From: a virus
DNA: 64,000 nucleotides
Reading direction: 5' to 3' (one strand)
Virus record (IMG/VR): IMGVR_UViG_3300008262_003578
Under the pieces are notes generated by a model, which was not told the DNA's origin, did not search any database, and worked only from the letters and a program-made list of their open reading frames with translations. Both the position numbers and the translations under genes were made by a program. Positions 1-64,000 of this stretch are shown here, one piece after another. Positions within the stretch are counted from its first letter, which is position 1; each line of letters opens with the position of its first letter.

Positions 1-2
1 AC

Positions 3-3000
3 CTTATTGCAACACCCCATATGTACAAATCAAGGTTAAAAGTTCAAACACAACAAGGAGGACCATCACAATTTTCTAAAATTGATAATCAAATAGTTGA
101 AAAAGGTTATCAAAAAATTAAAGAAATGTATAATGAATATAAATCAAAAGGTTTAATACCTAATGATTTTCCTGAATTAACCATAGTTCAATTAAGAAAT
201 AATATTGAAAACTTTGTTAAAAATATTTTAGACTCGTTTACAAAACAAAATTTAGACCCAATTACTAATATTGATGATTATCAGGGAAAATTAAATGATT
301 TTGAAAAAAAGGTTTTTCTATTTGTATCTGAAGGTAAGGGTTCTTGGTTTGACCAAAATATGGATAAAGTTAATTTCCTTGTCCTAAACAACGGTGATAA
401 AATATATACGTTCAAAAAAGAGTTAGATAATAATAATGGTCAAGGTAAAATTAATGCTAAATCTGACCTTGATAAATTAATTACTGAATATAAAACAAAA
501 CTTTTAGAAAATAAGACCGTTGGTAAAGATGGTTCTTATACGATTAATGGTAAAACTAAAAAAATATCTATTCCTTTTAATATTAATAAAGAAACGTTTG
601 GAGTTACTGTAACACCTAACGATATTAAATGGACCGAAACTTATAGACAAGTAAAAAAAGTTAAAACAGAACCTACCGACGATGAATTAACTAAATTTAA
701 AGACAGTTATAAATTTATAACTACTGAATGGTATAGATTTGAAGGTGTTAGTTCTTTTATGGACTTGACTGGTGTTATGGGTAAACAATTAAAAGTTTTT
801 AGAGAGGAAATTGAAACTGAATTAACAATTGCGTTATCCGATTTATTACAAAGTAAAGATAATGGAATAGGGTTTGTACCTAATATTAGAAATGTTTTAG
901 CGGTTATATTTGCCAATGGTGAGGCTTTTTTACGTTTAATGGATGAAGTTCACTATAAGGCTTGGCAAGTAAGAGAGGATAAATACAGAAAAGAAGCAAT
1001 ATTTGATAAAGAAGTGTCAAGTGCTAGTCCTGATAATTTGGATTCGGGAACTGACGAAACTATTCCGATATATCCTTGGCCTCAATATATTGTATCAACT
1101 CCAGGTGAGAATGGTCAAGAAAAATTTGAAATACAATATCCTGGTGATTCTAAATTTGTTAGTAAAACAAAAGGGTATCTTTATGATGTTTGGCCTGAAG
1201 TAGAATTTGTTGAAGAATTTATTAGAGGTTATGTGGAAAGAACCACACCTCCTGCGGACCCAACCGCTGGTAATGATGAGACAACCGAAACTCAAAGAGT
1301 TTCATTTAATGCAATTGAATTCCCAACAACCGATGAAATCTTTTCAAATAAGGAGGAGGTTAAATTTATTTATGAAATATATGAAAGATTATTGGTGTAT
1401 GATTACTATACTAGATTAAGTCGTGTATATAATACCAATGAAGTTGATTCTATGGTCCAAAGCATTGCGGAAGCTGAGAGTGAAAACATACTTAAAAGTT
1501 TATCTAATACAAATACGTTCTTAATTAAAACTCTAAAGGATTATAGTATTAACTCCGCTAATTTTTTATTAATATTAAGACATATCTCAAATGGAGGTAC
1601 AGGACTTAATTGGCAAAATTTTATTAGAGGTATTTTTAATACGGTGTATATTAAGAATTTTGTAGATAATAATAGTTTTGATATACTTAATATTCAAGAT
1701 TTTATTTCATCACCAATACCACTAACATCATTAAATAGTGAAAATAATTTAATTAAATATTTAACGGGGTCAACAACCTCAAATAAAGTTGATTTTACTG
1801 ACTTATACCCTTTTAGTAATTACAATTGGATTTTTAATAACTTGGCTAATGGAACCACCATATCAAGTATTGAATCCGCATTTAATACAACAAAAATATT
1901 AAATTATGATGTTAGTAATAAAATCATTTCAAATTTTACACAAACTGATACTAAAGACCAAAAAAGACCAATTACTAATTTTGTGTGGAAAGAGAATGTT
2001 TTACCATATAATCCTGATATAAATCTAACATTAAAATCTTTTTATCAATCAAGAACGTATAAAAAACAGTTTTTAACTGAAGGTAATTTAAATTATTTAA
2101 ATTATAGTGGTAATGTAACACCTAACCAAAGTGTTTCAATATTGAATACACCTTATTTTGTGAATGCCGTCCAAGAAGGGGTTGATAAATTTAGAAATTT
2201 TGATGAATATCCATACAAGGTTCCTGCATACTTATTTTTAAATAGTTTACCTTTAGGTACGTTAAGAGAAAAATATAAAACTTACGAATCTAATTCACAA
2301 ACTGATTTAGACTATATTTTTGCCACATTAAAAAAATTCGGTGCTATACATCGTTTACCATACGCTTGGATTCTAAAGTTAGGTTCGGTATGGCATAGAT
2401 ATAAAACTTATGTTGAAACTAATGTTGATATATTAACACCTTCTTGGTCAGGATTTAATTATGTTAATAATTTTGACCCTGTAACTAATAACCCGACTAA
2501 AGATTATGCTCTAACAATCAATGGTGGTAATTTTGATATTATATTAGAAAAAAATACAACAATTGGGGTTGATACCTCATCATTAATAAACGTTGGGTTT
2601 TATCCAAAAATGGTAAACGACTTTAACGTTTTTTATCAGGGATTTGAATTACTTTCGGGGTACACATCTGTTGATGTGCAAAATGCAATAACTTCAGGTT
2701 TAACATTAACATATGTATCTGAAGCGTTAATCGCTAAGTCACAAAATACTATAGGTAGTACCACGGCATCAACAAGGGATATAACTATAATACCTTGGAG
2801 TGTTTATGTAAAAACATTTGATAATAATAGTTTTTATTTAATGCCTTCAGAAGGTTCATTAATTAACCAAACTATTGAAGAATGTTTTACATCTGAATCA
2901 CAAAAAATTGAAGTCACTGGTAATACCTCAATTTATAATGGTTCAGTTAGGTCTTTTTGGGCAGCACCTAACTATGGATATTTTGATGTTAATAAAATAG

Positions 3001-5531
3001 TAAAACCAACACCATTACAATATCTTAAACAAGTATTTTCAGGACAATCCGACCAAGAAAATTTCTCACTAAATTCTAGCTCAACAGGGTATACTGATAT
3101 AAGTGAGATGTTTACAGTATTTGAAAAAAATATTTTGGATAAGTTTGAACAAGAGTTTTTAAATTATTCTAAATCAGTATATGACACATTAAATGGTGAT
3201 TATTTAAATAATTTCCAGTCAATGATGAGAGAAATTGCTAAAGTACCAACACAAACAGGTAGTACTAATTACGATTTAGTTTTAAATATACAGGAAAAAC
3301 AAAAAACCAATATTAATAGTTTAATCAAAAACTTTTTAGAATTTGATAAATATATTAAATACGGTAATCCAAGTGGGTATGATAAAAAACTATTTTACAC
3401 ATTTTCTCAATTAGATGTTGTTGACCCATATGGTTGGTCTAATTACACAACACTAACACCAAATGCGTTACCTTATAATGGTGGGGGTATTACATTATCA
3501 CAATCTAAAACAAATAATCCTGATGCTTGGAAAGCTTTAGAAACATACATAGGGTTCTCAACACTAAATAAATTAACGTATAGTAGTAATGGGTCTTATA
3601 TTACAGATTTCTTTATTGATTGTAATGTAGCATTTACTGAAGATAATGTGGTTACTTTTGCACCAATAATTAAACTCTATGCCGCTCAAAAATCTAAAGA
3701 TAATACATTAACATATGGTAAATTTATTACAGATATGACATTGTATTTAAATAATATTGATAGTTTCCAAGATAAAGTGATTAATAATTTAATGACAATC
3801 TTAAATAAACAATTACCTAATGTTAATAATAGTCCTGAGGCATTAGTCTCTTCTGACTTACAAGGACCTCAAAGTAAAGTTGAGTTATGGGAATCATTTA
3901 AAGCTATAAATGATAAATGGATTTCGGGTAACGACTTTAAAGTTAAAACGTTATTTGAGGATATATTATTACTTGATAGGGCTAGTAGAAATATTGGTGA
4001 TAAAATATTAGTTGATGTTTATAAATTAAAAAATAGATTACAAAATATAATGGATTCACCTAAAGTGAGTATGTTAGTTTTTGTACAAACCATATTACAA
4101 GAGAATAATTTTGTTGTTCATAATTTACCATCATATGTGAATTTTTATAATGTTCAAGATGTTAGTAAAAATCCTAAACCAAAACCTGAAGGAACATTAG
4201 AGTTTGCTAATACTTTATTTGGGACATTTTTAAATGTTGATTATAGAAATTCGGGGCCTAAAATGGTTTGTTATTATGCAGGTAAACCTAGTGAACAGTT
4301 AGATTTAAAAAATAATGTTGATTACCGATATAGAAACGACGCCTTTGATTTAAGAAGGTCAAGTGATAACCCATTAAATGAAAATTTAGTTGGTAAAAAT
4401 GACTGGGATAAATCAAACAAAGTTGTTGGATTTAATGTTGACATTGGTCCCCAAAATCAATCCATATTTTATGGGTTTATGGTTGACCAACAAAATTCTC
4501 AGTCTACCGCTGAAGCCTTAGAAGTTATTAATCAAATGGCTAATCAAGCGGGAAATAGAGGAGGAAGTACACAGAGTGTGTCCCTATATAATTTGTATAA
4601 AAATAGAAGTTATACTTGTACTATTAGTATGATGGGTAATGCTCTGATACAGCCAACAATGTATTTCAACTTAAGACACGTACCAATGTTTAGTGGGCCC
4701 TATATGATTCAAACTGTTGGTCATACAATTTCGCCAGGGTCGTTTGAAACTATTATCACAGGTATCAGACAACCAACGGCTTCTTTACCTAAGATTGAAA
4801 ATTATATCCAAACTTTAAAAAATAATTTATTACAAAATATTATTGAAAATAATAAAAAAGATAAAGAGGCTAAAGATAAACAAAATAAAGACGCAAGTGG
4901 TACCACGCAATCACAACAGGCTAAAATACAAGCAATTACTGGTGGCGACAAATCATTAACTCAACCACAAACTTGTACTCCGTCATCACCTTATAACACT
5001 TATTATAATATAACACCAACTGTTTATGATGAAACATTTAGTTCTGTTAAAAGTGAGTTATCTAATGTGATTGTGGTAAGTAATGTTGATGGGTCTAAAT
5101 TAAAATACGTAATATTTGCGGCGTTATATGTTGAATCAGCTAACGGTAATCTCAAGTTTACTGCGTATGAAAATAATTTTGCGGGAGTAACGTTAACGTC
5201 AAAATGGGGTAGTGTTGAAACATATTTTAATAATAATAAACAATTTTTTTGTCAGACATCAGAAGGAGATAAAACAACTTTACCTTATGCTGTCTTTGAT
5301 GATTTGTTTAATCATTTAAAGTTTTTAGTGGGTAGATGGAAAGATAGGATGACCTCTGATGTTGAAGTTAGTGCCCAATCAATTGCAAAATTTTTAATAC
5401 TAAATAATGTTACAATAAATGGTCCTAACACTAAAGATATAAGTGTCTATAATTCATACGATAGTACTAGATTAAAAAATCTTGAAACCAAAGTTCAAAA
5501 AGCTATTGATATTTATAACGCAACAAATTAA
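3..5531 (+). CDS. Large tail/baseplate hub-like protein with C-terminal GH73/muramidase-like domain (5' partial)
   Basis: Frame is open to the window edge (LIATPH precedes the ATG at 21). YTCTISMMGNALIQP...GPYMIQTVGHTISPGSFET resembles the C-terminal motif of gp27/VgrG/gpD hubs; IFAALYVES...ENNFAGV resembles GH73 glucosaminidases. Confidence 0.6.
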   Translation, partial: LIATPHMYKSRLKVQTQQGGPSQFSKIDNQIVEKGYQKIKEMYNEYKSKGLIPNDFPELTIVQLRNNIENFVKNILDSFTKQNLDPITNIDDYQGKLNDFEKKVFLFVSEGKGSWFDQNMDKVNFLVLNNGDKIYTFKKELDNNNGQGKINAKSDLDKLITEYKTKLLENKTVGKDGSYTINGKTKKISIPFNINKETFGVTVTPNDIKWTETYRQVKKVKTEPTDDELTKFKDSYKFITTEWYRFEGVSSFMDLTGVMGKQLKVFREEIETELTIALSDLLQSKDNGIGFVPNIRNVLAVIFANGEAFLRLMDEVHYKAWQVREDKYRKEAIFDKEVSSASPDNLDSGTDETIPIYPWPQYIVSTPGENGQEKFEIQYPGDSKFVSKTKGYLYDVWPEVEFVEEFIRGYVERTTPPADPTAGNDETTETQRVSFNAIEFPTTDEIFSNKEEVKFIYEIYERLLVYDYYTRLSRVYNTNEVDSMVQSIAEAESENILKSLSNTNTFLIKTLKDYSINSANFLLILRHISNGGTGLNWQNFIRGIFNTVYIKNFVDNNSFDILNIQDFISSPIPLTSLNSENNLIKYLTGSTTSNKVDFTDLYPFSNYNWIFNNLANGTTISSIESAFNTTKILNYDVSNKIISNFTQTDTKDQKRPITNFVWKENVLPYNPDINLTLKSFYQSRTYKKQFLTEGNLNYLNYSGNVTPNQSVSILNTPYFVNAVQEGVDKFRNFDEYPYKVPAYLFLNSLPLGTLREKYKTYESNSQTDLDYIFATLKKFGAIHRLPYAWILKLGSVWHRYKTYVETNVDILTPSWSGFNYVNNFDPVTNNPTKDYALTINGGNFDIILEKNTTIGVDTSSLINVGFYPKMVNDFNVFYQGFELLSGYTSVDVQNAITSGLTLTYVSEALIAKSQNTIGSTTASTRDITIIPWSVYVKTFDNNSFYLMPSEGSLINQTIEECFTSESQKIEVTGNTSIYNGSVRSFWAAPNYGYFDVNKIVKPTPLQYLKQVFSGQSDQENFSLNSSSTGYTDISEMFTVFEKNILDKFEQEFLNYSKSVYDTLNGDYLNNFQSMMREIAKVPTQTGSTNYDLVLNIQEKQKTNINSLIKNFLEFDKYIKYGNPSGYDKKLFYTFSQLDVVDPYGWSNYTTLTPNALPYNGGGITLSQSKTNNPDAWKALETYIGFSTLNKLTYSSNGSYITDFFIDCNVAFTEDNVVTFAPIIKLYAAQKSKDNTLTYGKFITDMTLYLNNIDSFQDKVINNLMTILNKQLPNVNNSPEALVSSDLQGPQSKVELWESFKAINDKWISGNDFKVKTLFEDILLLDRASRNIGDKILVDVYKLKNRLQNIMDSPKVSMLVFVQTILQENNFVVHNLPSYVNFYNVQDVSKNPKPKPEGTLEFANTLFGTFLNVDYRNSGPKMVCYYAGKPSEQLDLKNNVDYRYRNDAFDLRRSSDNPLNENLVGKNDWDKSNKVVGFNVDIGPQNQSIFYGFMVDQQNSQSTAEALEVINQMANQAGNRGGSTQSVSLYNLYKNRSYTCTISMMGNALIQPTMYFNLRHVPMFSGPYMIQTVGHTISPGSFETIITGIRQPTASLPKIENYIQTLKNNLLQNIIENNKKDKEAKDKQNKDASGTTQSQQAKIQAITGGDKSLTQPQTCTPSSPYNTYYNITPTVYDETFSSVKSELSNVIVVSNVDGSKLKYVIFAALYVESANGNLKFTAYENNFAGVTLTSKWGSVETYFNNNKQFFCQTSEGDKTTLPYAVFDDLFNHLKFLVGRWKDRMTSDVEVSAQSIAKFLILNNVTINGPNTKDISVYNSYDSTRLKNLETKVQKAIDIYNATN

Positions 5532-5563
5532 AAAATGGTGATATTTATATAAAAACGTATATT

Positions 5564-5788
5564 ATGAACACGAAATTAATATTAGATAATTACTTAGGTA
5601 AGAATACTAAGACAACGGAAAAAGATATGGGTGACGGTACTAAACAAGTATGTGATTTAGATACTGGTGATTGTTACACTATTAGAATGAAAGATGGATT
5701 AATTGAGAGAGTTGATAACACTCTTAATAAGAACAAAAAAATTCAAGTAGAAACTAAGAATGGAGTTAAACAATTATTAAATGGATAA
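5564..5788 (+). CDS. Hypothetical protein (74 aa)
   Basis: Clean ORF downstream of a TATTTATA motif (5542); overlaps the next start. Confidence 0.75.
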   Translation: MNTKLILDNYLGKNTKTTEKDMGDGTKQVCDLDTGDCYTIRMKDGLIERVDNTLNKNKKIQVETKNGVKQLLNG

Positions 5789-6488
5789 GGACATGAAGAT
5801 AGATGTTAAAATTTTAAATGAGTTAAAAAGGTATAACTCAATCAATAATTACATTATGGAGCAAGATGCCGAATTACCTCCACCACCCGCTGGTGATGTA
5901 CCACCACCTGATGCAGGAATGGCACCCCCAGCACCTGATGCAGGAATGGCGCCTCCAGCACCTGATGCAGGAATGGCTCCTCCATCACCTGAAGCTGGTG
6001 CGGCACCTACAGGTCCTGTTGATGTTGCAAATGACCCTGACGTTGAAAAACTTGATGATAAAAAAGAAGAAAGTGATAAAGAAGAGTTAGAAATAACTGA
6101 CTTAGTTAAATCACAAAAAAATGTTGAACAAAAACAAGAAGAATATTTTGAACAATTATTTGACCATTTAGGAAACCTTGAAAATAAGTTGGGTGAAATG
6201 GATAGTATTGTTAACAAACTTAATGATTTAGAAGCTAAGATTGAAAAATATAGAACAAAATCACCTGAAGAAAAATTAGAACTAAGGTCTTTAGATTCGG
6301 GACCATTTAATCAAAAACTAACAGATTATTTTGAAGACAAAGAAGAAGACTTTGAAAAATTAGGGAGAGATGAATATATTTTAACAAAAGATGAAGTTGA
6401 AGAATTTTCACCTTCCGATATTAAACGTTCTTTCAGAAATTTTGAGGAGGACGAAACTGACTTGAATAACTTTAAACGACTACGATAA
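5781..6488 (+). CDS. Pro-rich/acidic coiled-coil protein, possibly head-assembly related
   Basis: PDAGMAPPA x3 repeat followed by a heptad-like acidic region; ends at a terminator. Confidence 0.7.
   Translation: MDKDMKIDVKILNELKRYNSINNYIMEQDAELPPPPAGDVPPPDAGMAPPAPDAGMAPPAPDAGMAPPSPEAGAAPTGPVDVANDPDVEKLDDKKEESDKEELEITDLVKSQKNVEQKQEEYFEQLFDHLGNLENKLGEMDSIVNKLNDLEAKIEKYRTKSPEEKLELRSLDSGPFNQKLTDYFEDKEEDFEKLGRDEYILTKDEVEEFSPSDIKRSFRNFEEDETDLNNFKRLR
5907..5987 (+). repeat. 27-bp coding tandem repeat x3 (PDAGMAPPA)
   Basis: cctgatgcaggaatggc recurs three times with 27-nt period. Confidence 0.85.
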
Positions 6489-6493
6489 AAAAA

Positions 6494-6518
6494 AAACGGG
6501 TTTCGGCCCGTTTATTTT
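6494..6518 (+). terminator. Intrinsic terminator, possibly bidirectional
   Basis: aaacgggt-ttcg-gcccgttt hairpin, A-tract before and T-tract after, just past the stop at 6488. Confidence 0.85.
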
Positions 6519-6529
6519 GACTGACATAT

Positions 6530-6558
6530 TTGACTGACAATAATTTTAATATTATACT
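6530..6558 (+). promoter_or_regulatory. Sigma70-type promoter TTGACT-N17-TATACT upstream of SSB
   Basis: ttgact 6530-6535 and tatact 6553-6558; tttgactgaca is directly repeated at 6516 and 6529. Confidence 0.7.
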
Positions 6559-6583
6559 TTAGTAAACTTTTAATTTAATATAT

Positions 6584-7441
6584 ATGGCGACAAACAGTTT
6601 AGACGCAGTACTTGCACAGTACGAGAAATCACAACAGTCGGGGAATTACACCCCAAAAATGTCACAAGAAGACAGAATGAAGAAATACTTCGCAGCTATC
6701 TTGGACAAGAATGAGAAACAAGGTCAGAAAAGACTAAGAATTCTCCCAACTACAGATGGTTCTTCACCATTTAAAGAAGCGTGGTTCCACGAAATCCAAG
6801 TGGACGGACAATACGTAAAGTTGTACGACCCTGAAAAGAACGACAACGAGCGTTCACCTCTTTCCGAAGTTTATGAAGAGTTAACATCAACAGGAAAAGA
6901 AAGTGATAAAAAACTTGCGGCTGATTACAGAGCTCGTAAATTCTACATTGTTAAAGTTATTGACCGAGATAACGAACAAGACGGAATTAAATTCTGGCGT
7001 TTCAAACACAATTACAAGAATGAAGGTGTGTTGGACAAAATCATTCCAATTTGGAGAGCAAAAGGAGATATCACCGACCCTGATAAAGGAAGAGATATTA
7101 TCCTTGAGTTGACAAAGGCTAAAACCCCTAAAGGAAAAGAGTATACTGTTATCCAAACGGTTATGTATGATGACCCAACACCTGTACATGAAGACAAGGA
7201 AACTGCTGATACTTGGGTTAATGATGAATTAACTTGGAGAGATGTGTATTCTAAAAAACCTGTTGAGTATTTGGAAGCAATTGCTAACGGACAAACACCA
7301 AAATGGGATACGGTATTAGGTAAGTATACTTACGGTGATTCATCCGTATCTGAAGAATCATTTGGTGGAGGTTCTGCAAAGGTAGAAACTTATGTTGACC
7401 CACAAGCGGATGATGACGCTGACGAGGAATTACCATTCTAA
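6584..7441 (+). CDS. T4 gp32-like single-stranded DNA-binding protein
   Basis: RLRILP...PFKEAWFH, GRDIIL pattern of gp32-like phage SSBs; acidic tail DDDADEELPF; first gene of the recombination/replication block. Confidence 0.8.
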   Translation: MATNSLDAVLAQYEKSQQSGNYTPKMSQEDRMKKYFAAILDKNEKQGQKRLRILPTTDGSSPFKEAWFHEIQVDGQYVKLYDPEKNDNERSPLSEVYEELTSTGKESDKKLAADYRARKFYIVKVIDRDNEQDGIKFWRFKHNYKNEGVLDKIIPIWRAKGDITDPDKGRDIILELTKAKTPKGKEYTVIQTVMYDDPTPVHEDKETADTWVNDELTWRDVYSKKPVEYLEAIANGQTPKWDTVLGKYTYGDSSVSEESFGGGSAKVETYVDPQADDDADEELPF

Positions 7442-7455
7442 TTGATTATTTTTAC

Positions 7456-7485
7456 GATAAACCCCTAAATGGGGTTTATCTTTTT
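7456..7485 (+). terminator. Intrinsic terminator
   Basis: Perfect 10-bp stem gataaacccc-taaat-ggggtttatc followed by ttttt. Confidence 0.85.
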
Positions 7486-7508
7486 ATTAAATATTAATAC
7501 ATTTATTT

Positions 7509-8510
7509 ATGGCTATTAAGAAAAAAGAAATATCATTAGATTCTATTAAAGGTAAGTACTCTACCAAAACTAAATACAAAGACGAATCATATTATAATTG
7601 TGGTGAAGCATTCTATGAGGCGTGCGGATTACCTGGACCTGTGATGGGTGGAATTAATATGTTTTTGGGACACTCAAACTCGTCTAAAACAACCGCAATG
7701 ATTTTGGCGGCCGCTGATGCTCAAAAGAAAGGACATTTACCCGTATTCATTATTACTGAAAAAAAATGGTCTTGGACACATGCAGTTGAATTGGGGTTAG
7801 AAGCGAATCAAACTGAAGAAGGTGATTGGGATGGAATGTTCATTTTCAATGACTCGTTTGATTACATTGAACAAGCAACTGACTTTATTAATGAAATTAT
7901 TGACGCACAAGAGAAAGGTGATATCCCATATAATTTATTATTTTTGTGGGACTCAGTTGGTTCAATTCCTTGTAAGATGACATTTGATGGTAAAGGGGGT
8001 AAACAACATAATGCAGCGGCTTTCGCTGACAAGATTGGTATGGGGTTACACTCTCGTATATCTAAATCAAAGAAAGAAGATTACCCATATTACAATACAA
8101 TGGTAGTTGTTAACCAACCTTGGGTAGAATTACCTGACAATCCATTTGGACAACCTGAGATTAAAGCCAAAGGTGGTGAAGCGTTGTGGTTGGCATCGGC
8201 ATTGGTATTCTTGTTTGGTAATCAGAAGAAAGCGGGAATCAATCACATTACCGCAACCAAAAATGGTAGAACGGTGTCATACGCAATTAGAACAAAAGTT
8301 TCTATCTTGAAAAACCATGTGAATGGTATTTCATTTAAAGATGGAAAGATTATTGCGGTCCCACAAGGTTATATCAAGGATGATAAAACTGCGTTGGATA
8401 AGTATAAGAAAGAATATTCCGATTATTGGAATAAAGTATTAGGTGGTGAAGGTGACATCAAGTTTAAAGACGAGTTAGTACCAACAGCCGAAGAAGAATT
8501 TGAAGATTGA
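7509..8510 (+). CDS. recA: RecA/UvsX-like recombinase
   Basis: Walker A-like GHSNSSKTT, Walker B LFLWDSVGS, VVVNQ and KGGEAL motifs of the RecA family. Confidence 0.9.
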   Translation: MAIKKKEISLDSIKGKYSTKTKYKDESYYNCGEAFYEACGLPGPVMGGINMFLGHSNSSKTTAMILAAADAQKKGHLPVFIITEKKWSWTHAVELGLEANQTEEGDWDGMFIFNDSFDYIEQATDFINEIIDAQEKGDIPYNLLFLWDSVGSIPCKMTFDGKGGKQHNAAAFADKIGMGLHSRISKSKKEDYPYYNTMVVVNQPWVELPDNPFGQPEIKAKGGEALWLASALVFLFGNQKKAGINHITATKNGRTVSYAIRTKVSILKNHVNGISFKDGKIIAVPQGYIKDDKTALDKYKKEYSDYWNKVLGGEGDIKFKDELVPTAEEEFED

Positions 8511-8535
8511 TTGTAGAACCATTTAATGGTAAAAA

Positions 8536-9534
8536 ATGACAAAAACCCTATTAATTGACGGGAATAATTTATTTAAAATAGGATTTCACGGTGTTAAAGA
8601 ATTTTATCACGAAGGAAGACACGTTGGTGGGATTTGGCATTTTTTAAATACCGTCAGACGATTCATTGAAGAACAAAATTTTGATAAAGTAGTAGTGTTT
8701 TGGGATGGGGAGGATAACTCCTCATCTCGGAAACTATTATACCCACAGTACAAAGAAAATCGTAGAGTTTATAAAAACTTTAATGAAGAATCTTATCACG
8801 AACAAAGACAAAGAATCAAACAATATTTGGAAGAAACATTTGTTAGACAAATTGATATCCCAAACAACGAAGCCGATGATTTAATATCTTATTATTGTCA
8901 AATATCAGAAGATGAAACTAAAGTTATTTTTTCAGATGATAAGGACCTTACACAACTTATTTCAGACAAAGTAAGTATCTACTCCCCATCACAAAAGAAA
9001 GTCTATAAGAAGGGAGATAAAATCAAAATAGATAACATTGAGATACCTCATCAAAATGTGGTAACATATAAAATATTGTCAGGTGATAAGTCAGATAACA
9101 TTGATGGTATTTATTACCTTGGTGAGAAAACTTTCGTTAAACTATTCCCTGAAATACTTGAAAATGAAGTTTCTGTTACCGATATTTTAACAAAGGCTGA
9201 AGGTCTTTTGAAGGAAGATAAAGATAATGCCGCATTAAAAAACTTGTTAAGTGGTAAAACTAAAAATGGAATCTTTGGGGATGAGTTTTTTGTAATTAAT
9301 GAAAAGATTGTTGATTTGTCAAACCCTTTAATAACAGATGATGGAAAAGAAATAGTGGAACTTTATCACACAGAAACCTTAGACCCTGAAGGTAGGGGGT
9401 ATAAGAATCTGATGAAAATGATGATGGAAGATGGATTATTCAAATACCTACCAAAAAGAGATAATGAATGGGTTAATTTCTTGAAACCCTATTTAAAATT
9501 AGCTAGAAAAGAAAAAAGAAAGTTTAAAAATTAA
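8536..9534 (+). CDS. 5'-3' exonuclease / flap endonuclease (T4 RNase H, PolA 5'-nuclease family)
   Basis: LLIDGNNL, VVVFWDG, YKENR, EADDLI, SDDKDLTQL, GDKSDNIDG motifs. Confidence 0.92.
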   Translation: MTKTLLIDGNNLFKIGFHGVKEFYHEGRHVGGIWHFLNTVRRFIEEQNFDKVVVFWDGEDNSSSRKLLYPQYKENRRVYKNFNEESYHEQRQRIKQYLEETFVRQIDIPNNEADDLISYYCQISEDETKVIFSDDKDLTQLISDKVSIYSPSQKKVYKKGDKIKIDNIEIPHQNVVTYKILSGDKSDNIDGIYYLGEKTFVKLFPEILENEVSVTDILTKAEGLLKEDKDNAALKNLLSGKTKNGIFGDEFFVINEKIVDLSNPLITDDGKEIVELYHTETLDPEGRGYKNLMKMMMEDGLFKYLPKRDNEWVNFLKPYLKLARKEKRKFKN

Positions 9535-9538
9535 AATT

Positions 9539-9991
9539 ATGAAAGAGCAAACGACTACAAAATTGGAATTCTTGATGAAAGTGAACAACAACATTATTGT
9601 TCAAAGGTTATTTAACATCAAAGACTATAACCCAAAGGCTAAGGCGTCAATTGAACTATATAATCTAATCAGAGAGTTTAAAATTGATTTGGAGAAAGAA
9701 TTGAAGATGAAAACCGCAACATATATGTTAGATAACATATATGAAATTATGAACAATCCTGCGATTTTAGATACGTCATATACTGACGGTCCTGAGTCTT
9801 TTAGTGTATATATTAAAGAAGGTGACAAGACAATTTGTCATAGAGAATTTGATGCTAAAATATACCCGCCTAAGATAAGATATACCGTGGATGTACGCCC
9901 ACACCTAAAAAACTTACTTATGTCTTTGACTGACATTTTTTCATCTAAAAATTTAACTTACAAATATCTTGAAGTTAGTCTTGGGGCGTAA
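9539..9991 (+). CDS. Hypothetical protein (150 aa)
   Basis: Clean ORF tightly packed between the exonuclease and helicase genes. Confidence 0.8.
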   Translation: MKEQTTTKLEFLMKVNNNIIVQRLFNIKDYNPKAKASIELYNLIREFKIDLEKELKMKTATYMLDNIYEIMNNPAILDTSYTDGPESFSVYIKEGDKTICHREFDAKIYPPKIRYTVDVRPHLKNLLMSLTDIFSSKNLTYKYLEVSLGA

Positions 9992-10019
9992 TATTTATGA
10001 TATATTAAGGTAAAATTAT

Positions 10020-11420
10020 ATGAGTTCTAAGAAAAATTTTGATTATTTAGGTAGCAGTTTTCAGCTACAATTATTAAACCAAATTATTGTTGATAAGGAT
10101 TTTGCGAGGTCCATAATTGATGTGATTGAGGTTAGTTATTTTGAGAACAAATACTTCAAATTAATTATGCAAATGATTAAGGAGTATTACTCAAAATACG
10201 AACATACACCAACATACGACACATTGGAACAGATTACAAAATCTGAATTACAACAAGAGTTGGCGTCTAAAATGGTTATTGATACCATTAAAAAAATTAA
10301 AGAGGTTCCCGTTGAAGGTGGGGACTTTGTACAAGACAAAGCAATGAAGTTTTGTAAACAACAAGAACTTCAAAAGGTAATGAACAAAGCTCAAAAAATC
10401 ATTGATGGTGGTGAGTTTGAAAACTACGACAAAGTAGAACAATTAGTAAGAACCGCATTACAAGTTGGGGAGAGAGAAGATGGTATGCAAGATGTCTTCT
10501 CTGAGTTGGAAGAGGTGTTGAATGAAGATTACAGACACCCAGTCCCTATGGGAATTGCGGGTATTGACAGATTGTTAAAAGGTGGTTTGGCTAAAGGTGA
10601 AATTGGTGTCGTGTTGGCACCAACAGGTGTGGGTAAATCAACCTTACTTACAAAAATCTCAAACAATGCATTTAATTTAGGATATAATGTCCTTCAAATA
10701 TTTTTTGAAGATAACCCTAAGATTATCCAAAGAAAACACATAACTTTGTGGACTAAAGTTCACCCTGATGAATTGTCAGTTAAAAAAGATGAGGTTATGA
10801 CTAAAGTGAAGGAGATAAAAGATAAGATGGAAAACAAACTTATCTTGAAAAAATTACCTTCGGATACTATGAGTATGTTACAAATCAAAAACCAAATCAG
10901 AAAAATGATTGCTGACGGAACAAAGATTGATATGGTTCTTTTGGATTATATTGATTGTGTTCTACCTGACAGACAAAATGGTGATGAGTGGAAATCTGAG
11001 GGTTCAGTAATGAGGTCTTTTGAAGCGATGTGTCATGAACTTGACTTGGTAGGTTGGACGGCAACACAAGGTAATAGAAGTTCTATTTCATCTGAGGTTG
11101 TAACCACAGACCAAATGGGTGGGTCAATTAAGAAAGCACAAGTGGGTCACGTTATCATATCGGTAGCAAAAACACTACAACAAAAGGAGATGAAGTTGGC
11201 AACTATTGCCATCACTAAATCTCGTATTGGTGATGATGGTGTTGTTTTTGAAAACTGTAAGTTTGATAACGGGATGTTGGAAATTGACACTGAAACATCA
11301 GTAACATTCTTAGGTCTTGAAGAACAACAAGAGGAAAGAAACAGACAACGAATCAAGGATTTGATGGAAAGAAGAAAAGAAAAGAAAACTAACGAAAACA
11401 AAGAAGATAAATCGGAATAA
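10020..11420 (+). CDS. dnaB: DnaB/gp41-like replicative helicase
   Basis: Walker A APTGVGKS, Walker B VLLDYID, TATQGNR and KSR motifs. Confidence 0.92.
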
Positions 11421-11421
11421 T

Positions 11422-12369
11422 ATGGAAAAAATACTTAAAGAAAACCCTGGTAGGTTCGTTATTTTCCCAATTGAACACAATGACATTTGGGAATTCTACC
11501 AACAACATCAAGCGGCGTTTTGGACCGCTGAAGAAGTAGACTTAACTGATGATATTAGAGATTGGAATAAATTGTCTGAAAATGAACAATATTTTGTCAA
11601 AAATGTGTTATCATTTTTTGCCGCTTCTGATGGTATTGTTAATGAAAACTTGGCTGAGAACTTCTATAGAGAGGTACAGTACCCTGAAGCTAAGTTCTTC
11701 TACGGAATGCAACTTGCTATGGAAAACATTCACTCGCTGATGTATTCTCTTTTAATAGATACTTATATTAATAATCCGAAGGAAAAAGATGAATGTTTCA
11801 ACGCAATTGATAGGTTACCAGCGGTTCAGAAGAAAGCGAAATGGGCACTTGATTGGATTGAAAACGCATCGTTTCAGGAGAGATTGGTGGCCTTTGCAGC
11901 GGTTGAAGGGATATTCTTTTCAGGTTCTTTTTGTTCAATTTTTTGGTTAAAGTCAAGAGGTGTTATGCCAGGTTTATGTAACGCTAATGCTCTTATCTTT
12001 AAAGATGAAAACTTACATTGTGATTTTGCAATTCATTTGTTAAACCACCATGTTGAGAACAAACCAAGTGAGAAAAGAATTAAAGAAATTTTGTTATCGG
12101 CTTTGGAAATTGAGAAGGAGTTTATCACTGAATCATTACCTGTATCATTGATTGGGATGAACTCTAACTTAATGAAACAATATCTTGAGTTTGTGGTTGA
12201 TGGATTACTTGTTAAATTTGGATGTAAAAAACAATTTAATGTTGAACAACCATTTAAATTTATGGAACAGATTGCGGTTGAGACAAAAGGTAATTTCTTT
12301 GAATCAAGAACTGTGGAGTACCAAAAAGCAAAACTGAACGAAACTATTACTTTTACGGACGATTTTTAA
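11422..12369 (+). CDS. nrdB: Ribonucleotide reductase class Ia beta subunit
   Basis: [20 protein letters not shown] (radical Tyr), [15 protein letters not shown] di-iron motifs. Confidence 0.97.
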
Positions 12370-12387
12370 TAAAAGATTTATTTAATT

Positions 12388-14799
12388 ATGATGTCATTAC
12401 GAATTAAAAAAAGAGGTGGAGATGAGGTCTCATTTAATCCACAAAAAATTTACAATAGGGTTAAAAGAGCCTCAAAAGGATTGAACGTCAATTCAGATGA
12501 GATTTTTATCAAAGTAATAACTTCAGTTCCAACTGAAGGATTTATTACAACAAAGGAGTTGGATAAATTGGTATACGAAATTGCGGCTTCATTTACTGGT
12601 AGTCATCACGACTATTCAAGATTAGCATCCTCCGTGGCTATTTCTTCATATCACAAAGATACTAATGAAAGTTTTTCTATTACAATGAAACGACTTAACG
12701 ATGAAGGAGTTGTTCACAATGAATTAATTAGAAAAATAGATGAGTATGGTGCTGAAAAAATTGATTCAGTTATCAATCACGAAAACGATTATCAGTTTGA
12801 TTACTTTGCTTGGAAAGCATTACAAGAGATGTATTTACTTAAATTACCTAATGGTAAGGTAATTGAGAGACCTCAACACATGTATATGAGGATTGCTTTA
12901 TGGGTTACAGAATCTTATGAAGAGGCAATGGATTACTACACATCGTTATCAGAACAAAGAATCTCAAAAGCAACCCCAATCATGATTAATTCAGGAACTT
13001 TGATTCCTCAATTAGCGTCTTGTGTATTACATTACAACAATTCGGATTCAAGAAATGGGTTATTGGGAACTATGAATGATATATCTACTTATTCATCTGA
13101 TGCTGCGGGTATTGGTCTTTGTATGTCAAACCAAAGAAGTAAAGAAAGTCGTATTACGACATCAGGTGGATATGCTGGAGGGTTGTTAAAATATCTTAAA
13201 ATTGTAAATGAATCATTGAGATTCTTTAATCAACAAGGTAGGAGACCTGGTAGTGCCGCTATCTATATTGAACCTTGGCATAAAGATATTTTTGACCTAT
13301 TGGATATCAAAAAGAACACTGGTAAAGAGGAATTAAGAGCGAGAGATTTGTTTACGGCACTATGGATTCCTGACAATTTTATGAGGGCGGTAAAGAGTAA
13401 CGAGGATTGGTATTTGTTTTGCCCTAATGATATTCTTAAATCAGGTATTAAACCACTACAAGAATGTTATGGTGATGAGTATGAAGAAAATTATAGAAGA
13501 GCGGTTGAATTAGGTTTAGGTAAAAAAGTTAAGGCTCAAGAAGTTTGGAATAAAATTATTGAATCCCAAGTAGAAACAGGTGTTCCTTATTTATGTTCTA
13601 AAGATAACGCTAATAAGAAAACGAACCATCAAAACATTGGGGTTATTAAACAGTCAAACTTGTGTAATGAGATTTACCAATATACTGATGAGGAAACTAC
13701 GGCAATCTGTACATTATCATCAATGGTATTGAAGAACTTCATTATTGATGGTAAATTTGATTTTAAATTATTACATAATGAAGTTAGAAAAGTTGTTAAA
13801 ACACTTAACAAAGTGATTGACATCAATAGTTATTCAACCGAGAAAGGACGTAAAGGTGGTTTAGAACAAAGAGCAATTGCGATTGGAACGCAAGGTCTTG
13901 CAGATGTATTCTTTATTATGGATTATATGTTCACATCTGAACAAGCAAGACAATTGAATAAAGATATCTTTGAAACAATTTATTTTGCAGCTATTACCGA
14001 AAGTATGGAATTGTGTAAGTCAGGTAAATATAAACCTTATGATTTCTTTAATGGTTCACCAATGTCAAAAGGTATTTTCCAATTTGATATGTGGGGATTA
14101 ACTGAAAGTGATTTGTTTTGGGATTGGTCACAACTTAAAGAAGATGTTAAGAAATATGGGGTTTGTAACTCACTATTCACGGCTCAAATGCCTGTTGCAT
14201 CTTCGGCTAAGATAACAGGTTCATATGAAATGACTGAACCCGCACACTCAGCTATTTTTAACAGACGAGTTGTTGGAGGTGAAATTATGATTGTTAACAA
14301 ATACTTAATTAATGACTTTGAAAAGATTGGTATTTGGGGTGAAGACTTAAAGAACGAAATCATATTCAACGAAGGGTCAATTCAGAATATTAATTTTAAT
14401 AACTATTTGGACCAAGAAGATAAAAAGTATAATTTCAAAGTTAAAAGAATTGAACACCTAATTAAAAAGTATAAAACTATTTGGGAGATTTCACAACGAG
14501 AATTAATTGATATGTGTGCGGATAGGGCTCCATTTATTGACCAATCACAGTCAATGAATATATATATGTCAAATCCAACACTATCAAAAATTACCTCATC
14601 TCATTTCCATTCATGGGAAAAAGGATTGAAAACTCTTTGTTATTATGTAAGAACAAAGGCAATATCAACGGGGGCTAAACATTTGGCGATAGATGTTTCC
14701 AAAATGGAAAAACCCAACAAAACAGAAAAACCTACTGTTGAGGTTTTACCACAAAAACCTACGGACTCTGAGTTTGAATGTTTTGGATGTTCGGCATAA
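12388..14799 (+). CDS. nrdA: Ribonucleotide reductase class Ia alpha subunit with ATP cone
   Basis: N-terminal ATP cone (IKKRGG), PQLASC, SNLCNEI active site, MPVASSA, YYVRT, C-terminal CFGCSA redox pair. Confidence 0.97.
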   Translation: MMSLRIKKRGGDEVSFNPQKIYNRVKRASKGLNVNSDEIFIKVITSVPTEGFITTKELDKLVYEIAASFTGSHHDYSRLASSVAISSYHKDTNESFSITMKRLNDEGVVHNELIRKIDEYGAEKIDSVINHENDYQFDYFAWKALQEMYLLKLPNGKVIERPQHMYMRIALWVTESYEEAMDYYTSLSEQRISKATPIMINSGTLIPQLASCVLHYNNSDSRNGLLGTMNDISTYSSDAAGIGLCMSNQRSKESRITTSGGYAGGLLKYLKIVNESLRFFNQQGRRPGSAAIYIEPWHKDIFDLLDIKKNTGKEELRARDLFTALWIPDNFMRAVKSNEDWYLFCPNDILKSGIKPLQECYGDEYEENYRRAVELGLGKKVKAQEVWNKIIESQVETGVPYLCSKDNANKKTNHQNIGVIKQSNLCNEIYQYTDEETTAICTLSSMVLKNFIIDGKFDFKLLHNEVRKVVKTLNKVIDINSYSTEKGRKGGLEQRAIAIGTQGLADVFFIMDYMFTSEQARQLNKDIFETIYFAAITESMELCKSGKYKPYDFFNGSPMSKGIFQFDMWGLTESDLFWDWSQLKEDVKKYGVCNSLFTAQMPVASSAKITGSYEMTEPAHSAIFNRRVVGGEIMIVNKYLINDFEKIGIWGEDLKNEIIFNEGSIQNINFNNYLDQEDKKYNFKVKRIEHLIKKYKTIWEISQRELIDMCADRAPFIDQSQSMNIYMSNPTLSKITSSHFHSWEKGLKTLCYYVRTKAISTGAKHLAIDVSKMEKPNKTEKPTVEVLPQKPTDSEFECFGCSA

Positions 14800-14815
14800 G
14801 AAAAAAATAACTTAC

Positions 14816-14845
14816 AAAACTCTCGGCACTGTCGGGAGTTTTTTA
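14816..14845 (+). terminator. Intrinsic terminator after nrdA
   Basis: aaaactctcggc-act-gtcgggagtttt hairpin followed by a T-run. Confidence 0.8.
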
Positions 14846-14892
14846 TTTTATATGTATTTATTGAAAATATTATAACATTATATTTATATAAT

Positions 14893-15348
14893 ATGGCAGA
14901 TGGGATTACATATGGTATAAATTTTCCTTTTAGAGATTCGTTTGATGGTAAATATTTGGATTTATCTGTTACCAATGACGAAGAAATCAGGTCTAATTTA
15001 ATTCACCTTTTATTAACAAGAAAAGGTACTAGATATTATTTACCTGATTTTGGAACTAGATTATATGAATTTATTTTTGAACCATTAGATGGTCCCACAT
15101 TTTCCGACATTGAATCTGAAATTAGAGACTCGGTTGAACAATATATACCTGAATTAAAAATAACTAATATATCAATTAAAGCCGCTTCAGAAGGTGAAGA
15201 AGATAAAGGAACATTTATTGAAAATGATGAACGAGTATTTAGAGTACCTGGAATATCTGAAAAAGAACATACCGCAAAAGTTAGGATAGATTATATTGTT
15301 ACTAACGAAGCATTTAACGCGAGTGATTTCGTGATTATTAACATTTAA
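14893..15348 (+). CDS. Baseplate wedge subunit gp25-like
   Basis: IRSNLIHLLLTRKGTRYYLPDFGTRLYEFIFEP is the gp25/GPW motif. Confidence 0.92.
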   Translation: MADGITYGINFPFRDSFDGKYLDLSVTNDEEIRSNLIHLLLTRKGTRYYLPDFGTRLYEFIFEPLDGPTFSDIESEIRDSVEQYIPELKITNISIKAASEGEEDKGTFIENDERVFRVPGISEKEHTAKVRIDYIVTNEAFNASDFVIINI

Positions 15349-15352
15349 AATT

Positions 15353-15928
15353 ATGGCAAATAAAAAAATATCGTATACAACTAGAGATTTCCAATCAATT
15401 AGGACTGAGTTAGTTAATTTCACTAAAATTTATTATCCTGATTTAGTTGAAAATTTTAATGACGCTTCGGTATTCTCAGTATTACTTGATTTAAATGCGG
15501 CTGTTACTGACAACCTACAATTTAATATTGACAGAAGTATTCAGGAGACGGTATTACAATACGCACAACAACCATCATCAATCTTTAATATTGCAAGAAC
15601 TTATGGTTTAAAAATACCAGGTCAAAGACCTTCTGTTGCATTAGTTGATTTCTCAATTACGGTACCAGCATTAGGTGATAAAGAAGATTTAAGATATTGT
15701 GGTATATTAAGAAGAGGGTCACAAGTTAATGGTGCGGGGCAGTCATTTGAAACTGTATATGATATTGATTTTGCGTCACCTACTAATTCCGAAGGTTATC
15801 CTAATAGATTAAAGATACCTAATTTTAATTCAGATAACAAGTTAGAAAATTACACTATTGTTAAACGAGAAACCGTTGTTAATGGGTATTACAAGTGTTC
15901 TATTAAAAGACGGAACTCAATATACTAA
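15353..15928 (+). CDS. Baseplate wedge gp6-like, N-terminal fragment (frameshifted)
   Basis: YTTRDFQSIRTELVNF...IDRSIQET...IARTYG matches the gp6/baseplate-J N-terminus; the last ~13 codons (YYKCSIKRRNSIY) look out of frame. Confidence 0.8.
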   Translation: MANKKISYTTRDFQSIRTELVNFTKIYYPDLVENFNDASVFSVLLDLNAAVTDNLQFNIDRSIQETVLQYAQQPSSIFNIARTYGLKIPGQRPSVALVDFSITVPALGDKEDLRYCGILRRGSQVNGAGQSFETVYDIDFASPTNSEGYPNRLKIPNFNSDNKLENYTIVKRETVVNGYYKCSIKRRNSIY

Positions 15929-17105
15929 TGTACCAACACCACAAGAATTTTTAGGGTTAGATAATAGATGGTATGAGGTTAGTGCATTAGCTGAAGATAG
16001 AGTTTTTGTTGAAGACCCCACTAAAGTATCTGATAAACCTGGTATAAAGGTTGGTAAATACATACAAACAAGTACTAAATTTATTACAGAATATACACCT
16101 GAAGGTTTCTTAAAAATGACATTTGGTGGAGGTAGTCAATCGGCGGATGAACAATTAAGAGAATTTGCTAGAAATGGATTTAAATTAGACTTATATAAGT
16201 ATTCTAATAATTTAGCGTTAGGAAGTACTTTAAAAGGTAACTCAACTTTGTTTATACAATATAGAGTTGGTGGTGGAACTGGTAGTAATTTAGGTGTTAA
16301 TGTTATTACTCAAATTGGAACTGTTTCTTTCTTTGTAAATGGACCTTCACAATCATTTAATACTACGGTAGTTAATTCACTAAGTTGTACTAATGTTACT
16401 GCTGCAATTGGAGGCGCTAATTTCCCAACAATGGAGGAGGTTAGAAATTTGGTCGGATTTAACTTTTCATCTCAAAAAAGAGCCGTAACGGTTAACGATT
16501 ATGATTCATTAATTAGAACAATGCCTTCACAGTTTGGGGCACCTGCTAAAGTTGCCATCACAGAAGAAAATAATAAAATAAAAATACAAATGTTGGCGTA
16601 TGATGAGTCAGGTAGTCTGACTGAAATCCTATCAAATACGTTAAAAAATAATGTTGCCAATTACCTTTCAAATTATAGAATGATTAATGACTATATTTCT
16701 GTTGAATCTGCTAATGTTATTGATTTAGCTTTAAACATTGATGTGGTGTTGGATAACAGTCAGACTCAGGGAGCCGTTATTTCACAAATAATTAATTTAG
16801 TTTCTGATTATTTTGACCCAATTAATTTACAAATGGGTCAAAATGTTAATATATCTGAAATTAGAAAAGAGATTCAAAATCAAAATGGGGTTATTAGTGT
16901 ATCTGACATTAAAGTCTTTAATAAGGTTGGTGGACAATATTCATCATCCCAAACATCCCAAAGATATATTGATAGCACAACTAAAGAGATTGAATTAATT
17001 GATGACACAATATTTGCGGAACCCAATCAAACTTACCAAATCAGGTACGCAAATAAAGACATTAATGTTAGAGTTAAAAATCTATCTACCGTTAATTTCA
17101 GTTGA
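15858..17105 (+). CDS. Baseplate wedge gp6-like, C-terminal fragment (+1 frame)
   Basis: YRVGGGTGSN, AAIGGA, QKRAVTVNDY motifs of gp6; continues the previous ORF in another frame from ~15886. Confidence 0.8.
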   Translation: MLNEKPLLMGITSVLLKDGTQYTNVPTPQEFLGLDNRWYEVSALAEDRVFVEDPTKVSDKPGIKVGKYIQTSTKFITEYTPEGFLKMTFGGGSQSADEQLREFARNGFKLDLYKYSNNLALGSTLKGNSTLFIQYRVGGGTGSNLGVNVITQIGTVSFFVNGPSQSFNTTVVNSLSCTNVTAAIGGANFPTMEEVRNLVGFNFSSQKRAVTVNDYDSLIRTMPSQFGAPAKVAITEENNKIKIQMLAYDESGSLTEILSNTLKNNVANYLSNYRMINDYISVESANVIDLALNIDVVLDNSQTQGAVISQIINLVSDYFDPINLQMGQNVNISEIRKEIQNQNGVISVSDIKVFNKVGGQYSSSQTSQRYIDSTTKEIELIDDTIFAEPNQTYQIRYANKDINVRVKNLSTVNFS

Positions 17106-17175
17106 TAATTTATTTTTATTCATAATCATCTATTTTTAAAAATAGTATATAAACTATTTATGTTAAAAGATTATT

Positions 17176-20100
17176 ATGTCAAATTCTTATAGGATAAGAA
17201 CAACACCTGGGGTAGATAAATCAATTAAAGTATTAATAGACCAAGAATTTGAGTATCTTGAGATATTATCTCTTAAAATATTAAAAGACCAAATCTACAC
17301 AAGACAGTGCTCAGATTATGGTGTGGTTATTGGTCGTATTAGCGTTAATAATGGTCTTGGAATTCCTAATGCGAAGTTATCTGTTTTTATTCCTTTAAGC
17401 GAAGAGGATTCAACAAATCCAATAATATCAGAAATTTACCCATATAAAACTGTTACAGACCAAAATGAAGATGGGTATAGATATAATTTATTACCATATA
17501 TACCATCATATAACGGACACGTACCTACAGGAACATTTTTTGAAAGGGATGATGTTATTTTAGACCAAACATTAATTGAAGTTTATGACAAATATTATAA
17601 GTACACCACAACAACTAATGATAGTGGTGACTTTATGATATTCGGTGTTCCCACTGGTGAACAAACTATTTTTGTTGATATTGATTTGTCCGATATTGGT
17701 GAGTTTTCTCTATCACCAAAAGATTTAATAGACATGGGGGTTACTACTGAGGCAATGGTTGATGGATTTAATTTTAAAGCGTCAACCAATTTAAATTCAC
17801 TACCTCAGATAGTTTCATTTTCACGAAACATTCAAGTAGAGCCATTATGGGGGGAGCCTGAAATATGTAATATAGGTATAACTAGAACTGATTTTGATAT
17901 AACTAGGGAAACTAATGTACAAATAACACCATCGGCTATTTTTATGGGTTCAGTAATTTCTGATGTTGATATGTCCGCAATTAAAACGGGGTGCAAAGTT
18001 AATAAAAAAATGGGGAATCAATGTTCTCTAATAACAGGTCCTGGTCAAATTAAAAGTATCAGACAAACGATTAATGTTGATAATCAGGGTAGACCTTTAT
18101 TAGAGGAATTTGAATTAGAAAATGGTGGTCAAGTTATAGACGAAAATGGTGCTTGGGTTGTGAACGTACCAATGAATCTTAATTATGTTACAACAAATGA
18201 ATTTGGTGAACAAGTATTATCTGACGATGTGAATGTAGGTGTACCTACTAAAGGAAAATATAGATTTAAAGTTAAATATAATCAGCCACCATCCTTAGAC
18301 GTTTCAATAAAAAGAGGGTATTTTTTAGTACCTAATATACGAGAATACGGGTGGACAAGTTATATTACAACACCAAACGCCTCGGATGTCCAAAGGTCAT
18401 ACGCATTTACCACAAATTGGGATGATTACGGAGATAATATGACAGCATTTGGTCAACAAATGATTAATGATGCGATTAATTGTGAGGATAAGTTTTATGA
18501 GATGAGGTATAATAAAGTATATACCGTATCAAGTCATATAACTGAATATAGAAAAGGTAAATCTAAAAAACGATTTATAGCTATTAAACAAATAACTGAC
18601 GATAAATGTGATTCGGAGGTAGTTAGATTTCCAACCAATGACGCTCAATATGACCCTAATGCTAATTTTACATTATACTCAATTATGATGGGGTTTTTAT
18701 TACCATTTATGTTGATTATGTTAATTGTAATGCATGTTTTAGCGTTTATTGCTTGTTTTGTACTAGCTATTATTGCAACAGTTTTTGTTGTTATTGGTGG
18801 TATTATCTATCTAATTGGGTTGGCTATTGGTTTAATACCAGGTGCTGGTGATTTTGCTGATAAAATAAAGAATGCTGGAAATGCTTTGATTGAAGCGGGT
18901 AATTCCTTGGGTGATTTATGTTATTCATTTAAAATGAGATTTTGTCTTTTAACTTATCCTGATTGTGAACGTTGTGATAAAAATCCTGACGTTAGTTCAG
19001 AGCCATCAACACCACCCTCAAATCCTACGGTAGATTCTCTTAATGAGACTAATGCTGGTTTAGGTAGTGCAGGTGTTCTTAGTAGTTTTTATGATGCGGG
19101 TCAATATAATTGTAATTCTCCTTATGAAAATAAAACTGGCCAAATTTTGGCAGGACTTTCAGATACCTCAATTACAAATAAATCACAAGGGTTAATTAAT
19201 TTAGTTACTATACCACCATCATACTTATTTAGTTCAAGTTTAACTTTGGCGAATAGAATGAATTTATTTAATACTAAGGGTAAATATTTTGACCCAACGA
19301 TATCACCAGGTGGAGGGGTTAATCAAATTAAAGTAACCTTTGATACTAATATCAATAACCCCAACACTACTTGGCATTTAGATAATGTGGTTTGTTTAGT
19401 TGTAGATGATAAAAACATCAGCAAGTTCCAAGTAGGAAAAGTATTAACATTTAATAACCCTACAATATCTAATGACCCAAATTTAACGGGTTCAACTTTA
19501 AATATTTATAGTAATAATGCGATAACAGGAACAACGATAGGTACCCCTACAGCATTTTCAAATATTAATCAATATAATAGAGTTGTTGAATACGCATCAC
19601 CCTCAAACACTGGTAATTTATCGGTAACCTATACATTAACCGCATTTACTGAAGATGTGTTATATGCTAAATATCCTATGGATATTGAGTATTTCCAAGT
19701 TTTACAAATAAAAAAAGTATCCAACTTTATTACGGATTCTACCAATTTATTACCTGATTCATTACCTGAACGTTTTATTAAGAACCCTGCGTATTATTTA
19801 ACAATTGATGATGATAATTGTATGATTCCCGATACTTTGTCACCTGTATCTTGTTATTCGGGGTATAATGAACAAAATATTATATTTTTAGTTAGAGGAG
19901 TTGACCCAAATACAACTAAAACAAAATGTAGATATGATTTAAGTAAACTTTATGGTTATTCGTCATTTGGAAATGCGAGTTCTATTGTTGAGGGTGACTT
20001 CTATCTTAATATACCAATACAAGGTAAATTAAGGAATGTTAAACACGATTCACCGTTGATTATATCTAATAGTTATGCAACCGACGCATACTCAGGACAA

Positions 20101-22071
20101 AAATTATTTTATGACTCTTACCAATTTTTACCTGGAGGACAGTTCAGTGCATTTACAAGTACGATGACTAAGTATTATTCAAACCTTGATGAAGCGTCTC
20201 AACCATTAACACCAACAAACTCAACATTAATTTCACCTAATAATGGGTTAAGTGTTAATCCATTAAATGAAATGACTAAAGAATGGAATAACTCAACAAT
20301 ACTTGGACCATCTTGTACAGGGTTTACACCGACATTTAACTCATCAGTTGTTCAGAACAGAGGATACCTAATTAATGAACAAGTTGAGGGTGGCTCACTA
20401 CTTTATTTAGACGCTACAATCCCATTAATACCTGTGGCAAACCCAACATCAACCTCACAAGTATACTCAACAATATACCCAACAACATTAACAACTAGTT
20501 TTACATTAGGACCATCTGGTAGACAGATGGTTATGAGGTCTGACAGATTACCCTCTTCTACAACAACTCAAAGTAATTTAACAAATCAATATGTTCTTTT
20601 TGAAAATGGTAGTTTGGTTGTTTATGGTTTTGATTCTGGTGGTGTGTTAACCACTTTTGATATTACTAATTCACTATATACTGATGGTGGTGGTCAAGAT
20701 TTATCTGATGATGGGTGGGGTAATATTGTTGGTAATGATATTTTAGGTTCTTTTGAATGTGAAAATATGGTTCCTTTAGGTTGTTATAGTGAGAGTGATG
20801 GTCAAATAACCATAGCACCTCCTGGTGATAATTGTTATACCACATTAGGGCAACCAACTATGGAAGATGGTTGTTATGTTTTCCTTAGAACACCTTTGTT
20901 TTCATTACCTATAGATTTATTTTATATGGTTGAATGGTTTGCTAGAAATACAACTATGTATGGTGTATGTCAAAACGTATTTGGTCATGTATTCACAAAC
21001 AATTGGGTGAATGGTGTTTTATATCACTTCCCGTTTAAAAATAATACATTTTTTGATAATAATAATGACCCATACGCTGTTTATTGTACTGATGTAATAT
21101 ACTTAGACCAAACTAATAATAATTTCTTTTATAGAAGTGCACCATACACTTACACTAATAAGTTTATAGGTAGAGAGGCACCTGACTATAATGAATACAA
21201 AGGTAACGTTGTTAATATGATGTTCCCTACCACAATTATGGATTTAGGACCTAAACAAAAATATTTACAAGAAGTATCAATTACAAATGAGTATGACGGT
21301 TATATTTTAAATAGATTATCACCCACAACATTTAATGATATTAGCGATTTATTAACTTTGTTAGTTGTAGCTAGATTAGTTAATACACTTAATTTTGGTG
21401 GTGTATTGTCTTATTTTAAAAGGGATAATGATTTTGTTGACGGTGATTATGCTCAATTAATAGCCACTAACTCTCAGTTTGGGGTGTATCCGTTTGAACA
21501 AGGGTATTATGGTGGTAATGATATTTATTCATATTCTCAAATTTTTGGAGTTAATAATGTTATTGGTGTGTTCTTTAAATCTAATTTGCAGGCTAGAGAT
21601 TATATCACACCTAAAAGAAATATTTATTCGGGTATAGGTCCTTTTAGTACAATAAATTGTGCTCTTGAAGACATTCCTGTTTTTAGTCAAAGAGTACCAT
21701 TCTACATGTGGTCTATTGCGAATAAACCAACAATATTTGGAGGACAAATAAATAATTGGGATACCAATTTAAATTTTTCAACTGAATTATTTTCTCACAG
21801 ATATCAAGACTTAGATAGATTATTACAATCGTCTAGATATTTTAGACCTAATAATTTTAACCAAACTGATTATTTTAAAGGATATATATATGCGGTGAAT
21901 TCTTCAGGTAACATTGACGCTGATGTCTCTTATTGGTACAAACCAACGGCACCTCAACAATCAATTTTAATGGGAGCTCCTTTTTATTTTTATTTTGGTT
22001 TAAGACAAGGTAGAACGGCCTTTGATAAATTTGCAGAATCTTGGGTAGATTTTGATGATATAACATATTAA
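17176..22071 (+). CDS. Large virion structural protein (1631 aa) with internal hydrophobic segment
   Basis: In the baseplate operon after a TATTTAT motif; N-terminal GVVIGRI...IPNAKLSVFIP beta-sandwich; ~60-aa hydrophobic run at ~18664-18850. Confidence 0.65.
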   Translation: MSNSYRIRTTPGVDKSIKVLIDQEFEYLEILSLKILKDQIYTRQCSDYGVVIGRISVNNGLGIPNAKLSVFIPLSEEDSTNPIISEIYPYKTVTDQNEDGYRYNLLPYIPSYNGHVPTGTFFERDDVILDQTLIEVYDKYYKYTTTTNDSGDFMIFGVPTGEQTIFVDIDLSDIGEFSLSPKDLIDMGVTTEAMVDGFNFKASTNLNSLPQIVSFSRNIQVEPLWGEPEICNIGITRTDFDITRETNVQITPSAIFMGSVISDVDMSAIKTGCKVNKKMGNQCSLITGPGQIKSIRQTINVDNQGRPLLEEFELENGGQVIDENGAWVVNVPMNLNYVTTNEFGEQVLSDDVNVGVPTKGKYRFKVKYNQPPSLDVSIKRGYFLVPNIREYGWTSYITTPNASDVQRSYAFTTNWDDYGDNMTAFGQQMINDAINCEDKFYEMRYNKVYTVSSHITEYRKGKSKKRFIAIKQITDDKCDSEVVRFPTNDAQYDPNANFTLYSIMMGFLLPFMLIMLIVMHVLAFIACFVLAIIATVFVVIGGIIYLIGLAIGLIPGAGDFADKIKNAGNALIEAGNSLGDLCYSFKMRFCLLTYPDCERCDKNPDVSSEPSTPPSNPTVDSLNETNAGLGSAGVLSSFYDAGQYNCNSPYENKTGQILAGLSDTSITNKSQGLINLVTIPPSYLFSSSLTLANRMNLFNTKGKYFDPTISPGGGVNQIKVTFDTNINNPNTTWHLDNVVCLVVDDKNISKFQVGKVLTFNNPTISNDPNLTGSTLNIYSNNAITGTTIGTPTAFSNINQYNRVVEYASPSNTGNLSVTYTLTAFTEDVLYAKYPMDIEYFQVLQIKKVSNFITDSTNLLPDSLPERFIKNPAYYLTIDDDNCMIPDTLSPVSCYSGYNEQNIIFLVRGVDPNTTKTKCRYDLSKLYGYSSFGNASSIVEGDFYLNIPIQGKLRNVKHDSPLIISNSYATDAYSGQKLFYDSYQFLPGGQFSAFTSTMTKYYSNLDEASQPLTPTNSTLISPNNGLSVNPLNEMTKEWNNSTILGPSCTGFTPTFNSSVVQNRGYLINEQVEGGSLLYLDATIPLIPVANPTSTSQVYSTIYPTTLTTSFTLGPSGRQMVMRSDRLPSSTTTQSNLTNQYVLFENGSLVVYGFDSGGVLTTFDITNSLYTDGGGQDLSDDGWGNIVGNDILGSFECENMVPLGCYSESDGQITIAPPGDNCYTTLGQPTMEDGCYVFLRTPLFSLPIDLFYMVEWFARNTTMYGVCQNVFGHVFTNNWVNGVLYHFPFKNNTFFDNNNDPYAVYCTDVIYLDQTNNNFFYRSAPYTYTNKFIGREAPDYNEYKGNVVNMMFPTTIMDLGPKQKYLQEVSITNEYDGYILNRLSPTTFNDISDLLTLLVVARLVNTLNFGGVLSYFKRDNDFVDGDYAQLIATNSQFGVYPFEQGYYGGNDIYSYSQIFGVNNVIGVFFKSNLQARDYITPKRNIYSGIGPFSTINCALEDIPVFSQRVPFYMWSIANKPTIFGGQINNWDTNLNFSTELFSHRYQDLDRLLQSSRYFRPNNFNQTDYFKGYIYAVNSSGNIDADVSYWYKPTAPQQSILMGAPFYFYFGLRQGRTAFDKFAESWVDFDDITY

Positions 22072-23882
22072 TGAGTAGTAGAATAGAAGATAGAGTAGTA
22101 TTGGGGTCTTTAAGGTACAAGTCAGCACCTAATAGCAACTTATTATTTCAAGTACCGTTAGTACAGACGGTTAAAGAAAATATTGAATTTGATAGAACTA
22201 TCAATTTTGATTTACAACAGTTATATGATGACGAAAGACAAAGGTCAACAATATTCAGACCTATCGCTAAATTATCATTATTGTTTGATAACAAATATTC
22301 TGGTGTTACATCATATTATCCATATAAATCATCATTGTATTATGAAAATGTACAATCATTAGTTACGAATATTTGTACATTAAGCTCAATAAGTCTTTAT
22401 TCGGGATATCCTCAATATTATGAATTTGATTTTATGAGGATTGATAATGATATCTCAGGTTATACTTCTCCTGATGTTACCAATAACATACATAAATTTT
22501 TTATTAATAAAAGTGCTGACACATATAATTGGTCCATTAACATGAGTTATGCGTATGATAACATTAAAAATAAACAAATGTCCGCATTTGATAAAGATTC
22601 TAACACTACTTTAAATTGGGTGGCATCTGATGGAATACCATTTGTTGTTTATAGAACCATGGACCAAAATCAGACAGTTATTTCATTTAGGTGCCCTATA
22701 ACTCACGGACTTTCAGTTGGGGAATATGTTAAATTAAGTATTGATTATTTAGGTCAAGATACGTTCCAAGTATATTCGTTAGGTGACCCATACTATGGGA
22801 CTGATGAATATATTTTTAATATTTATGATATTGGATTTACAGGTACCACATTTGTAAGTGGTGTGACGGGTACTTTTAAAAGAATAATTGATATTAATAA
22901 TAGTGGTGATACTATTTCGGAATATTATGTTAGAAGACATAAAATTTTAACTGAAAGTGATGATTTAGTATTAGGTAAATCAGGATTTGAGCAACAGATA
23001 TTTAAACAACAAAAAAAGAATGAAAGGGCAACCTATACACCAAATAAACAAAGTAGAATATCATTAAAAAATGGTAATACTGTGTATACGGCCTCATTTA
23101 ATGAAGACATTGACATTTCATCATTAAGAGATAATCAAAATAGACCCTTAAGTGAATTATTTTACACTATAGTGTGGAAAGGTTATATGGGTTGGACTTT
23201 TGGTTTGTTAAGACCTGGTGGTGGTTATTATGGATTAAAACAAGGATGGGAATTTAATATACAACCATTAAGTACCAACCCTAACGCACCTAATAATTGG
23301 TGGGCTAATTCTAACACGAATTCAGATGCGGGATTTTCGGTTTTAAATTATACAACTACATTAGGAATACCTGGAAAACCATTTACATATATAAGACCAG
23401 TACAAAAGGGAGATATAGTTTTAGGAGATTACTGTGAGTGGAATAACTCGGAACAAACTGAAAGAGTTATTTCTGATTTATATCATAAATTTAGGTTTAA
23501 TCCTTATTATTTTAATATTGGACTAACTCCTGACTCAAACCCATTTGGTGATAATTGTCGTGGTTACTATTATAAGCCACACTATCCTTTAAAAATAAGG
23601 GCGTTCTCTAATTATCTTGAAGAAGCTGATAGCCAAAATGTTGTAGGTATACCTGATTATGCTTATTACTCTACGACAGTTAACCAATTTATTTGGAGGG
23701 ATTTATACCCATATGGGTTTATTGACACTGAAAATGTTGGGGTTAATTATCCATATTTAAATAACGCCCACTACCCATATAGAGATATTATTTTCAGATT
23801 AATTAGTGAAGGGGATACTTATGATTATGGGATAACAAATAATACCGTAGTTGCGGAACCAACTGTTGACGATTGTGAATAA
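22071..23882 (+). CDS. Putative structural protein (603 aa)
   Basis: TAATG-coupled within the baseplate/tail operon; Y/F/N-rich beta composition. Confidence 0.65.
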   Translation: MSSRIEDRVVLGSLRYKSAPNSNLLFQVPLVQTVKENIEFDRTINFDLQQLYDDERQRSTIFRPIAKLSLLFDNKYSGVTSYYPYKSSLYYENVQSLVTNICTLSSISLYSGYPQYYEFDFMRIDNDISGYTSPDVTNNIHKFFINKSADTYNWSINMSYAYDNIKNKQMSAFDKDSNTTLNWVASDGIPFVVYRTMDQNQTVISFRCPITHGLSVGEYVKLSIDYLGQDTFQVYSLGDPYYGTDEYIFNIYDIGFTGTTFVSGVTGTFKRIIDINNSGDTISEYYVRRHKILTESDDLVLGKSGFEQQIFKQQKKNERATYTPNKQSRISLKNGNTVYTASFNEDIDISSLRDNQNRPLSELFYTIVWKGYMGWTFGLLRPGGGYYGLKQGWEFNIQPLSTNPNAPNNWWANSNTNSDAGFSVLNYTTTLGIPGKPFTYIRPVQKGDIVLGDYCEWNNSEQTERVISDLYHKFRFNPYYFNIGLTPDSNPFGDNCRGYYYKPHYPLKIRAFSNYLEEADSQNVVGIPDYAYYSTTVNQFIWRDLYPYGFIDTENVGVNYPYLNNAHYPYRDIIFRLISEGDTYDYGITNNTVVAEPTVDDCE

Positions 23883-24690
23883 TAAATATAAATTTACTGT
23901 ACCAGGGACTAATCAAAGTATATCTATTCCCATAGAAATCCAATGGGATTTTTTAGGGAGAGACGATAGTATTGATGTATATCAAGAAGATGTATTAAGA
24001 GTTATTGCGGGTTTACCTGAAGACTTTGAGGTTTTAAGGTTTGCTCATGACTCTTATACTAATAAAGAAATAACTTTGATAGATTATGAGTTTTATTTTT
24101 ATTCTGGAGTCCCATCAAACGTTACCGCATCAACAATAACTGATTGGGGAAATAGTTATATATCTGAAGGATTTACAGGTCAAGAGTTATATTACAAAGC
24201 AAAACCTTTTATTAAATCATTCTTCAAATTAGATTTTTATGATACGACCGATAGTGTAAAACAAGTTAATTGCTTCACAATAATTTTACCTGCTTATAAT
24301 GGTATTTTTGAAAAAATAAATATATCACCAACACTAACAAATGTTAATGTTGATAAACCTAAATTCTTATTAGATTATATACCATCACCAAGTAAACCGT
24401 CAAAAAAAGAAGGGTTTTTTATTTATTGGTTAAAATCAAAAACATTTGTGGATTTAGATACTTTTTATATGAGTGTTAAATTTTTTGATGCTAAGCAAGG
24501 TGTTTATGTAAGAATGATGACAGTTCCACAATCTTCACTACCTAATAAATTTGTATTTAATAATGATGATTATTTCTATAATAAAGTAGTCCTAAATTAT
24601 AATACTAAAACGTATATGATTTATGATTATTTAGGAACTAGAGTGGGTGTTGGTAACCCAATAAAATGGTATGAATATGTTAACCCATAA
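23875..24690 (+). CDS. Putative structural protein (probable GTG start at 23875)
   Basis: In-frame GTG overlaps the previous stop; coupled to the next gene. Confidence 0.6.
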   Translation: MNNKYKFTVPGTNQSISIPIEIQWDFLGRDDSIDVYQEDVLRVIAGLPEDFEVLRFAHDSYTNKEITLIDYEFYFYSGVPSNVTASTITDWGNSYISEGFTGQELYYKAKPFIKSFFKLDFYDTTDSVKQVNCFTIILPAYNGIFEKINISPTLTNVNVDKPKFLLDYIPSPSKPSKKEGFFIYWLKSKTFVDLDTFYMSVKFFDAKQGVYVRMMTVPQSSLPNKFVFNNDDYFYNKVVLNYNTKTYMIYDYLGTRVGVGNPIKWYEYVNP

Positions 24691-25862
24691 TGGATGATAG
24701 AATATATAATATAAGAATATCCCCTGAAGTAATTAATGGAGATATATTCTTAGTTAATTTTACTGGTGACTCTTATAATGAAGAATTTGATATTGAGATT
24801 TGTTGTGACATTTTCACAAGTGCTGTAACTAAGTATTACACAGGTCAAACCTATGTGTATTCGTCAATGACTGAAATACTTTCAGGAGGTACAAATGGAA
24901 CTTCATTATTAACAGGGTTAACCATCCCAATATTTTTATCTGAAACTTGTATAGATATTGGGTATTATTCAACGTTTGATGGAGCTGTTTTACAGAAAGA
25001 TGTAATGACTAATTTTTTATTTTCATCAACAACTCTAAATCCATATGAGTATTATTTTTATAATACATCTGATATTAACTCATTAAATTACTTACAGTTT
25101 TCCGATTATAAAGTAGATTGGGGTGATGGAACACCAGCTCAAACGGTTAGTTTTACTGCACCATTTTTCCAATCACATACGTATGTCCAAAGTGGAGATT
25201 ATACTATATCTATGTCAGGTATGAGTCCTTGGGGATATAACATTGTGAAAAAAGATATTACAGTACCTTATACAAATGTAACAATCACAAATCCAAACGG
25301 GACTGCTTATTTTGTTCCTGCAGGTGGAAATTGGTCCGCAACTCCAATTATGTATGATTATATTTTTAGTGGTGATTCTAATTGTGACTTAGACGTTTAT
25401 AATTTTTCGGCAACACCAATAACAGTTACAGGTTACACAACATCAAATGTTAATGGGTTACAAGTTTATGGACCCAAATATAATTTATTTGGGGGTAATT
25501 TTAAATTAGGGGTCCAAGTAACGGGAACATCTGGAAATATTGGGACATATTGGGGACCTGACCCATCAAATACTTACACCGCCTATACAATTAATGACAT
25601 TGACTATTATGATTATAACGATGGAACTACAATATTCATTGTTCAAACATCGGGAATAACATCAGATATGTTAGTTTGTTCAGCATTAACAAAAAATGAA
25701 GTATTATTAAACGTTATTGATGAAGCAGAAGTACAAACTGATGTATTTATTGATAGAGGAAAAGTAAGTGCTTACGAAAGAGTACAAAGATTAAATGAAG
25801 TTGATAATATTGGTGAACTTACTAATTACGGATATAAGTTCTTCAATATTGTAAAATATTAA
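24690..25862 (+). CDS. Putative structural protein with PKD-like domain
   Basis: YKVDWGDGT...SHTY...GDYTISM is PKD-like. Confidence 0.65.
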   Translation: MDDRIYNIRISPEVINGDIFLVNFTGDSYNEEFDIEICCDIFTSAVTKYYTGQTYVYSSMTEILSGGTNGTSLLTGLTIPIFLSETCIDIGYYSTFDGAVLQKDVMTNFLFSSTTLNPYEYYFYNTSDINSLNYLQFSDYKVDWGDGTPAQTVSFTAPFFQSHTYVQSGDYTISMSGMSPWGYNIVKKDITVPYTNVTITNPNGTAYFVPAGGNWSATPIMYDYIFSGDSNCDLDVYNFSATPITVTGYTTSNVNGLQVYGPKYNLFGGNFKLGVQVTGTSGNIGTYWGPDPSNTYTAYTINDIDYYDYNDGTTIFIVQTSGITSDMLVCSALTKNEVLLNVIDEAEVQTDVFIDRGKVSAYERVQRLNEVDNIGELTNYGYKFFNIVKY

Positions 25863-25892
25863 ATAAAAATAATAAATTAATAACTAAATAAA

Positions 25893-26801
25893 ATGGCAAC
25901 TGGCGTTTACGGTACTATAAGACCCGCAGATGTTTCACCTGAAGATGTTGAGATAATTTTAAATTATACCCCATCTAGAGATGAGACAAACAATTTTCTA
26001 TTAACAAAATTGGATGCACCATCAATACTTAAACCGTATTTTAATAATGCTGACACTGGTGGTAATGCTAATGTTGAATTGTTAGGGGGTTTATATAATT
26101 TAACATTACCTTCCGATGTCTTTAATAGAATAGGTATATATACCCTTTATATAAGACCTGCTCAAATTAGAACTACAATTTTGGATTGTGGTGTTTTATC
26201 CGCACTACCTAATGTTAAAGGTATAGTAATTGATTTAAATGCGGTTCCAACTAACTATAGAAATAAATTTGTTAATCAAGGATTAGTTGGTTTTAGAGTT
26301 GAGTATTTAAATTCTGATGGTACAAAAGTACCTAATTTTTTTAGATTAATTACCTCATCATTCTTTTGTGAGCCTGTGGTTCAAAATTTAACAAATACAT
26401 CACAAAAAGCGATACGATACAGATATACCGATAGTAATACTAATTTAATATTTTGCACTTTATCACCATCATCGGCACCCACAAATAAACCAAATGCCAC
26501 TCCATACATTGGGCAACCTGACCAAGATATTATTATAACTAATACATTTTTTAATCCAATAACTTTAGACATTGAATTGGCGGAACACGATTTCTCAACA
26601 TTGGCAATTGCTCTTTATGGTAACCAAACTAAGTCAATGGATGACGGGATTTACACTGTTTACGACAGTAATAACAATATCTACAAACAATACAATCTTT
26701 ATGAAATTAGAGACCAATTTAATAACCTATTGTATGAAGTTAGAGAAGATAGAGGTAATAACATTGATTTTAGTAAAAACTTTACAAATATAACTGAATA
26801 A
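25893..26801 (+). CDS. Putative structural protein (302 aa)
   Basis: Clean ORF in the tail operon; TAATG-coupled to the next gene. Confidence 0.65.
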   Translation: MATGVYGTIRPADVSPEDVEIILNYTPSRDETNNFLLTKLDAPSILKPYFNNADTGGNANVELLGGLYNLTLPSDVFNRIGIYTLYIRPAQIRTTILDCGVLSALPNVKGIVIDLNAVPTNYRNKFVNQGLVGFRVEYLNSDGTKVPNFFRLITSSFFCEPVVQNLTNTSQKAIRYRYTDSNTNLIFCTLSPSSAPTNKPNATPYIGQPDQDIIITNTFFNPITLDIELAEHDFSTLAIALYGNQTKSMDDGIYTVYDSNNNIYKQYNLYEIRDQFNNLLYEVREDRGNNIDFSKNFTNITE

Positions 26802-29800
26802 TGGCGATTAAAAAATATACTTGCCCACCACAAAAAGCGTCAGGAGCGGGAACATTTTCCGATGAATTAGTTGGATTTCAGTTAGTGCAAGGTGGTGGGT
26901 TAACTCAAGGTAATTTTGAGTTCACAACATCGGTTACGGAAAAAGTTAATAGAAATTTTAACACAGGAGTTTTCTCCAACCCCATCAATTTAGAAGGGTT
27001 AGGTGTGAATAGTATTGATGAATCTAAAGCTTTATTTGAAAACAATTTTAAAGTATATCCAAATTTTGATTTATCTCAGATTACTAATTTCACACTATAT
27101 GGGTCAATGGTTAAAAGAATGTCAGTTTCTGTGGAAAAAATCATTAATTATTTCCCTGGAGCTATAGAGTCTAATTTTTTAGGTAAAGATTATACTACAG
27201 GACCAAGTGCTACTAATATAATATATAACCCTCAATTTGATGAAACTAGTTTTGATTTATCAATTTCAAAAATAAGTAACCCATTTGGTGTTGATTTTAG
27301 TGTTAACGCCACAAGGAATATGGAACTAAATGAAGTTGAAGTTTCCGAGTTAAGGAATATGACAACTCAATATGGTAAGTATTCATTGTATCTTAACGAT
27401 AACGGGTATTCCGTAAAAAGAATTGTATCAACAACATCATTGACATCTGGGATATTAACTATTGTTGTTGAGGGTAACCCATTTTCGGGTGAATCAACCA
27501 CCAATCAAACTTTAATTATTAGACCTAATGATTTAGAAGTTAATAAAGTTTTAAATGAATCGTTAGATGAGGTTGAAGATTTTTTACTGAATAGAAATGT
27601 AAACCCAAAATATACTGCAACATTCAAGATACCTAAAGTAGGTGATGATGGAACATATTATACCGAGTATCAAAATTTAACTTGGCCTTTATTAGGTAAG
27701 TGGAACTTAGATATCATAACGGGGGCATTCACTAATTACTTAAATAAATTAAACGAGGTAAGTATATCATTTGACGAATATAAGACAAATTTAATTTCAC
27801 GGTTCTTAACCACAGGGGCCTTCAATGAGTTTGATACCATTGGTAGAAAAGTTGAGAAAGTACTACAAATTTATGGTAGAAGTTTTGATGAAACAAAAAA
27901 GTTTATTGATGCGTTAGCATATATTAATTCTGTTAATTACAATGTTGGTAATGACATACCGTCACAACTTTTAAAAAATTTAGCACAAACATTAGGATGG
28001 AGAACAAATATCTCACCAATATCTAATGAGGAATTATTAAATTCTGTTTTTGGTCAAAAAAATACTGATAAGTCGGCATTTAGTGGTGTTGATAGTGTAA
28101 TGACACCTGATGAATTAAACTATCAATATTATAGAAACTTAGTTTTAAATTCGGCTTACCTATTTAAATCCAAAGGTACTAGAAAATCAATTGAAACTTT
28201 ATTAACACTAATTGGTGCACCTGAAGCGTTGGTTGAATTTAATGAGTATGTGTATTTAGCAGACCAAAAAATTAATATGACTCAGTTTGATTCATACTAT
28301 GCTCAAATATCGGGAGGTACGTATGTTCAAAATACGCCAGCATTAGACCCAAGTTATTTGTACTCTATAATGGGGGTTACGTATACAGGGTTCACAACTC
28401 AAGTCACGTTGCAAGATGTTAATATTGGTAGAGAAGAATATCCGATAGATGATAACGGTTTCCCATCGGCACCTGAAGATACGGAAGATTATTTTTTCCA
28501 AATAGGTAGTGGATGGTTTGAACAAACACCTCAACACAGGGCGTTAGAACAAGTTGATTTAACTAATAGCGTGTTTACTGGGTCCAACCCTAATTACCAA
28601 ACGGTTTTAGAACCGTATTCATATGGACAAGTTTATTTAAATAGATTCCGTGAGTTTCCGTTCATGGATATCGGGTTTAGATTAAGACCAACTATTGATA
28701 ATAATAAAAGTTGGACTGATAGAGAAATTGGTTTAAGAAGTAATTTAGATGGTAATTATAATGCAAGATATTTTACTAGTGATGATAAGTTAGTATTAAA
28801 TGTTAAAAACGTTGATTTATTTTTAAATCCTGCCCAAGGAATCGCATACGACATATGGTATATGTCAAGACAATATAATTTCCCAATACCTAATGAAGGG
28901 TTAAATTATGTACCACAAATTAGTCAATTTTACAGTATTAGCTCAATATACCAACCAGGTTCTGTTGATATAACTTATAGTGCTTCTACTATCATACCAC
29001 CATTGTTTGATATAACATTTAATTTTACAAATGTTTTAGGTACAATAAGTGGTGACGTAAGTGTAACTACAGGTATAACAATTTCGGCGGGTAGTACAAC
29101 AGGTGTTACTAATGTAATATTACCTGATGATTATAGTGGGTTAACATTGACCAGTACGTTTACAAATATAAATGCAAATCCTAGTGAAATTTCATATGGA
29201 CTTAGTGTTGTACCGTCATTCATTTCGGGTACAAGTGAAACGGTATTACCAACGCAATTTTACACTGTTTCACCGATAAACATTTACCCTAATAAAGGAG
29301 GTATTGATTGGACCGAAATAAATCCACAGCCAAAAATACAAACATTTTTTGAGTTCGCTCAAACTTTTTGGACTAATACCATTAATGTTAGAGATAGACA
29401 ATTCAACTCAACTAGAACTGGAGGTTACCCAACATTAGGTTCTATTTTTTGGAGGTATTTAGAATCTGAAGGCAGAATTGGTGTAAAGAACGATAATTTT
29501 TCATACAAAACAATGATAGAATATGTCAATGGTCTTGGTGATTATTGGATTAGACTTGTTGAACAAATGATACCTGCGACAACCATATGGAATACAGGTG
29601 TTAAATATGAGAATTCAATCTTCCATAGACAAAAATTTGTATGGAGAAGACAAAGAGGATGTGAAATCATTCCTGTACCTTGTAAACCTTGTGAATTAAC
29701 GACAAATATATTTCCTGTTGATTGTCCTGTACAATCTACTGAATGTCCTGTTTATCCTTGGGATACAAATCCACAAATACAACAATTTAGTGGTGTTTTG

Positions 29801-30157
29801 GCTTATTTATTAAATCAATATTTGACCGCCAACGGTTATACATTAAATGATTGTTTAATAAATTCATTAAACTCAAGTTGGTTTGTTGATATTAGAATAA
29901 ATGATGTGGTAATTGTTCAAACACCATTCTTTAATGGGGTGGGATTAACAGTACCTAATATTAGTTATCCGACTACAACTACGGCTTGGTTATCAGGATT
30001 AACTGATTCATTAGAATCTTTAAAAATCTATGGATATGATTATTATTTTACAACTGAAGATACTGTTGTTGTATTTAATAATATTTGTTCTGAAGATGAT
30101 GATGGTGTTAATTTAAAAATTAATGTCGGAATAAATTTTAATATATTATGTAATTAA
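26801..30157 (+). CDS. Baseplate gp7/P2 gpI-like tail protein (1118 aa)
   Basis: LLKNLAQTLGW...YLFKSKGTRKSIETLLTLIG resembles the P2 gpI/gp7 wedge motif. Confidence 0.65.
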   Translation: MAIKKYTCPPQKASGAGTFSDELVGFQLVQGGGLTQGNFEFTTSVTEKVNRNFNTGVFSNPINLEGLGVNSIDESKALFENNFKVYPNFDLSQITNFTLYGSMVKRMSVSVEKIINYFPGAIESNFLGKDYTTGPSATNIIYNPQFDETSFDLSISKISNPFGVDFSVNATRNMELNEVEVSELRNMTTQYGKYSLYLNDNGYSVKRIVSTTSLTSGILTIVVEGNPFSGESTTNQTLIIRPNDLEVNKVLNESLDEVEDFLLNRNVNPKYTATFKIPKVGDDGTYYTEYQNLTWPLLGKWNLDIITGAFTNYLNKLNEVSISFDEYKTNLISRFLTTGAFNEFDTIGRKVEKVLQIYGRSFDETKKFIDALAYINSVNYNVGNDIPSQLLKNLAQTLGWRTNISPISNEELLNSVFGQKNTDKSAFSGVDSVMTPDELNYQYYRNLVLNSAYLFKSKGTRKSIETLLTLIGAPEALVEFNEYVYLADQKINMTQFDSYYAQISGGTYVQNTPALDPSYLYSIMGVTYTGFTTQVTLQDVNIGREEYPIDDNGFPSAPEDTEDYFFQIGSGWFEQTPQHRALEQVDLTNSVFTGSNPNYQTVLEPYSYGQVYLNRFREFPFMDIGFRLRPTIDNNKSWTDREIGLRSNLDGNYNARYFTSDDKLVLNVKNVDLFLNPAQGIAYDIWYMSRQYNFPIPNEGLNYVPQISQFYSISSIYQPGSVDITYSASTIIPPLFDITFNFTNVLGTISGDVSVTTGITISAGSTTGVTNVILPDDYSGLTLTSTFTNINANPSEISYGLSVVPSFISGTSETVLPTQFYTVSPINIYPNKGGIDWTEINPQPKIQTFFEFAQTFWTNTINVRDRQFNSTRTGGYPTLGSIFWRYLESEGRIGVKNDNFSYKTMIEYVNGLGDYWIRLVEQMIPATTIWNTGVKYENSIFHRQKFVWRRQRGCEIIPVPCKPCELTTNIFPVDCPVQSTECPVYPWDTNPQIQQFSGVLAYLLNQYLTANGYTLNDCLINSLNSSWFVDIRINDVVIVQTPFFNGVGLTVPNISYPTTTTAWLSGLTDSLESLKIYGYDYYFTTEDTVVVFNNICSEDDDGVNLKINVGINFNILCN

Positions 30158-33033
30158 TGTCTTGTCCTTTATCATATAGTTTAAATATAACAGGTGATTG
30201 TTCTAATATAAATGTTGGGACTTTTGAACTTAGTATTCTTGGTACGGCACCTGATTATACAATACAATGGATTAGTCCTGCATCTTATGGTACAATTGCT
30301 TTAGGACCTGGGGTTACAACATATAGTGAGAGTGGATTATCTGCCGCGACTTACACATTTAATATTATAGATAGTTGTGAACCTAATACAGTAGTTCCTG
30401 TTAATGTTTATATATCAAGTGGGACTTGTGTATCTATTGAATCGTTTGAAGATACTTTATGTGGTGAGAATAATGGTTCTTTAAGTGCTGTTACAAGTGG
30501 GTATTATGGGACAGCAACTTTTTCATTGTATGATTCTGTTTATGGTTTTATAATGTCAGCATCAACCGCTGGTAATTCTTATCAGTTTACTAATTTATCC
30601 GCAAGTACATATTATGTAATTGCTAATGATGGTGGTGGTTGTACAGGTCAAAGTGAATCTGTTATAATTAAAGACTCAAGTACCATAGATTTTGGTTTTT
30701 ATGTTGTTAATGATGCGGGATGTGCGGTTAATTCAGGTAAAATATTTATAACAGGGTTAACGGGTAATCCTCCGTACACTTATTTATGGTCTAATGGTCA
30801 AACAACATCAAGTATTAGTGGATTAACCGCAGGGTTTTATAATGTTACGGTAACTGATAGTACAGGGTGTGCGGTTAATAAAGTAACTTCAGTTTCAGAA
30901 GTACCTAGTGTAGGTATTGCGTCTATTTTAACAACAGACCCATCTTGTTATTCTTCGGATGGTGAAATTACTGTTATTGTTACGGGCGGTACTTCACCGT
31001 ATAACTTCTCCGCCTCAACATTAGGTAATTACTTTACATTTGACACTGAATACACATTTACTAATGTATCTAGTGGGAATTATAGTATATTAGTGACTGA
31101 TGCGGGACTTTGTACTACAAGTGCAACAATAACGGTCACAACTCCAGGAGGATTTTCGGTTGTATCGTTTTCGTATTCTCCAACGGTATGTGGGGCATCT
31201 GGATATGTCACGATAGTATTGAATGGAGGGTCACCACCTTACAACTACACTTTAAGTGAAACAGGTGGGCCAACTACAACGCAAACAACAAATAGTTCAA
31301 CTTGGACCTTTAATAATTTATTCTACGGTGAATATACTTTAACAATATCTGACGATGGTCCTTGTGAATATAGTAATACCTTCACAATTGAGAATGATAA
31401 TGCGTTTATTTTGTCAACAAGTGTTACAGGTACTACTTGTGGTGATGATAATGGGATAATAACTGTTGAAGTTTCAGGAGGAACACCTTCTTACACATAT
31501 ACTTTAGATGGTAGTGAAATTGTTATTAGTCCTTTAAGTTCGGTAACTTTTACTAATCTAACATCAGGATTACATAGTATAAATGTTGTGGATGATAATG
31601 GGTGTACCCAAACAATATCGGCAAATGTGGCAACATCAAGTGATGTTGATTTTATTTTAGTACCGACCGATGCTTTAGGGGGTAATAATGGTTCAGTAAC
31701 AGCGTTAATAACTAGTGGAGAACCACCATTCACATTAACTTGGAGCCCAAACGCTAGCGGACAAACAGGGTCAACTATAACGGGGTTAAGTGCTGGAACC
31801 TACTCATTGACTGTTGTTGATGACAATGGGTGTGAGTCAACTACGGAAGTTATAGTTAATGGTAATGTTTTATTATCATCTTATCAAGTTTATAGCGTTT
31901 GTGATTCTGACTTATTAAATTATGGTGAAATAATTTTAAAAGGACCTAAACAGATGTTACTTGATGGGTTTTATAGTTTAAGTTCGGGGGATACAAATTG
32001 TATTTTGAATCAGGCTATATTTGAAGCATCCGTTACAGTTAGCGGAGTTACCACAACCCAAACATTTTTTACGGGAGAAACTTTAAATGATTACCCAACT
32101 ACCCAACAATGGAATGATGTTATTGGAAGTTTAATATTAGGGTATGATGGTATTGGTTCTGTTATTTTTGATATTGAAACTAATCAAATGACTATTTTAA
32201 CTGATTGTAATTCCGAAATTTCATTAAATGATGCTAATATTATAATTAATATGATAATTCATTACGATATTTCGTGTGTCGCTTGTTATTGTCCCGTACC
32301 TGAATTTACCCCTATTAATTGTGAAATAACTGAAGAGTATTGTGAAACCGAAGAAACTAAAGTAATCTATGATATTAAATGGCCTTTATTTGGAATTGAT
32401 TTATTAGACAATTTGGATATTATACCTACTAGATGTCAAGAGTTACCAAATTATCCTGATTGCGGTGTTATTGAGAGTAAACAAATTGAGTTTAGAAATG
32501 CTAGAAATGCCTATTTGTCTTATATAAATAATTATCTTTTAGCCCTTTCAGTGGGTAGAATTAGTTATGCCCAATCCATTCCTGTTGTATTACCACCATC
32601 TAGATACGAGGGTGATTATTTTTACAATGGGCCTGAAAATGTTGGGTGGACGCAATTCAAGGTAATACAAGGATGTAGTTGTAAAAAAATATTTGAGGAA
32701 AATGGTTTAGTTGGGCCTCAATATGACTTTGATATCGTATGGTTAACTGAAGTCCAATCATATGGTGATTTACCATTAACAGGTAATTTTGGTGAATTTT
32801 GTTTTGTTATAGACGATGGTGTTTTTTATAAATGGGACCCTAATACAAATACGTGGATTAATGAAAGTTCACCAATAATAGGTTATCCTGATATTGAAGA
32901 TTGTGCTGCGGTACAAAGAGCTCAAAGAGATTATTATCTTTTATCATTAAACCAACTTATGTTGGTTTGGAGGTCTTTTACTTGGTCGTCATTTCATATC
33001 CCATTATACCAAATTTTTAAATATAATAGTTAA
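30157..33033 (+). CDS. SprB-repeat / Ig-like virion protein (958 aa)
   Basis: Repeated GxIxVxVxGGTxPYxY/W...YxVTVTDxxGC units; Cys-rich C-terminus. Confidence 0.75.
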   Translation: MSCPLSYSLNITGDCSNINVGTFELSILGTAPDYTIQWISPASYGTIALGPGVTTYSESGLSAATYTFNIIDSCEPNTVVPVNVYISSGTCVSIESFEDTLCGENNGSLSAVTSGYYGTATFSLYDSVYGFIMSASTAGNSYQFTNLSASTYYVIANDGGGCTGQSESVIIKDSSTIDFGFYVVNDAGCAVNSGKIFITGLTGNPPYTYLWSNGQTTSSISGLTAGFYNVTVTDSTGCAVNKVTSVSEVPSVGIASILTTDPSCYSSDGEITVIVTGGTSPYNFSASTLGNYFTFDTEYTFTNVSSGNYSILVTDAGLCTTSATITVTTPGGFSVVSFSYSPTVCGASGYVTIVLNGGSPPYNYTLSETGGPTTTQTTNSSTWTFNNLFYGEYTLTISDDGPCEYSNTFTIENDNAFILSTSVTGTTCGDDNGIITVEVSGGTPSYTYTLDGSEIVISPLSSVTFTNLTSGLHSINVVDDNGCTQTISANVATSSDVDFILVPTDALGGNNGSVTALITSGEPPFTLTWSPNASGQTGSTITGLSAGTYSLTVVDDNGCESTTEVIVNGNVLLSSYQVYSVCDSDLLNYGEIILKGPKQMLLDGFYSLSSGDTNCILNQAIFEASVTVSGVTTTQTFFTGETLNDYPTTQQWNDVIGSLILGYDGIGSVIFDIETNQMTILTDCNSEISLNDANIIINMIIHYDISCVACYCPVPEFTPINCEITEEYCETEETKVIYDIKWPLFGIDLLDNLDIIPTRCQELPNYPDCGVIESKQIEFRNARNAYLSYINNYLLALSVGRISYAQSIPVVLPPSRYEGDYFYNGPENVGWTQFKVIQGCSCKKIFEENGLVGPQYDFDIVWLTEVQSYGDLPLTGNFGEFCFVIDDGVFYKWDPNTNTWINESSPIIGYPDIEDCAAVQRAQRDYYLLSLNQLMLVWRSFTWSSFHIPLYQIFKYNS

Positions 33034-33044
33034 ATATAATTTAT

Positions 33045-33551
33045 ATGGATATTTGTGATTATCTAAACGGAAATATTATTGGGACTGGTACTACTGAGTC
33101 TGATTGTACTACTTGGGGGGATATATATTTATATGCTAATAATTCAAAAAACGCATTCATCCAAGCATTAAAACAATTTATAAACGCTGCAACACCATGT
33201 ACTTCAGGTGAAACTTGTGGTGAGGTATACCAAGAAAAAATATACCAAGATTTTTGGGAGGGATGTTTCATTGATTACCATAAAAAATTCCAAGTGTTTT
33301 TTAACATGATGCAATGTTCACCACAAACAGGGGTTCAAAATGAAAGTATTAATTTACCAACAAGTGGAGGTACTATGGTTTCTTATAATTACACTGTGGA
33401 TTATGGGGATGGTAGTTTTGATTTAACGATAGCCGAAGAATATCAAACAATGGAGGCGGAATTTATGTGTTGTATTAAAAACATAATGGTATTAATAATG
33501 GGTGAAACTTTTGAAGGTACATCATACGTCAATTTTAATTACATCACTTAA
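33045..33551 (+). CDS. Cys-rich hypothetical protein (168 aa)
   Basis: Clean ORF following the SprB-repeat gene. Confidence 0.7.
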   Translation: MDICDYLNGNIIGTGTTESDCTTWGDIYLYANNSKNAFIQALKQFINAATPCTSGETCGEVYQEKIYQDFWEGCFIDYHKKFQVFFNMMQCSPQTGVQNESINLPTSGGTMVSYNYTVDYGDGSFDLTIAEEYQTMEAEFMCCIKNIMVLIMGETFEGTSYVNFNYIT

Positions 33552-33560
33552 AATAAATTG

Positions 33561-33590
33561 TTGATAAGAAAAACTTCTGAATTATATTTC
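33561..33590 (+). promoter_or_regulatory. TTG-N19-TATATTTC promoter (Bacteroidota -33/-7-like) upstream of the glycosyltransferase
   Basis: ttg 33561-33563 and tatatttc 33583-33590, ending 5 nt before the ATG. Confidence 0.5.
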
Positions 33591-33594
33591 CTAT

Positions 33595-34578
33595 ATGGTT
33601 AATAATTTAAAATTTGTTTCAGCACAACCTGATGTTCCATATTTTCATTGGCAAATAAAAGTCTACGTACATAATTTTATTGAAAAGGGTATAAATCCAA
33701 ATAACATTCACGTTCTTTTAGCGATGGTTCACGGAAAAAAAGAACCTAGTGAAGAATCATTACGTTTAAAAGATATGGGTATAAATGTTCATCATTATGT
33801 TGATGAGAGAGAAAAAAAACATTATATCCCTAACATTAAACCGTTTTTAATTTATAAATGGCTAGAAGAATATCCTGAATATGGTAAATCTTTTTTTCTG
33901 CATGATGCTGACATTATTTTTAGAGAGTTACCCGACTTTGATAAATTAATGGGAGATGATGTAATTTATCTTTCCGATACTGTAGGTTATATTGGGTACA
34001 ATTATATTATGGATTGTTGTGAACGGTATGAGAAACAACACCCAAATTCCGAAAAAGGTCAGTTAATTCAAGAAATGGTTGATATTGTTGGGATTGACGT
34101 TGAATGTGTTAAATGTAATCAACTTAATTCAGGTGGAGGACAATATATAATAAAAAACACTGATTCAGAAATTTGGAAAAAAATATATGACGATTGTGTT
34201 CCATTATATGACCAAATGTTAAATTATCAAAAGAGATTCCCTATAAGTCCTGGTGAGATTCAGTTTTGGACCGCTGAGATGTGGTCAGTATTATGGAACT
34301 TATGGTATTTTGGTAAAGAAACTAACATTACCAATGATTTAGATTTTTCTTGGGCGACTGATACTGTTAATTTATATGAAAAAAAACCAATACTTCATAT
34401 GGCTGGAGTGACTCAAGATTTAAGAAATACAAAATTCTATAAAGGGGATTATATTAATCAGGACCCACTTCAAAAACTTGAAGAAAATCCTAACTATTTT
34501 AATTATATAGATAAACATAGCTCAACCATTAAATATATTGAAGTTATGAAGTCATTAATTAATAAAAAAACCAAATAA
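33595..34578 (+). CDS. GT-A glycosyltransferase, GT95/GT96 (HPAT/SGT1)-like peptidyl O-glycosyltransferase
   Basis: Colinear motifs YFHWQ, YIPNIKPFLIYKWL, LHDADIIFR (DxD), SGGG, WTAEMW, ITNDL, KPILH, FYKGDY correspond to plant SGT1 motifs as I recall them. Confidence 0.75.
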   Translation: MVNNLKFVSAQPDVPYFHWQIKVYVHNFIEKGINPNNIHVLLAMVHGKKEPSEESLRLKDMGINVHHYVDEREKKHYIPNIKPFLIYKWLEEYPEYGKSFFLHDADIIFRELPDFDKLMGDDVIYLSDTVGYIGYNYIMDCCERYEKQHPNSEKGQLIQEMVDIVGIDVECVKCNQLNSGGGQYIIKNTDSEIWKKIYDDCVPLYDQMLNYQKRFPISPGEIQFWTAEMWSVLWNLWYFGKETNITNDLDFSWATDTVNLYEKKPILHMAGVTQDLRNTKFYKGDYINQDPLQKLEENPNYFNYIDKHSSTIKYIEVMKSLINKKTK

Positions 34579-34605
34579 CACATTATTTATATAAAAAAAA
34601 CTGTA

Positions 34606-35463
34606 ATGTCAGAAAACGTTAATGAATGTTCACCTATAACCATTTTCCCTATGGGTGTGGTATGTGTTGTGACTAATCCTAGTAAACCTAGAGCATCTAA
34701 CGGTACCGCAACTTTAATTATAACAGGAGGGACACCACCATATAATATTGTGTGGGAAAATGGGAATAATACAGTTTCAATAGATAATCTGTCGGAAGGG
34801 TCTTATTCGGCAACAATAACTGATTATTATGGTGATTTTATTATTAATACAACTTGTGTTCTAACAACTCAGGGGACAACTACTACCACAACAACATCAA
34901 CAACAACATCTCAACCAACTTATGATTTTTGTATGGTTATTTCATATTACGATTATGTTGGTAAACAAGTTACTGAAGTTAACTTGCTAATTCACTTTAA
35001 CCCTAATGGATTATATGACGGATACCCAACTTGGATTTCAGATGATATGTTATATTCTATAATATGGGATACAGTTGACAACAGATGGGAATTGGTTGAC
35101 ACATTAACTAATTTAGTTGTTATAAATAATAACCCAGCATACCCACCATTAAGTGGTTGGAACATATTAGGTGTTGATGGAAGTGTAACTGTTTACGAAG
35201 GTGAATGTCAAAATAATGATAATTTAACCATAAGTGCAAGTGTTAATTATAAAGGTTGTGATTACAGTTGTTTAAATTCTATCACAATTACTGGTGGCGG
35301 AGGGGTACCACCTTATCAATACTCCATAGATGGGGGGGTTACTTGGGTGAGTAGCCCAATATTCCAAGGAATATGTAATGGGTTATATTCACCACAAATA
35401 AAGGATTCATTGGGTACTATCGTCGCTAGCAATAATATAACAGTTATAGGAATACCTTGCTAA
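34606..35463 (+). CDS. SprB-repeat protein with poly-Thr linker
   Basis: GTATLIITGGTPPYNIVW and ITITGGGGVPPYQYSIDGG repeats separated by TTTTTTTSTTTS; TATTTATA at 34584. Confidence 0.7.
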   Translation: MSENVNECSPITIFPMGVVCVVTNPSKPRASNGTATLIITGGTPPYNIVWENGNNTVSIDNLSEGSYSATITDYYGDFIINTTCVLTTQGTTTTTTTSTTTSQPTYDFCMVISYYDYVGKQVTEVNLLIHFNPNGLYDGYPTWISDDMLYSIIWDTVDNRWELVDTLTNLVVINNNPAYPPLSGWNILGVDGSVTVYEGECQNNDNLTISASVNYKGCDYSCLNSITITGGGGVPPYQYSIDGGVTWVSSPIFQGICNGLYSPQIKDSLGTIVASNNITVIGIPC

Positions 35464-35493
35464 TTTTTAAAATAAGATATTTATAAATAAAAT

Positions 35494-37929
35494 ATGAGTT
35501 ATATAATAAAAAATACATCAGCGTTAATTAATAGTAGGTTAACTGATACGGGAAGACAAAGGTTATCCGAAGGTAATTTTAATATTTCATATTTCCAAAT
35601 TGGGGATAGTGAGGTGTCATATGATGTATTACCAAGTTCGTATAACCAATATAATACGATGATATTGGAACCAGCATTTAATGCTCAAAATTCAAGTGGA
35701 GTTCCTCAATCAAACAAACAAAATGTTAAATATCCTTACTACGTTGATGGTTTTACGGGTAATACTTATGGGATTCCTTATATGGATTCAGTAGTAAGTC
35801 CTGTATATAATAGGGCGGAGCCTAGAGGTTTTTTTACGGGAATTACGGTTAATGATTTTACATCTTGGAGTGCTTATACTGATAATAGTCATACTATTAA
35901 CTCTAATTATATAGTTGATATGACTACATTAAATGGGTCAAATATCATTGAAATTATTTATTCTGGTTGTAACCTAAATATAGGTAGATTACCTCAAGTT
36001 GGTGATTTTATTACAATATATTATGATGGTATGGCTAAACAAGATTGTGGGTGTGGCACTGAAACTACCACAACAACCACAACCACCACTATACCACCAA
36101 CCACAACGACAACGACAACAATACCTTGTGAAACAACTACTACTACAACAACAGTGTTCCCAACACCGACCCCTGTAGAAGTACCTAATTGTGCGATGTC
36201 AATGTATAGCTGTTATCCAATATTAACATATAGGATTATTGATGTATGTCATAACCAAATCACATTAGATAGACCTACACCTGACTTTACTTATTTGTTG
36301 GGGAATTGTTATTCCCGAACTTTAATATACCCACCAGCAATGGTACCTTTTTATGATAGTGAAACTCCCTTACAACATTTTGGAATTGATGTGATTGATT
36401 TTGAATCAGTTTGTAATACTGACCAATTAGATGTTAAGATATGGAATATGAATATTCCTTGGTCAGAAACTTTAGCTGGTATTAATAATTCGGTATATAA
36501 AGGATTTAGTGACTTTGGTTCGGTTGATTATATTGGAACTAAAGAATATTTGGGGTATCAATCAAGTTCAGGTCAGACCGATACTGATTCGGTATATTTT
36601 TATAATTCATTTGATGAAAAGGTTGTGGTAACACCTGAAGAACAAAAGGCTATTGCTATTATTCATTACACTAATCAAACTATTGATTTTGTTTATGGTG
36701 AAAAATTCGCATTAGAACCATTAGACCCGAATGTACCTGAAGATACTTTAGGACAAGCAAGAAATTTTAAAATGTGTTTACCTTGGTTAATGTGGCATAA
36801 AAACCCTGATTGTTGTCAAGGGCAATGTTTTTATGTGGACCCTCCAGGATTTGAGGAGTTTGATTTATTTCAAGTAGAATATATTGAGTCTAAGAAAAAC
36901 ATTGATATGAATTTACCTGGTATTCGTTACTATCATCTTTGGGATACTAACCCTAATAGTAACGGATTACCTAATAGAATTGGGAAAGTATTTCCTGACC
37001 ACAAAATTGTGGTTATAGACGATGAGGAGATTATAGCTGCAATGTCGTATAAATCAAATAGAAACTGGACATTACCAGCACCTAAAACATCTTTAGTTAC
37101 ACCTAATACTTGTGGAAGTGAAAGTCAATCAACCCAAGGAGTTTTAACGGGTAATACTGAATATATGTATGTTACTTATAGATTAAGTAATGATATGTCA
37201 TTTACCAATTCATTACATTGCAATTATTACATTAAACAACAGGGTCCTAATCTAAATTGTAATGATATTTCATCACAAAATGTTGCGGTGAGATTCGGAG
37301 GTGAATTTGGGTGTTTAAATTACCAACCGTACAATCCATCTACAACAACTACCACAACAAGTGTCTATACAACAACTACAACAACCATTTGTCCGACGAA
37401 TTGTGATATTACAACAGGATATTTAGGAACCAAATTTGAAATAATTTGTCAAAAAGTAACTGGTGATGGAAGACCTGACCCTACGGATTGGAAAATTATT
37501 GATTTCACCGATTTATTATCTGCAACCACAATTAATGGTCACATTACTCAAGATGGATTGACAGGTACAACATTTGTGATTACTGATGATTTATATAACA
37601 ATGCCCCCACTTATGATTTAAGTGATTATCTTGATTTAACAACACTTGGTGATACTGGTACCCAACTTAATTTTGGTGATGAGTTTTATTTTTATGGAAC
37701 ACTTGAAACGGATATTCAAGCAACTATATATGAGATGAGGTACAAAATTAATTTAAGTCAAGCCGAATTCCAAGCAAGTTCAAACCCTGGATGGGTCAAT
37801 GGTACAACATCTTACATAACTGAAGTTGGACTTTATAATTCTAAAAAAGAGCTTATGATTATATCAAAATTGCAATCACCAACACCAAGACAAGGGATTC
37901 AGCAATTTGTTATAAAATTTGATTTTTAA
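35494..37929 (+). CDS. Baseplate/tail-fibre attachment-like structural protein with poly-Thr inserts
   Basis: N-terminal LTDTGRQRL...YFQIGDSE and C-terminal YITEVGLYNSKKELMIISKL resemble tail-collar/DUF3751-type motifs; two Thr-rich inserts. Confidence 0.6.
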   Translation: MSYIIKNTSALINSRLTDTGRQRLSEGNFNISYFQIGDSEVSYDVLPSSYNQYNTMILEPAFNAQNSSGVPQSNKQNVKYPYYVDGFTGNTYGIPYMDSVVSPVYNRAEPRGFFTGITVNDFTSWSAYTDNSHTINSNYIVDMTTLNGSNIIEIIYSGCNLNIGRLPQVGDFITIYYDGMAKQDCGCGTETTTTTTTTTIPPTTTTTTTIPCETTTTTTTVFPTPTPVEVPNCAMSMYSCYPILTYRIIDVCHNQITLDRPTPDFTYLLGNCYSRTLIYPPAMVPFYDSETPLQHFGIDVIDFESVCNTDQLDVKIWNMNIPWSETLAGINNSVYKGFSDFGSVDYIGTKEYLGYQSSSGQTDTDSVYFYNSFDEKVVVTPEEQKAIAIIHYTNQTIDFVYGEKFALEPLDPNVPEDTLGQARNFKMCLPWLMWHKNPDCCQGQCFYVDPPGFEEFDLFQVEYIESKKNIDMNLPGIRYYHLWDTNPNSNGLPNRIGKVFPDHKIVVIDDEEIIAAMSYKSNRNWTLPAPKTSLVTPNTCGSESQSTQGVLTGNTEYMYVTYRLSNDMSFTNSLHCNYYIKQQGPNLNCNDISSQNVAVRFGGEFGCLNYQPYNPSTTTTTTSVYTTTTTTICPTNCDITTGYLGTKFEIICQKVTGDGRPDPTDWKIIDFTDLLSATTINGHITQDGLTGTTFVITDDLYNNAPTYDLSDYLDLTTLGDTGTQLNFGDEFYFYGTLETDIQATIYEMRYKINLSQAEFQASSNPGWVNGTTSYITEVGLYNSKKELMIISKLQSPTPRQGIQQFVIKFDF

Positions 37930-37933
37930 AATT

Positions 37934-38542
37934 ATGAGTAAAACCTTAAAAGAAAGCCCAAAAGTTTTGGGTTTAGATATCTCAACTCGTACCATAGGGT
38001 GGGCGTTATTTGATATAAAAAATCAAGAATTATTAGAATTGACTCACATATCGCCAAGACCAAAATCAAAAGATAATGGTGAGAATAGTAAAATAAAAGA
38101 ACTATTATTAAAGGCCGAGATATTTAGAACCAAATTACTTGAATATAAAAATTTAGGTATCGTTAAAGTCATTATAGAAGAACCATTATTGAATTCAAAC
38201 AATATTAATACGGTCCAAACCCTATTAAGATTTAATAGTTTTCTTTGTAAAGAAATATATGATATGTTAGGGATTGTACCTGAGTTTATTTCTACGTATA
38301 ATTCAAGAAAGTTTGCATTTCCTGAACTAGTCCAACAAAATGATAAAGGGAAATATGTTTTATTTGGTGGTTTACCAAAAGATATTGATAAGAAAATGAT
38401 TATATGGGAAAAAGTTGCAAAACTTGAACCACAAATTCAATGGTTGTATACTAAGAACAATACCCTTAAAAAAGAAAATTTTGACCAAACAGATGCCTAT
38501 TGTTGTGTCCTTGGTTATATGAAACAACTTGAAGTTTGGTAA
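37934..38542 (+). CDS. RuvC-like Holliday junction resolvase / RNase H-fold nuclease
   Basis: VLGLDISTRTIGWA, IIEEP, DQTDAY acidic catalytic pattern; ATG at 37934. Confidence 0.75.
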   Translation: MSKTLKESPKVLGLDISTRTIGWALFDIKNQELLELTHISPRPKSKDNGENSKIKELLLKAEIFRTKLLEYKNLGIVKVIIEEPLLNSNNINTVQTLLRFNSFLCKEIYDMLGIVPEFISTYNSRKFAFPELVQQNDKGKYVLFGGLPKDIDKKMIIWEKVAKLEPQIQWLYTKNNTLKKENFDQTDAYCCVLGYMKQLEVW

Positions 38543-38782
38543 TTATACACTTTCAGTAAACCATTCTGGACCTGATAAAATAGTAATCATTTCTGAGTTA
38601 TTATACGGACCTTCCATATAACTTAAATCAATAAGAAATGTAGGGTCAGTTTCCGATTGCCATCTTATAAAAGTTTTAGTACCGTCAATACTAAATCCCA
38701 ATTCAGAAATACTTCTTTCTAAAATTTGATTAAAATCAACTTTGCTAAGTTCTGATGTTAAAATAATTAAATACTTTCTCAT
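38543..38782 (-). CDS. Small protein coupled to the LamG adhesin (possible fibre chaperone)
   Basis: ATGA overlap with the 1750-aa gene; SIDGTKTFIRW...ILSGPEW pattern. Confidence 0.6.
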   Translation of the reverse strand: MRKYLIILTSELSKVDFNQILERSISELGFSIDGTKTFIRWQSETDPTFLIDLSYMEGPYNNSEMITILSGPEWFTESV

Positions 38783-41700
38783 AAACCAAATCTATCTTTT
38801 TCTGAATTAAAATTATTGGTGACCTCAGTAGAGCTTAATTCTCTGTTATATATTCTAATAATAGCGATATAACCTTGGAAATATTCTTGAGGCGAACCTG
38901 CTTGGAACCTACCAACCCGTAAACTAGAAACGTTTGTAACTGTCCCAAAAGGGTCCCCATTACTACCAACTGAAGTACCGTTAAGATATAAATTACCACC
39001 ACTTGGGCCGTGTGTTGCAACAACGTGAGCCCATGTATTTGCGGTTAATACTGTTGGTGATGATGTATAATTAATTGCCGAACCATCAGCAATAAAATTA
39101 ATATTTCCCGATGTATTAATTCTCAATCTATAACCGTTATTACTATCTTTTGAAATTATATTAGGGCTATTAGTAAACCCTGTTGGTCTAATAAACGCCT
39201 CAACAGTACAACCCGTTGATAATTGTATTGATGCGTTATTACCATCTAACCCATCATCACCAGCACCATCAAAAAGTAAACTACCATAAACTTGAGGTAT
39301 ATTTGGAAAATACGTAACACCCGAACTTAAGACGGTATCGTTATTATTTGTTGTTAAATCAAGTAAATTGGTACTCCCTGAATAAGAATTTTCATTACCC
39401 GCATCATACCATAAAACTAATCCTGACTGAGTTAGATTACAACTTGGACAACACCCCACGGCTGTTACAGACCCAGCACCTGAACGGGATGGGGTAGTAC
39501 TGGAACATACATATACAGGACTCTGAAAATTATTTATAATAATTGGTGATGTTGCGGCCTCATCACAACAAGGGGTAAATGTAAATGTTGTATTCGCAGG
39601 AAATGAGTTTGACACCAATTCATACTGAAGACAACTACAAGTTGGTGTTGGTGTTGGTGTTCTTGTTGGAGTAACGGTTCTTGTAGGTGTATTTGTTGGT
39701 GTTCTTGTTGGAGTAAGAGTTCTTGTTGGTGTATTAGTAGGTGTTCTTGTTGGAGTAACGGTTCTTGTAGGTGTATTGGATGGTGTTCTTGTTGGAGTAA
39801 CGGTTCTTGTAGGTGTGTTGGTAGGTGTGTTGGTAGGTGTATTTGTTGGTGTTACAGTATTAGTTGGGGTATTAGTTGAAGTTCTTGTAGGTGTATTTGT
39901 TGGTGTTCTTGTTGGAGTAACGGTTCTTGTAGGTGTATTTGTTGAGGTATTGGTTGGTGTAACGGTTCTTGTAGGTGTATTTGTTGGTGTATTTGTTGAG
40001 GTATTGGTTGGTGTGTTAGTAGGTGTCCTTGTAGGTGTTACAGTATTAGTTGGGGTATTAGTTGAAGTTCTTGTAGGTGTGTTGGTTGGAGTATTTGTTG
40101 GAGTAACGGTTCTTGTAGGTGTATTTGTTGAGGTATTGGTTGGTGTAACGGTTCTTGTAGGTGTATTTGTTGAGGTATTGGTTGGTGTGTTAGTAGGTGT
40201 CCTTGTAGGTGTTACAGTATTAGTAGGTGTCCTTGTAGGTGTTGCAGTATTAGTAGGTGTTTGAGTGTTACTTGGTGTTGGTGTAGGAGTTACATCATCA
40301 GTACAGATTATTAAAGTTGCGCTTGATAACGTACCAGCATCTACTACCGCAAAATCTTGGATATATAATGACCAAGTACCATTTGAATTTGGTGGTTGTA
40401 TTCCGTCAAATACAGTAAACTCAGGTGAGTTACCAGGAGCCACCAAAGGAGGTACTGGACAAGGGGCACTAAACGTCATTGAGTTTTGTATTGTAGAGTT
40501 ATTACCAAATGTACCTGAACTAAATCCATTCCAATCAGGCGTTGAGAAAGACGTTAATGTAACTGTTACATTAGTTGCGGTTGTAACACCACCTATTCTA
40601 CCCGCAATTAATGAATAAGTTGAATTATCAGGTGCAACTAAAACCATCCCAACGTCCCCAACCGCATTGTGAGAATAACCACTAAGTACAAATTTAACAT
40701 CTGTAATTGGTGTAACTAAACCTGATACTGTAAAAGTTATAGGGTATACTGATGCGGTTGTATTATCGTTAATTATAATATTTGTCTGATTTGAAGGGAA
40801 TGAAAAACAGAATTGTGAAGGGGTTTCAGTTAATGTAGGTGTGTTTGTAGGTGTTGATGTTCTTGTAGGTGTATTTGTAGGTGTTGATGTCCTTGTAGGT
40901 GTGTTTGTTGATGTCCTTGTAGGTGTTGATGTCCTTGTAGGTGTGTTTGTTATAGTGTTAGTAGGTGTTTGGGTAGGTGTTTGGGTAGGAGTTGGTGTAT
41001 TAGTTGGTGTTCTTGTTGGCGTCACCGTATTGGTCGGGGTGTTAGTTGAGGTTCTTGTCGGAGTGTTAGTTGGTGTAGATGTTCTTGTAGGTGTATTAGT
41101 CGGAGTATTTGTATTAGTCGGAGTATTAGTCGGAGTATTAGTTGGTGTTGGTGTTGGAGTTGGTGTTGGACATATACCTCCAGAACAAAATCCACCTATA
41201 GTGAATTCTAATTTAGGACTACTAACAATAGGATTACTACCACAAACTCTAAATGAATCATTACCTGGATTTGTAACACCTGTAACGGTAACATTTGAAC
41301 AATCAACATAACTATATGTGATAAAACCCTCTATTGTTGTATCTAAAAAGTCAATACAATTACATGGGTATTGAGTTGGTGTTGGTGTTACAGTATTAGT
41401 TGAAGTGTTAGTTGGTGTCTGAGTATTTGTTTGAGTTGGTGTCTGAGTACTTGTTTGAGTTGGTGTTACAGTATTTGTAGGGGTATTAGTTGGTGTATTC
41501 GTTGCGGTTCTTGTAGGGGTATTAGTTGGTGTGGATGTTCTTGTAGGGGTATTCGTTGAGGTATTCGTAGGAGTGTTAGTAGGAGTGTTAGTAGGAGTGT
41601 TAGTAGGAGTAACGGTATTTGTTGGTGTATTCGTTGCGGTATTTGTTGGTGTATTTGTTGAGGTGTTAGTAGGTGTAACAGTATTTGTTATCGTGTTTGT

Positions 41701-44031
41701 TGGCGTATTAGTTGGTGTATTTGTCGGTGTTATAGTGTTAGTAGGAGTATTAGTTGAGGTATTCGTTGGAGTATTAGTAGGTGTAACAGTTCTTGTTGGT
41801 GTGTTAGTCGGAGTTTGAGTTGAAGTAATAGTTGGAGTTACGGTATTTGTAGGAGTGTTTGTTGGTGTCTGAGTTAATGTGTTCGTTGGTGTTAAAGTAT
41901 TAGTCGGTGTATTGGTTGGAGTTTGTGTTATTGTACCTGTAGGTGTAATTGTGTTTGTAGGTGTGTTCGTAGGGGTTTGAGTAATAGTGTTGGTTGGTGT
42001 TAAAGTATTTGTAGGTGTATTTGTAGGGGTGATAGTAGATGTTACAGTATTTGTAGGTGTATTGGTTGGTGTTTGAGTTGATGTATTAGTAGGTGTTATA
42101 GTGTTAGTAGGTGTAACAGTTCTTGTTGGAGTATTAGTAGGTGTGTTAGTCGGAGTTTGAGTGGAAGTATTAGTTGGCGTTACAGTATTCGTTGGAGTAT
42201 TTGTAGGTGTGTTGGTCGGAGTTTGGGTTGAAGTGTTTGTTGGGGTTACAGTATTAGTTGGAGTATTCGTTGGTGTGTTAGTTGCAGTTCTTGTTGGTGT
42301 AACGGTATTCGTTGGAGTATTTGTTGATGTGTTCGTAGGTGTTTGAGTTGATGTGTTTGTTGGGGTAATAGTATTTGTCGGCGTATTAGTTGGTGTATTT
42401 GTTGATGTGTTTGTAGGTGTATTTGTTGGAGTACCTGTGTTAGTGGACGTATTAGTCGGAGTTTGTGTTGAAGTTATTGTCGGTGTAACAGTATTTGTAG
42501 GTGTATTTGTTGGAGTTTGAGTTGAAGTATTAGTTGGTGTGACAGTATTCGTAGGTGTATTAGTTGGTGTTTGAGTGGGGGTCTCAGTATTAGTTGGGGT
42601 TATCGTGTTAGTTGGCGTTTGAGTAGGTGTTTCAGTATTAGTTGGGGTTATGGTATTAGTTGGCGTTTGAGTAGGTGTCTCTGTGTTTGTTGGTGTGATT
42701 GTGTTTGTCGGTGTGACTGTGTTAGTTGGTGTTTGAGTAGGTGTTTCAGTGTTAGTTGGAGTAATAGTGTTAGTTGGGGTAATAGTGTTAGTTGGTGTTA
42801 TTGTGTTCGTAGGGGTGTTCGTGGGAGTTTCAGTGTTAGTTGGTGTTATTGTGTTCGTAGGGGTGTTCGTAGGGGTCTCAGTATTGGTTGGTGTTATTGT
42901 GTTCGTAGGGGTGTTCGTAGGGGTCTCAGTATTGGTTGGTGTTATTGTGTTAGTCGGCGTTTGAGTAGGGGTCTCAGTATTGGTTGGGGTTATCGTGTTA
43001 GTTGGGGTAGGTGTAGGAGTTTCAGTGTTAGTTGGTGTTATTGTATTTGTTGGGGTGTTCGTAGGGGTCTCAGTATTGGTTGGTGTTAATGTGTTCGTTG
43101 GAGTGTTCGTTGGAGTTTCAGTATTAGTTGGGGTAATGGTATTAGTTGGGGTATTAGTAGGTGTTTCAGTCGGAGTTGGGGTAATGGTATTAGTTGGCGT
43201 TTGAGTAGGTGTTTCAGTATTAGTTGGAGTTATTGTATTAGTTGGTGTAATTGTGTTAGTCGGTGTTTGAGTAGGAGTCTCAGTATTAGTAGGTGTTAAT
43301 GTATTCGTAGGTGTGTTCGTAGGGGTCTCAGTATTGGTTGGTGTTATTGTGTTAGTCGGTGTTTGAGTAGGAGTTTCAGTAGGTGTATTCGTCGGAGTTT
43401 CAGTAGGTGTGTTCGTTGGTGTTTCAGTAGGTGTATTTGTTGCAGTTTTTGTTGGTGTGTTCGTCGGAGTTTCAGTTGGTGTGTTAGTTGGTGTTTCAGT
43501 TGGAGTGTTAGTTGGCGTCTCAGTTGGAGTGTTAGTAGGGGTCTCAGTTGGTGTATTTGTTGCAGTTTTTGTTGGGGTGTTAGTAGGTGTTTCAGTTGGG
43601 GTGTTAGTAGGTGTTTCAGTTGGGGTGTTAGTAGGTGTTTCAGTTGGGGTGTTAGTAGGTGTTTCAGTTGGGGTGTTAGTTGGAGTTTCAGTTGGGGTGT
43701 TAGTTGGAGTTTCAGTTGGGGTGTTAGTTGGTGTTGGAGTTGAAGTTGGAGTCGGTGTTGGAGTCGGTGTTGGAGTTGGGGTTGGGGTTGGGGTCGTAAT
43801 TAGTGATATACAATAAACAATTTCAAATCGTTCACAACCATCATTTGTTATAATTTTAATACCAACTGCAGGTGCGCTATCAAATTGACTGGGTAATAAA
43901 AATGTTGTACTTGGAGGTACTAAAGTATTAATTGTTGCAATTAGAACACATTGATTACCAAATACGTCACAAACGTAAATCTGATATGGGTTTGGTAAAC
44001 CTGATATGTTACTTATTTCAATTGAAGTCAT
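38779..44031 (-). CDS. Mucin-like Thr/Pro-repeat virion adhesin with proprotein-convertase P-like domain and C-terminal LamG/ConA domain
   Basis: Over 1000 aa of [12 protein letters not shown] repeats; P-domain-like [13 protein letters not shown]...[10 protein letters not shown]; Lam[10 protein letters not shown]...WAHVVAT...LYLNG...IRIYNRELS; TATTTAT just upstream. Confidence 0.85.
39640..40288 (-). repeat. Thr/Pro coding repeat, Arg-containing units ([11 protein letters not shown])
   Basis: Visible in DNA and translation between the P-domain and LamG. Confidence 0.9.
40830..41166 (-). repeat. Thr/Pro coding repeat ([10 protein letters not shown])
   Basis: Visible in translation between the Cys-containing module and the P-domain. 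Confidence 0.9.
41368..43797 (-). repeat. Main Thr/Pro coding repeat (~810 aa)
   Basis: [28 protein letters not shown] units; exact 24-bp tandem copies gttggggtgttagtaggtgtttca at 43571-43666. Confidence 0.92.
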
Positions 44032-44082
44032 TATATTACATAAATATTTAATTCACTTTTTTATATCTGAATAAAACTAAGT

Positions 44083-46170
44083 TTATGCGAGACACTTTTC
44101 ACAGGATGCTGTAACGGATATAATCGGTGAACCTAAAATTATGTTAGGGTATGTAATTGAACAAAAACTAATTGAACCTTCATCAAAAGTATATGGTGAC
44201 GGTAATGATTCACCACAACATGGAGTATATTCAAATGTGATAGAATTGCCTTTTGTTGTATTAACAGTATAAGTATAACACTCAGAAAAAGTTGTACAAA
44301 CAGCACAACCACCTAAATTAGATAATCCTAAAGGACCAACATTTAAAATTATATTATTAACCCCGATTACTTGAGTTGTAATCCCAACATATGAAATACA
44401 TTTAGTTAATCCGTCAACAGTTGAATAGAATACTTGATATTGTTCTAAAGTCCCTCCTGATGGGATAGTTACGTTATTAGTGGTATAATACATTGTTCCA
44501 TTGTAACAATCTTGAAATTGTTTACTCACAGGACAATTAATCATTTCATTAACCGTATTAAATGTTACATCACCAGAGTATTGACACGGCCTTTCAACAA
44601 TACCCGAAGGTGTTGGTGTTATTGTAGGAGTCGGGCTTGGTGTTGGCGTAAACGATAAAATAGTTGCACCAACATTTACACCTCCACAAACATTTGTTGG
44701 ACTTGGTGTTGGGGTAGGTGTGGGTGTTGTTGTTTGAGTTGGGGTGGGGGTAGGGGTTGGCTCAAACTCGCAATTAAATAACGATTCAAAATCAAAAGTA
44801 TCACAAGGTGACGTTGTTGTAGTTGTGGTTGAACAAGTTCCTTCAGAAAAATATTCTGAAAGTAAATCAGGACAAACACTAACACAAGGTGATTTACCTG
44901 AAAGAAAGCAAGGACCGTCTAAAGACATCGCTAAACACCATTGAGTGTTACCTGTTGAATAATAAATAAATAAACCATTAGATTCCCCAACCCAATAAGG
45001 TTTACCGTTATGTAAACCACTCTCAATGTAGTTATCATCATATGATATATTTTCCGTATTTGAAACACAATAACCTGATGTGTTACATATATCACCACAA
45101 CAATCACTTTCTTCAGAACAATTTTCTTCTTGTAAAACAAATTCACTTAAAACACTTTCACCTGAAACTATTATATCATCTTGATAATAATAAAGTGTTG
45201 GTGACATTGGTGTTTCGCAGAATTCATATGAAACACAAGTTCCACTACATTCAGAATAAACATATCCTGAAGGACAAGTATAACCTGATGAATCGTAATT
45301 ACCTAATGTGTCTTGAACTATAGTAAATTCTGTTTGGCCTGATGTTGTGAATATTATATAAGGTTCTAATGCCGCATAAGTCGTTAAACCAGTTAATGTT
45401 GCTAAATCACCATCATAAATCTCACATCCAAAACCACCTTGACTACCAGCATTTAATCCGTAAACCTCCAAAGTATGGTCACCTGCACCAATCTCAACGG
45501 GGTATACGTTCCATCTTTTAAAGGATTGACCGTTACTCGTTGTGAAAGGATTAGGAGGTAAAGAAGTATCTACAATAAGATTACCATCTAAGACAAGTCT
45601 AAAATCATCATCAGCCCCAATTCCAACCCAGTATGTTTTTGTTTCAGTAATCCCTGATAAACAAGATGAAAATCCTAACCATTTGTTGAATGGTGGTGCA
45701 CTTCCACCTGTTGTTGGCCAAATGGCACATCTATTTAAAGGGCCTTCAGAAATAGTGTCACCAACATTTTCCCACGAATCAACACCTGTAACTATAGTAT
45801 ATGTTGCACCTGAACCACATTGACAAAATCCTGGTTGGTAAAAATAACTACCAAATTGTGAATACACAAAAAATGATGTGGCAACCGCCGATAATGGTGA
45901 TACAGGAGGTGTTGCGGCTGTTGTAATTTCTCTGTAGCAAGATGTTTCGTCATAAACGACCCATCCGTCACCCGCACAAATACTACAATCTGCGGAAGTT
46001 GTCATACAATAACAGTAATACCCTCTATCTGTAAATTCATTTACAACAGGGGTTGACTCACAATCTAAAAAACCATCAATAAAGACGGTATTATCGGTGT
46101 ATAGGGTATTACCTGTTGATGAACTAATATCATTAGGGTCAATTCTGACTAATAAACAATTACAACTCAT
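44083..46170 (-). CDS. Cys-rich adhesin-like protein with PA14-like domain and Thr/Pro tracts
   Basis: YWVGIGADDDFRLVLDG...EIGAGDHTLEV is PA14-like; STTTTTTS and PTPTPTPT linkers. Confidence 0.65.
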   Translation of the reverse strand: MSCNCLLVRIDPNDISSSTGNTLYTDNTVFIDGFLDCESTPVVNEFTDRGYYCYCMTTSADCSICAGDGWVVYDETSCYREITTAATPPVSPLSAVATSFFVYSQFGSYFYQPGFCQCGSGATYTIVTGVDSWENVGDTISEGPLNRCAIWPTTGGSAPPFNKWLGFSSCLSGITETKTYWVGIGADDDFRLVLDGNLIVDTSLPPNPFTTSNGQSFKRWNVYPVEIGAGDHTLEVYGLNAGSQGGFGCEIYDGDLATLTGLTTYAALEPYIIFTTSGQTEFTIVQDTLGNYDSSGYTCPSGYVYSECSGTCVSYEFCETPMSPTLYYYQDDIIVSGESVLSEFVLQEENCSEESDCCGDICNTSGYCVSNTENISYDDNYIESGLHNGKPYWVGESNGLFIYYSTGNTQWCLAMSLDGPCFLSGKSPCVSVCPDLLSEYFSEGTCSTTTTTTSPCDTFDFESLFNCEFEPTPTPTPTQTTTPTPTPTPSPTNVCGGVNVGATILSFTPTPSPTPTITPTPSGIVERPCQYSGDVTFNTVNEMINCPVSKQFQDCYNGTMYYTTNNVTIPSGGTLEQYQVFYSTVDGLTKCISYVGITTQVIGVNNIILNVGPLGLSNLGGCAVCTTFSECYTYTVNTTKGNSITFEYTPCCGESLPSPYTFDEGSISFCSITYPNIILGSPIISVTASCEKCLA

Positions 46171-46385
46171 TATGGTATTAAATTTTCTTCAACCGAGCAA
46201 CCGTTATTATCCACAATTTTTAAATTATATGATGATTGACCATCCAATAATGTAGGTACGTTAAATACATAAGGAACAGTTGAAATTGTACTTATATATA
46301 TGCAAGTTGTGATTGGGTCATCACATATGTATATATCGTATGGTTGAACTCCCGAAATTGTGTTTATGGTTATTTGCGTCGGCAT
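46170..46385 (-). CDS. 71-aa protein, paralog of the N-terminal domain of the 1750-aa adhesin
   Basis: ITINTISGVQPYDIYICD...NLKIVDNNGC vs [19 protein letters not shown]...[10 protein letters not shown]; TATTTAT at 46402-46408 on the minus strand. Confidence 0.75.
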   Translation of the reverse strand: MPTQITINTISGVQPYDIYICDDPITTCIYISTISTVPYVFNVPTLLDGQSSYNLKIVDNNGCSVEENLIP

Positions 46386-46470
46386 TTATTTTGTTTTTAA
46401 AATAAATATAAAGGAGGTCAAAAACTTGTGAAGGTTGATTCATATATTATTTATTCTTATTTTAGGTGTA

Positions 46471-47370
46471 ATGTCAGACGATAAAGAAATATTGGTTGAA
46501 TTGCTCAAAGAAATTTTGGGTGATGAGAAACTTCACTACGAACATAGGGGTCAAATCTCATTTGATTGTCCTGTTTGTGATGAGGATAGACACAAGGGTA
46601 ATCTTGAGGTTAATTATTTCTCACATGTTTATAAATGTTGGTCTTGCGGCGATAGCGAGGGGACTCACGGACCTTTGGGTAAGTTGTTTGATAAATATGG
46701 TAATCGTAAACAAAAAAAGGTTTATAAAATCCTCCAACCAGAGGAAAATAAACCCAAAGAAAAGAAAGTTAAAAAATTAACATTACCACCAAATTTCACC
46801 CTCTTCAAGGATTCAAACCCAAGATACCCTATATATCAACAGGCATATAACTATCTTAAAAGTAGAGGTATTACTAATGATATAATTGAAAAGTATGGGA
46901 TTGGGTTTTGTGATAAGGGTAGTCATTCAGGTAGAATAGTTGTTCCGTCATATGATAAGAAAGGTGAATTGAACTATTATATTGCGAGAAGTTGGGACCC
47001 CCACACCAAAGCTAAATACAAGAACCCAGAGGCTGAAAAAGATAAGATAATCTTTAACGAAAACCTAATTGATTGGAACAAAGATATCTATTTGGTTGAA
47101 GGCGCGTTTGATTCGGTGTTCTTACCCAATAGTATTGCAATGCTTGGTAAACATATGTCGGATTTACTATTTGAAACGATATATAATAAAGCCAAAGGTA
47201 ACATCATAATATGTTTGGATAGTGACGCTTGGAGTGATGCCACCAAGTTATACCACAATTTAAATGGTGGTGATTTATATGGTAGAGTTAAGATTATAAA
47301 ATTAACGGGAGATTCGGATGTTGCCGATTTAAGAGGGGAAATAAATGAATATTATTATAATATGCGATGA
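46471..47370 (+). CDS. dnaG: DNA primase (Zn finger + TOPRIM)
   Basis: CPVC...H...CWSC zinc finger; LVEGAFD, LGK, ICLDSDA TOPRIM motifs. ATG 46471 preferred over TTG 46435, which lies in a promoter -35. Confidence 0.88.
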   Translation: MSDDKEILVELLKEILGDEKLHYEHRGQISFDCPVCDEDRHKGNLEVNYFSHVYKCWSCGDSEGTHGPLGKLFDKYGNRKQKKVYKILQPEENKPKEKKVKKLTLPPNFTLFKDSNPRYPIYQQAYNYLKSRGITNDIIEKYGIGFCDKGSHSGRIVVPSYDKKGELNYYIARSWDPHTKAKYKNPEAEKDKIIFNENLIDWNKDIYLVEGAFDSVFLPNSIAMLGKHMSDLLFETIYNKAKGNIIICLDSDAWSDATKLYHNLNGGDLYGRVKIIKLTGDSDVADLRGEINEYYYNMR

Positions 47371-48224
47371 ATTTATACGAGATTAGAGATGAGATTAATG
47401 AAATAATCAAAAAGAAACAAGAAGAACTACAATTAACATTCGTTGAGGACACACACACTTATACGATGTTAGATAAGAAAGGTGAGTTAAGGTCTGATTG
47501 GCCATCTGTATCAAAAGTTATGAAACTTTTTTATACTGAGTTTGACTCTGATGGAATTGCTGATAAGAAAGCCGCTGGAGACCCTGTTGAGAAAGAGAGG
47601 TTATTGAAGGAATGGTCCCAAGCTGGTACATATTCCACAAATATGGGTTCCAGAGTCCACTATTTTTTGGAGAAGAAGTCAGTTGAGATGTTTGGTTTGG
47701 ACAAAGAAGTGAGGGAACCAATATTTGAGGTTGATTTTACTCAGATATTAAAAGGGGATTCTATGATATCTGCGGGTAGTAGATATTTGGAATTGATGTT
47801 AGAAAGAGAAGGTGTTCTATTGGATACTGAAATTGTGTTAGGAAGTAATGAACTTGGATATGTTGGACAACCTGATAAGAAGTGGTTGTTCTTTAATAAA
47901 GACAAAACAGAGGTAGGTATTGTGGTAACAGATTGGAAGACAAATAAGAAGAAGAACTTTGAAGCGAATCACTTTACCAAAAAGATGAAATACCCCTTCA
48001 ATAACTTGGATGATACCGCACTTGGACACTACTTCACTCAATTACCATTTTATGGTAAATTACTTTTAGATATGTTGAAAGGTAGTAAATACGAGAACAT
48101 TAAGATATATGGATGTATTGTTGTTCACTTAAGTGATGAGGGTGAATATGAGGAATATAGAGTCCCCAAACAAGTTTTAAACACAATACTTGATATGGAT
48201 ATGTCAAAGTATTTGACAAAATAA
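47367..48224 (+). CDS. PD-(D/E)XK exonuclease (RecB/Cas4-like fold)
   Basis: PSVSKV, GSRVH, GQPD...TDWKTN, YFTQLPFY motifs. Confidence 0.8.
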   Translation: MNLYEIRDEINEIIKKKQEELQLTFVEDTHTYTMLDKKGELRSDWPSVSKVMKLFYTEFDSDGIADKKAAGDPVEKERLLKEWSQAGTYSTNMGSRVHYFLEKKSVEMFGLDKEVREPIFEVDFTQILKGDSMISAGSRYLELMLEREGVLLDTEIVLGSNELGYVGQPDKKWLFFNKDKTEVGIVVTDWKTNKKKNFEANHFTKKMKYPFNNLDDTALGHYFTQLPFYGKLLLDMLKGSKYENIKIYGCIVVHLSDEGEYEEYRVPKQVLNTILDMDMSKYLTK

Positions 48225-48241
48225 AACAAATTTAATATTAT
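48213..48241 (+). promoter_or_regulatory. TTGACA-N17-TATTAT promoter
   Basis: Near-consensus sigma70 hexamers with 17-nt spacer ahead of the small-gene cluster. Confidence 0.65.
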
Positions 48242-48247
48242 TAGACT

Positions 48248-48337
48248 ATGGAATCTACAATTACAATTGCATGGTGGTATAACACATCGTGGGATAAAGA
48301 AGTTGGAAAAATAAACATCAAATATATAATAAAATGA
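48248..48337 (+). CDS. 29-aa micro-ORF (not in ORF track)
   Basis: MESTITIAWWYNTSWDKEVGKINIKYIIK; first ATG after the promoter; its TGA overlaps the next ATG (ATGA). Confidence 0.4.
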   Translation: MESTITIAWWYNTSWDKEVGKINIKYIIK

Positions 48338-48582
48338 AACTTTACATGACCAAAACCTATGAGGTTTACGAATCTTATGGACCAATTGAAATTAACTTAG
48401 AAGATTATCCTGAACTTGAAGGGAAAACTGAAGAAGAAATTGTTGAACATTTTAACGAAATTATGTACGAAGAAAACATTAAAGGGGGTTCTGAAAGTAC
48501 ATTATCGGACGAGTTTCAGTTTAATACTGAAATGATTAAACAAAAATACACAAATGAGGAAGAAGAAATAGTAAATTACTAA
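48334..48582 (+). CDS. Acidic hypothetical protein (82 aa)
   Basis: Clean ORF in a packed cluster. Confidence 0.7.
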   Translation: MKLYMTKTYEVYESYGPIEINLEDYPELEGKTEEEIVEHFNEIMYEENIKGGSESTLSDEFQFNTEMIKQKYTNEEEEIVNY

Positions 48583-48584
48583 TT

Positions 48585-48800
48585 ATGGAAGATTTAATAC
48601 AACCTAGAATTGACTTAAAGAAACAACCTACGGTAGTTTGTGAGGAATGTGGTAGTACCTATTTTAAAGAAGTGGTTTTAATTAAAAAAGTTGCGGCGTT
48701 ATTAACTGGTAGTTCTGAAGACACTATAGTACCATTCCCAACATACAGATGTGATGATTGTGGTCATGTTAATGAAGAATTTAAATTATTTGATAATTAA
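48585..48800 (+). CDS. Small zinc-ribbon protein
   Basis: CEECG and CDDCG pairs. Confidence 0.8.
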   Translation: MEDLIQPRIDLKKQPTVVCEECGSTYFKEVVLIKKVAALLTGSSEDTIVPFPTYRCDDCGHVNEEFKLFDN

Positions 48801-48943
48801 TGGAAATTGGTAAAATGAAATATAGTGATGTCAAACCATATTTAGTTGTGATTGCACACACTTATGGTCTAAAATTAAATAGGGTTAAAGAATTTAAAAT
48901 GGCTCGGTTGATATTAGCTAATTTATATAATATGGGGGTATGA
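48800..48943 (+). CDS. 47-aa hypothetical protein (not in ORF track)
   Basis: MEIGKMKYSDVKPYLVVIAHTYGLKLNRVKEFKMARLILANLYNMGV; TAATG overlap at the start and ATGA overlap at the end fill the gap exactly. Confidence 0.7.
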   Translation: MEIGKMKYSDVKPYLVVIAHTYGLKLNRVKEFKMARLILANLYNMGV

Positions 48944-49170
48944 CACATAAGGAATTTTATATTTGGTTGGAAGGATATCTATATGGGAAGTTGGAGAACA
49001 AACATATAGATATAGCGCCAATTATTGAGAAGATGAGTCAGGTTAAAGATGAGATTGACCTTGATACATTTAAACATTTAGGTAGAAAAACCGCACCTAT
49101 ATTTGAACCTATCACTATTAAACCCGACGAATATGATGACTTGGGTAAACCACCAAAAATTGTAATGTAA
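48940..49170 (+). CDS. Hypothetical protein (76 aa)
   Basis: Coupled on both sides. Confidence 0.75.
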   Translation: MTHKEFYIWLEGYLYGKLENKHIDIAPIIEKMSQVKDEIDLDTFKHLGRKTAPIFEPITIKPDEYDDLGKPPKIVM

Positions 49171-49949
49171 TGATACAGAAATTAGTACACTTTTCAGACT
49201 TACATATCCGACTTTTCAGGGACCACGATTTATATCGTGGGATATTGGTGGATATGTTTGAACAATTTAAGGAAATCAAACCTGATAGAATTGTTTTTAC
49301 TGGTGATTTGGTTCATTCTAAAAATCAAATGACACCTGAACTTATTGAGTTTGTTGCTTGGACTTTAACTGAATGCTCAAAGATTGCAAAAACAATTCTC
49401 ATTATTGGTAACCACGACTTTTTGGAAAACAACATGTCAAGATTGGATGCTCTAACACCTATTATTGATTCATTACAAGATGAGAACATTGTTTACTTAA
49501 AAAGTAGAGGTGTATATGAAGACCAAAATATTGATTGGTGTGTTTATTCTTTGATGGACCACAACATTCCACCCGACATTCAAAAGTCAGACCAAGTTAA
49601 GATTGGTTTGTTCCACGGACCAGTACAAGGATTAACGACCGATATTGGGTATAAATTTGACACAGGATTTGAAACTGATAAGTTTGCAGGTTGTGATATT
49701 GTACTTTGTGGGGATATTCATAAAAGACAAGTATTCAACATACCAGGAGGTAAGAAAGCATACATGGTAGGGTCAACCATTCAACAAAACTATGGTGAAA
49801 CAATAAAGAACCATGGATATGGAATTTACGATGTTGAAAAGGATAAATATGAATTTGTTGATTTGGAAAATCCTAAACCTTTCTTATCATTTAAGATAAA
49901 ATCATTTGAGGATATCATTAATGGTGATGAGGTTTTAAGTAATGTATAA
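49170..49949 (+). CDS. sbcD: SbcD/Mre11/gp47-like metallophosphoesterase nuclease (short)
   Basis: SDLH, TGDLVH, IGNHD, LFHG, CGDIH motifs. Confidence 0.88.
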   Translation: MIQKLVHFSDLHIRLFRDHDLYRGILVDMFEQFKEIKPDRIVFTGDLVHSKNQMTPELIEFVAWTLTECSKIAKTILIIGNHDFLENNMSRLDALTPIIDSLQDENIVYLKSRGVYEDQNIDWCVYSLMDHNIPPDIQKSDQVKIGLFHGPVQGLTTDIGYKFDTGFETDKFAGCDIVLCGDIHKRQVFNIPGGKKAYMVGSTIQQNYGETIKNHGYGIYDVEKDKYEFVDLENPKPFLSFKIKSFEDIINGDEVLSNV

Positions 49950-50631
49950 TGTTAATCCAAAATATAATTCAGACATACTTGACTATTGTAAATTAAATAA
50001 TATTGATGATGTTGAGTTATTCGTGTCCCAGTGTTTCAAACAAGGGTTTGACATAAAAAAGTATGGACTTTTGGGAAAAACACTTAATGAAGGTGAAAAA
50101 GACTTAATAAAAGAAGTTATTGTTGAAAAACTAGTGGAAGTCCCTGTTGATAGGATTGTTGAGGTACCTGTTGAAGTTATTGTTGAAAAAGAAAAGATTG
50201 TTGAGGTACCTGTTGAAGTTGTGATTGAGAAGGAAATTATTAAAGAAATACCCGTTGAAAAAGTTGTCACAAAAGTTGAGTATATTAGTGACAAAACAAC
50301 TGAAGATGAACTTGGCGGAGTTATTGCCGAGTTAAAAAATGAAATGTCTAAAAAGGATGAAAAATTAGACGAACTTAGACGAAGTTTAGACATTGCTTTA
50401 GACAAACCACCTGTTGAAATTATCAAAGAGGTGGAAGTAATTAAGGAAGTTGAAAAACCAAATGATAAGGTTATTATGCTTCAGGATACATTACAAAAGT
50501 TAAGAAGTGAAATGAAAGATAAGAACACCGAAATAGATGGTTTGAAGGGTCTTATTAAACAATTAGAATCAAGATTAAATCCGACAGGTGCGGTATATAT
50601 GAAAGGTTCAAACATAAACGAAAATTTATAA
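49942..50631 (+). CDS. EKIVEVP-repeat coiled-coil protein
   Basis: VEKLVEVPVDRIVEVPVEVIVEKEKIVEVPVE repeats plus a C-terminal coiled coil. Confidence 0.75.
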   Translation: MYNVNPKYNSDILDYCKLNNIDDVELFVSQCFKQGFDIKKYGLLGKTLNEGEKDLIKEVIVEKLVEVPVDRIVEVPVEVIVEKEKIVEVPVEVVIEKEIIKEIPVEKVVTKVEYISDKTTEDELGGVIAELKNEMSKKDEKLDELRRSLDIALDKPPVEIIKEVEVIKEVEKPNDKVIMLQDTLQKLRSEMKDKNTEIDGLKGLIKQLESRLNPTGAVYMKGSNINENL

Positions 50632-50635
50632 AGTT

Positions 50636-51043
50636 ATGGTACAATTATTAGCGTGGTTCATTTTAAGTTATGGTTTAATGAACATTATGGTTTACGGCTC
50701 AATATTCCAAGGATTGAGGGATGGGTTAAGAAAATGGGGTGAGAATGAACTAACACCATTTAGTGAGTTAGGTACATTTTTACATGGTATTATATCTTGT
50801 CCAATGTGTTTCTCAACATGGGGTGGATTCTTTTTGGGATTTTGTGTATATTCACCAGTAAGTTCTTTATTTGGTATTGCTGATGAAATTTCTTGGTTTT
50901 TTGATGGTATACTTTCATCAGGAGCTGTATGGGCAATCAATGCAATTGTAGAATGGTTTGAGGAAAATAGAATGTCAAATCAAAAACAAGAGTTAACATA
51001 TATTGTTAAAGATGAGAATGGTGAAGAAATTATTAATGGTTAA
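50636..51043 (+). CDS. Membrane protein (DUF1360-like)
   Basis: Three hydrophobic segments and a CPMCFSTW motif. Confidence 0.6.
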   Translation: MVQLLAWFILSYGLMNIMVYGSIFQGLRDGLRKWGENELTPFSELGTFLHGIISCPMCFSTWGGFFLGFCVYSPVSSLFGIADEISWFFDGILSSGAVWAINAIVEWFEENRMSNQKQELTYIVKDENGEEIING

Positions 51044-51055
51044 TTTAAAATAAAA

Positions 51056-51313
51056 ATGGGAAAGAAAGCTAAAGAACACAGAAAAAAAGTTGTTAAAAGA
51101 AATCAACGAATTGCTATTGAAAAAAAACAATTTCAGAAAACTTATAACGAGTTAATGAAAATGAAGTTTGATGAGTTGGCGAAAAACTTTAATGAAATTG
51201 AAGGTGCGGAAGTTGTTGACATGATTGAGAATGGTGTTTCTGTTATGGAAAAATCTGAAGAAGTTGAAGATGCAACAATCGTTGATGAAACATTACCAGA
51301 CCAAGAAGGATAA
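51056..51313 (+). CDS. Hypothetical protein, basic N-terminus and acidic C-terminus
   Basis: Clean ORF in the operon. Confidence 0.7.
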   Translation: MGKKAKEHRKKVVKRNQRIAIEKKQFQKTYNELMKMKFDELAKNFNEIEGAEVVDMIENGVSVMEKSEEVEDATIVDETLPDQEG

Positions 51314-51319
51314 TAAACT

Positions 51320-53692
51320 ATGGATTTATTTAATCCACCACCAAAATTTAATTATACAAAAATGACAGAAGAAGTAACATTAACAACTTTAGATAACCCA
51401 TATGTCCAAGTGGTATGGGAGGACTACGCTGAAAACTTTACACAAGAGAAGATTAAAAGTGTTAGACACTATTTCCAAAAGAAATATGAAACAACTAATG
51501 TTAATGTAATTACTAAAACCAAAGTTGATAAGGAAACAACCCATAATGTTGACATCTCATTCAATATCTTGGATAAAAATTATCAACAAGAATTAGCTAA
51601 ACAATATCTAGAAAACAAGAATTTAGATGATTATTTAGATAAAGTTTTAGATATTGATTCCGCAGTTGACAACAAAATGTCATTGAACGATGATGAGGCT
51701 CAACCATTTAAAAGATGGTTCATTAAGAATATTGAGTTTTCAAACTTCCTTTCTTATGGTGAGAATCAAAAGATTGATTTTGATAAGTGTAGTGGGATAT
51801 CGGTGGTGGAATCAAATCCACCTAACTTTGGAGGTAAGACGGTCCTTACCGTGGATTTATTATTATTCTTATTCTTTAACGAAACAACGAAGACAACTAA
51901 AGCAGAAGAAATCTTTAATAGATTTACAGATAAGAACAAGGTTGCGGTTAAAGGTGAGGTATTAATAGATGGTGAGGAATATATCATCCTAAGAAACATT
52001 GAGCGTAAAAAATCTAAGAGTGGTGATTGGAATGTTAAAACTGAGTTGGATTTCTACAAAAGATTATCTGATGGTAGCTTACAAAATTTCACTGGTGAAC
52101 AGAGAAGGGAAACTGAAAAATTTATTAAGACATCTATTGGTACAAAAGAAGATTTCTTAATGACGATTCTTACCACCGCAACAAACTTGGAGGACCTGAT
52201 TGACTCAAAACCAACGGCTAGAGGTCAGGTCCTATCAAGATTTATGGGTCTTGAGTTCTTAAAAAGAAAAGAAGAGATTGGTAAAGAAATCTATGGAGAG
52301 TTCTCCAAGTCCATGATATCAAATGTCTATAGTAGTGAAAAACTTAAAAGTGATAATGAGGAAAAACAGAAATCAATTGATGAGTTAAAAGTTGAGATTG
52401 AAACTGCTAATACAACATTGATTGATATCCAAAACAGGATTATCAAAGGACAAGAATATCGTGATGATTTATTGAAACAAAAACATACTGATATTGATAC
52501 TGAAATAAGTTCATTAATACCAACAACCGTAACAACTGAGATTGAGACACTTGAAAAGACAAAAGAGGGTATTATCAAACAAATTGAAGAACTTAATGTT
52601 GTTGAACCAAGTGAGTTTTATAAAGAGGACAAGCATGATGAGGTTAAGGAAGAATATGCTAAACTTAATAAAGAGTTAATTCAACTTGAAACCAAAATAG
52701 AAGAAGTTGAGAAGTTAAAAACTTCAGTTGAGGGTGGAATTAAATGCGAACATTGTGGTATTGAGTTAATGAATGCGGCAATTACCAATGCAAAAATTGC
52801 GGAACTTGACGGATTTATCGGGCAAAAAGATACTATTTGGACCACAATGCAGGTTTTATCAAGCATGGAACAAACTTTTGTAAGGTTAAAAAAAGAATTT
52901 GATGAGTATGAAAAGAACAAACTTATCAAAGAAAAATATGAACTTAATATTGAAAGTTGTGACCTAAAAATTAATAACCTGAGAGATAAGATTAAAAAAT
53001 ATAACGAGATTCAGGATAAGATTAAGGATAACGAGAGAATTGATGGTTTATTGGTGAAATCAAGTTTGAGAATGGATGAACTTAGTACATTAAAAAGTGC
53101 AACAGAAAAGACCATTTCAACAGGAAATTACAAAATAGAAACTCTAACTCAAGAGATTAATAATAACCTTGATAAGATTAAAAAAATTGAAGAGGAGAGT
53201 GAAAAAGAAAAGGTATACAAAATATATTTAGAAATTTATGGTAAGAATGGTATAACCAAAATGATTATGAGAACCATGATGCCATTGATTAATTCTGAAT
53301 TACAAAGATTACTTGAGGATAGTTCTCACTTCAGATTGGAGATTAGAATTAACGATAAAAATGAAGTGGATTTTGTTATGATTGATAACAATACTCAGGT
53401 TGAAAAGAATATGGTTTCAGGTTCTGGTTATGAACGAACTATTGCGTCATTATCATTAAGAGCTGTTTTAAGTAAGATTTGTTCGTTACCAAAACCAAAC
53501 ATTATCGTCTTTGATGAGGTGTTTGGTAAAATATCAAATGAGAATATGGACATGGTTTCTGAGTTTTTTACAAAAATTAAGGAATATTTTGAAAAAATAT
53601 TTGTAATTACACACAATCCACTAGTAACAAATTGGGCTGACAATGTAATTAAAATTAGGAAGGAAGAAAATGTTAGTTTTGTGACCCAATAG
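51320..53692 (+). CDS. sbcC: SbcC/Rad50/gp46-like ABC ATPase with ~130-aa N-terminal extension
   Basis: IKNIEFSNFLSYG, Walker A NFGGKT, CEHC zinc hook, signature SGSGYE, Walker B IIVFDE, H-loop ITH. Confidence 0.9.
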   Translation: MDLFNPPPKFNYTKMTEEVTLTTLDNPYVQVVWEDYAENFTQEKIKSVRHYFQKKYETTNVNVITKTKVDKETTHNVDISFNILDKNYQQELAKQYLENKNLDDYLDKVLDIDSAVDNKMSLNDDEAQPFKRWFIKNIEFSNFLSYGENQKIDFDKCSGISVVESNPPNFGGKTVLTVDLLLFLFFNETTKTTKAEEIFNRFTDKNKVAVKGEVLIDGEEYIILRNIERKKSKSGDWNVKTELDFYKRLSDGSLQNFTGEQRRETEKFIKTSIGTKEDFLMTILTTATNLEDLIDSKPTARGQVLSRFMGLEFLKRKEEIGKEIYGEFSKSMISNVYSSEKLKSDNEEKQKSIDELKVEIETANTTLIDIQNRIIKGQEYRDDLLKQKHTDIDTEISSLIPTTVTTEIETLEKTKEGIIKQIEELNVVEPSEFYKEDKHDEVKEEYAKLNKELIQLETKIEEVEKLKTSVEGGIKCEHCGIELMNAAITNAKIAELDGFIGQKDTIWTTMQVLSSMEQTFVRLKKEFDEYEKNKLIKEKYELNIESCDLKINNLRDKIKKYNEIQDKIKDNERIDGLLVKSSLRMDELSTLKSATEKTISTGNYKIETLTQEINNNLDKIKKIEEESEKEKVYKIYLEIYGKNGITKMIMRTMMPLINSELQRLLEDSSHFRLEIRINDKNEVDFVMIDNNTQVEKNMVSGSGYERTIASLSLRAVLSKICSLPKPNIIVFDEVFGKISNENMDMVSEFFTKIKEYFEKIFVITHNPLVTNWADNVIKIRKEENVSFVTQ

Positions 53693-53724
53693 TTTGGGGG
53701 ATTGGATAAAAGTTTATATATTTG
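53693..53724 (+). promoter_or_regulatory. Bacteroidota sigmaA-type promoter TTTG-N20-TATATTTG
   Basis: tttg 53693-53696 and tatatttg 53717-53724 match the -33 TTTG / -7 TAnnTTTG consensus. Confidence 0.65.
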
Positions 53725-53739
53725 TTAAAAATAAAGACT

Positions 53740-54273
53740 ATGAAAACAAAAAACACATACATCTTATTCGTTTTTGCTGTTGATGAAGACCAAGATAAGT
53801 TTGTTACAACGTTAGGTGAAGAAATATCAATGTTAGCGTTGTCAACTGATGTGAGATATTATTACGGACCACAATCGGCGGTATATGTATTCACATCAGA
53901 TGAAAAATTTAAAAATTTATCTGAATTCATTAAAATTATGTTTGAGGTGGAAAATATTCCATTTATGTTACTACCTTTGGATAAAGAAAATATGGCTTCA
54001 GGTTTTGGAAAAGAGGTTGACAAGCATTTATTTGGGAATACTCCTTTAGTAATTAAACCTACAAATATTTCTAAAATAAATAGGATTAATGAGATGTTTG
54101 AAGATTTAATACATGAAGATTTTGATGAAGAAGATGATGAAATTGAGAAATTAAGGTCAAAATCTTATGAACCTTCAGTTAATGATATTCTTGATAAAAT
54201 TAGAGATGTCGGTATTAAGTCATTAACCAAACAAGAGAAAACTATTTTAGATAATTACGCAAAACAACTATAA
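53740..54273 (+). CDS. Hypothetical protein with C-terminal DUF6576-like domain
   Basis: SVNDILDKIRDVGIKSLTKQEKTIL resembles the DUF6576 tail of Bacteroidota rhomboids; ATG at 53740. Confidence 0.65.
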   Translation: MKTKNTYILFVFAVDEDQDKFVTTLGEEISMLALSTDVRYYYGPQSAVYVFTSDEKFKNLSEFIKIMFEVENIPFMLLPLDKENMASGFGKEVDKHLFGNTPLVIKPTNISKINRINEMFEDLIHEDFDEEDDEIEKLRSKSYEPSVNDILDKIRDVGIKSLTKQEKTILDNYAKQL

Positions 54274-54277
54274 TAAT

Positions 54278-55078
54278 ATGAAAGAGAAAAACTTATCAAT
54301 TCCGATTAATCAAGAAGAAATCCAACTTTATCTTAAAGATATTCGTAAGATAAAAGTTATGACACCTGAAAGAGAAAGAGAGCTTTCCAATCTAATGAAG
54401 ACAGGAAATCTTTCCGATACTCAAAAAGAAAGGGTGTATAAAGAATTATTAGAGGGTAATTTACGTTTTGTTATCACGGTTGCTAAACAATATCAAAATC
54501 AAGGTTTAGATTTCCCTGACTTAGTTGCTGAAGGTAATTTAGGTTTAATGAAAGCGATTAAAAATTTTGATTGGGGTAAAGACCTTAGATTTATTTCTTA
54601 TGCGGTTTGGTGGGTTAAACAATCAATTTTACAATCTTTAAATGATAATGCGAGAACAATAAGACTCCCAGTTAACGTTGTACAAGATTTACATAAGGCA
54701 AAAAAAGAGATTGAATCCAATGGGGGTAAATTAGATGATAAATTTCAAAACTTACCAAGCATGATTGATTTAGATATGAATATCAATGAAGATGGTGATA
54801 CATTGGTTGATATTATAAAAAACGATGATGCTGAAATGCCTGATGAGGTATTCAATAGTAAGGACATGTTGAAACAAAAAATGTTTGAAATTTTAAACAT
54901 TCTTGATGAACGTGAGAAAGTTATCATTGGTGATTATTTCGGGTTAACTGGTACTCCAAGAACGTTAGAAGACATTGGGTCTGATTTTGATTTGACTAAA
55001 GAAAGAGTTAGACAGATTAAAGAAAAGGCTCTTAGAAAATTAAGGAATGAAAGTTCGGTTTTGTTTGACTACCTATAA
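54278..55078 (+). CDS. rpoD: RNA polymerase sigma-70 factor, Bacteroidota primary-sigma-like
   Basis: NLRFVITVAKQYQNQGLDFPDLVAEGNLGLMKA, FISYAVWWVKQSILQ, TIRLPVN, region 4 RTLEDIG...LTKERVRQIKEKALRKLR. Confidence 0.93.
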   Translation: MKEKNLSIPINQEEIQLYLKDIRKIKVMTPERERELSNLMKTGNLSDTQKERVYKELLEGNLRFVITVAKQYQNQGLDFPDLVAEGNLGLMKAIKNFDWGKDLRFISYAVWWVKQSILQSLNDNARTIRLPVNVVQDLHKAKKEIESNGGKLDDKFQNLPSMIDLDMNINEDGDTLVDIIKNDDAEMPDEVFNSKDMLKQKMFEILNILDEREKVIIGDYFGLTGTPRTLEDIGSDFDLTKERVRQIKEKALRKLRNESSVLFDYL

Positions 55079-55085
55079 AAAAAGT

Positions 55086-55120
55086 AAAACCTTCTATTTA
55101 TTATGGTAGAAGGTTTTTTT
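55086..55120 (+). terminator. Intrinsic terminator after the sigma gene
   Basis: aaaaccttcta-(10 nt)-tagaaggtttt stem followed by a T-run. Confidence 0.8.
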
Positions 55121-55141
55121 ATTTTAATAAAAATTATTGTT

Positions 55142-55471
55142 ATGAAAAAAGTTATTGATTTTGTTAAAAAGTTTAAAATTCATATTTTGGCTACGCTTTT
55201 ATTTATTTTCCTTATGCGTTCTTGTATCAAGTCAGGTGAAGTTAGGAAATTAGATAAAGTTAAAACCGCTAATGAAAATGTTATTGATAGTTTAACACGA
55301 CTTGTTAATGGTCAAAAAGATACAATTAATAATATATCTGAAGTTATTAGACAAGAAAAAATAAAAGTCCATAGAGATTACGATGACTACATTTCCTCAA
55401 AAGATAGAGGACCGCAACTTATGGAATTACATGCGGTTGTTAAGAAAAATATTCAAGAACTTGAAAAATGA
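55142..55471 (+). CDS. Signal/TM-anchored coiled-coil protein, possible lipoprotein or spanin
   Basis: MKKVIDFVKKFKIHILATLLFIFLMRSC then coiled coil; ATG 55142 (55103 lies inside the terminator). Confidence 0.6.
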   Translation: MKKVIDFVKKFKIHILATLLFIFLMRSCIKSGEVRKLDKVKTANENVIDSLTRLVNGQKDTINNISEVIRQEKIKVHRDYDDYISSKDRGPQLMELHAVVKKNIQELEK

Positions 55472-56298
55472 AAAAAATATTTAATTGGGTAAAAGATAAT
55501 CCAAATAGAAGTATGTTTCTGTTACCAATTATTTTGGTTGCGGGTATTTCTATTTCACACGTTGTAAGTTGGTATGATATTGCAAACCCTTTTAGTTGGG
55601 CGATATATCTATCAATAGCAATTGAAGTTGGGGCGATGACCGCACTTGTTGCTGCGACCAATAAAATCAAAGGAGGGGTATGGTTTATGTTTGGTTTAAT
55701 AACATTAATCCAAATGATTGGTAATATCTTTTTCTCATATAAAGAAATTGATGGTAATGGAACTTTATTTAAATCTTGGGTTGAGTTAACAGGTCCATTA
55801 TGGGAAATGATGGGGTCAGACCCGACAGATGTAATATCAATGAAACGATGGTTGGCCTTCCTAGAAGGTGGTTTATTACCCGTTATCTCATTAACATCAT
55901 TACATTTCTTTGTTAAATATGAAAGTAATAATACCGTAAAGGAGACTGTAAACGAGATTGTAAATGAGGAAATAACTGAGGATAATGATAATGAATATCC
56001 AGAACCAAATGAAAAAATAATAAACGCTAAAAAAGTTTGGGAAAAAGTTAATGAATTAAGACAAGAAGGTAAATTACCTGAACCCCCTACTGAGGAAGAA
56101 CTTGCAGAAGAACCGACAGCATTAGCATTTACCCCTTATGATACTCAAGAAATGGAAGAGGAGATTGAGGAGGAAGTTGAATTAACAGAAAATACAAAAT
56201 TTCCGATAGATAGAATGTTAGAGTTTGATGATATTATGACAACTACAACAACTACCGATGATGGAATTAGAAGATTGAGTTATGTTAAAAATACATAA
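55468..56298 (+). CDS. Multi-pass membrane protein, holin candidate
   Basis: About four TM helices then an acidic tail; immediately upstream of the amidase. Confidence 0.55.
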   Translation: MKKIFNWVKDNPNRSMFLLPIILVAGISISHVVSWYDIANPFSWAIYLSIAIEVGAMTALVAATNKIKGGVWFMFGLITLIQMIGNIFFSYKEIDGNGTLFKSWVELTGPLWEMMGSDPTDVISMKRWLAFLEGGLLPVISLTSLHFFVKYESNNTVKETVNEIVNEEITEDNDNEYPEPNEKIINAKKVWEKVNELRQEGKLPEPPTEEELAEEPTALAFTPYDTQEMEEEIEEEVELTENTKFPIDRMLEFDDIMTTTTTTDDGIRRLSYVKNT

Positions 56299-56321
56299 TG
56301 ATAAAATTTTTATAAATCATT

Positions 56322-56924
56322 ATGGAAATTATAAAACACGGAGATTTTAAACCAACAGGTAAACAAAAGAAAAAACATCAAATAATTTTAACCCACACAT
56401 CAAGAAATGTGAATGAGTATCTTCAGGGGTTAAAATATCGTTATAATGGGGATTTTAAAAGAATCCCCAATTATATTATAACTAGAGAAGGTAAGATACT
56501 TAAGTTATTGGATAATAACGAACACACAAATTACTTCAAAGAACCCAATATCAATAGAAATTCAGTTATTATATGTTTAGAAAATTTGGGTTGGTTACAA
56601 AAAGAACCCCTATCAGACTATTACGTTAACTGGATTGGTGATATTTATAAAGGTAAAGTGTACGAAAAAAAATGGAGAGACTATTATTTTTGGCAACCTT
56701 ACACCGAAAAACAAGTTGATTCAACAGTTAATCTGTGTAAAGAAATATTCAAAAATATGTCAATAACTCCAAGTATTATCGGACATAATACAAAAATAAA
56801 TGGGGCTCATAAGTTTGAAGGTGTGGTAACAAGAAGTAATTTCTATACAGATAAAACTGATTTAAGTCCAGCATTCAATTATGAAGAGTTTTTAAAAAAA
56901 ATAGAACATGAAGAACAAGCATGA
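56322..56924 (+). CDS. N-acetylmuramoyl-L-alanine amidase (Amidase_2)-like endolysin
   Basis: IILTHT, NYIITREG, NRNSVIICLE, PYTEKQV, IIGH, KTDLSP pattern. Confidence 0.8.
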   Translation: MEIIKHGDFKPTGKQKKKHQIILTHTSRNVNEYLQGLKYRYNGDFKRIPNYIITREGKILKLLDNNEHTNYFKEPNINRNSVIICLENLGWLQKEPLSDYYVNWIGDIYKGKVYEKKWRDYYFWQPYTEKQVDSTVNLCKEIFKNMSITPSIIGHNTKINGAHKFEGVVTRSNFYTDKTDLSPAFNYEEFLKKIEHEEQA

Positions 56925-57537
56925 TGAAATAAAAGATTTGTTAAAGGCGACTAGAAATATGTTGTCAAATTCTTTAGTTAAAGAAGAAACCGAAAGAATT
57001 AAAAAAACTTATGGTATGTTAACCGAAGAAGACGTTTTGAAAAAATATAATGTCGGTAAAGCAATTGAAGATTCAATTGAAGATGATGAAGACGAGGAAA
57101 AAGATGAGTACGAAGTAAGTGATGATAATAAAGAAAAAGAAACTGCGGACGATAAGAAACAAGGTTACAGAATATCTGGTGGAATATTAGTTTTACACGG
57201 TAAAGATAATACTGACTTAGAATTAACTACGGATGAAAAAATCGCCTTCCAAGAAACTATGGACGAGTTCGTTAGTGAGGTTTCAGATTTAGTTGATTTC
57301 AATAAGTTAAACGTCTATTCAAAGAACGTTGAATGGTCAGGTAAAATTATTGATTTTGATATTGAATTTTTCTACTCAATAGGTGAAGAAAATGGTGTTT
57401 ATATTCAAGGGGATATGATTAAGACTGATGAAAAGTTTTTAGATATGGTGAATAAATTAAAAGTTTATTACGATAAGTTTAAATCTAAGTGGGCTAAAGT
57501 TTTAGCATCAAGAAAGAAAACTTCACCAAATGAGTAA
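56908..57537 (+). CDS. Acidic hypothetical protein, possibly head/core
   Basis: Overlap-coupled ORF with an acidic tract and LxE motifs. Confidence 0.65.
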   Translation: MKNKHDEIKDLLKATRNMLSNSLVKEETERIKKTYGMLTEEDVLKKYNVGKAIEDSIEDDEDEEKDEYEVSDDNKEKETADDKKQGYRISGGILVLHGKDNTDLELTTDEKIAFQETMDEFVSEVSDLVDFNKLNVYSKNVEWSGKIIDFDIEFFYSIGEENGVYIQGDMIKTDEKFLDMVNKLKVYYDKFKSKWAKVLASRKKTSPNE

Positions 57538-58159
57538 ATTCTTTGAAAAAATTGACACAAAAACAATAATAATTTTCGGATTAATTATTGTCATTTTTTT
57601 ATTGAATATGTGCTCAACGGATATCAGTGATGATAAGAAAAAAGTAAAAATTGCGGGAAAAACTTATACTATAATTAAACACGAAATTGATACTGTATTA
57701 GTACCTGTAAAACAAGTTATATATAAAGATGGTAAAGAAATATATCGTGAAAATACGATTTATGTTGATGTACCGTCAAATGTTGATACAAACGGTATTA
57801 TCAGAAATTATTACAGTCAGGTTGTTTATAAAGATACATTAAAACTTGGTGATAGTTTAGGGTATATCTCTGTTGTTGATACTATTTTTAATAATTCCAT
57901 TTTAAATAGGAAGTGGGAGTCTTATGTGAATAAAATTACCGTTAAAGAGGTTCTTTATCTGAAACAAGACCCACGACTACAATTTTTTGTTGGAGGATTT
58001 GGTGGGTACAATTCAGGATTAAATAGTGTGTACCTTGGACCTACTATAATGTTAAAAAATAAAAAAGAAAATACGTTTAATCTTGGAATCGGGGTTGGAA
58101 CTGGAAAAGAAGTTTTACTTCAAGGAGGTATTTATAGATTAATTAGATTAAAGAAATAA
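57530..58159 (+). CDS. TM-anchored protein, possible spanin component
   Basis: IIIFGLIIVIFLLNMC anchor; DT/DS-rich stalk; C-terminal Gly-rich beta strands. Confidence 0.55.
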   Translation: MSKFFEKIDTKTIIIFGLIIVIFLLNMCSTDISDDKKKVKIAGKTYTIIKHEIDTVLVPVKQVIYKDGKEIYRENTIYVDVPSNVDTNGIIRNYYSQVVYKDTLKLGDSLGYISVVDTIFNNSILNRKWESYVNKITVKEVLYLKQDPRLQFFVGGFGGYNSGLNSVYLGPTIMLKNKKENTFNLGIGVGTGKEVLLQGGIYRLIRLKK

Positions 58160-58160
58160 T

Positions 58161-58406
58161 ATGGCACTTACTACAACTGAAAAAAGAGAGATTGAAACAA
58201 TGATTCGTAAAGAAATTAAAGATTTCATTGGTAGTAATACTATGAAACAATACGAAGATAAGTTATTAACTATCTTGGCTAAAGAAATTAGTAGAGGTAA
58301 AGTTCAGGGTGATGTTAAAGATGTTGTTATAAAAGTTTTCAGAGAATTCTACAATTTTATGTGGACTCAACGAGGTTATTGGGAACCTAGATTAAAAAAT
58401 GCTTGA
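58161..58406 (+). CDS. Hypothetical protein (81 aa)
   Basis: Clean ORF. Confidence 0.7.
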   Translation: MALTTTEKREIETMIRKEIKDFIGSNTMKQYEDKLLTILAKEISRGKVQGDVKDVVIKVFREFYNFMWTQRGYWEPRLKNA

Positions 58407-58409
58407 TAG

Positions 58410-58973
58410 ATGAATTTAAGTGAAGATTTTATGTCAAATTTAAAAAGTGCTATACCTAAACAAATGAGTTCTGCGGGAGTTTTTAATTCAGGTGTTGAAG
58501 GTGGTAATATTGAAGCTATGAAAAGTATTAATACGTATAACCGTGAATTAAGTGAAGAACCCAACAATGGTGAAACTGATGAGGGAATGGGCGCGGCTTC
58601 TGCTGGTGGGTACTCAACACAACTGTTTAGTGCTACAAAGAAAGATATTGAGGACATCACTAAAGTTGAGGCGACTGAAGCAACTGGCTCTGTATCATCA
58701 GGGTCTTACTTAACCACCGCCGCTTGGGCTAAGTCAACAAAAAAGAAAGATTGGAGGGGTAAATCTAAAACTCAAATACCTGGAGGTAAGTTCGTTCAAG
58801 TTAAGAAAAAATGTAAAAAATTTCCTTATTGTAATCAAGGGGATATAAATGCTCTTAAATTAACTAATGAGGGTATTGTTGACAATGTGATTAAAAAACT
58901 TAGTGAGAAATATAATTTAAGTGAGTCGGTGATTAGAACTATTTTAAAAAATCATTTGAATCAAAATAAATAA
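58410..58973 (+). CDS. Hypothetical protein, possibly internal head protein
   Basis: Low-complexity acidic N-half, KCKKFPYCNQG motif, several LxE motifs. Confidence 0.65.
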   Translation: MNLSEDFMSNLKSAIPKQMSSAGVFNSGVEGGNIEAMKSINTYNRELSEEPNNGETDEGMGAASAGGYSTQLFSATKKDIEDITKVEATEATGSVSSGSYLTTAAWAKSTKKKDWRGKSKTQIPGGKFVQVKKKCKKFPYCNQGDINALKLTNEGIVDNVIKKLSEKYNLSESVIRTILKNHLNQNK

Positions 58974-59011
58974 ACCTGATTTTATAGGTATTTATAAAAA
59001 AAAACAAAACA

Positions 59012-60778
59012 ATGAAAAGAAGACTAAATGAAAGTTATATTAATTCTATCGTTAGTAAATTTTTAAATGAGAATTTAGAAGAAAGGGCTGACGAACTTAT
59101 GTCAAAAATAAAGACTAATGTTAACGAACTTGGAGGTATGGAAGACGACCATCCAAAGTTTGGTAAATTAAATTTTTCAAAAATGTCACGAGAAGAAATT
59201 GACGCATTAATGAATGATTATGTTGACTCTGATGAAGAAGAAGATGGAACAATGAGAGGTCGTTTCTTTGATGATGAAGATTCGGGTGACAACGAATGGA
59301 CTGAACTTGATATTGATTCCGATACAGAGTTGGATGAGGGATTTGATGACCCGTATATTCAAAAAGCAAGAGGTGGTAAAGATTATTCTTCAAGAGAGTT
59401 TAAAAAAATACCTAAAGGTAGAGATATTGATATGAGAAATTTAAGAGACGACTCAATAACACCTAGTAAATATTTGGGTAATAAAATGGATGATATTTCT
59501 GACTTATTTAAAAGAAATTTCCGTGATGATGACGATGATGACTATGATTACAATTTTGACGATGAAGATGGTGGTGATTTAGTGTCAGAAATGGAAAAAT
59601 CACTTTGTGAATGTGGTGGAAATATGTATGAAGGTGAATGTATGGAATGCGGTAAATCATATGGTATGATGGATGAAGACATTTATGATGTTGATGATTT
59701 AGACGATTCTAATGAATTTGACTACGTAGAAGAAGGTGTATTTGATGAAGAAGGTGATGAAGAATTTGATTACACTAGTGATGAGCCAAATGTTGGTGGA
59801 TGTAAAGCAGTTAACGATGTAATTCGTAATCAAGGAGGTAAAGTCACTGATTTAGATAAGGAACTTATGAAAAGATATGATTGTAAGTCAGAAATGACCG
59901 AGAGACTTCATGGTAGACAAAGAGTTTTGGACAAAAACAAAAATAATAAAATTGATGATGAGGACTTTAAAATGTTACAAGGTAAAAAATCTGAAACTAA
60001 AGAAGGTAAAAAGTTTCCTGATTTAAGTGGTGACGGTAAAGTAACTCGTAAAGATATTCTTTTAGGTCGTGGAGTTAAACTAGGTAAGAATGGTAAGAAA
60101 AGTAAGATTAAAGAATCTGTAAAACTTACTGAAGATGAAATGATTGAGTTAATTGAGAATATTATCAAAGAAGAAGAGAAGTTAAAAGTTATTGGTGGAA
60201 AACCTAAAGGTCTTACTAAGTATGAAGAAGTTCATAGAAAAGACGGTAAGGAAAATGATGAATATTTAAAATCGGTTGCTGCTAAAATGAAAGAATATTT
60301 GAAAGACGGTTCAAAAGGTGAGTATACTGAAAGTCCAAAACATTTCCCAAAAGGTAATGGACAGTTAGCCAAAATGGCCGCAAAGAAATATACAATGTCA
60401 GATGACGGTAAAGATTTTTTAAATAATTATATGAAACCAGGGATGGAAGATTTAGTACCTGAAGAAATTGAATATGATGAAGATTGGGTGTCCGATACAA
60501 TTGAAGGGTCCTCAAGAACAGGTAATTCGGATGAATATGCTAATGCTGAACAAACCGAGGTGAATAAAAATGTTAATAAGAAAAGAAAGGCTAAGAAATT
60601 TCACAAGGCGAAAGAAACGGCATATAGAAAATCTAGAGTCCCTGTTACTGACGGTACTGGTGAGAATTCAGGTTCAGGAATTCATATTAAAGAATCTGAT
60701 ACTAAAGAAAGTAAAGTATTAAACGAAGAGTTCAACAAGATTCAACACCTGATGAATTACGACAGAAAGACTCAATAA
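59012..60778 (+). CDS. Acidic putative head/core protein with Zn ribbon and two EF-hand/dockerin-like loops
   Basis: TATTTATA at 58989; CECGG...CMECG; DKNKNNKIDDED and DLSGDGKVTRKD loops. Confidence 0.65.
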   Translation: MKRRLNESYINSIVSKFLNENLEERADELMSKIKTNVNELGGMEDDHPKFGKLNFSKMSREEIDALMNDYVDSDEEEDGTMRGRFFDDEDSGDNEWTELDIDSDTELDEGFDDPYIQKARGGKDYSSREFKKIPKGRDIDMRNLRDDSITPSKYLGNKMDDISDLFKRNFRDDDDDDYDYNFDDEDGGDLVSEMEKSLCECGGNMYEGECMECGKSYGMMDEDIYDVDDLDDSNEFDYVEEGVFDEEGDEEFDYTSDEPNVGGCKAVNDVIRNQGGKVTDLDKELMKRYDCKSEMTERLHGRQRVLDKNKNNKIDDEDFKMLQGKKSETKEGKKFPDLSGDGKVTRKDILLGRGVKLGKNGKKSKIKESVKLTEDEMIELIENIIKEEEKLKVIGGKPKGLTKYEEVHRKDGKENDEYLKSVAAKMKEYLKDGSKGEYTESPKHFPKGNGQLAKMAAKKYTMSDDGKDFLNNYMKPGMEDLVPEEIEYDEDWVSDTIEGSSRTGNSDEYANAEQTEVNKNVNKKRKAKKFHKAKETAYRKSRVPVTDGTGENSGSGIHIKESDTKESKVLNEEFNKIQHLMNYDRKTQ

Positions 60779-60825
60779 TTTACATTAACACATATTTAAT
60801 TATTATTTCTCCATAGACGAACTCT

Positions 60826-61296
60826 ATGGAGAATTTTTTTAATTACCTAACAAAACCAATTGCCCACGAAGATGTTTTAGTGTGGTTTGAGGCTAATAAT
60901 ATTATATATGAAAAATTAGAACTCTTTTCTGATTTTTCATTATCACTTTATGAACTTATAAGAAAAACTTATTTGGGTGAAAGTGATGTTCCTGTTGACA
61001 CCAAAATAACTTTAAGTGATGAAGATAATCAAAAACATTTTGAATGGTGTTGGAAAAGAACATTGGATAACTTTGAAAAGGAAGGAATAAAATTCTCAAG
61101 TAGAGGTGAACATTATGATTATTTTAAATCATTCTTCTTTGAAGTTTTTTATAATCAAAAAGAAGAATATCTTAAAAATTCGGTGGGAGAATTTTTTGAT
61201 GACCTATTTAATATGGAAAAAGGGTTTACCAAGTCAGATTTAGATATGGTCTCAACAATGTATAAATTTTTAGACAAGAGTATTAAAAAATCTTGA
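60826..61296 (+). CDS. Hypothetical protein (156 aa)
   Basis: Clean ORF after TTTACA-N16-TATTAT (60779-60806). Confidence 0.75.
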   Translation: MENFFNYLTKPIAHEDVLVWFEANNIIYEKLELFSDFSLSLYELIRKTYLGESDVPVDTKITLSDEDNQKHFEWCWKRTLDNFEKEGIKFSSRGEHYDYFKSFFFEVFYNQKEEYLKNSVGEFFDDLFNMEKGFTKSDLDMVSTMYKFLDKSIKKS

Positions 61297-61364
61297 TTCT
61301 ATTTACAATGAGTCAAATAAAATTACATTTTACTTAAACAATAAAATTCATTAAATTATTTTAA

Positions 61365-61544
61365 ATGGAAACATTAGAACAAATTAAAACATTGACAGAA
61401 GAATTGTCAGTTAATGGTACTAAGTTTTTTAAAGGTGGTAACAAAAGTGCGGGAACTAGAACTCGTAAAATTGCTCAAGAGTTAAAAGATTTGTTACAAA
61501 CCCTTAGAAAAGAGGTATTAGAAGAAAGAAAAGGGACTGAGTAA
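61365..61544 (+). CDS. Histone H1-like protein, Hc1 family (59 aa; not in ORF track)
   Basis: METLEQIKTLTEELSVNGTKFFKGGNKSAGTRTRKIAQELKDLLQTLRKEVLEERKGTE; the GNKSAGTRxRK motif matches Bacteroidota Hc1; TAATG-coupled to the next gene. Confidence 0.85.
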   Translation: METLEQIKTLTEELSVNGTKFFKGGNKSAGTRTRKIAQELKDLLQTLRKEVLEERKGTE

Positions 61545-61732
61545 TGTACAATATTGAAAGTATATTTTTATTCGTATTTATATTTTCAGTCTTAACTGTG
61601 TTAAGGACAGTTTTTAGGTTTATAAGTACCCTATTACAAAATCAGCCCGAAAGGATTGCATTGAGTAATAGGGTTCTAATTTACCTAGGGTTATCAATGT
61701 CATACATTATAACATATTTAATTAAATCATAA
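61544..61732 (+). CDS. Small two-TM membrane protein
   Basis: Two hydrophobic helices; coupled to Hc1. Confidence 0.7.
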   Translation: MYNIESIFLFVFIFSVLTVLRTVFRFISTLLQNQPERIALSNRVLIYLGLSMSYIITYLIKS

Positions 61733-61733
61733 T

Positions 61734-62177
61734 ATGAGTTTATATAAAGAATTTTCAAGTCTTTTACCACATCTACAATCTGTAAGAAAATTAAAAGATT
61801 ATTTTAGTTTTGACGTATCATTTCCATTATCTTGGAAATTACCAAAAAAATATGTTGACGAAGATAGAGTAGTTGAACAGGAAAGTAAAACCGCAACACA
61901 TAGGTTTTTTTCTTTTGTATCTGAAATAAATGAACAAGATGTGGACAGAATTACCTCAAACATTAAAAATATTATTAAATATAACTTAGAGAGAGAAGAA
62001 AAAGAACGATTGTTTGAAAATAAGGTTAATGAGTTAAAAGGTATTTTTGAAAAACAAAATTTAAATAGTCTTAAAAATTTAAAGTTTCAGTTGAATTTAA
62101 ATAAAATTGAATTAGATGACGATGAAGAAGAAATCAAACCATCTGAAGTGGTTAGAGACACAGATGACAAAGGATAA
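61734..62177 (+). CDS. Hypothetical protein (147 aa)
   Basis: Clean ORF. Confidence 0.75.
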   Translation: MSLYKEFSSLLPHLQSVRKLKDYFSFDVSFPLSWKLPKKYVDEDRVVEQESKTATHRFFSFVSEINEQDVDRITSNIKNIIKYNLEREEKERLFENKVNELKGIFEKQNLNSLKNLKFQLNLNKIELDDDEEEIKPSEVVRDTDDKG

Positions 62178-62316
62178 GAAAGAGTTAGAGATTGATAAAA
62201 ATCAAATTATACAAAACATTAAAAAATTAAAAAAAGAGGATATTCTACCCAAAGTAGTTGTACCTAAAAAATTGACATTATGGCAGAAAATCAAGAGAGT
62301 ATTGATGGGATTATAG
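62164..62316 (+). CDS. Small basic protein (probable ATG at 62164)
   Basis: MTKDKKELEIDK...KKLTLWQKIKRVLMGL; overlaps both neighbours. Confidence 0.55.
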   Translation: MTKDKKELEIDKNQIIQNIKKLKKEDILPKVVVPKKLTLWQKIKRVLMGL

Positions 62317-62531
62317 AAAAATTAGCCATTATTGCCGATGCTTCAGATACTCTATTCCCAAATGGGAGGAAGGCGATTATCTTTGAACTTAAAATAGACG
62401 ACTTTAAGAAAGTACAGAAAAATTTTAGGGAGGTGGACCAATCCTTCAAGCAGTTTAAAATTGAAATATCTGGAACAGAATTCATCTTTTTGTTGGATGA
62501 GTTGTTGACTGACGAAAAAGATAAGATTTAG
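62280..62531 (+). CDS. Hypothetical protein (83 aa)
   Basis: Clean ORF, convergent with the next gene. Confidence 0.65.
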   Translation: MAENQESIDGIIEKLAIIADASDTLFPNGRKAIIFELKIDDFKKVQKNFREVDQSFKQFKIEISGTEFIFLLDELLTDEKDKI

Positions 62532-63120
62532 GGAATCCCTTCTCAGTCAGGATGTTATAGAGGTATTTCCTCTGATTAGTATCGTAATCTTTAATAAACA
62601 TACAATCCATTCTTTTTAATTCCAAAAAATAAGATAACATTGAGTCAATAAATCTTGATGAATCATCATCATTTTTGAAGGTGAATAATTTAAATACATC
62701 ATCATTTTGAACAATAATTTTGTTATTTAACTTGGAAACCATTTTAAGACCTGGCGAGTCTAAATATTTTTTAATAAATGTAGTGGTGTTTATTTTTTTC
62801 TTAGTGTTATAATCAAGGAAAAATTCATCAATATTATATGGGTTTATTTTAGTTATAATGTGTTCATTTTCATCTAACTCAACTTTTATTTGCCTACCAA
62901 TATTGTCTTTTATAAATAAAGAATTGATGTTATTAGATTTTGGCTCTAAAAGACCTAATTCATAATTGGATTCAAATCCGTTATCGTATTGTTTAGAAAA
63001 TATAATATTCTCACTTTTATCTATTAGTGTTTTATAAAAATTTTCGGCACGTTTAAATGTTTTAAATTTCTTTATTATTTTCTTTTTTACTTTATTTTTA
63101 AACAGAACAATCATGTACAT
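62482..63120 (-). CDS. Hypothetical protein (212 aa)
   Basis: Only long ORF in the interval; divergent from dnaJ. Confidence 0.75.
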   Translation of the reverse strand: MYMIVLFKNKVKKKIIKKFKTFKRAENFYKTLIDKSENIIFSKQYDNGFESNYELGLLEPKSNNINSLFIKDNIGRQIKVELDENEHIITKINPYNIDEFFLDYNTKKKINTTTFIKKYLDSPGLKMVSKLNNKIIVQNDDVFKLFTFKNDDDSSRFIDSMLSYFLELKRMDCMFIKDYDTNQRKYLYNILTEKGFPKSYLFRQSTTHPTKR

Positions 63121-63154
63121 ACATAAAAAATTAATATAATAGAAAAAAAAGGAA

Positions 63155-64000
63155 ATGGAGAATTTTTACGAGACATTAGGAGTTAAAGAAAGTGCAACTC
63201 AAGATGAAATTAAAAAAGCTTATAGAAAATTGGCCGTTAAACATCATCCTGATAAAGGTGGGTCTGAAGATACCTTTAAGAAAATATCTGAAGCTTATGA
63301 CACATTGGGTGATGAGAATAAAAGAAAACAATACGATAATCAAAAAAACAATCCATTTGGGGATATGGGTGGAGGATTTAACCCATTCTCAGATATGTTT
63401 AATATGTTTAATCAAGGATTTAGAAGAGGGGCTCCCGATAAAATATTACATGTTAATGTTGGAGTAATTGAATCGTTCCTTGGGAAGGATAAAGAAATTA
63501 CATATTCAAGAGAAGTAATGTGTAATACTTGTGAAGGGCGTGGAGGTGAAAAAACAAATTGTCCATCTTGTCAAGGGCAAGGTTTTTTTGATGTTAAAGT
63601 TGGTGGTAGTATGTTTAGTCAGGTTGTTAGACAAACTTGTAATAATTGTAAAGGGTCTGGTCAAGTTTATACCAGTGTTTGTCACGGTTGTAATGGTAAG
63701 ACAACAAAAACTAAAATGGAAAATATTAAAATTAAATTGCCACACGGAATTGATGAGTCACAGTTTTTAAAAATGCAAGGTAACGGGGATTACAGTAATG
63801 GTAGTTACGGTAATTTAGTTATGAAAATTAATATTATCCCTGAAGATAATTGGGAAAAATTAGGTAATGACCTTATATATAATAAATTTTATAATTACGA
63901 TGAATTAAACTCCGATTCAATTGAGATACCACATCCTAGCGGTCCTATATCATTAAATTTACCTAATGAGTTTAATACATCAATACCGTTGAGAGTTAAA
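63155..64000 (+). CDS. dnaJ: DnaJ/Hsp40 class A co-chaperone (3' partial; not in ORF track)
   Basis: FYETLGV...[19 protein letters not shown]-domain, G/F linker, four CxxCxG repeats (CNTCEG, CPSCQG, CNNCKG, CHGCNG); open to the window end. Confidence 0.95.

Follow-up and report, generated by a model that had tools for sequence, protein, structure and literature searches.

The window, by which the whole analysed stretch of viral DNA is meant (64,000 nucleotides, IMG/VR record IMGVR_UViG_3300008262_003578), contains a putative glycosyltransferase gene followed by a group of genes encoding threonine-rich proteins. The features on which the analysis is based are as follows.

15858–17105: baseplate wedge gene (phrog_219), upstream of the enzyme block
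30157–33033, plus strand: SprB-repeat, Ig-like protein of 958 aa, adhesin- or fibre-like, a conserved upstream neighbour given as context only
33595–34578, plus strand: predicted HPAT-like GT-A glycosyltransferase gene (phrog_4417), 327 aa, soluble, with DxD D104/D106 and the invariant H268
34606–35463, plus strand: 285-aa protein with SprB (Ig-like) repeats flanking a poly-Thr linker, candidate acceptor
35494–37929, plus strand: conserved 811-aa protein with poly-Thr linkers, main candidate acceptor
38779–44031, minus strand: TPTN-repeat mucin-like protein of 1750 aa with a C-terminal Laminin_G_3 domain, 36% Thr
44083–46170, minus strand: possible acceptor of 695 aa, containing one poly-Thr tract besides several TP repeats

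The remaining genes encode a ribonucleotide reductase, a DnaB-like helicase, a UvsX-like recombinase, a primase and an SbcCD-like nuclease, and by its gene content this remainder looks like part of a T4-like jumbo phage. Related IMG/VR contigs reach up to 274–322 kb. A megablast search with 20 kb of the window against the phage collection returned no match; a Bacteroidota host is plausible.

The reading frame at 33595–34578 runs from ATG to stop and belongs to a tight, co-oriented block in which the gaps to the neighbouring genes are 44, 28 and 31 nt. Its product contains, in this order, the motifs YFHWQ, YIPNIKPFLIYKWL, LHDADIIFR, WTAEMW, ITNDL, KPILH and FYKGDY, exactly as an earlier note on this DNA had listed them for the phage protein, with the DxD (D104-A-D106) located inside LHDADIIFR. 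No membrane or hydrophobic segment was found in the 327-aa protein (top Kyte–Doolittle 19-residue mean 0.83), so that the description of this frame as a DxD-containing protein with no transmembrane anchor is borne out. The same note had placed the gene in a tail operon, which holds only in part: the baseplate wedge gene does lie upstream, and between it and the enzyme gene there are several very large ORFs, two of them with SprB/Ig-like repeats, but none of the large ORFs that follow the wedge gene is an identified tail protein.

The protein matches the phrog_4417 profile with an E value of 2e-71, residues 5–320 covering profile positions 1–290 of 293. This PHROGs family is annotated as 'unknown function'. 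A Pfam scan at E values up to 0.1 assigned the enzyme to no family, Glyco_transf_8 (GT8) included, and Pfam scans of its Firmicutes homologues and of most neighbouring genes yielded nothing. A sequence search of the PDB with the single protein as query was likewise without a match, and a search with the family profile gave chance or weak matches only, among them TAL-effector repeats and the catalytic domain of GNPTAB (E 0.19). The family itself is large, comprising 1429 proteins in a word-filtered search and 855 in an exhaustive search of representatives at 50% identity. In the phage collection, 77 records carry a homologue, every one of which is annotated as hypothetical. The fusion partners found among relatives are PF11397 GlcNAc-transferase, O-fucosyltransferase, GT2, GT1, GT6 and GT11 enzymes, methyltransferases and radical SAM/SPASM enzymes.

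The AlphaFold2 model of the enzyme, computed from an alignment of 63 sequences, has a pLDDT of 97.5 and identifies the protein, with high confidence, as a GT-A fold glycosyltransferase. The model combines a Rossmann-like GT-A fold with the DxD D104/D106 and a C-terminal histidine of the metal-binding type (H268). Among solved structures, glycogenin (Z 14.8), Skp1 alpha-galactosyltransferase (Z 14.4) and LgtC (Z 14.0) come closest, accompanied by LARGE1, WbbM, UGGT and GlyE, an enzyme of serine-rich-repeat adhesin glycosylation (Z 13.1). All of these nearest structures are retaining GT-A enzymes, GT8-type or close to it. Because the relatives are GT8-like and GT95/96-like, a mechanism that retains the anomeric configuration is likely for the phage enzyme as well. 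The matches to GT8, GT24 and GT6 enzymes fall at Z 13–15, and the best GT8-type matches align 209–232 residues at 9–13% sequence identity, a likeness to GT8 that is structural only. Glycogenin, GlyE and the Skp1 enzyme act on proteins in the cytoplasm and bind metal through a DxD and a histidine, although the phage enzyme differs from them in its low sequence identity and in having no Glyco_transf_8 match. GlyE extends an existing GlcNAc and does not start on the peptide.

No substitution occurs at D106, H268, Q223, W230 or K283 among the 63 relatives, and D104 is almost as well conserved, as would be expected if the transferase is active and metal-dependent. The idea that the GT-A fold is here catalytically dead and that the protein serves as a chaperone or structural partner of poly-Thr proteins would fit the position of its gene inside a structural gene block, and enzymatic activity is itself predicted from sequence and model. 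This idea is nevertheless the least probable of those considered, since relatives of 30–80% identity show little or no variation at the DxD, the histidine and further polar residues, and since the conserved polar residues align with invariant residues of the HPAT-family profile. Almost as improbable is the transfer to poly-Thr of a sugar-phosphate or another group in the manner of Stealth/GlcNAc-1-phosphotransferases. It is suggested by the GNPTAB match mentioned above, by a Stealth_CR2 match of a single family member (E 0.17) and by a structural match to GNPT (Z 9.9). The two profile matches are, however, not significant, the GT8-type retaining glycosyltransferases score much higher, and the homology to the HPAT family is significant.

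The earlier note had proposed that the enzyme is of the plant GT95/GT96 type. Plant HPAT/SGT1-type enzymes, which have a GT-A fold and a DxD, are anchored in the Golgi as type II membrane proteins, and they start sugar chains on peptides (PMC8012813). The GT-A fold and the DxD are common to the phage enzyme and to the plant and algal hydroxyproline O-arabinosyltransferases HPAT1-3 (GT95; PF23452) and the serine alpha-galactosyltransferase SGT1 (GT96), but the phage protein is soluble, with nothing resembling the type II anchor of GT95/GT96 in its hydropathy profile, whereas the plant enzymes are Golgi-anchored (PMC8012813). The Pfam HPAT family PF23452 (gathering threshold 23.9 bits) was not matched by the 327-aa enzyme at E values up to 0.1, it was matched by only 2/63 relatives (E about 0.09), and in five related phage records there was no match at E values up to 10. 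By the threshold of PF23452 itself, the enzyme is not a member.

A connection became visible at the level of profiles. A Microthrix MAG encodes a bona fide PF23452 protein at a distance of 4 kb from a member of the enzyme family, and 129 relatives of this protein were collected, of which 33, most of them flagged as PF23452, were aligned as a profile. In hhalign, the enzyme family profile matched this HPAT-type bacterial profile with a probability of 95.9% (E 5.8e-9, 255 columns), with the motifs PYxxWQ, DxD, WxxDM, IxH and KxxY collinear; these are the motifs that the earlier note had named for Arabidopsis SGT1. In many of the 129 bacterial proteins there is a fused PqqD domain, which RiPP pathways have made known as a peptide-binding element. 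The structural comparison points in the same direction, as the best named non-viral match is a Chlorophyta cluster (TM 0.72 over 292 residues, both sides being predicted models) of which 99% of the members are PF23452-positive, compared with a TM of 0.47 or less for solved GT-A structures in Foldseek. The nearest solved structures include the LPS/O-antigen enzymes LgtC and WbbM. Many viral clusters appear among the language-model neighbours of the enzyme, PF23452 being present in a minority of their members, and a profile search among proteins of 593–2000 aa recovered no protein named SGT1, all the forms returned being fused ones from bacteria and phages. On the strength of these profile and model comparisons, the homology to the HPAT (GT95-like) family is real but remote; the proposed plant-type ancestry stands in this remote form, and membership of PF23452 does not.

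The genes that follow the enzyme encode its candidate substrates. The 285-aa protein has a poly-Thr linker at residues about 91–102, TTTTTTTSTTTS, and in those related loci that were examined a relative of it comes directly 3′ of the enzyme gene. The 811-aa protein contains five poly-Thr tracts, including TTTTTTTTT, with linkers at about 191–221 and 615–632; its AF2 model is poor (pLDDT 52), and the poly-Thr tracts are disordered in it. The tracts are encoded by a mixture of ACA, ACT, ACC and ACG codons, which indicates that they are kept as amino acids and not as a DNA repeat. No match to either protein was found in PHROG, the PDB or the phage database, and the 695-aa protein gave no family match. 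Runs of Thr, Ser and Pro of at least 8 residues are confined, within the 64-kb window, to four consecutive genes (34606–46170), and one isolated run of six Thr occurs elsewhere (55468–56298). The poly-Thr in the two genes after the enzyme and the TPTN mucin-like protein of more than 1000 aa about 4 kb downstream had both been correctly described before, the latter being the 1750-aa protein on the minus strand.

The relationship between the enzyme and poly-Thr was examined within its own lineage in two sets of loci. In 80 IMG/VR loci selected by the enzyme gene, the genes keep one and the same order (SprB protein, enzyme, 285-aa-like protein, 811-aa protein, RuvC-like protein), and poly-Thr tracts are concentrated 1–8 kb downstream of the enzyme with nearly none upstream. 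The second set consisted of 80 loci selected by the 811-aa protein, of which the 77 with enough upstream sequence were scored. Poly-Thr was present in 57/62 orthologues with an enzyme gene upstream and in 0/15 of those with no enzyme gene within 8 kb (Fisher p 4e-12); five orthologues retain the enzyme without a strict poly-Thr tract. When 10 enzyme-free records were searched over their whole length, the enzyme was absent in 10/10, two of these records being genomes (322 and 257 kb) that CheckV rates as 100% complete, and the same search found it in 5/5 positive controls. Genome-wide, the two complete enzyme-free genomes contain 3 and 0 poly-Thr tracts, versus 8 and 10 in two enzyme-bearing genomes. 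On a tree of the 811-aa orthologues, built after masking of the Thr/Pro tracts, at least six changes are needed to explain where the enzyme is present, and among 6 independent pairs poly-Thr shifts in the same direction in 4–5 and in the opposite direction in 0. The sign test on these pairs gives a p of about 0.06, a value limited by the small number of transitions and pairs. Owing to this co-variation across relatives, the 811-aa protein is regarded as the main candidate acceptor.

The Thr-Pro repeats behave differently. They are kept in 9/15 of the enzyme-free 811-aa orthologues, none of which has poly-Thr, and TP tracts number 16 and 11 in the enzyme-free genomes versus 13 and 9 in the enzyme-bearing ones. 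The trait that follows the glycosyltransferase across related phages is poly-Thr, and not the TP repeats. As the TP repeats do not track the enzyme, the 1750-aa TPTN protein is not supported as a target, and on this sequence comparison it is a doubtful one. A prolyl 4-hydroxylase-type (2OG-Fe(II)) domain was not found in 3/3 near-complete related genomes, which makes plant-style glycosylation of hydroxyproline by the phage enzyme unlikely.

It had originally been suggested that the enzyme works in the plant manner, on Ser or Hyp in Pro-rich TPTN or TP mucin-like fibres with the 1750-aa protein as a main target. In its favour are the remote HPAT-family homology, the distance of 4 kb between the TPTN protein and the enzyme gene, and the first linker of most 811-aa orthologues, which is a (TP)n repeat instead of poly-Thr. 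It is considered quite unlikely all the same, given that TP tracts are as numerous without the enzyme as with it, that nine of the 15 enzyme-free orthologues retain TP repeats and none has poly-Thr, and that the hydroxylase is absent from the near-complete relatives. In addition, a separate PF11397 (GlcNAc-transferase) gene is present in 5/5 near-complete related genomes, whether enzyme-bearing or not (E 1e-50 to 1e-62), and lies directly 3′ of a T/P-rich gene in 3/4 of the related genomes examined. Its product is a better candidate than the HPAT-like enzyme for glycosylation of TP repeats, and a division of labour in which the HPAT-like enzyme would serve poly-Thr and the PF11397 enzyme TP repeats is a reasonable idea.

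The association with poly-Thr extends to homologues in unrelated phages. All Bacillota phages checked (7/7) have a poly-Thr tail or linker on a tail protein or small decoration protein beside the homologue, and in these phages and in Chryseobacterium phage MA9V-3, with the exception of Planchet, the poly-Thr gene is directly upstream of it. The homologue is directly 3′ of a poly-Thr-tailed major tail protein in Enterococcus phiFL1A, Lactococcus 1706, Staphylococcus SA2 and Clostridium phiCTP1; in Lactobacillus iLp84 and Iacchus it follows a protein of about 125 aa, half of which is poly-Thr; and in Enterococcus Planchet it follows the major capsid gene, with a Thr-tailed major tail protein about 1.7 kb downstream. 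In MA9V-3 (PV245944), a cultured Bacteroidota phage, the upstream gene encodes a 23-residue Thr/Ser linker and a second nearby gene a 42-residue one. Other cultured phages that carry the family are Enterococcus phiFL1A and VPE25, Lactobacillus Iacchus and Lactococcus 1706. Tagged proteins of the Bacillota phages are annotated as major tail proteins; those in the window are unannotated.

A similar pattern was found in 80 diverse loci from bacterial genomes, comprising 46 single-domain forms and 34 long fused forms. Poly-Thr occurs within 3.5 kb of 35/46 single-domain forms, for 30 of these within 400 nt upstream, versus 2/34 long fused forms (Fisher p 1e-10). By these sequence comparisons, the enzyme gene co-occurs with a dedicated candidate acceptor tag. 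The long fused relatives of Bacteroidota and Actinomycetota, which are without poly-Thr neighbours, indicate that the family is not restricted to a poly-Thr acceptor. The long and PqqD-fused bacterial proteins belong to a common superfamily with the phage enzyme but are chromosomal and carry a second, fused domain, whereas the phage enzyme is phage-borne. Their context points to peptide substrates, as in a Chitinophaga locus where a long fused form is accompanied by a radical SAM/SPASM enzyme, a LanC-like protein and another transferase.

These distributions also bear on the possibility that the acceptor is not a protein but a host envelope glycan, phage DNA or a small molecule, the poly-Thr neighbourhood being a coincidence within late gene blocks. 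Many phage glycosyltransferases are generally known to modify DNA or host surface glycans (reviewed in PMC12619734), and LPS/O-antigen enzymes are among the nearest solved folds, as noted above for LgtC and WbbM. A non-protein acceptor is still unlikely, because the enzyme and poly-Thr are gained and lost together in a single orthologue at several independent points of the tree while TP repeats and the locus stay, because homologues adjoin poly-Thr-tailed genes in distant phage groups, because kin are fused to peptide-binding PqqD domains, and because the enzyme is without the membrane anchor expected of envelope-glycan enzymes. DNA glycosylation and host-surface modification were each rated low in view of the poly-Thr co-variation, the adjacency, the PqqD-fused kin and the missing anchor.

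What the present analysis establishes is the fold, the conservation of catalytic-type residues, a remote homology to HPAT and the co-variation with poly-Thr. With a probability of roughly 70%, judged from sequence comparison, the enzyme is a poly-Thr O-glycosyltransferase that acts on the late proteins of its own phage. It would be a soluble, cytoplasmic and metal-dependent protein, probably made together with the late gene products, and would bind a UDP-sugar, presumably drawn from the host pool, through the DxD/His metal site. The threonine hydroxyls of disordered poly-Thr linkers or tails would then receive the sugar in the cytoplasm, before or during assembly of the particle. Within the window, the candidate acceptors are the 285-aa and 811-aa proteins, at their linkers, with the 695-aa protein as a probable third, and all of them would be located in the virion. 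Such a modification could convert short disordered linkers into stiffer, protease-resistant and hydrophilic glycopeptide segments and give the particle a glycan-covered surface. The probable acceptor of the phage enzyme, poly-Thr, would thus differ from that of the plant enzymes, which is Hyp for GT95 (donor UDP-L-Araf) and Ser in Pro-rich Ser-Hyp motifs for GT96 (donor UDP-Gal).

Phage-encoded glycosyltransferases have reportedly been proposed or shown to act on capsid and tail-tube subunits in the mycobacteriophage virion glycosylation study of Freeman et al. (2023, Cell Host Microbe). To our knowledge, virion glycosylation has been shown experimentally only in phages of Actinobacteria. The mycobacteriophage system, with glycans placed at the terminal tails of capsid and tail-tube subunits by phage-encoded enzymes, resembles what is proposed here. 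The enzyme families are apparently different, as Mycobacterium phages account for 0/77 of the homologue-bearing phage records, and the system described here differs in that its tag would be a poly-Thr tract, its hosts are Bacillota, Bacteroidota and others, and it is predicted from sequence comparison. Virion glycosylation as published concerns mycobacteriophages (cited in PMC12619734). A literature search on phage HPAT/GT95 enzymes, on poly-threonine tails and on tail-protein glycosylation in Gram-positive phages turned up no account of the enzyme family, in agreement with the earlier statement that no case with this family had been described. The new elements are the gain/loss test of the enzyme and poly-Thr within a single jumbo-phage lineage, the distinction between poly-Thr as the enzyme-linked trait and TP repeats, the profile-level bridge to the HPAT family via its PqqD-fused bacterial members, and the cultured phage MA9V-3 as a potential test system.

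A broader proposal, which is considered slightly better than an even bet, is that an HPAT-like soluble glycosyltransferase reads poly-Thr as a portable glycosylation tag on capsid, tail and fibre proteins, and that this is a widespread phage system in Bacillota, Bacteroidota and other hosts. It would have a common ancestry with the plant extensin-glycosylating enzymes and the PqqD-fused bacterial glycosyltransferases, and in jumbo phages it may operate beside a PF11397 enzyme serving TP repeats, giving two tag–enzyme pairs per virus. If this is correct, self-glycosylation of phage particles would be common and would reach dairy, enterococcal, staphylococcal and abundant freshwater jumbo phages, with consequences for phage stability, adherence to mucus and immune recognition in therapy. 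The pairing of an enzyme of about 300 aa with a run of Thr may potentially be used as a simple enzyme-plus-tag system for cytoplasmic O-glycosylation of recombinant proteins, and the existence of bacterial and viral relatives of the plant GT95/GT96 enzymes would bear on the origin of the latter. Related genomes contain 7–8 GT2-type matches each, so that the first sugar could be extended.

A gene for a PF11397 GlcNAc-transferase (GT60-like) is present in all five related complete jumbo-phage genomes, both those that carry the HPAT-like enzyme and those that lack it, at the following positions:

G001, 300579-301454: PF11397 GlcNAc-transferase gene
G002, 15955-16827: PF11397 GlcNAc-transferase gene
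G003, 42592-43464: PF11397 GlcNAc-transferase gene
G011, 181141-182016: PF11397 GlcNAc-transferase gene
G013, 253246-254133: PF11397 GlcNAc-transferase gene

The gene directly preceding it is Thr/Pro-rich in three of the four genomes examined, and a possible role of the PF11397 GlcNAc-transferase is that of a second initiating enzyme acting on TP repeats.

In the window, two further genes adjoin the HPAT-like enzyme and the 811-aa gene with poly-Thr linkers:

33045-33551: Cys-rich ORF of 168 aa, just upstream of the enzyme gene
37919-38542: RuvC-like Holliday junction resolvase (phrog_827/159 match, E ~1e-6)

The resolvase gene shares 11 nt with the end of the 811-aa gene, and its position after that gene is kept in most relatives (65/80 loci). 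The Cys-rich ORF is weakly conserved, being detected in only one of the 80 related loci, so the slot just upstream of the enzyme gene appears variable. A marked local anomaly in both GC-skew (up to 0.69) and AT-skew at 40000-44000 is accounted for by the minus-strand TPTN repeat gene, whose ACN/CCN codons read G-rich on the plus strand.

Among bacterial relatives, a 582-aa long form in Chitinophaga niastensis (within L110:2565-10110) combines an N-terminal HPAT-like domain with a second GT domain. It is flanked by genes encoding a radical SAM/SPASM enzyme, a LanC-like protein and another glycosyltransferase. The locus looks like a RiPP-type cluster, for which no precursor peptide was identified, and its product might be a glycosylated peptide. 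In bacterial proteins of approximately 380 aa (P0407-P0430), the Pfam HPAT domain is joined to a PqqD domain, a peptide-binding element of RiPP pathways; some of these fusions, from Pseudomonadota, are named solely as 'PqqD family protein'. Their domain composition suggests a putative, unrecognised class of peptide glycosyltransferases. In a Candidatus Microthrix MAG (contig NODE_3, L101/L177), a bona fide PF23452 protein is encoded 4 kb from a long form of the phage-type family (approximately 1000 aa), and an NTP_transf_5 nucleotidyltransferase gene adjoins the pair at this actinobacterial locus.

The major tail protein of Staphylococcus phage SA2 (within L005:3117-3930) ends C-terminally in TTTTTTTTP. 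An ORF at 3667-3930 overlaps its gene in another frame and extends with approximately 60 residues of poly-Thr/Ser; judging from this arrangement, a programmed frameshift could yield a long-tailed variant of the tail-tube protein.
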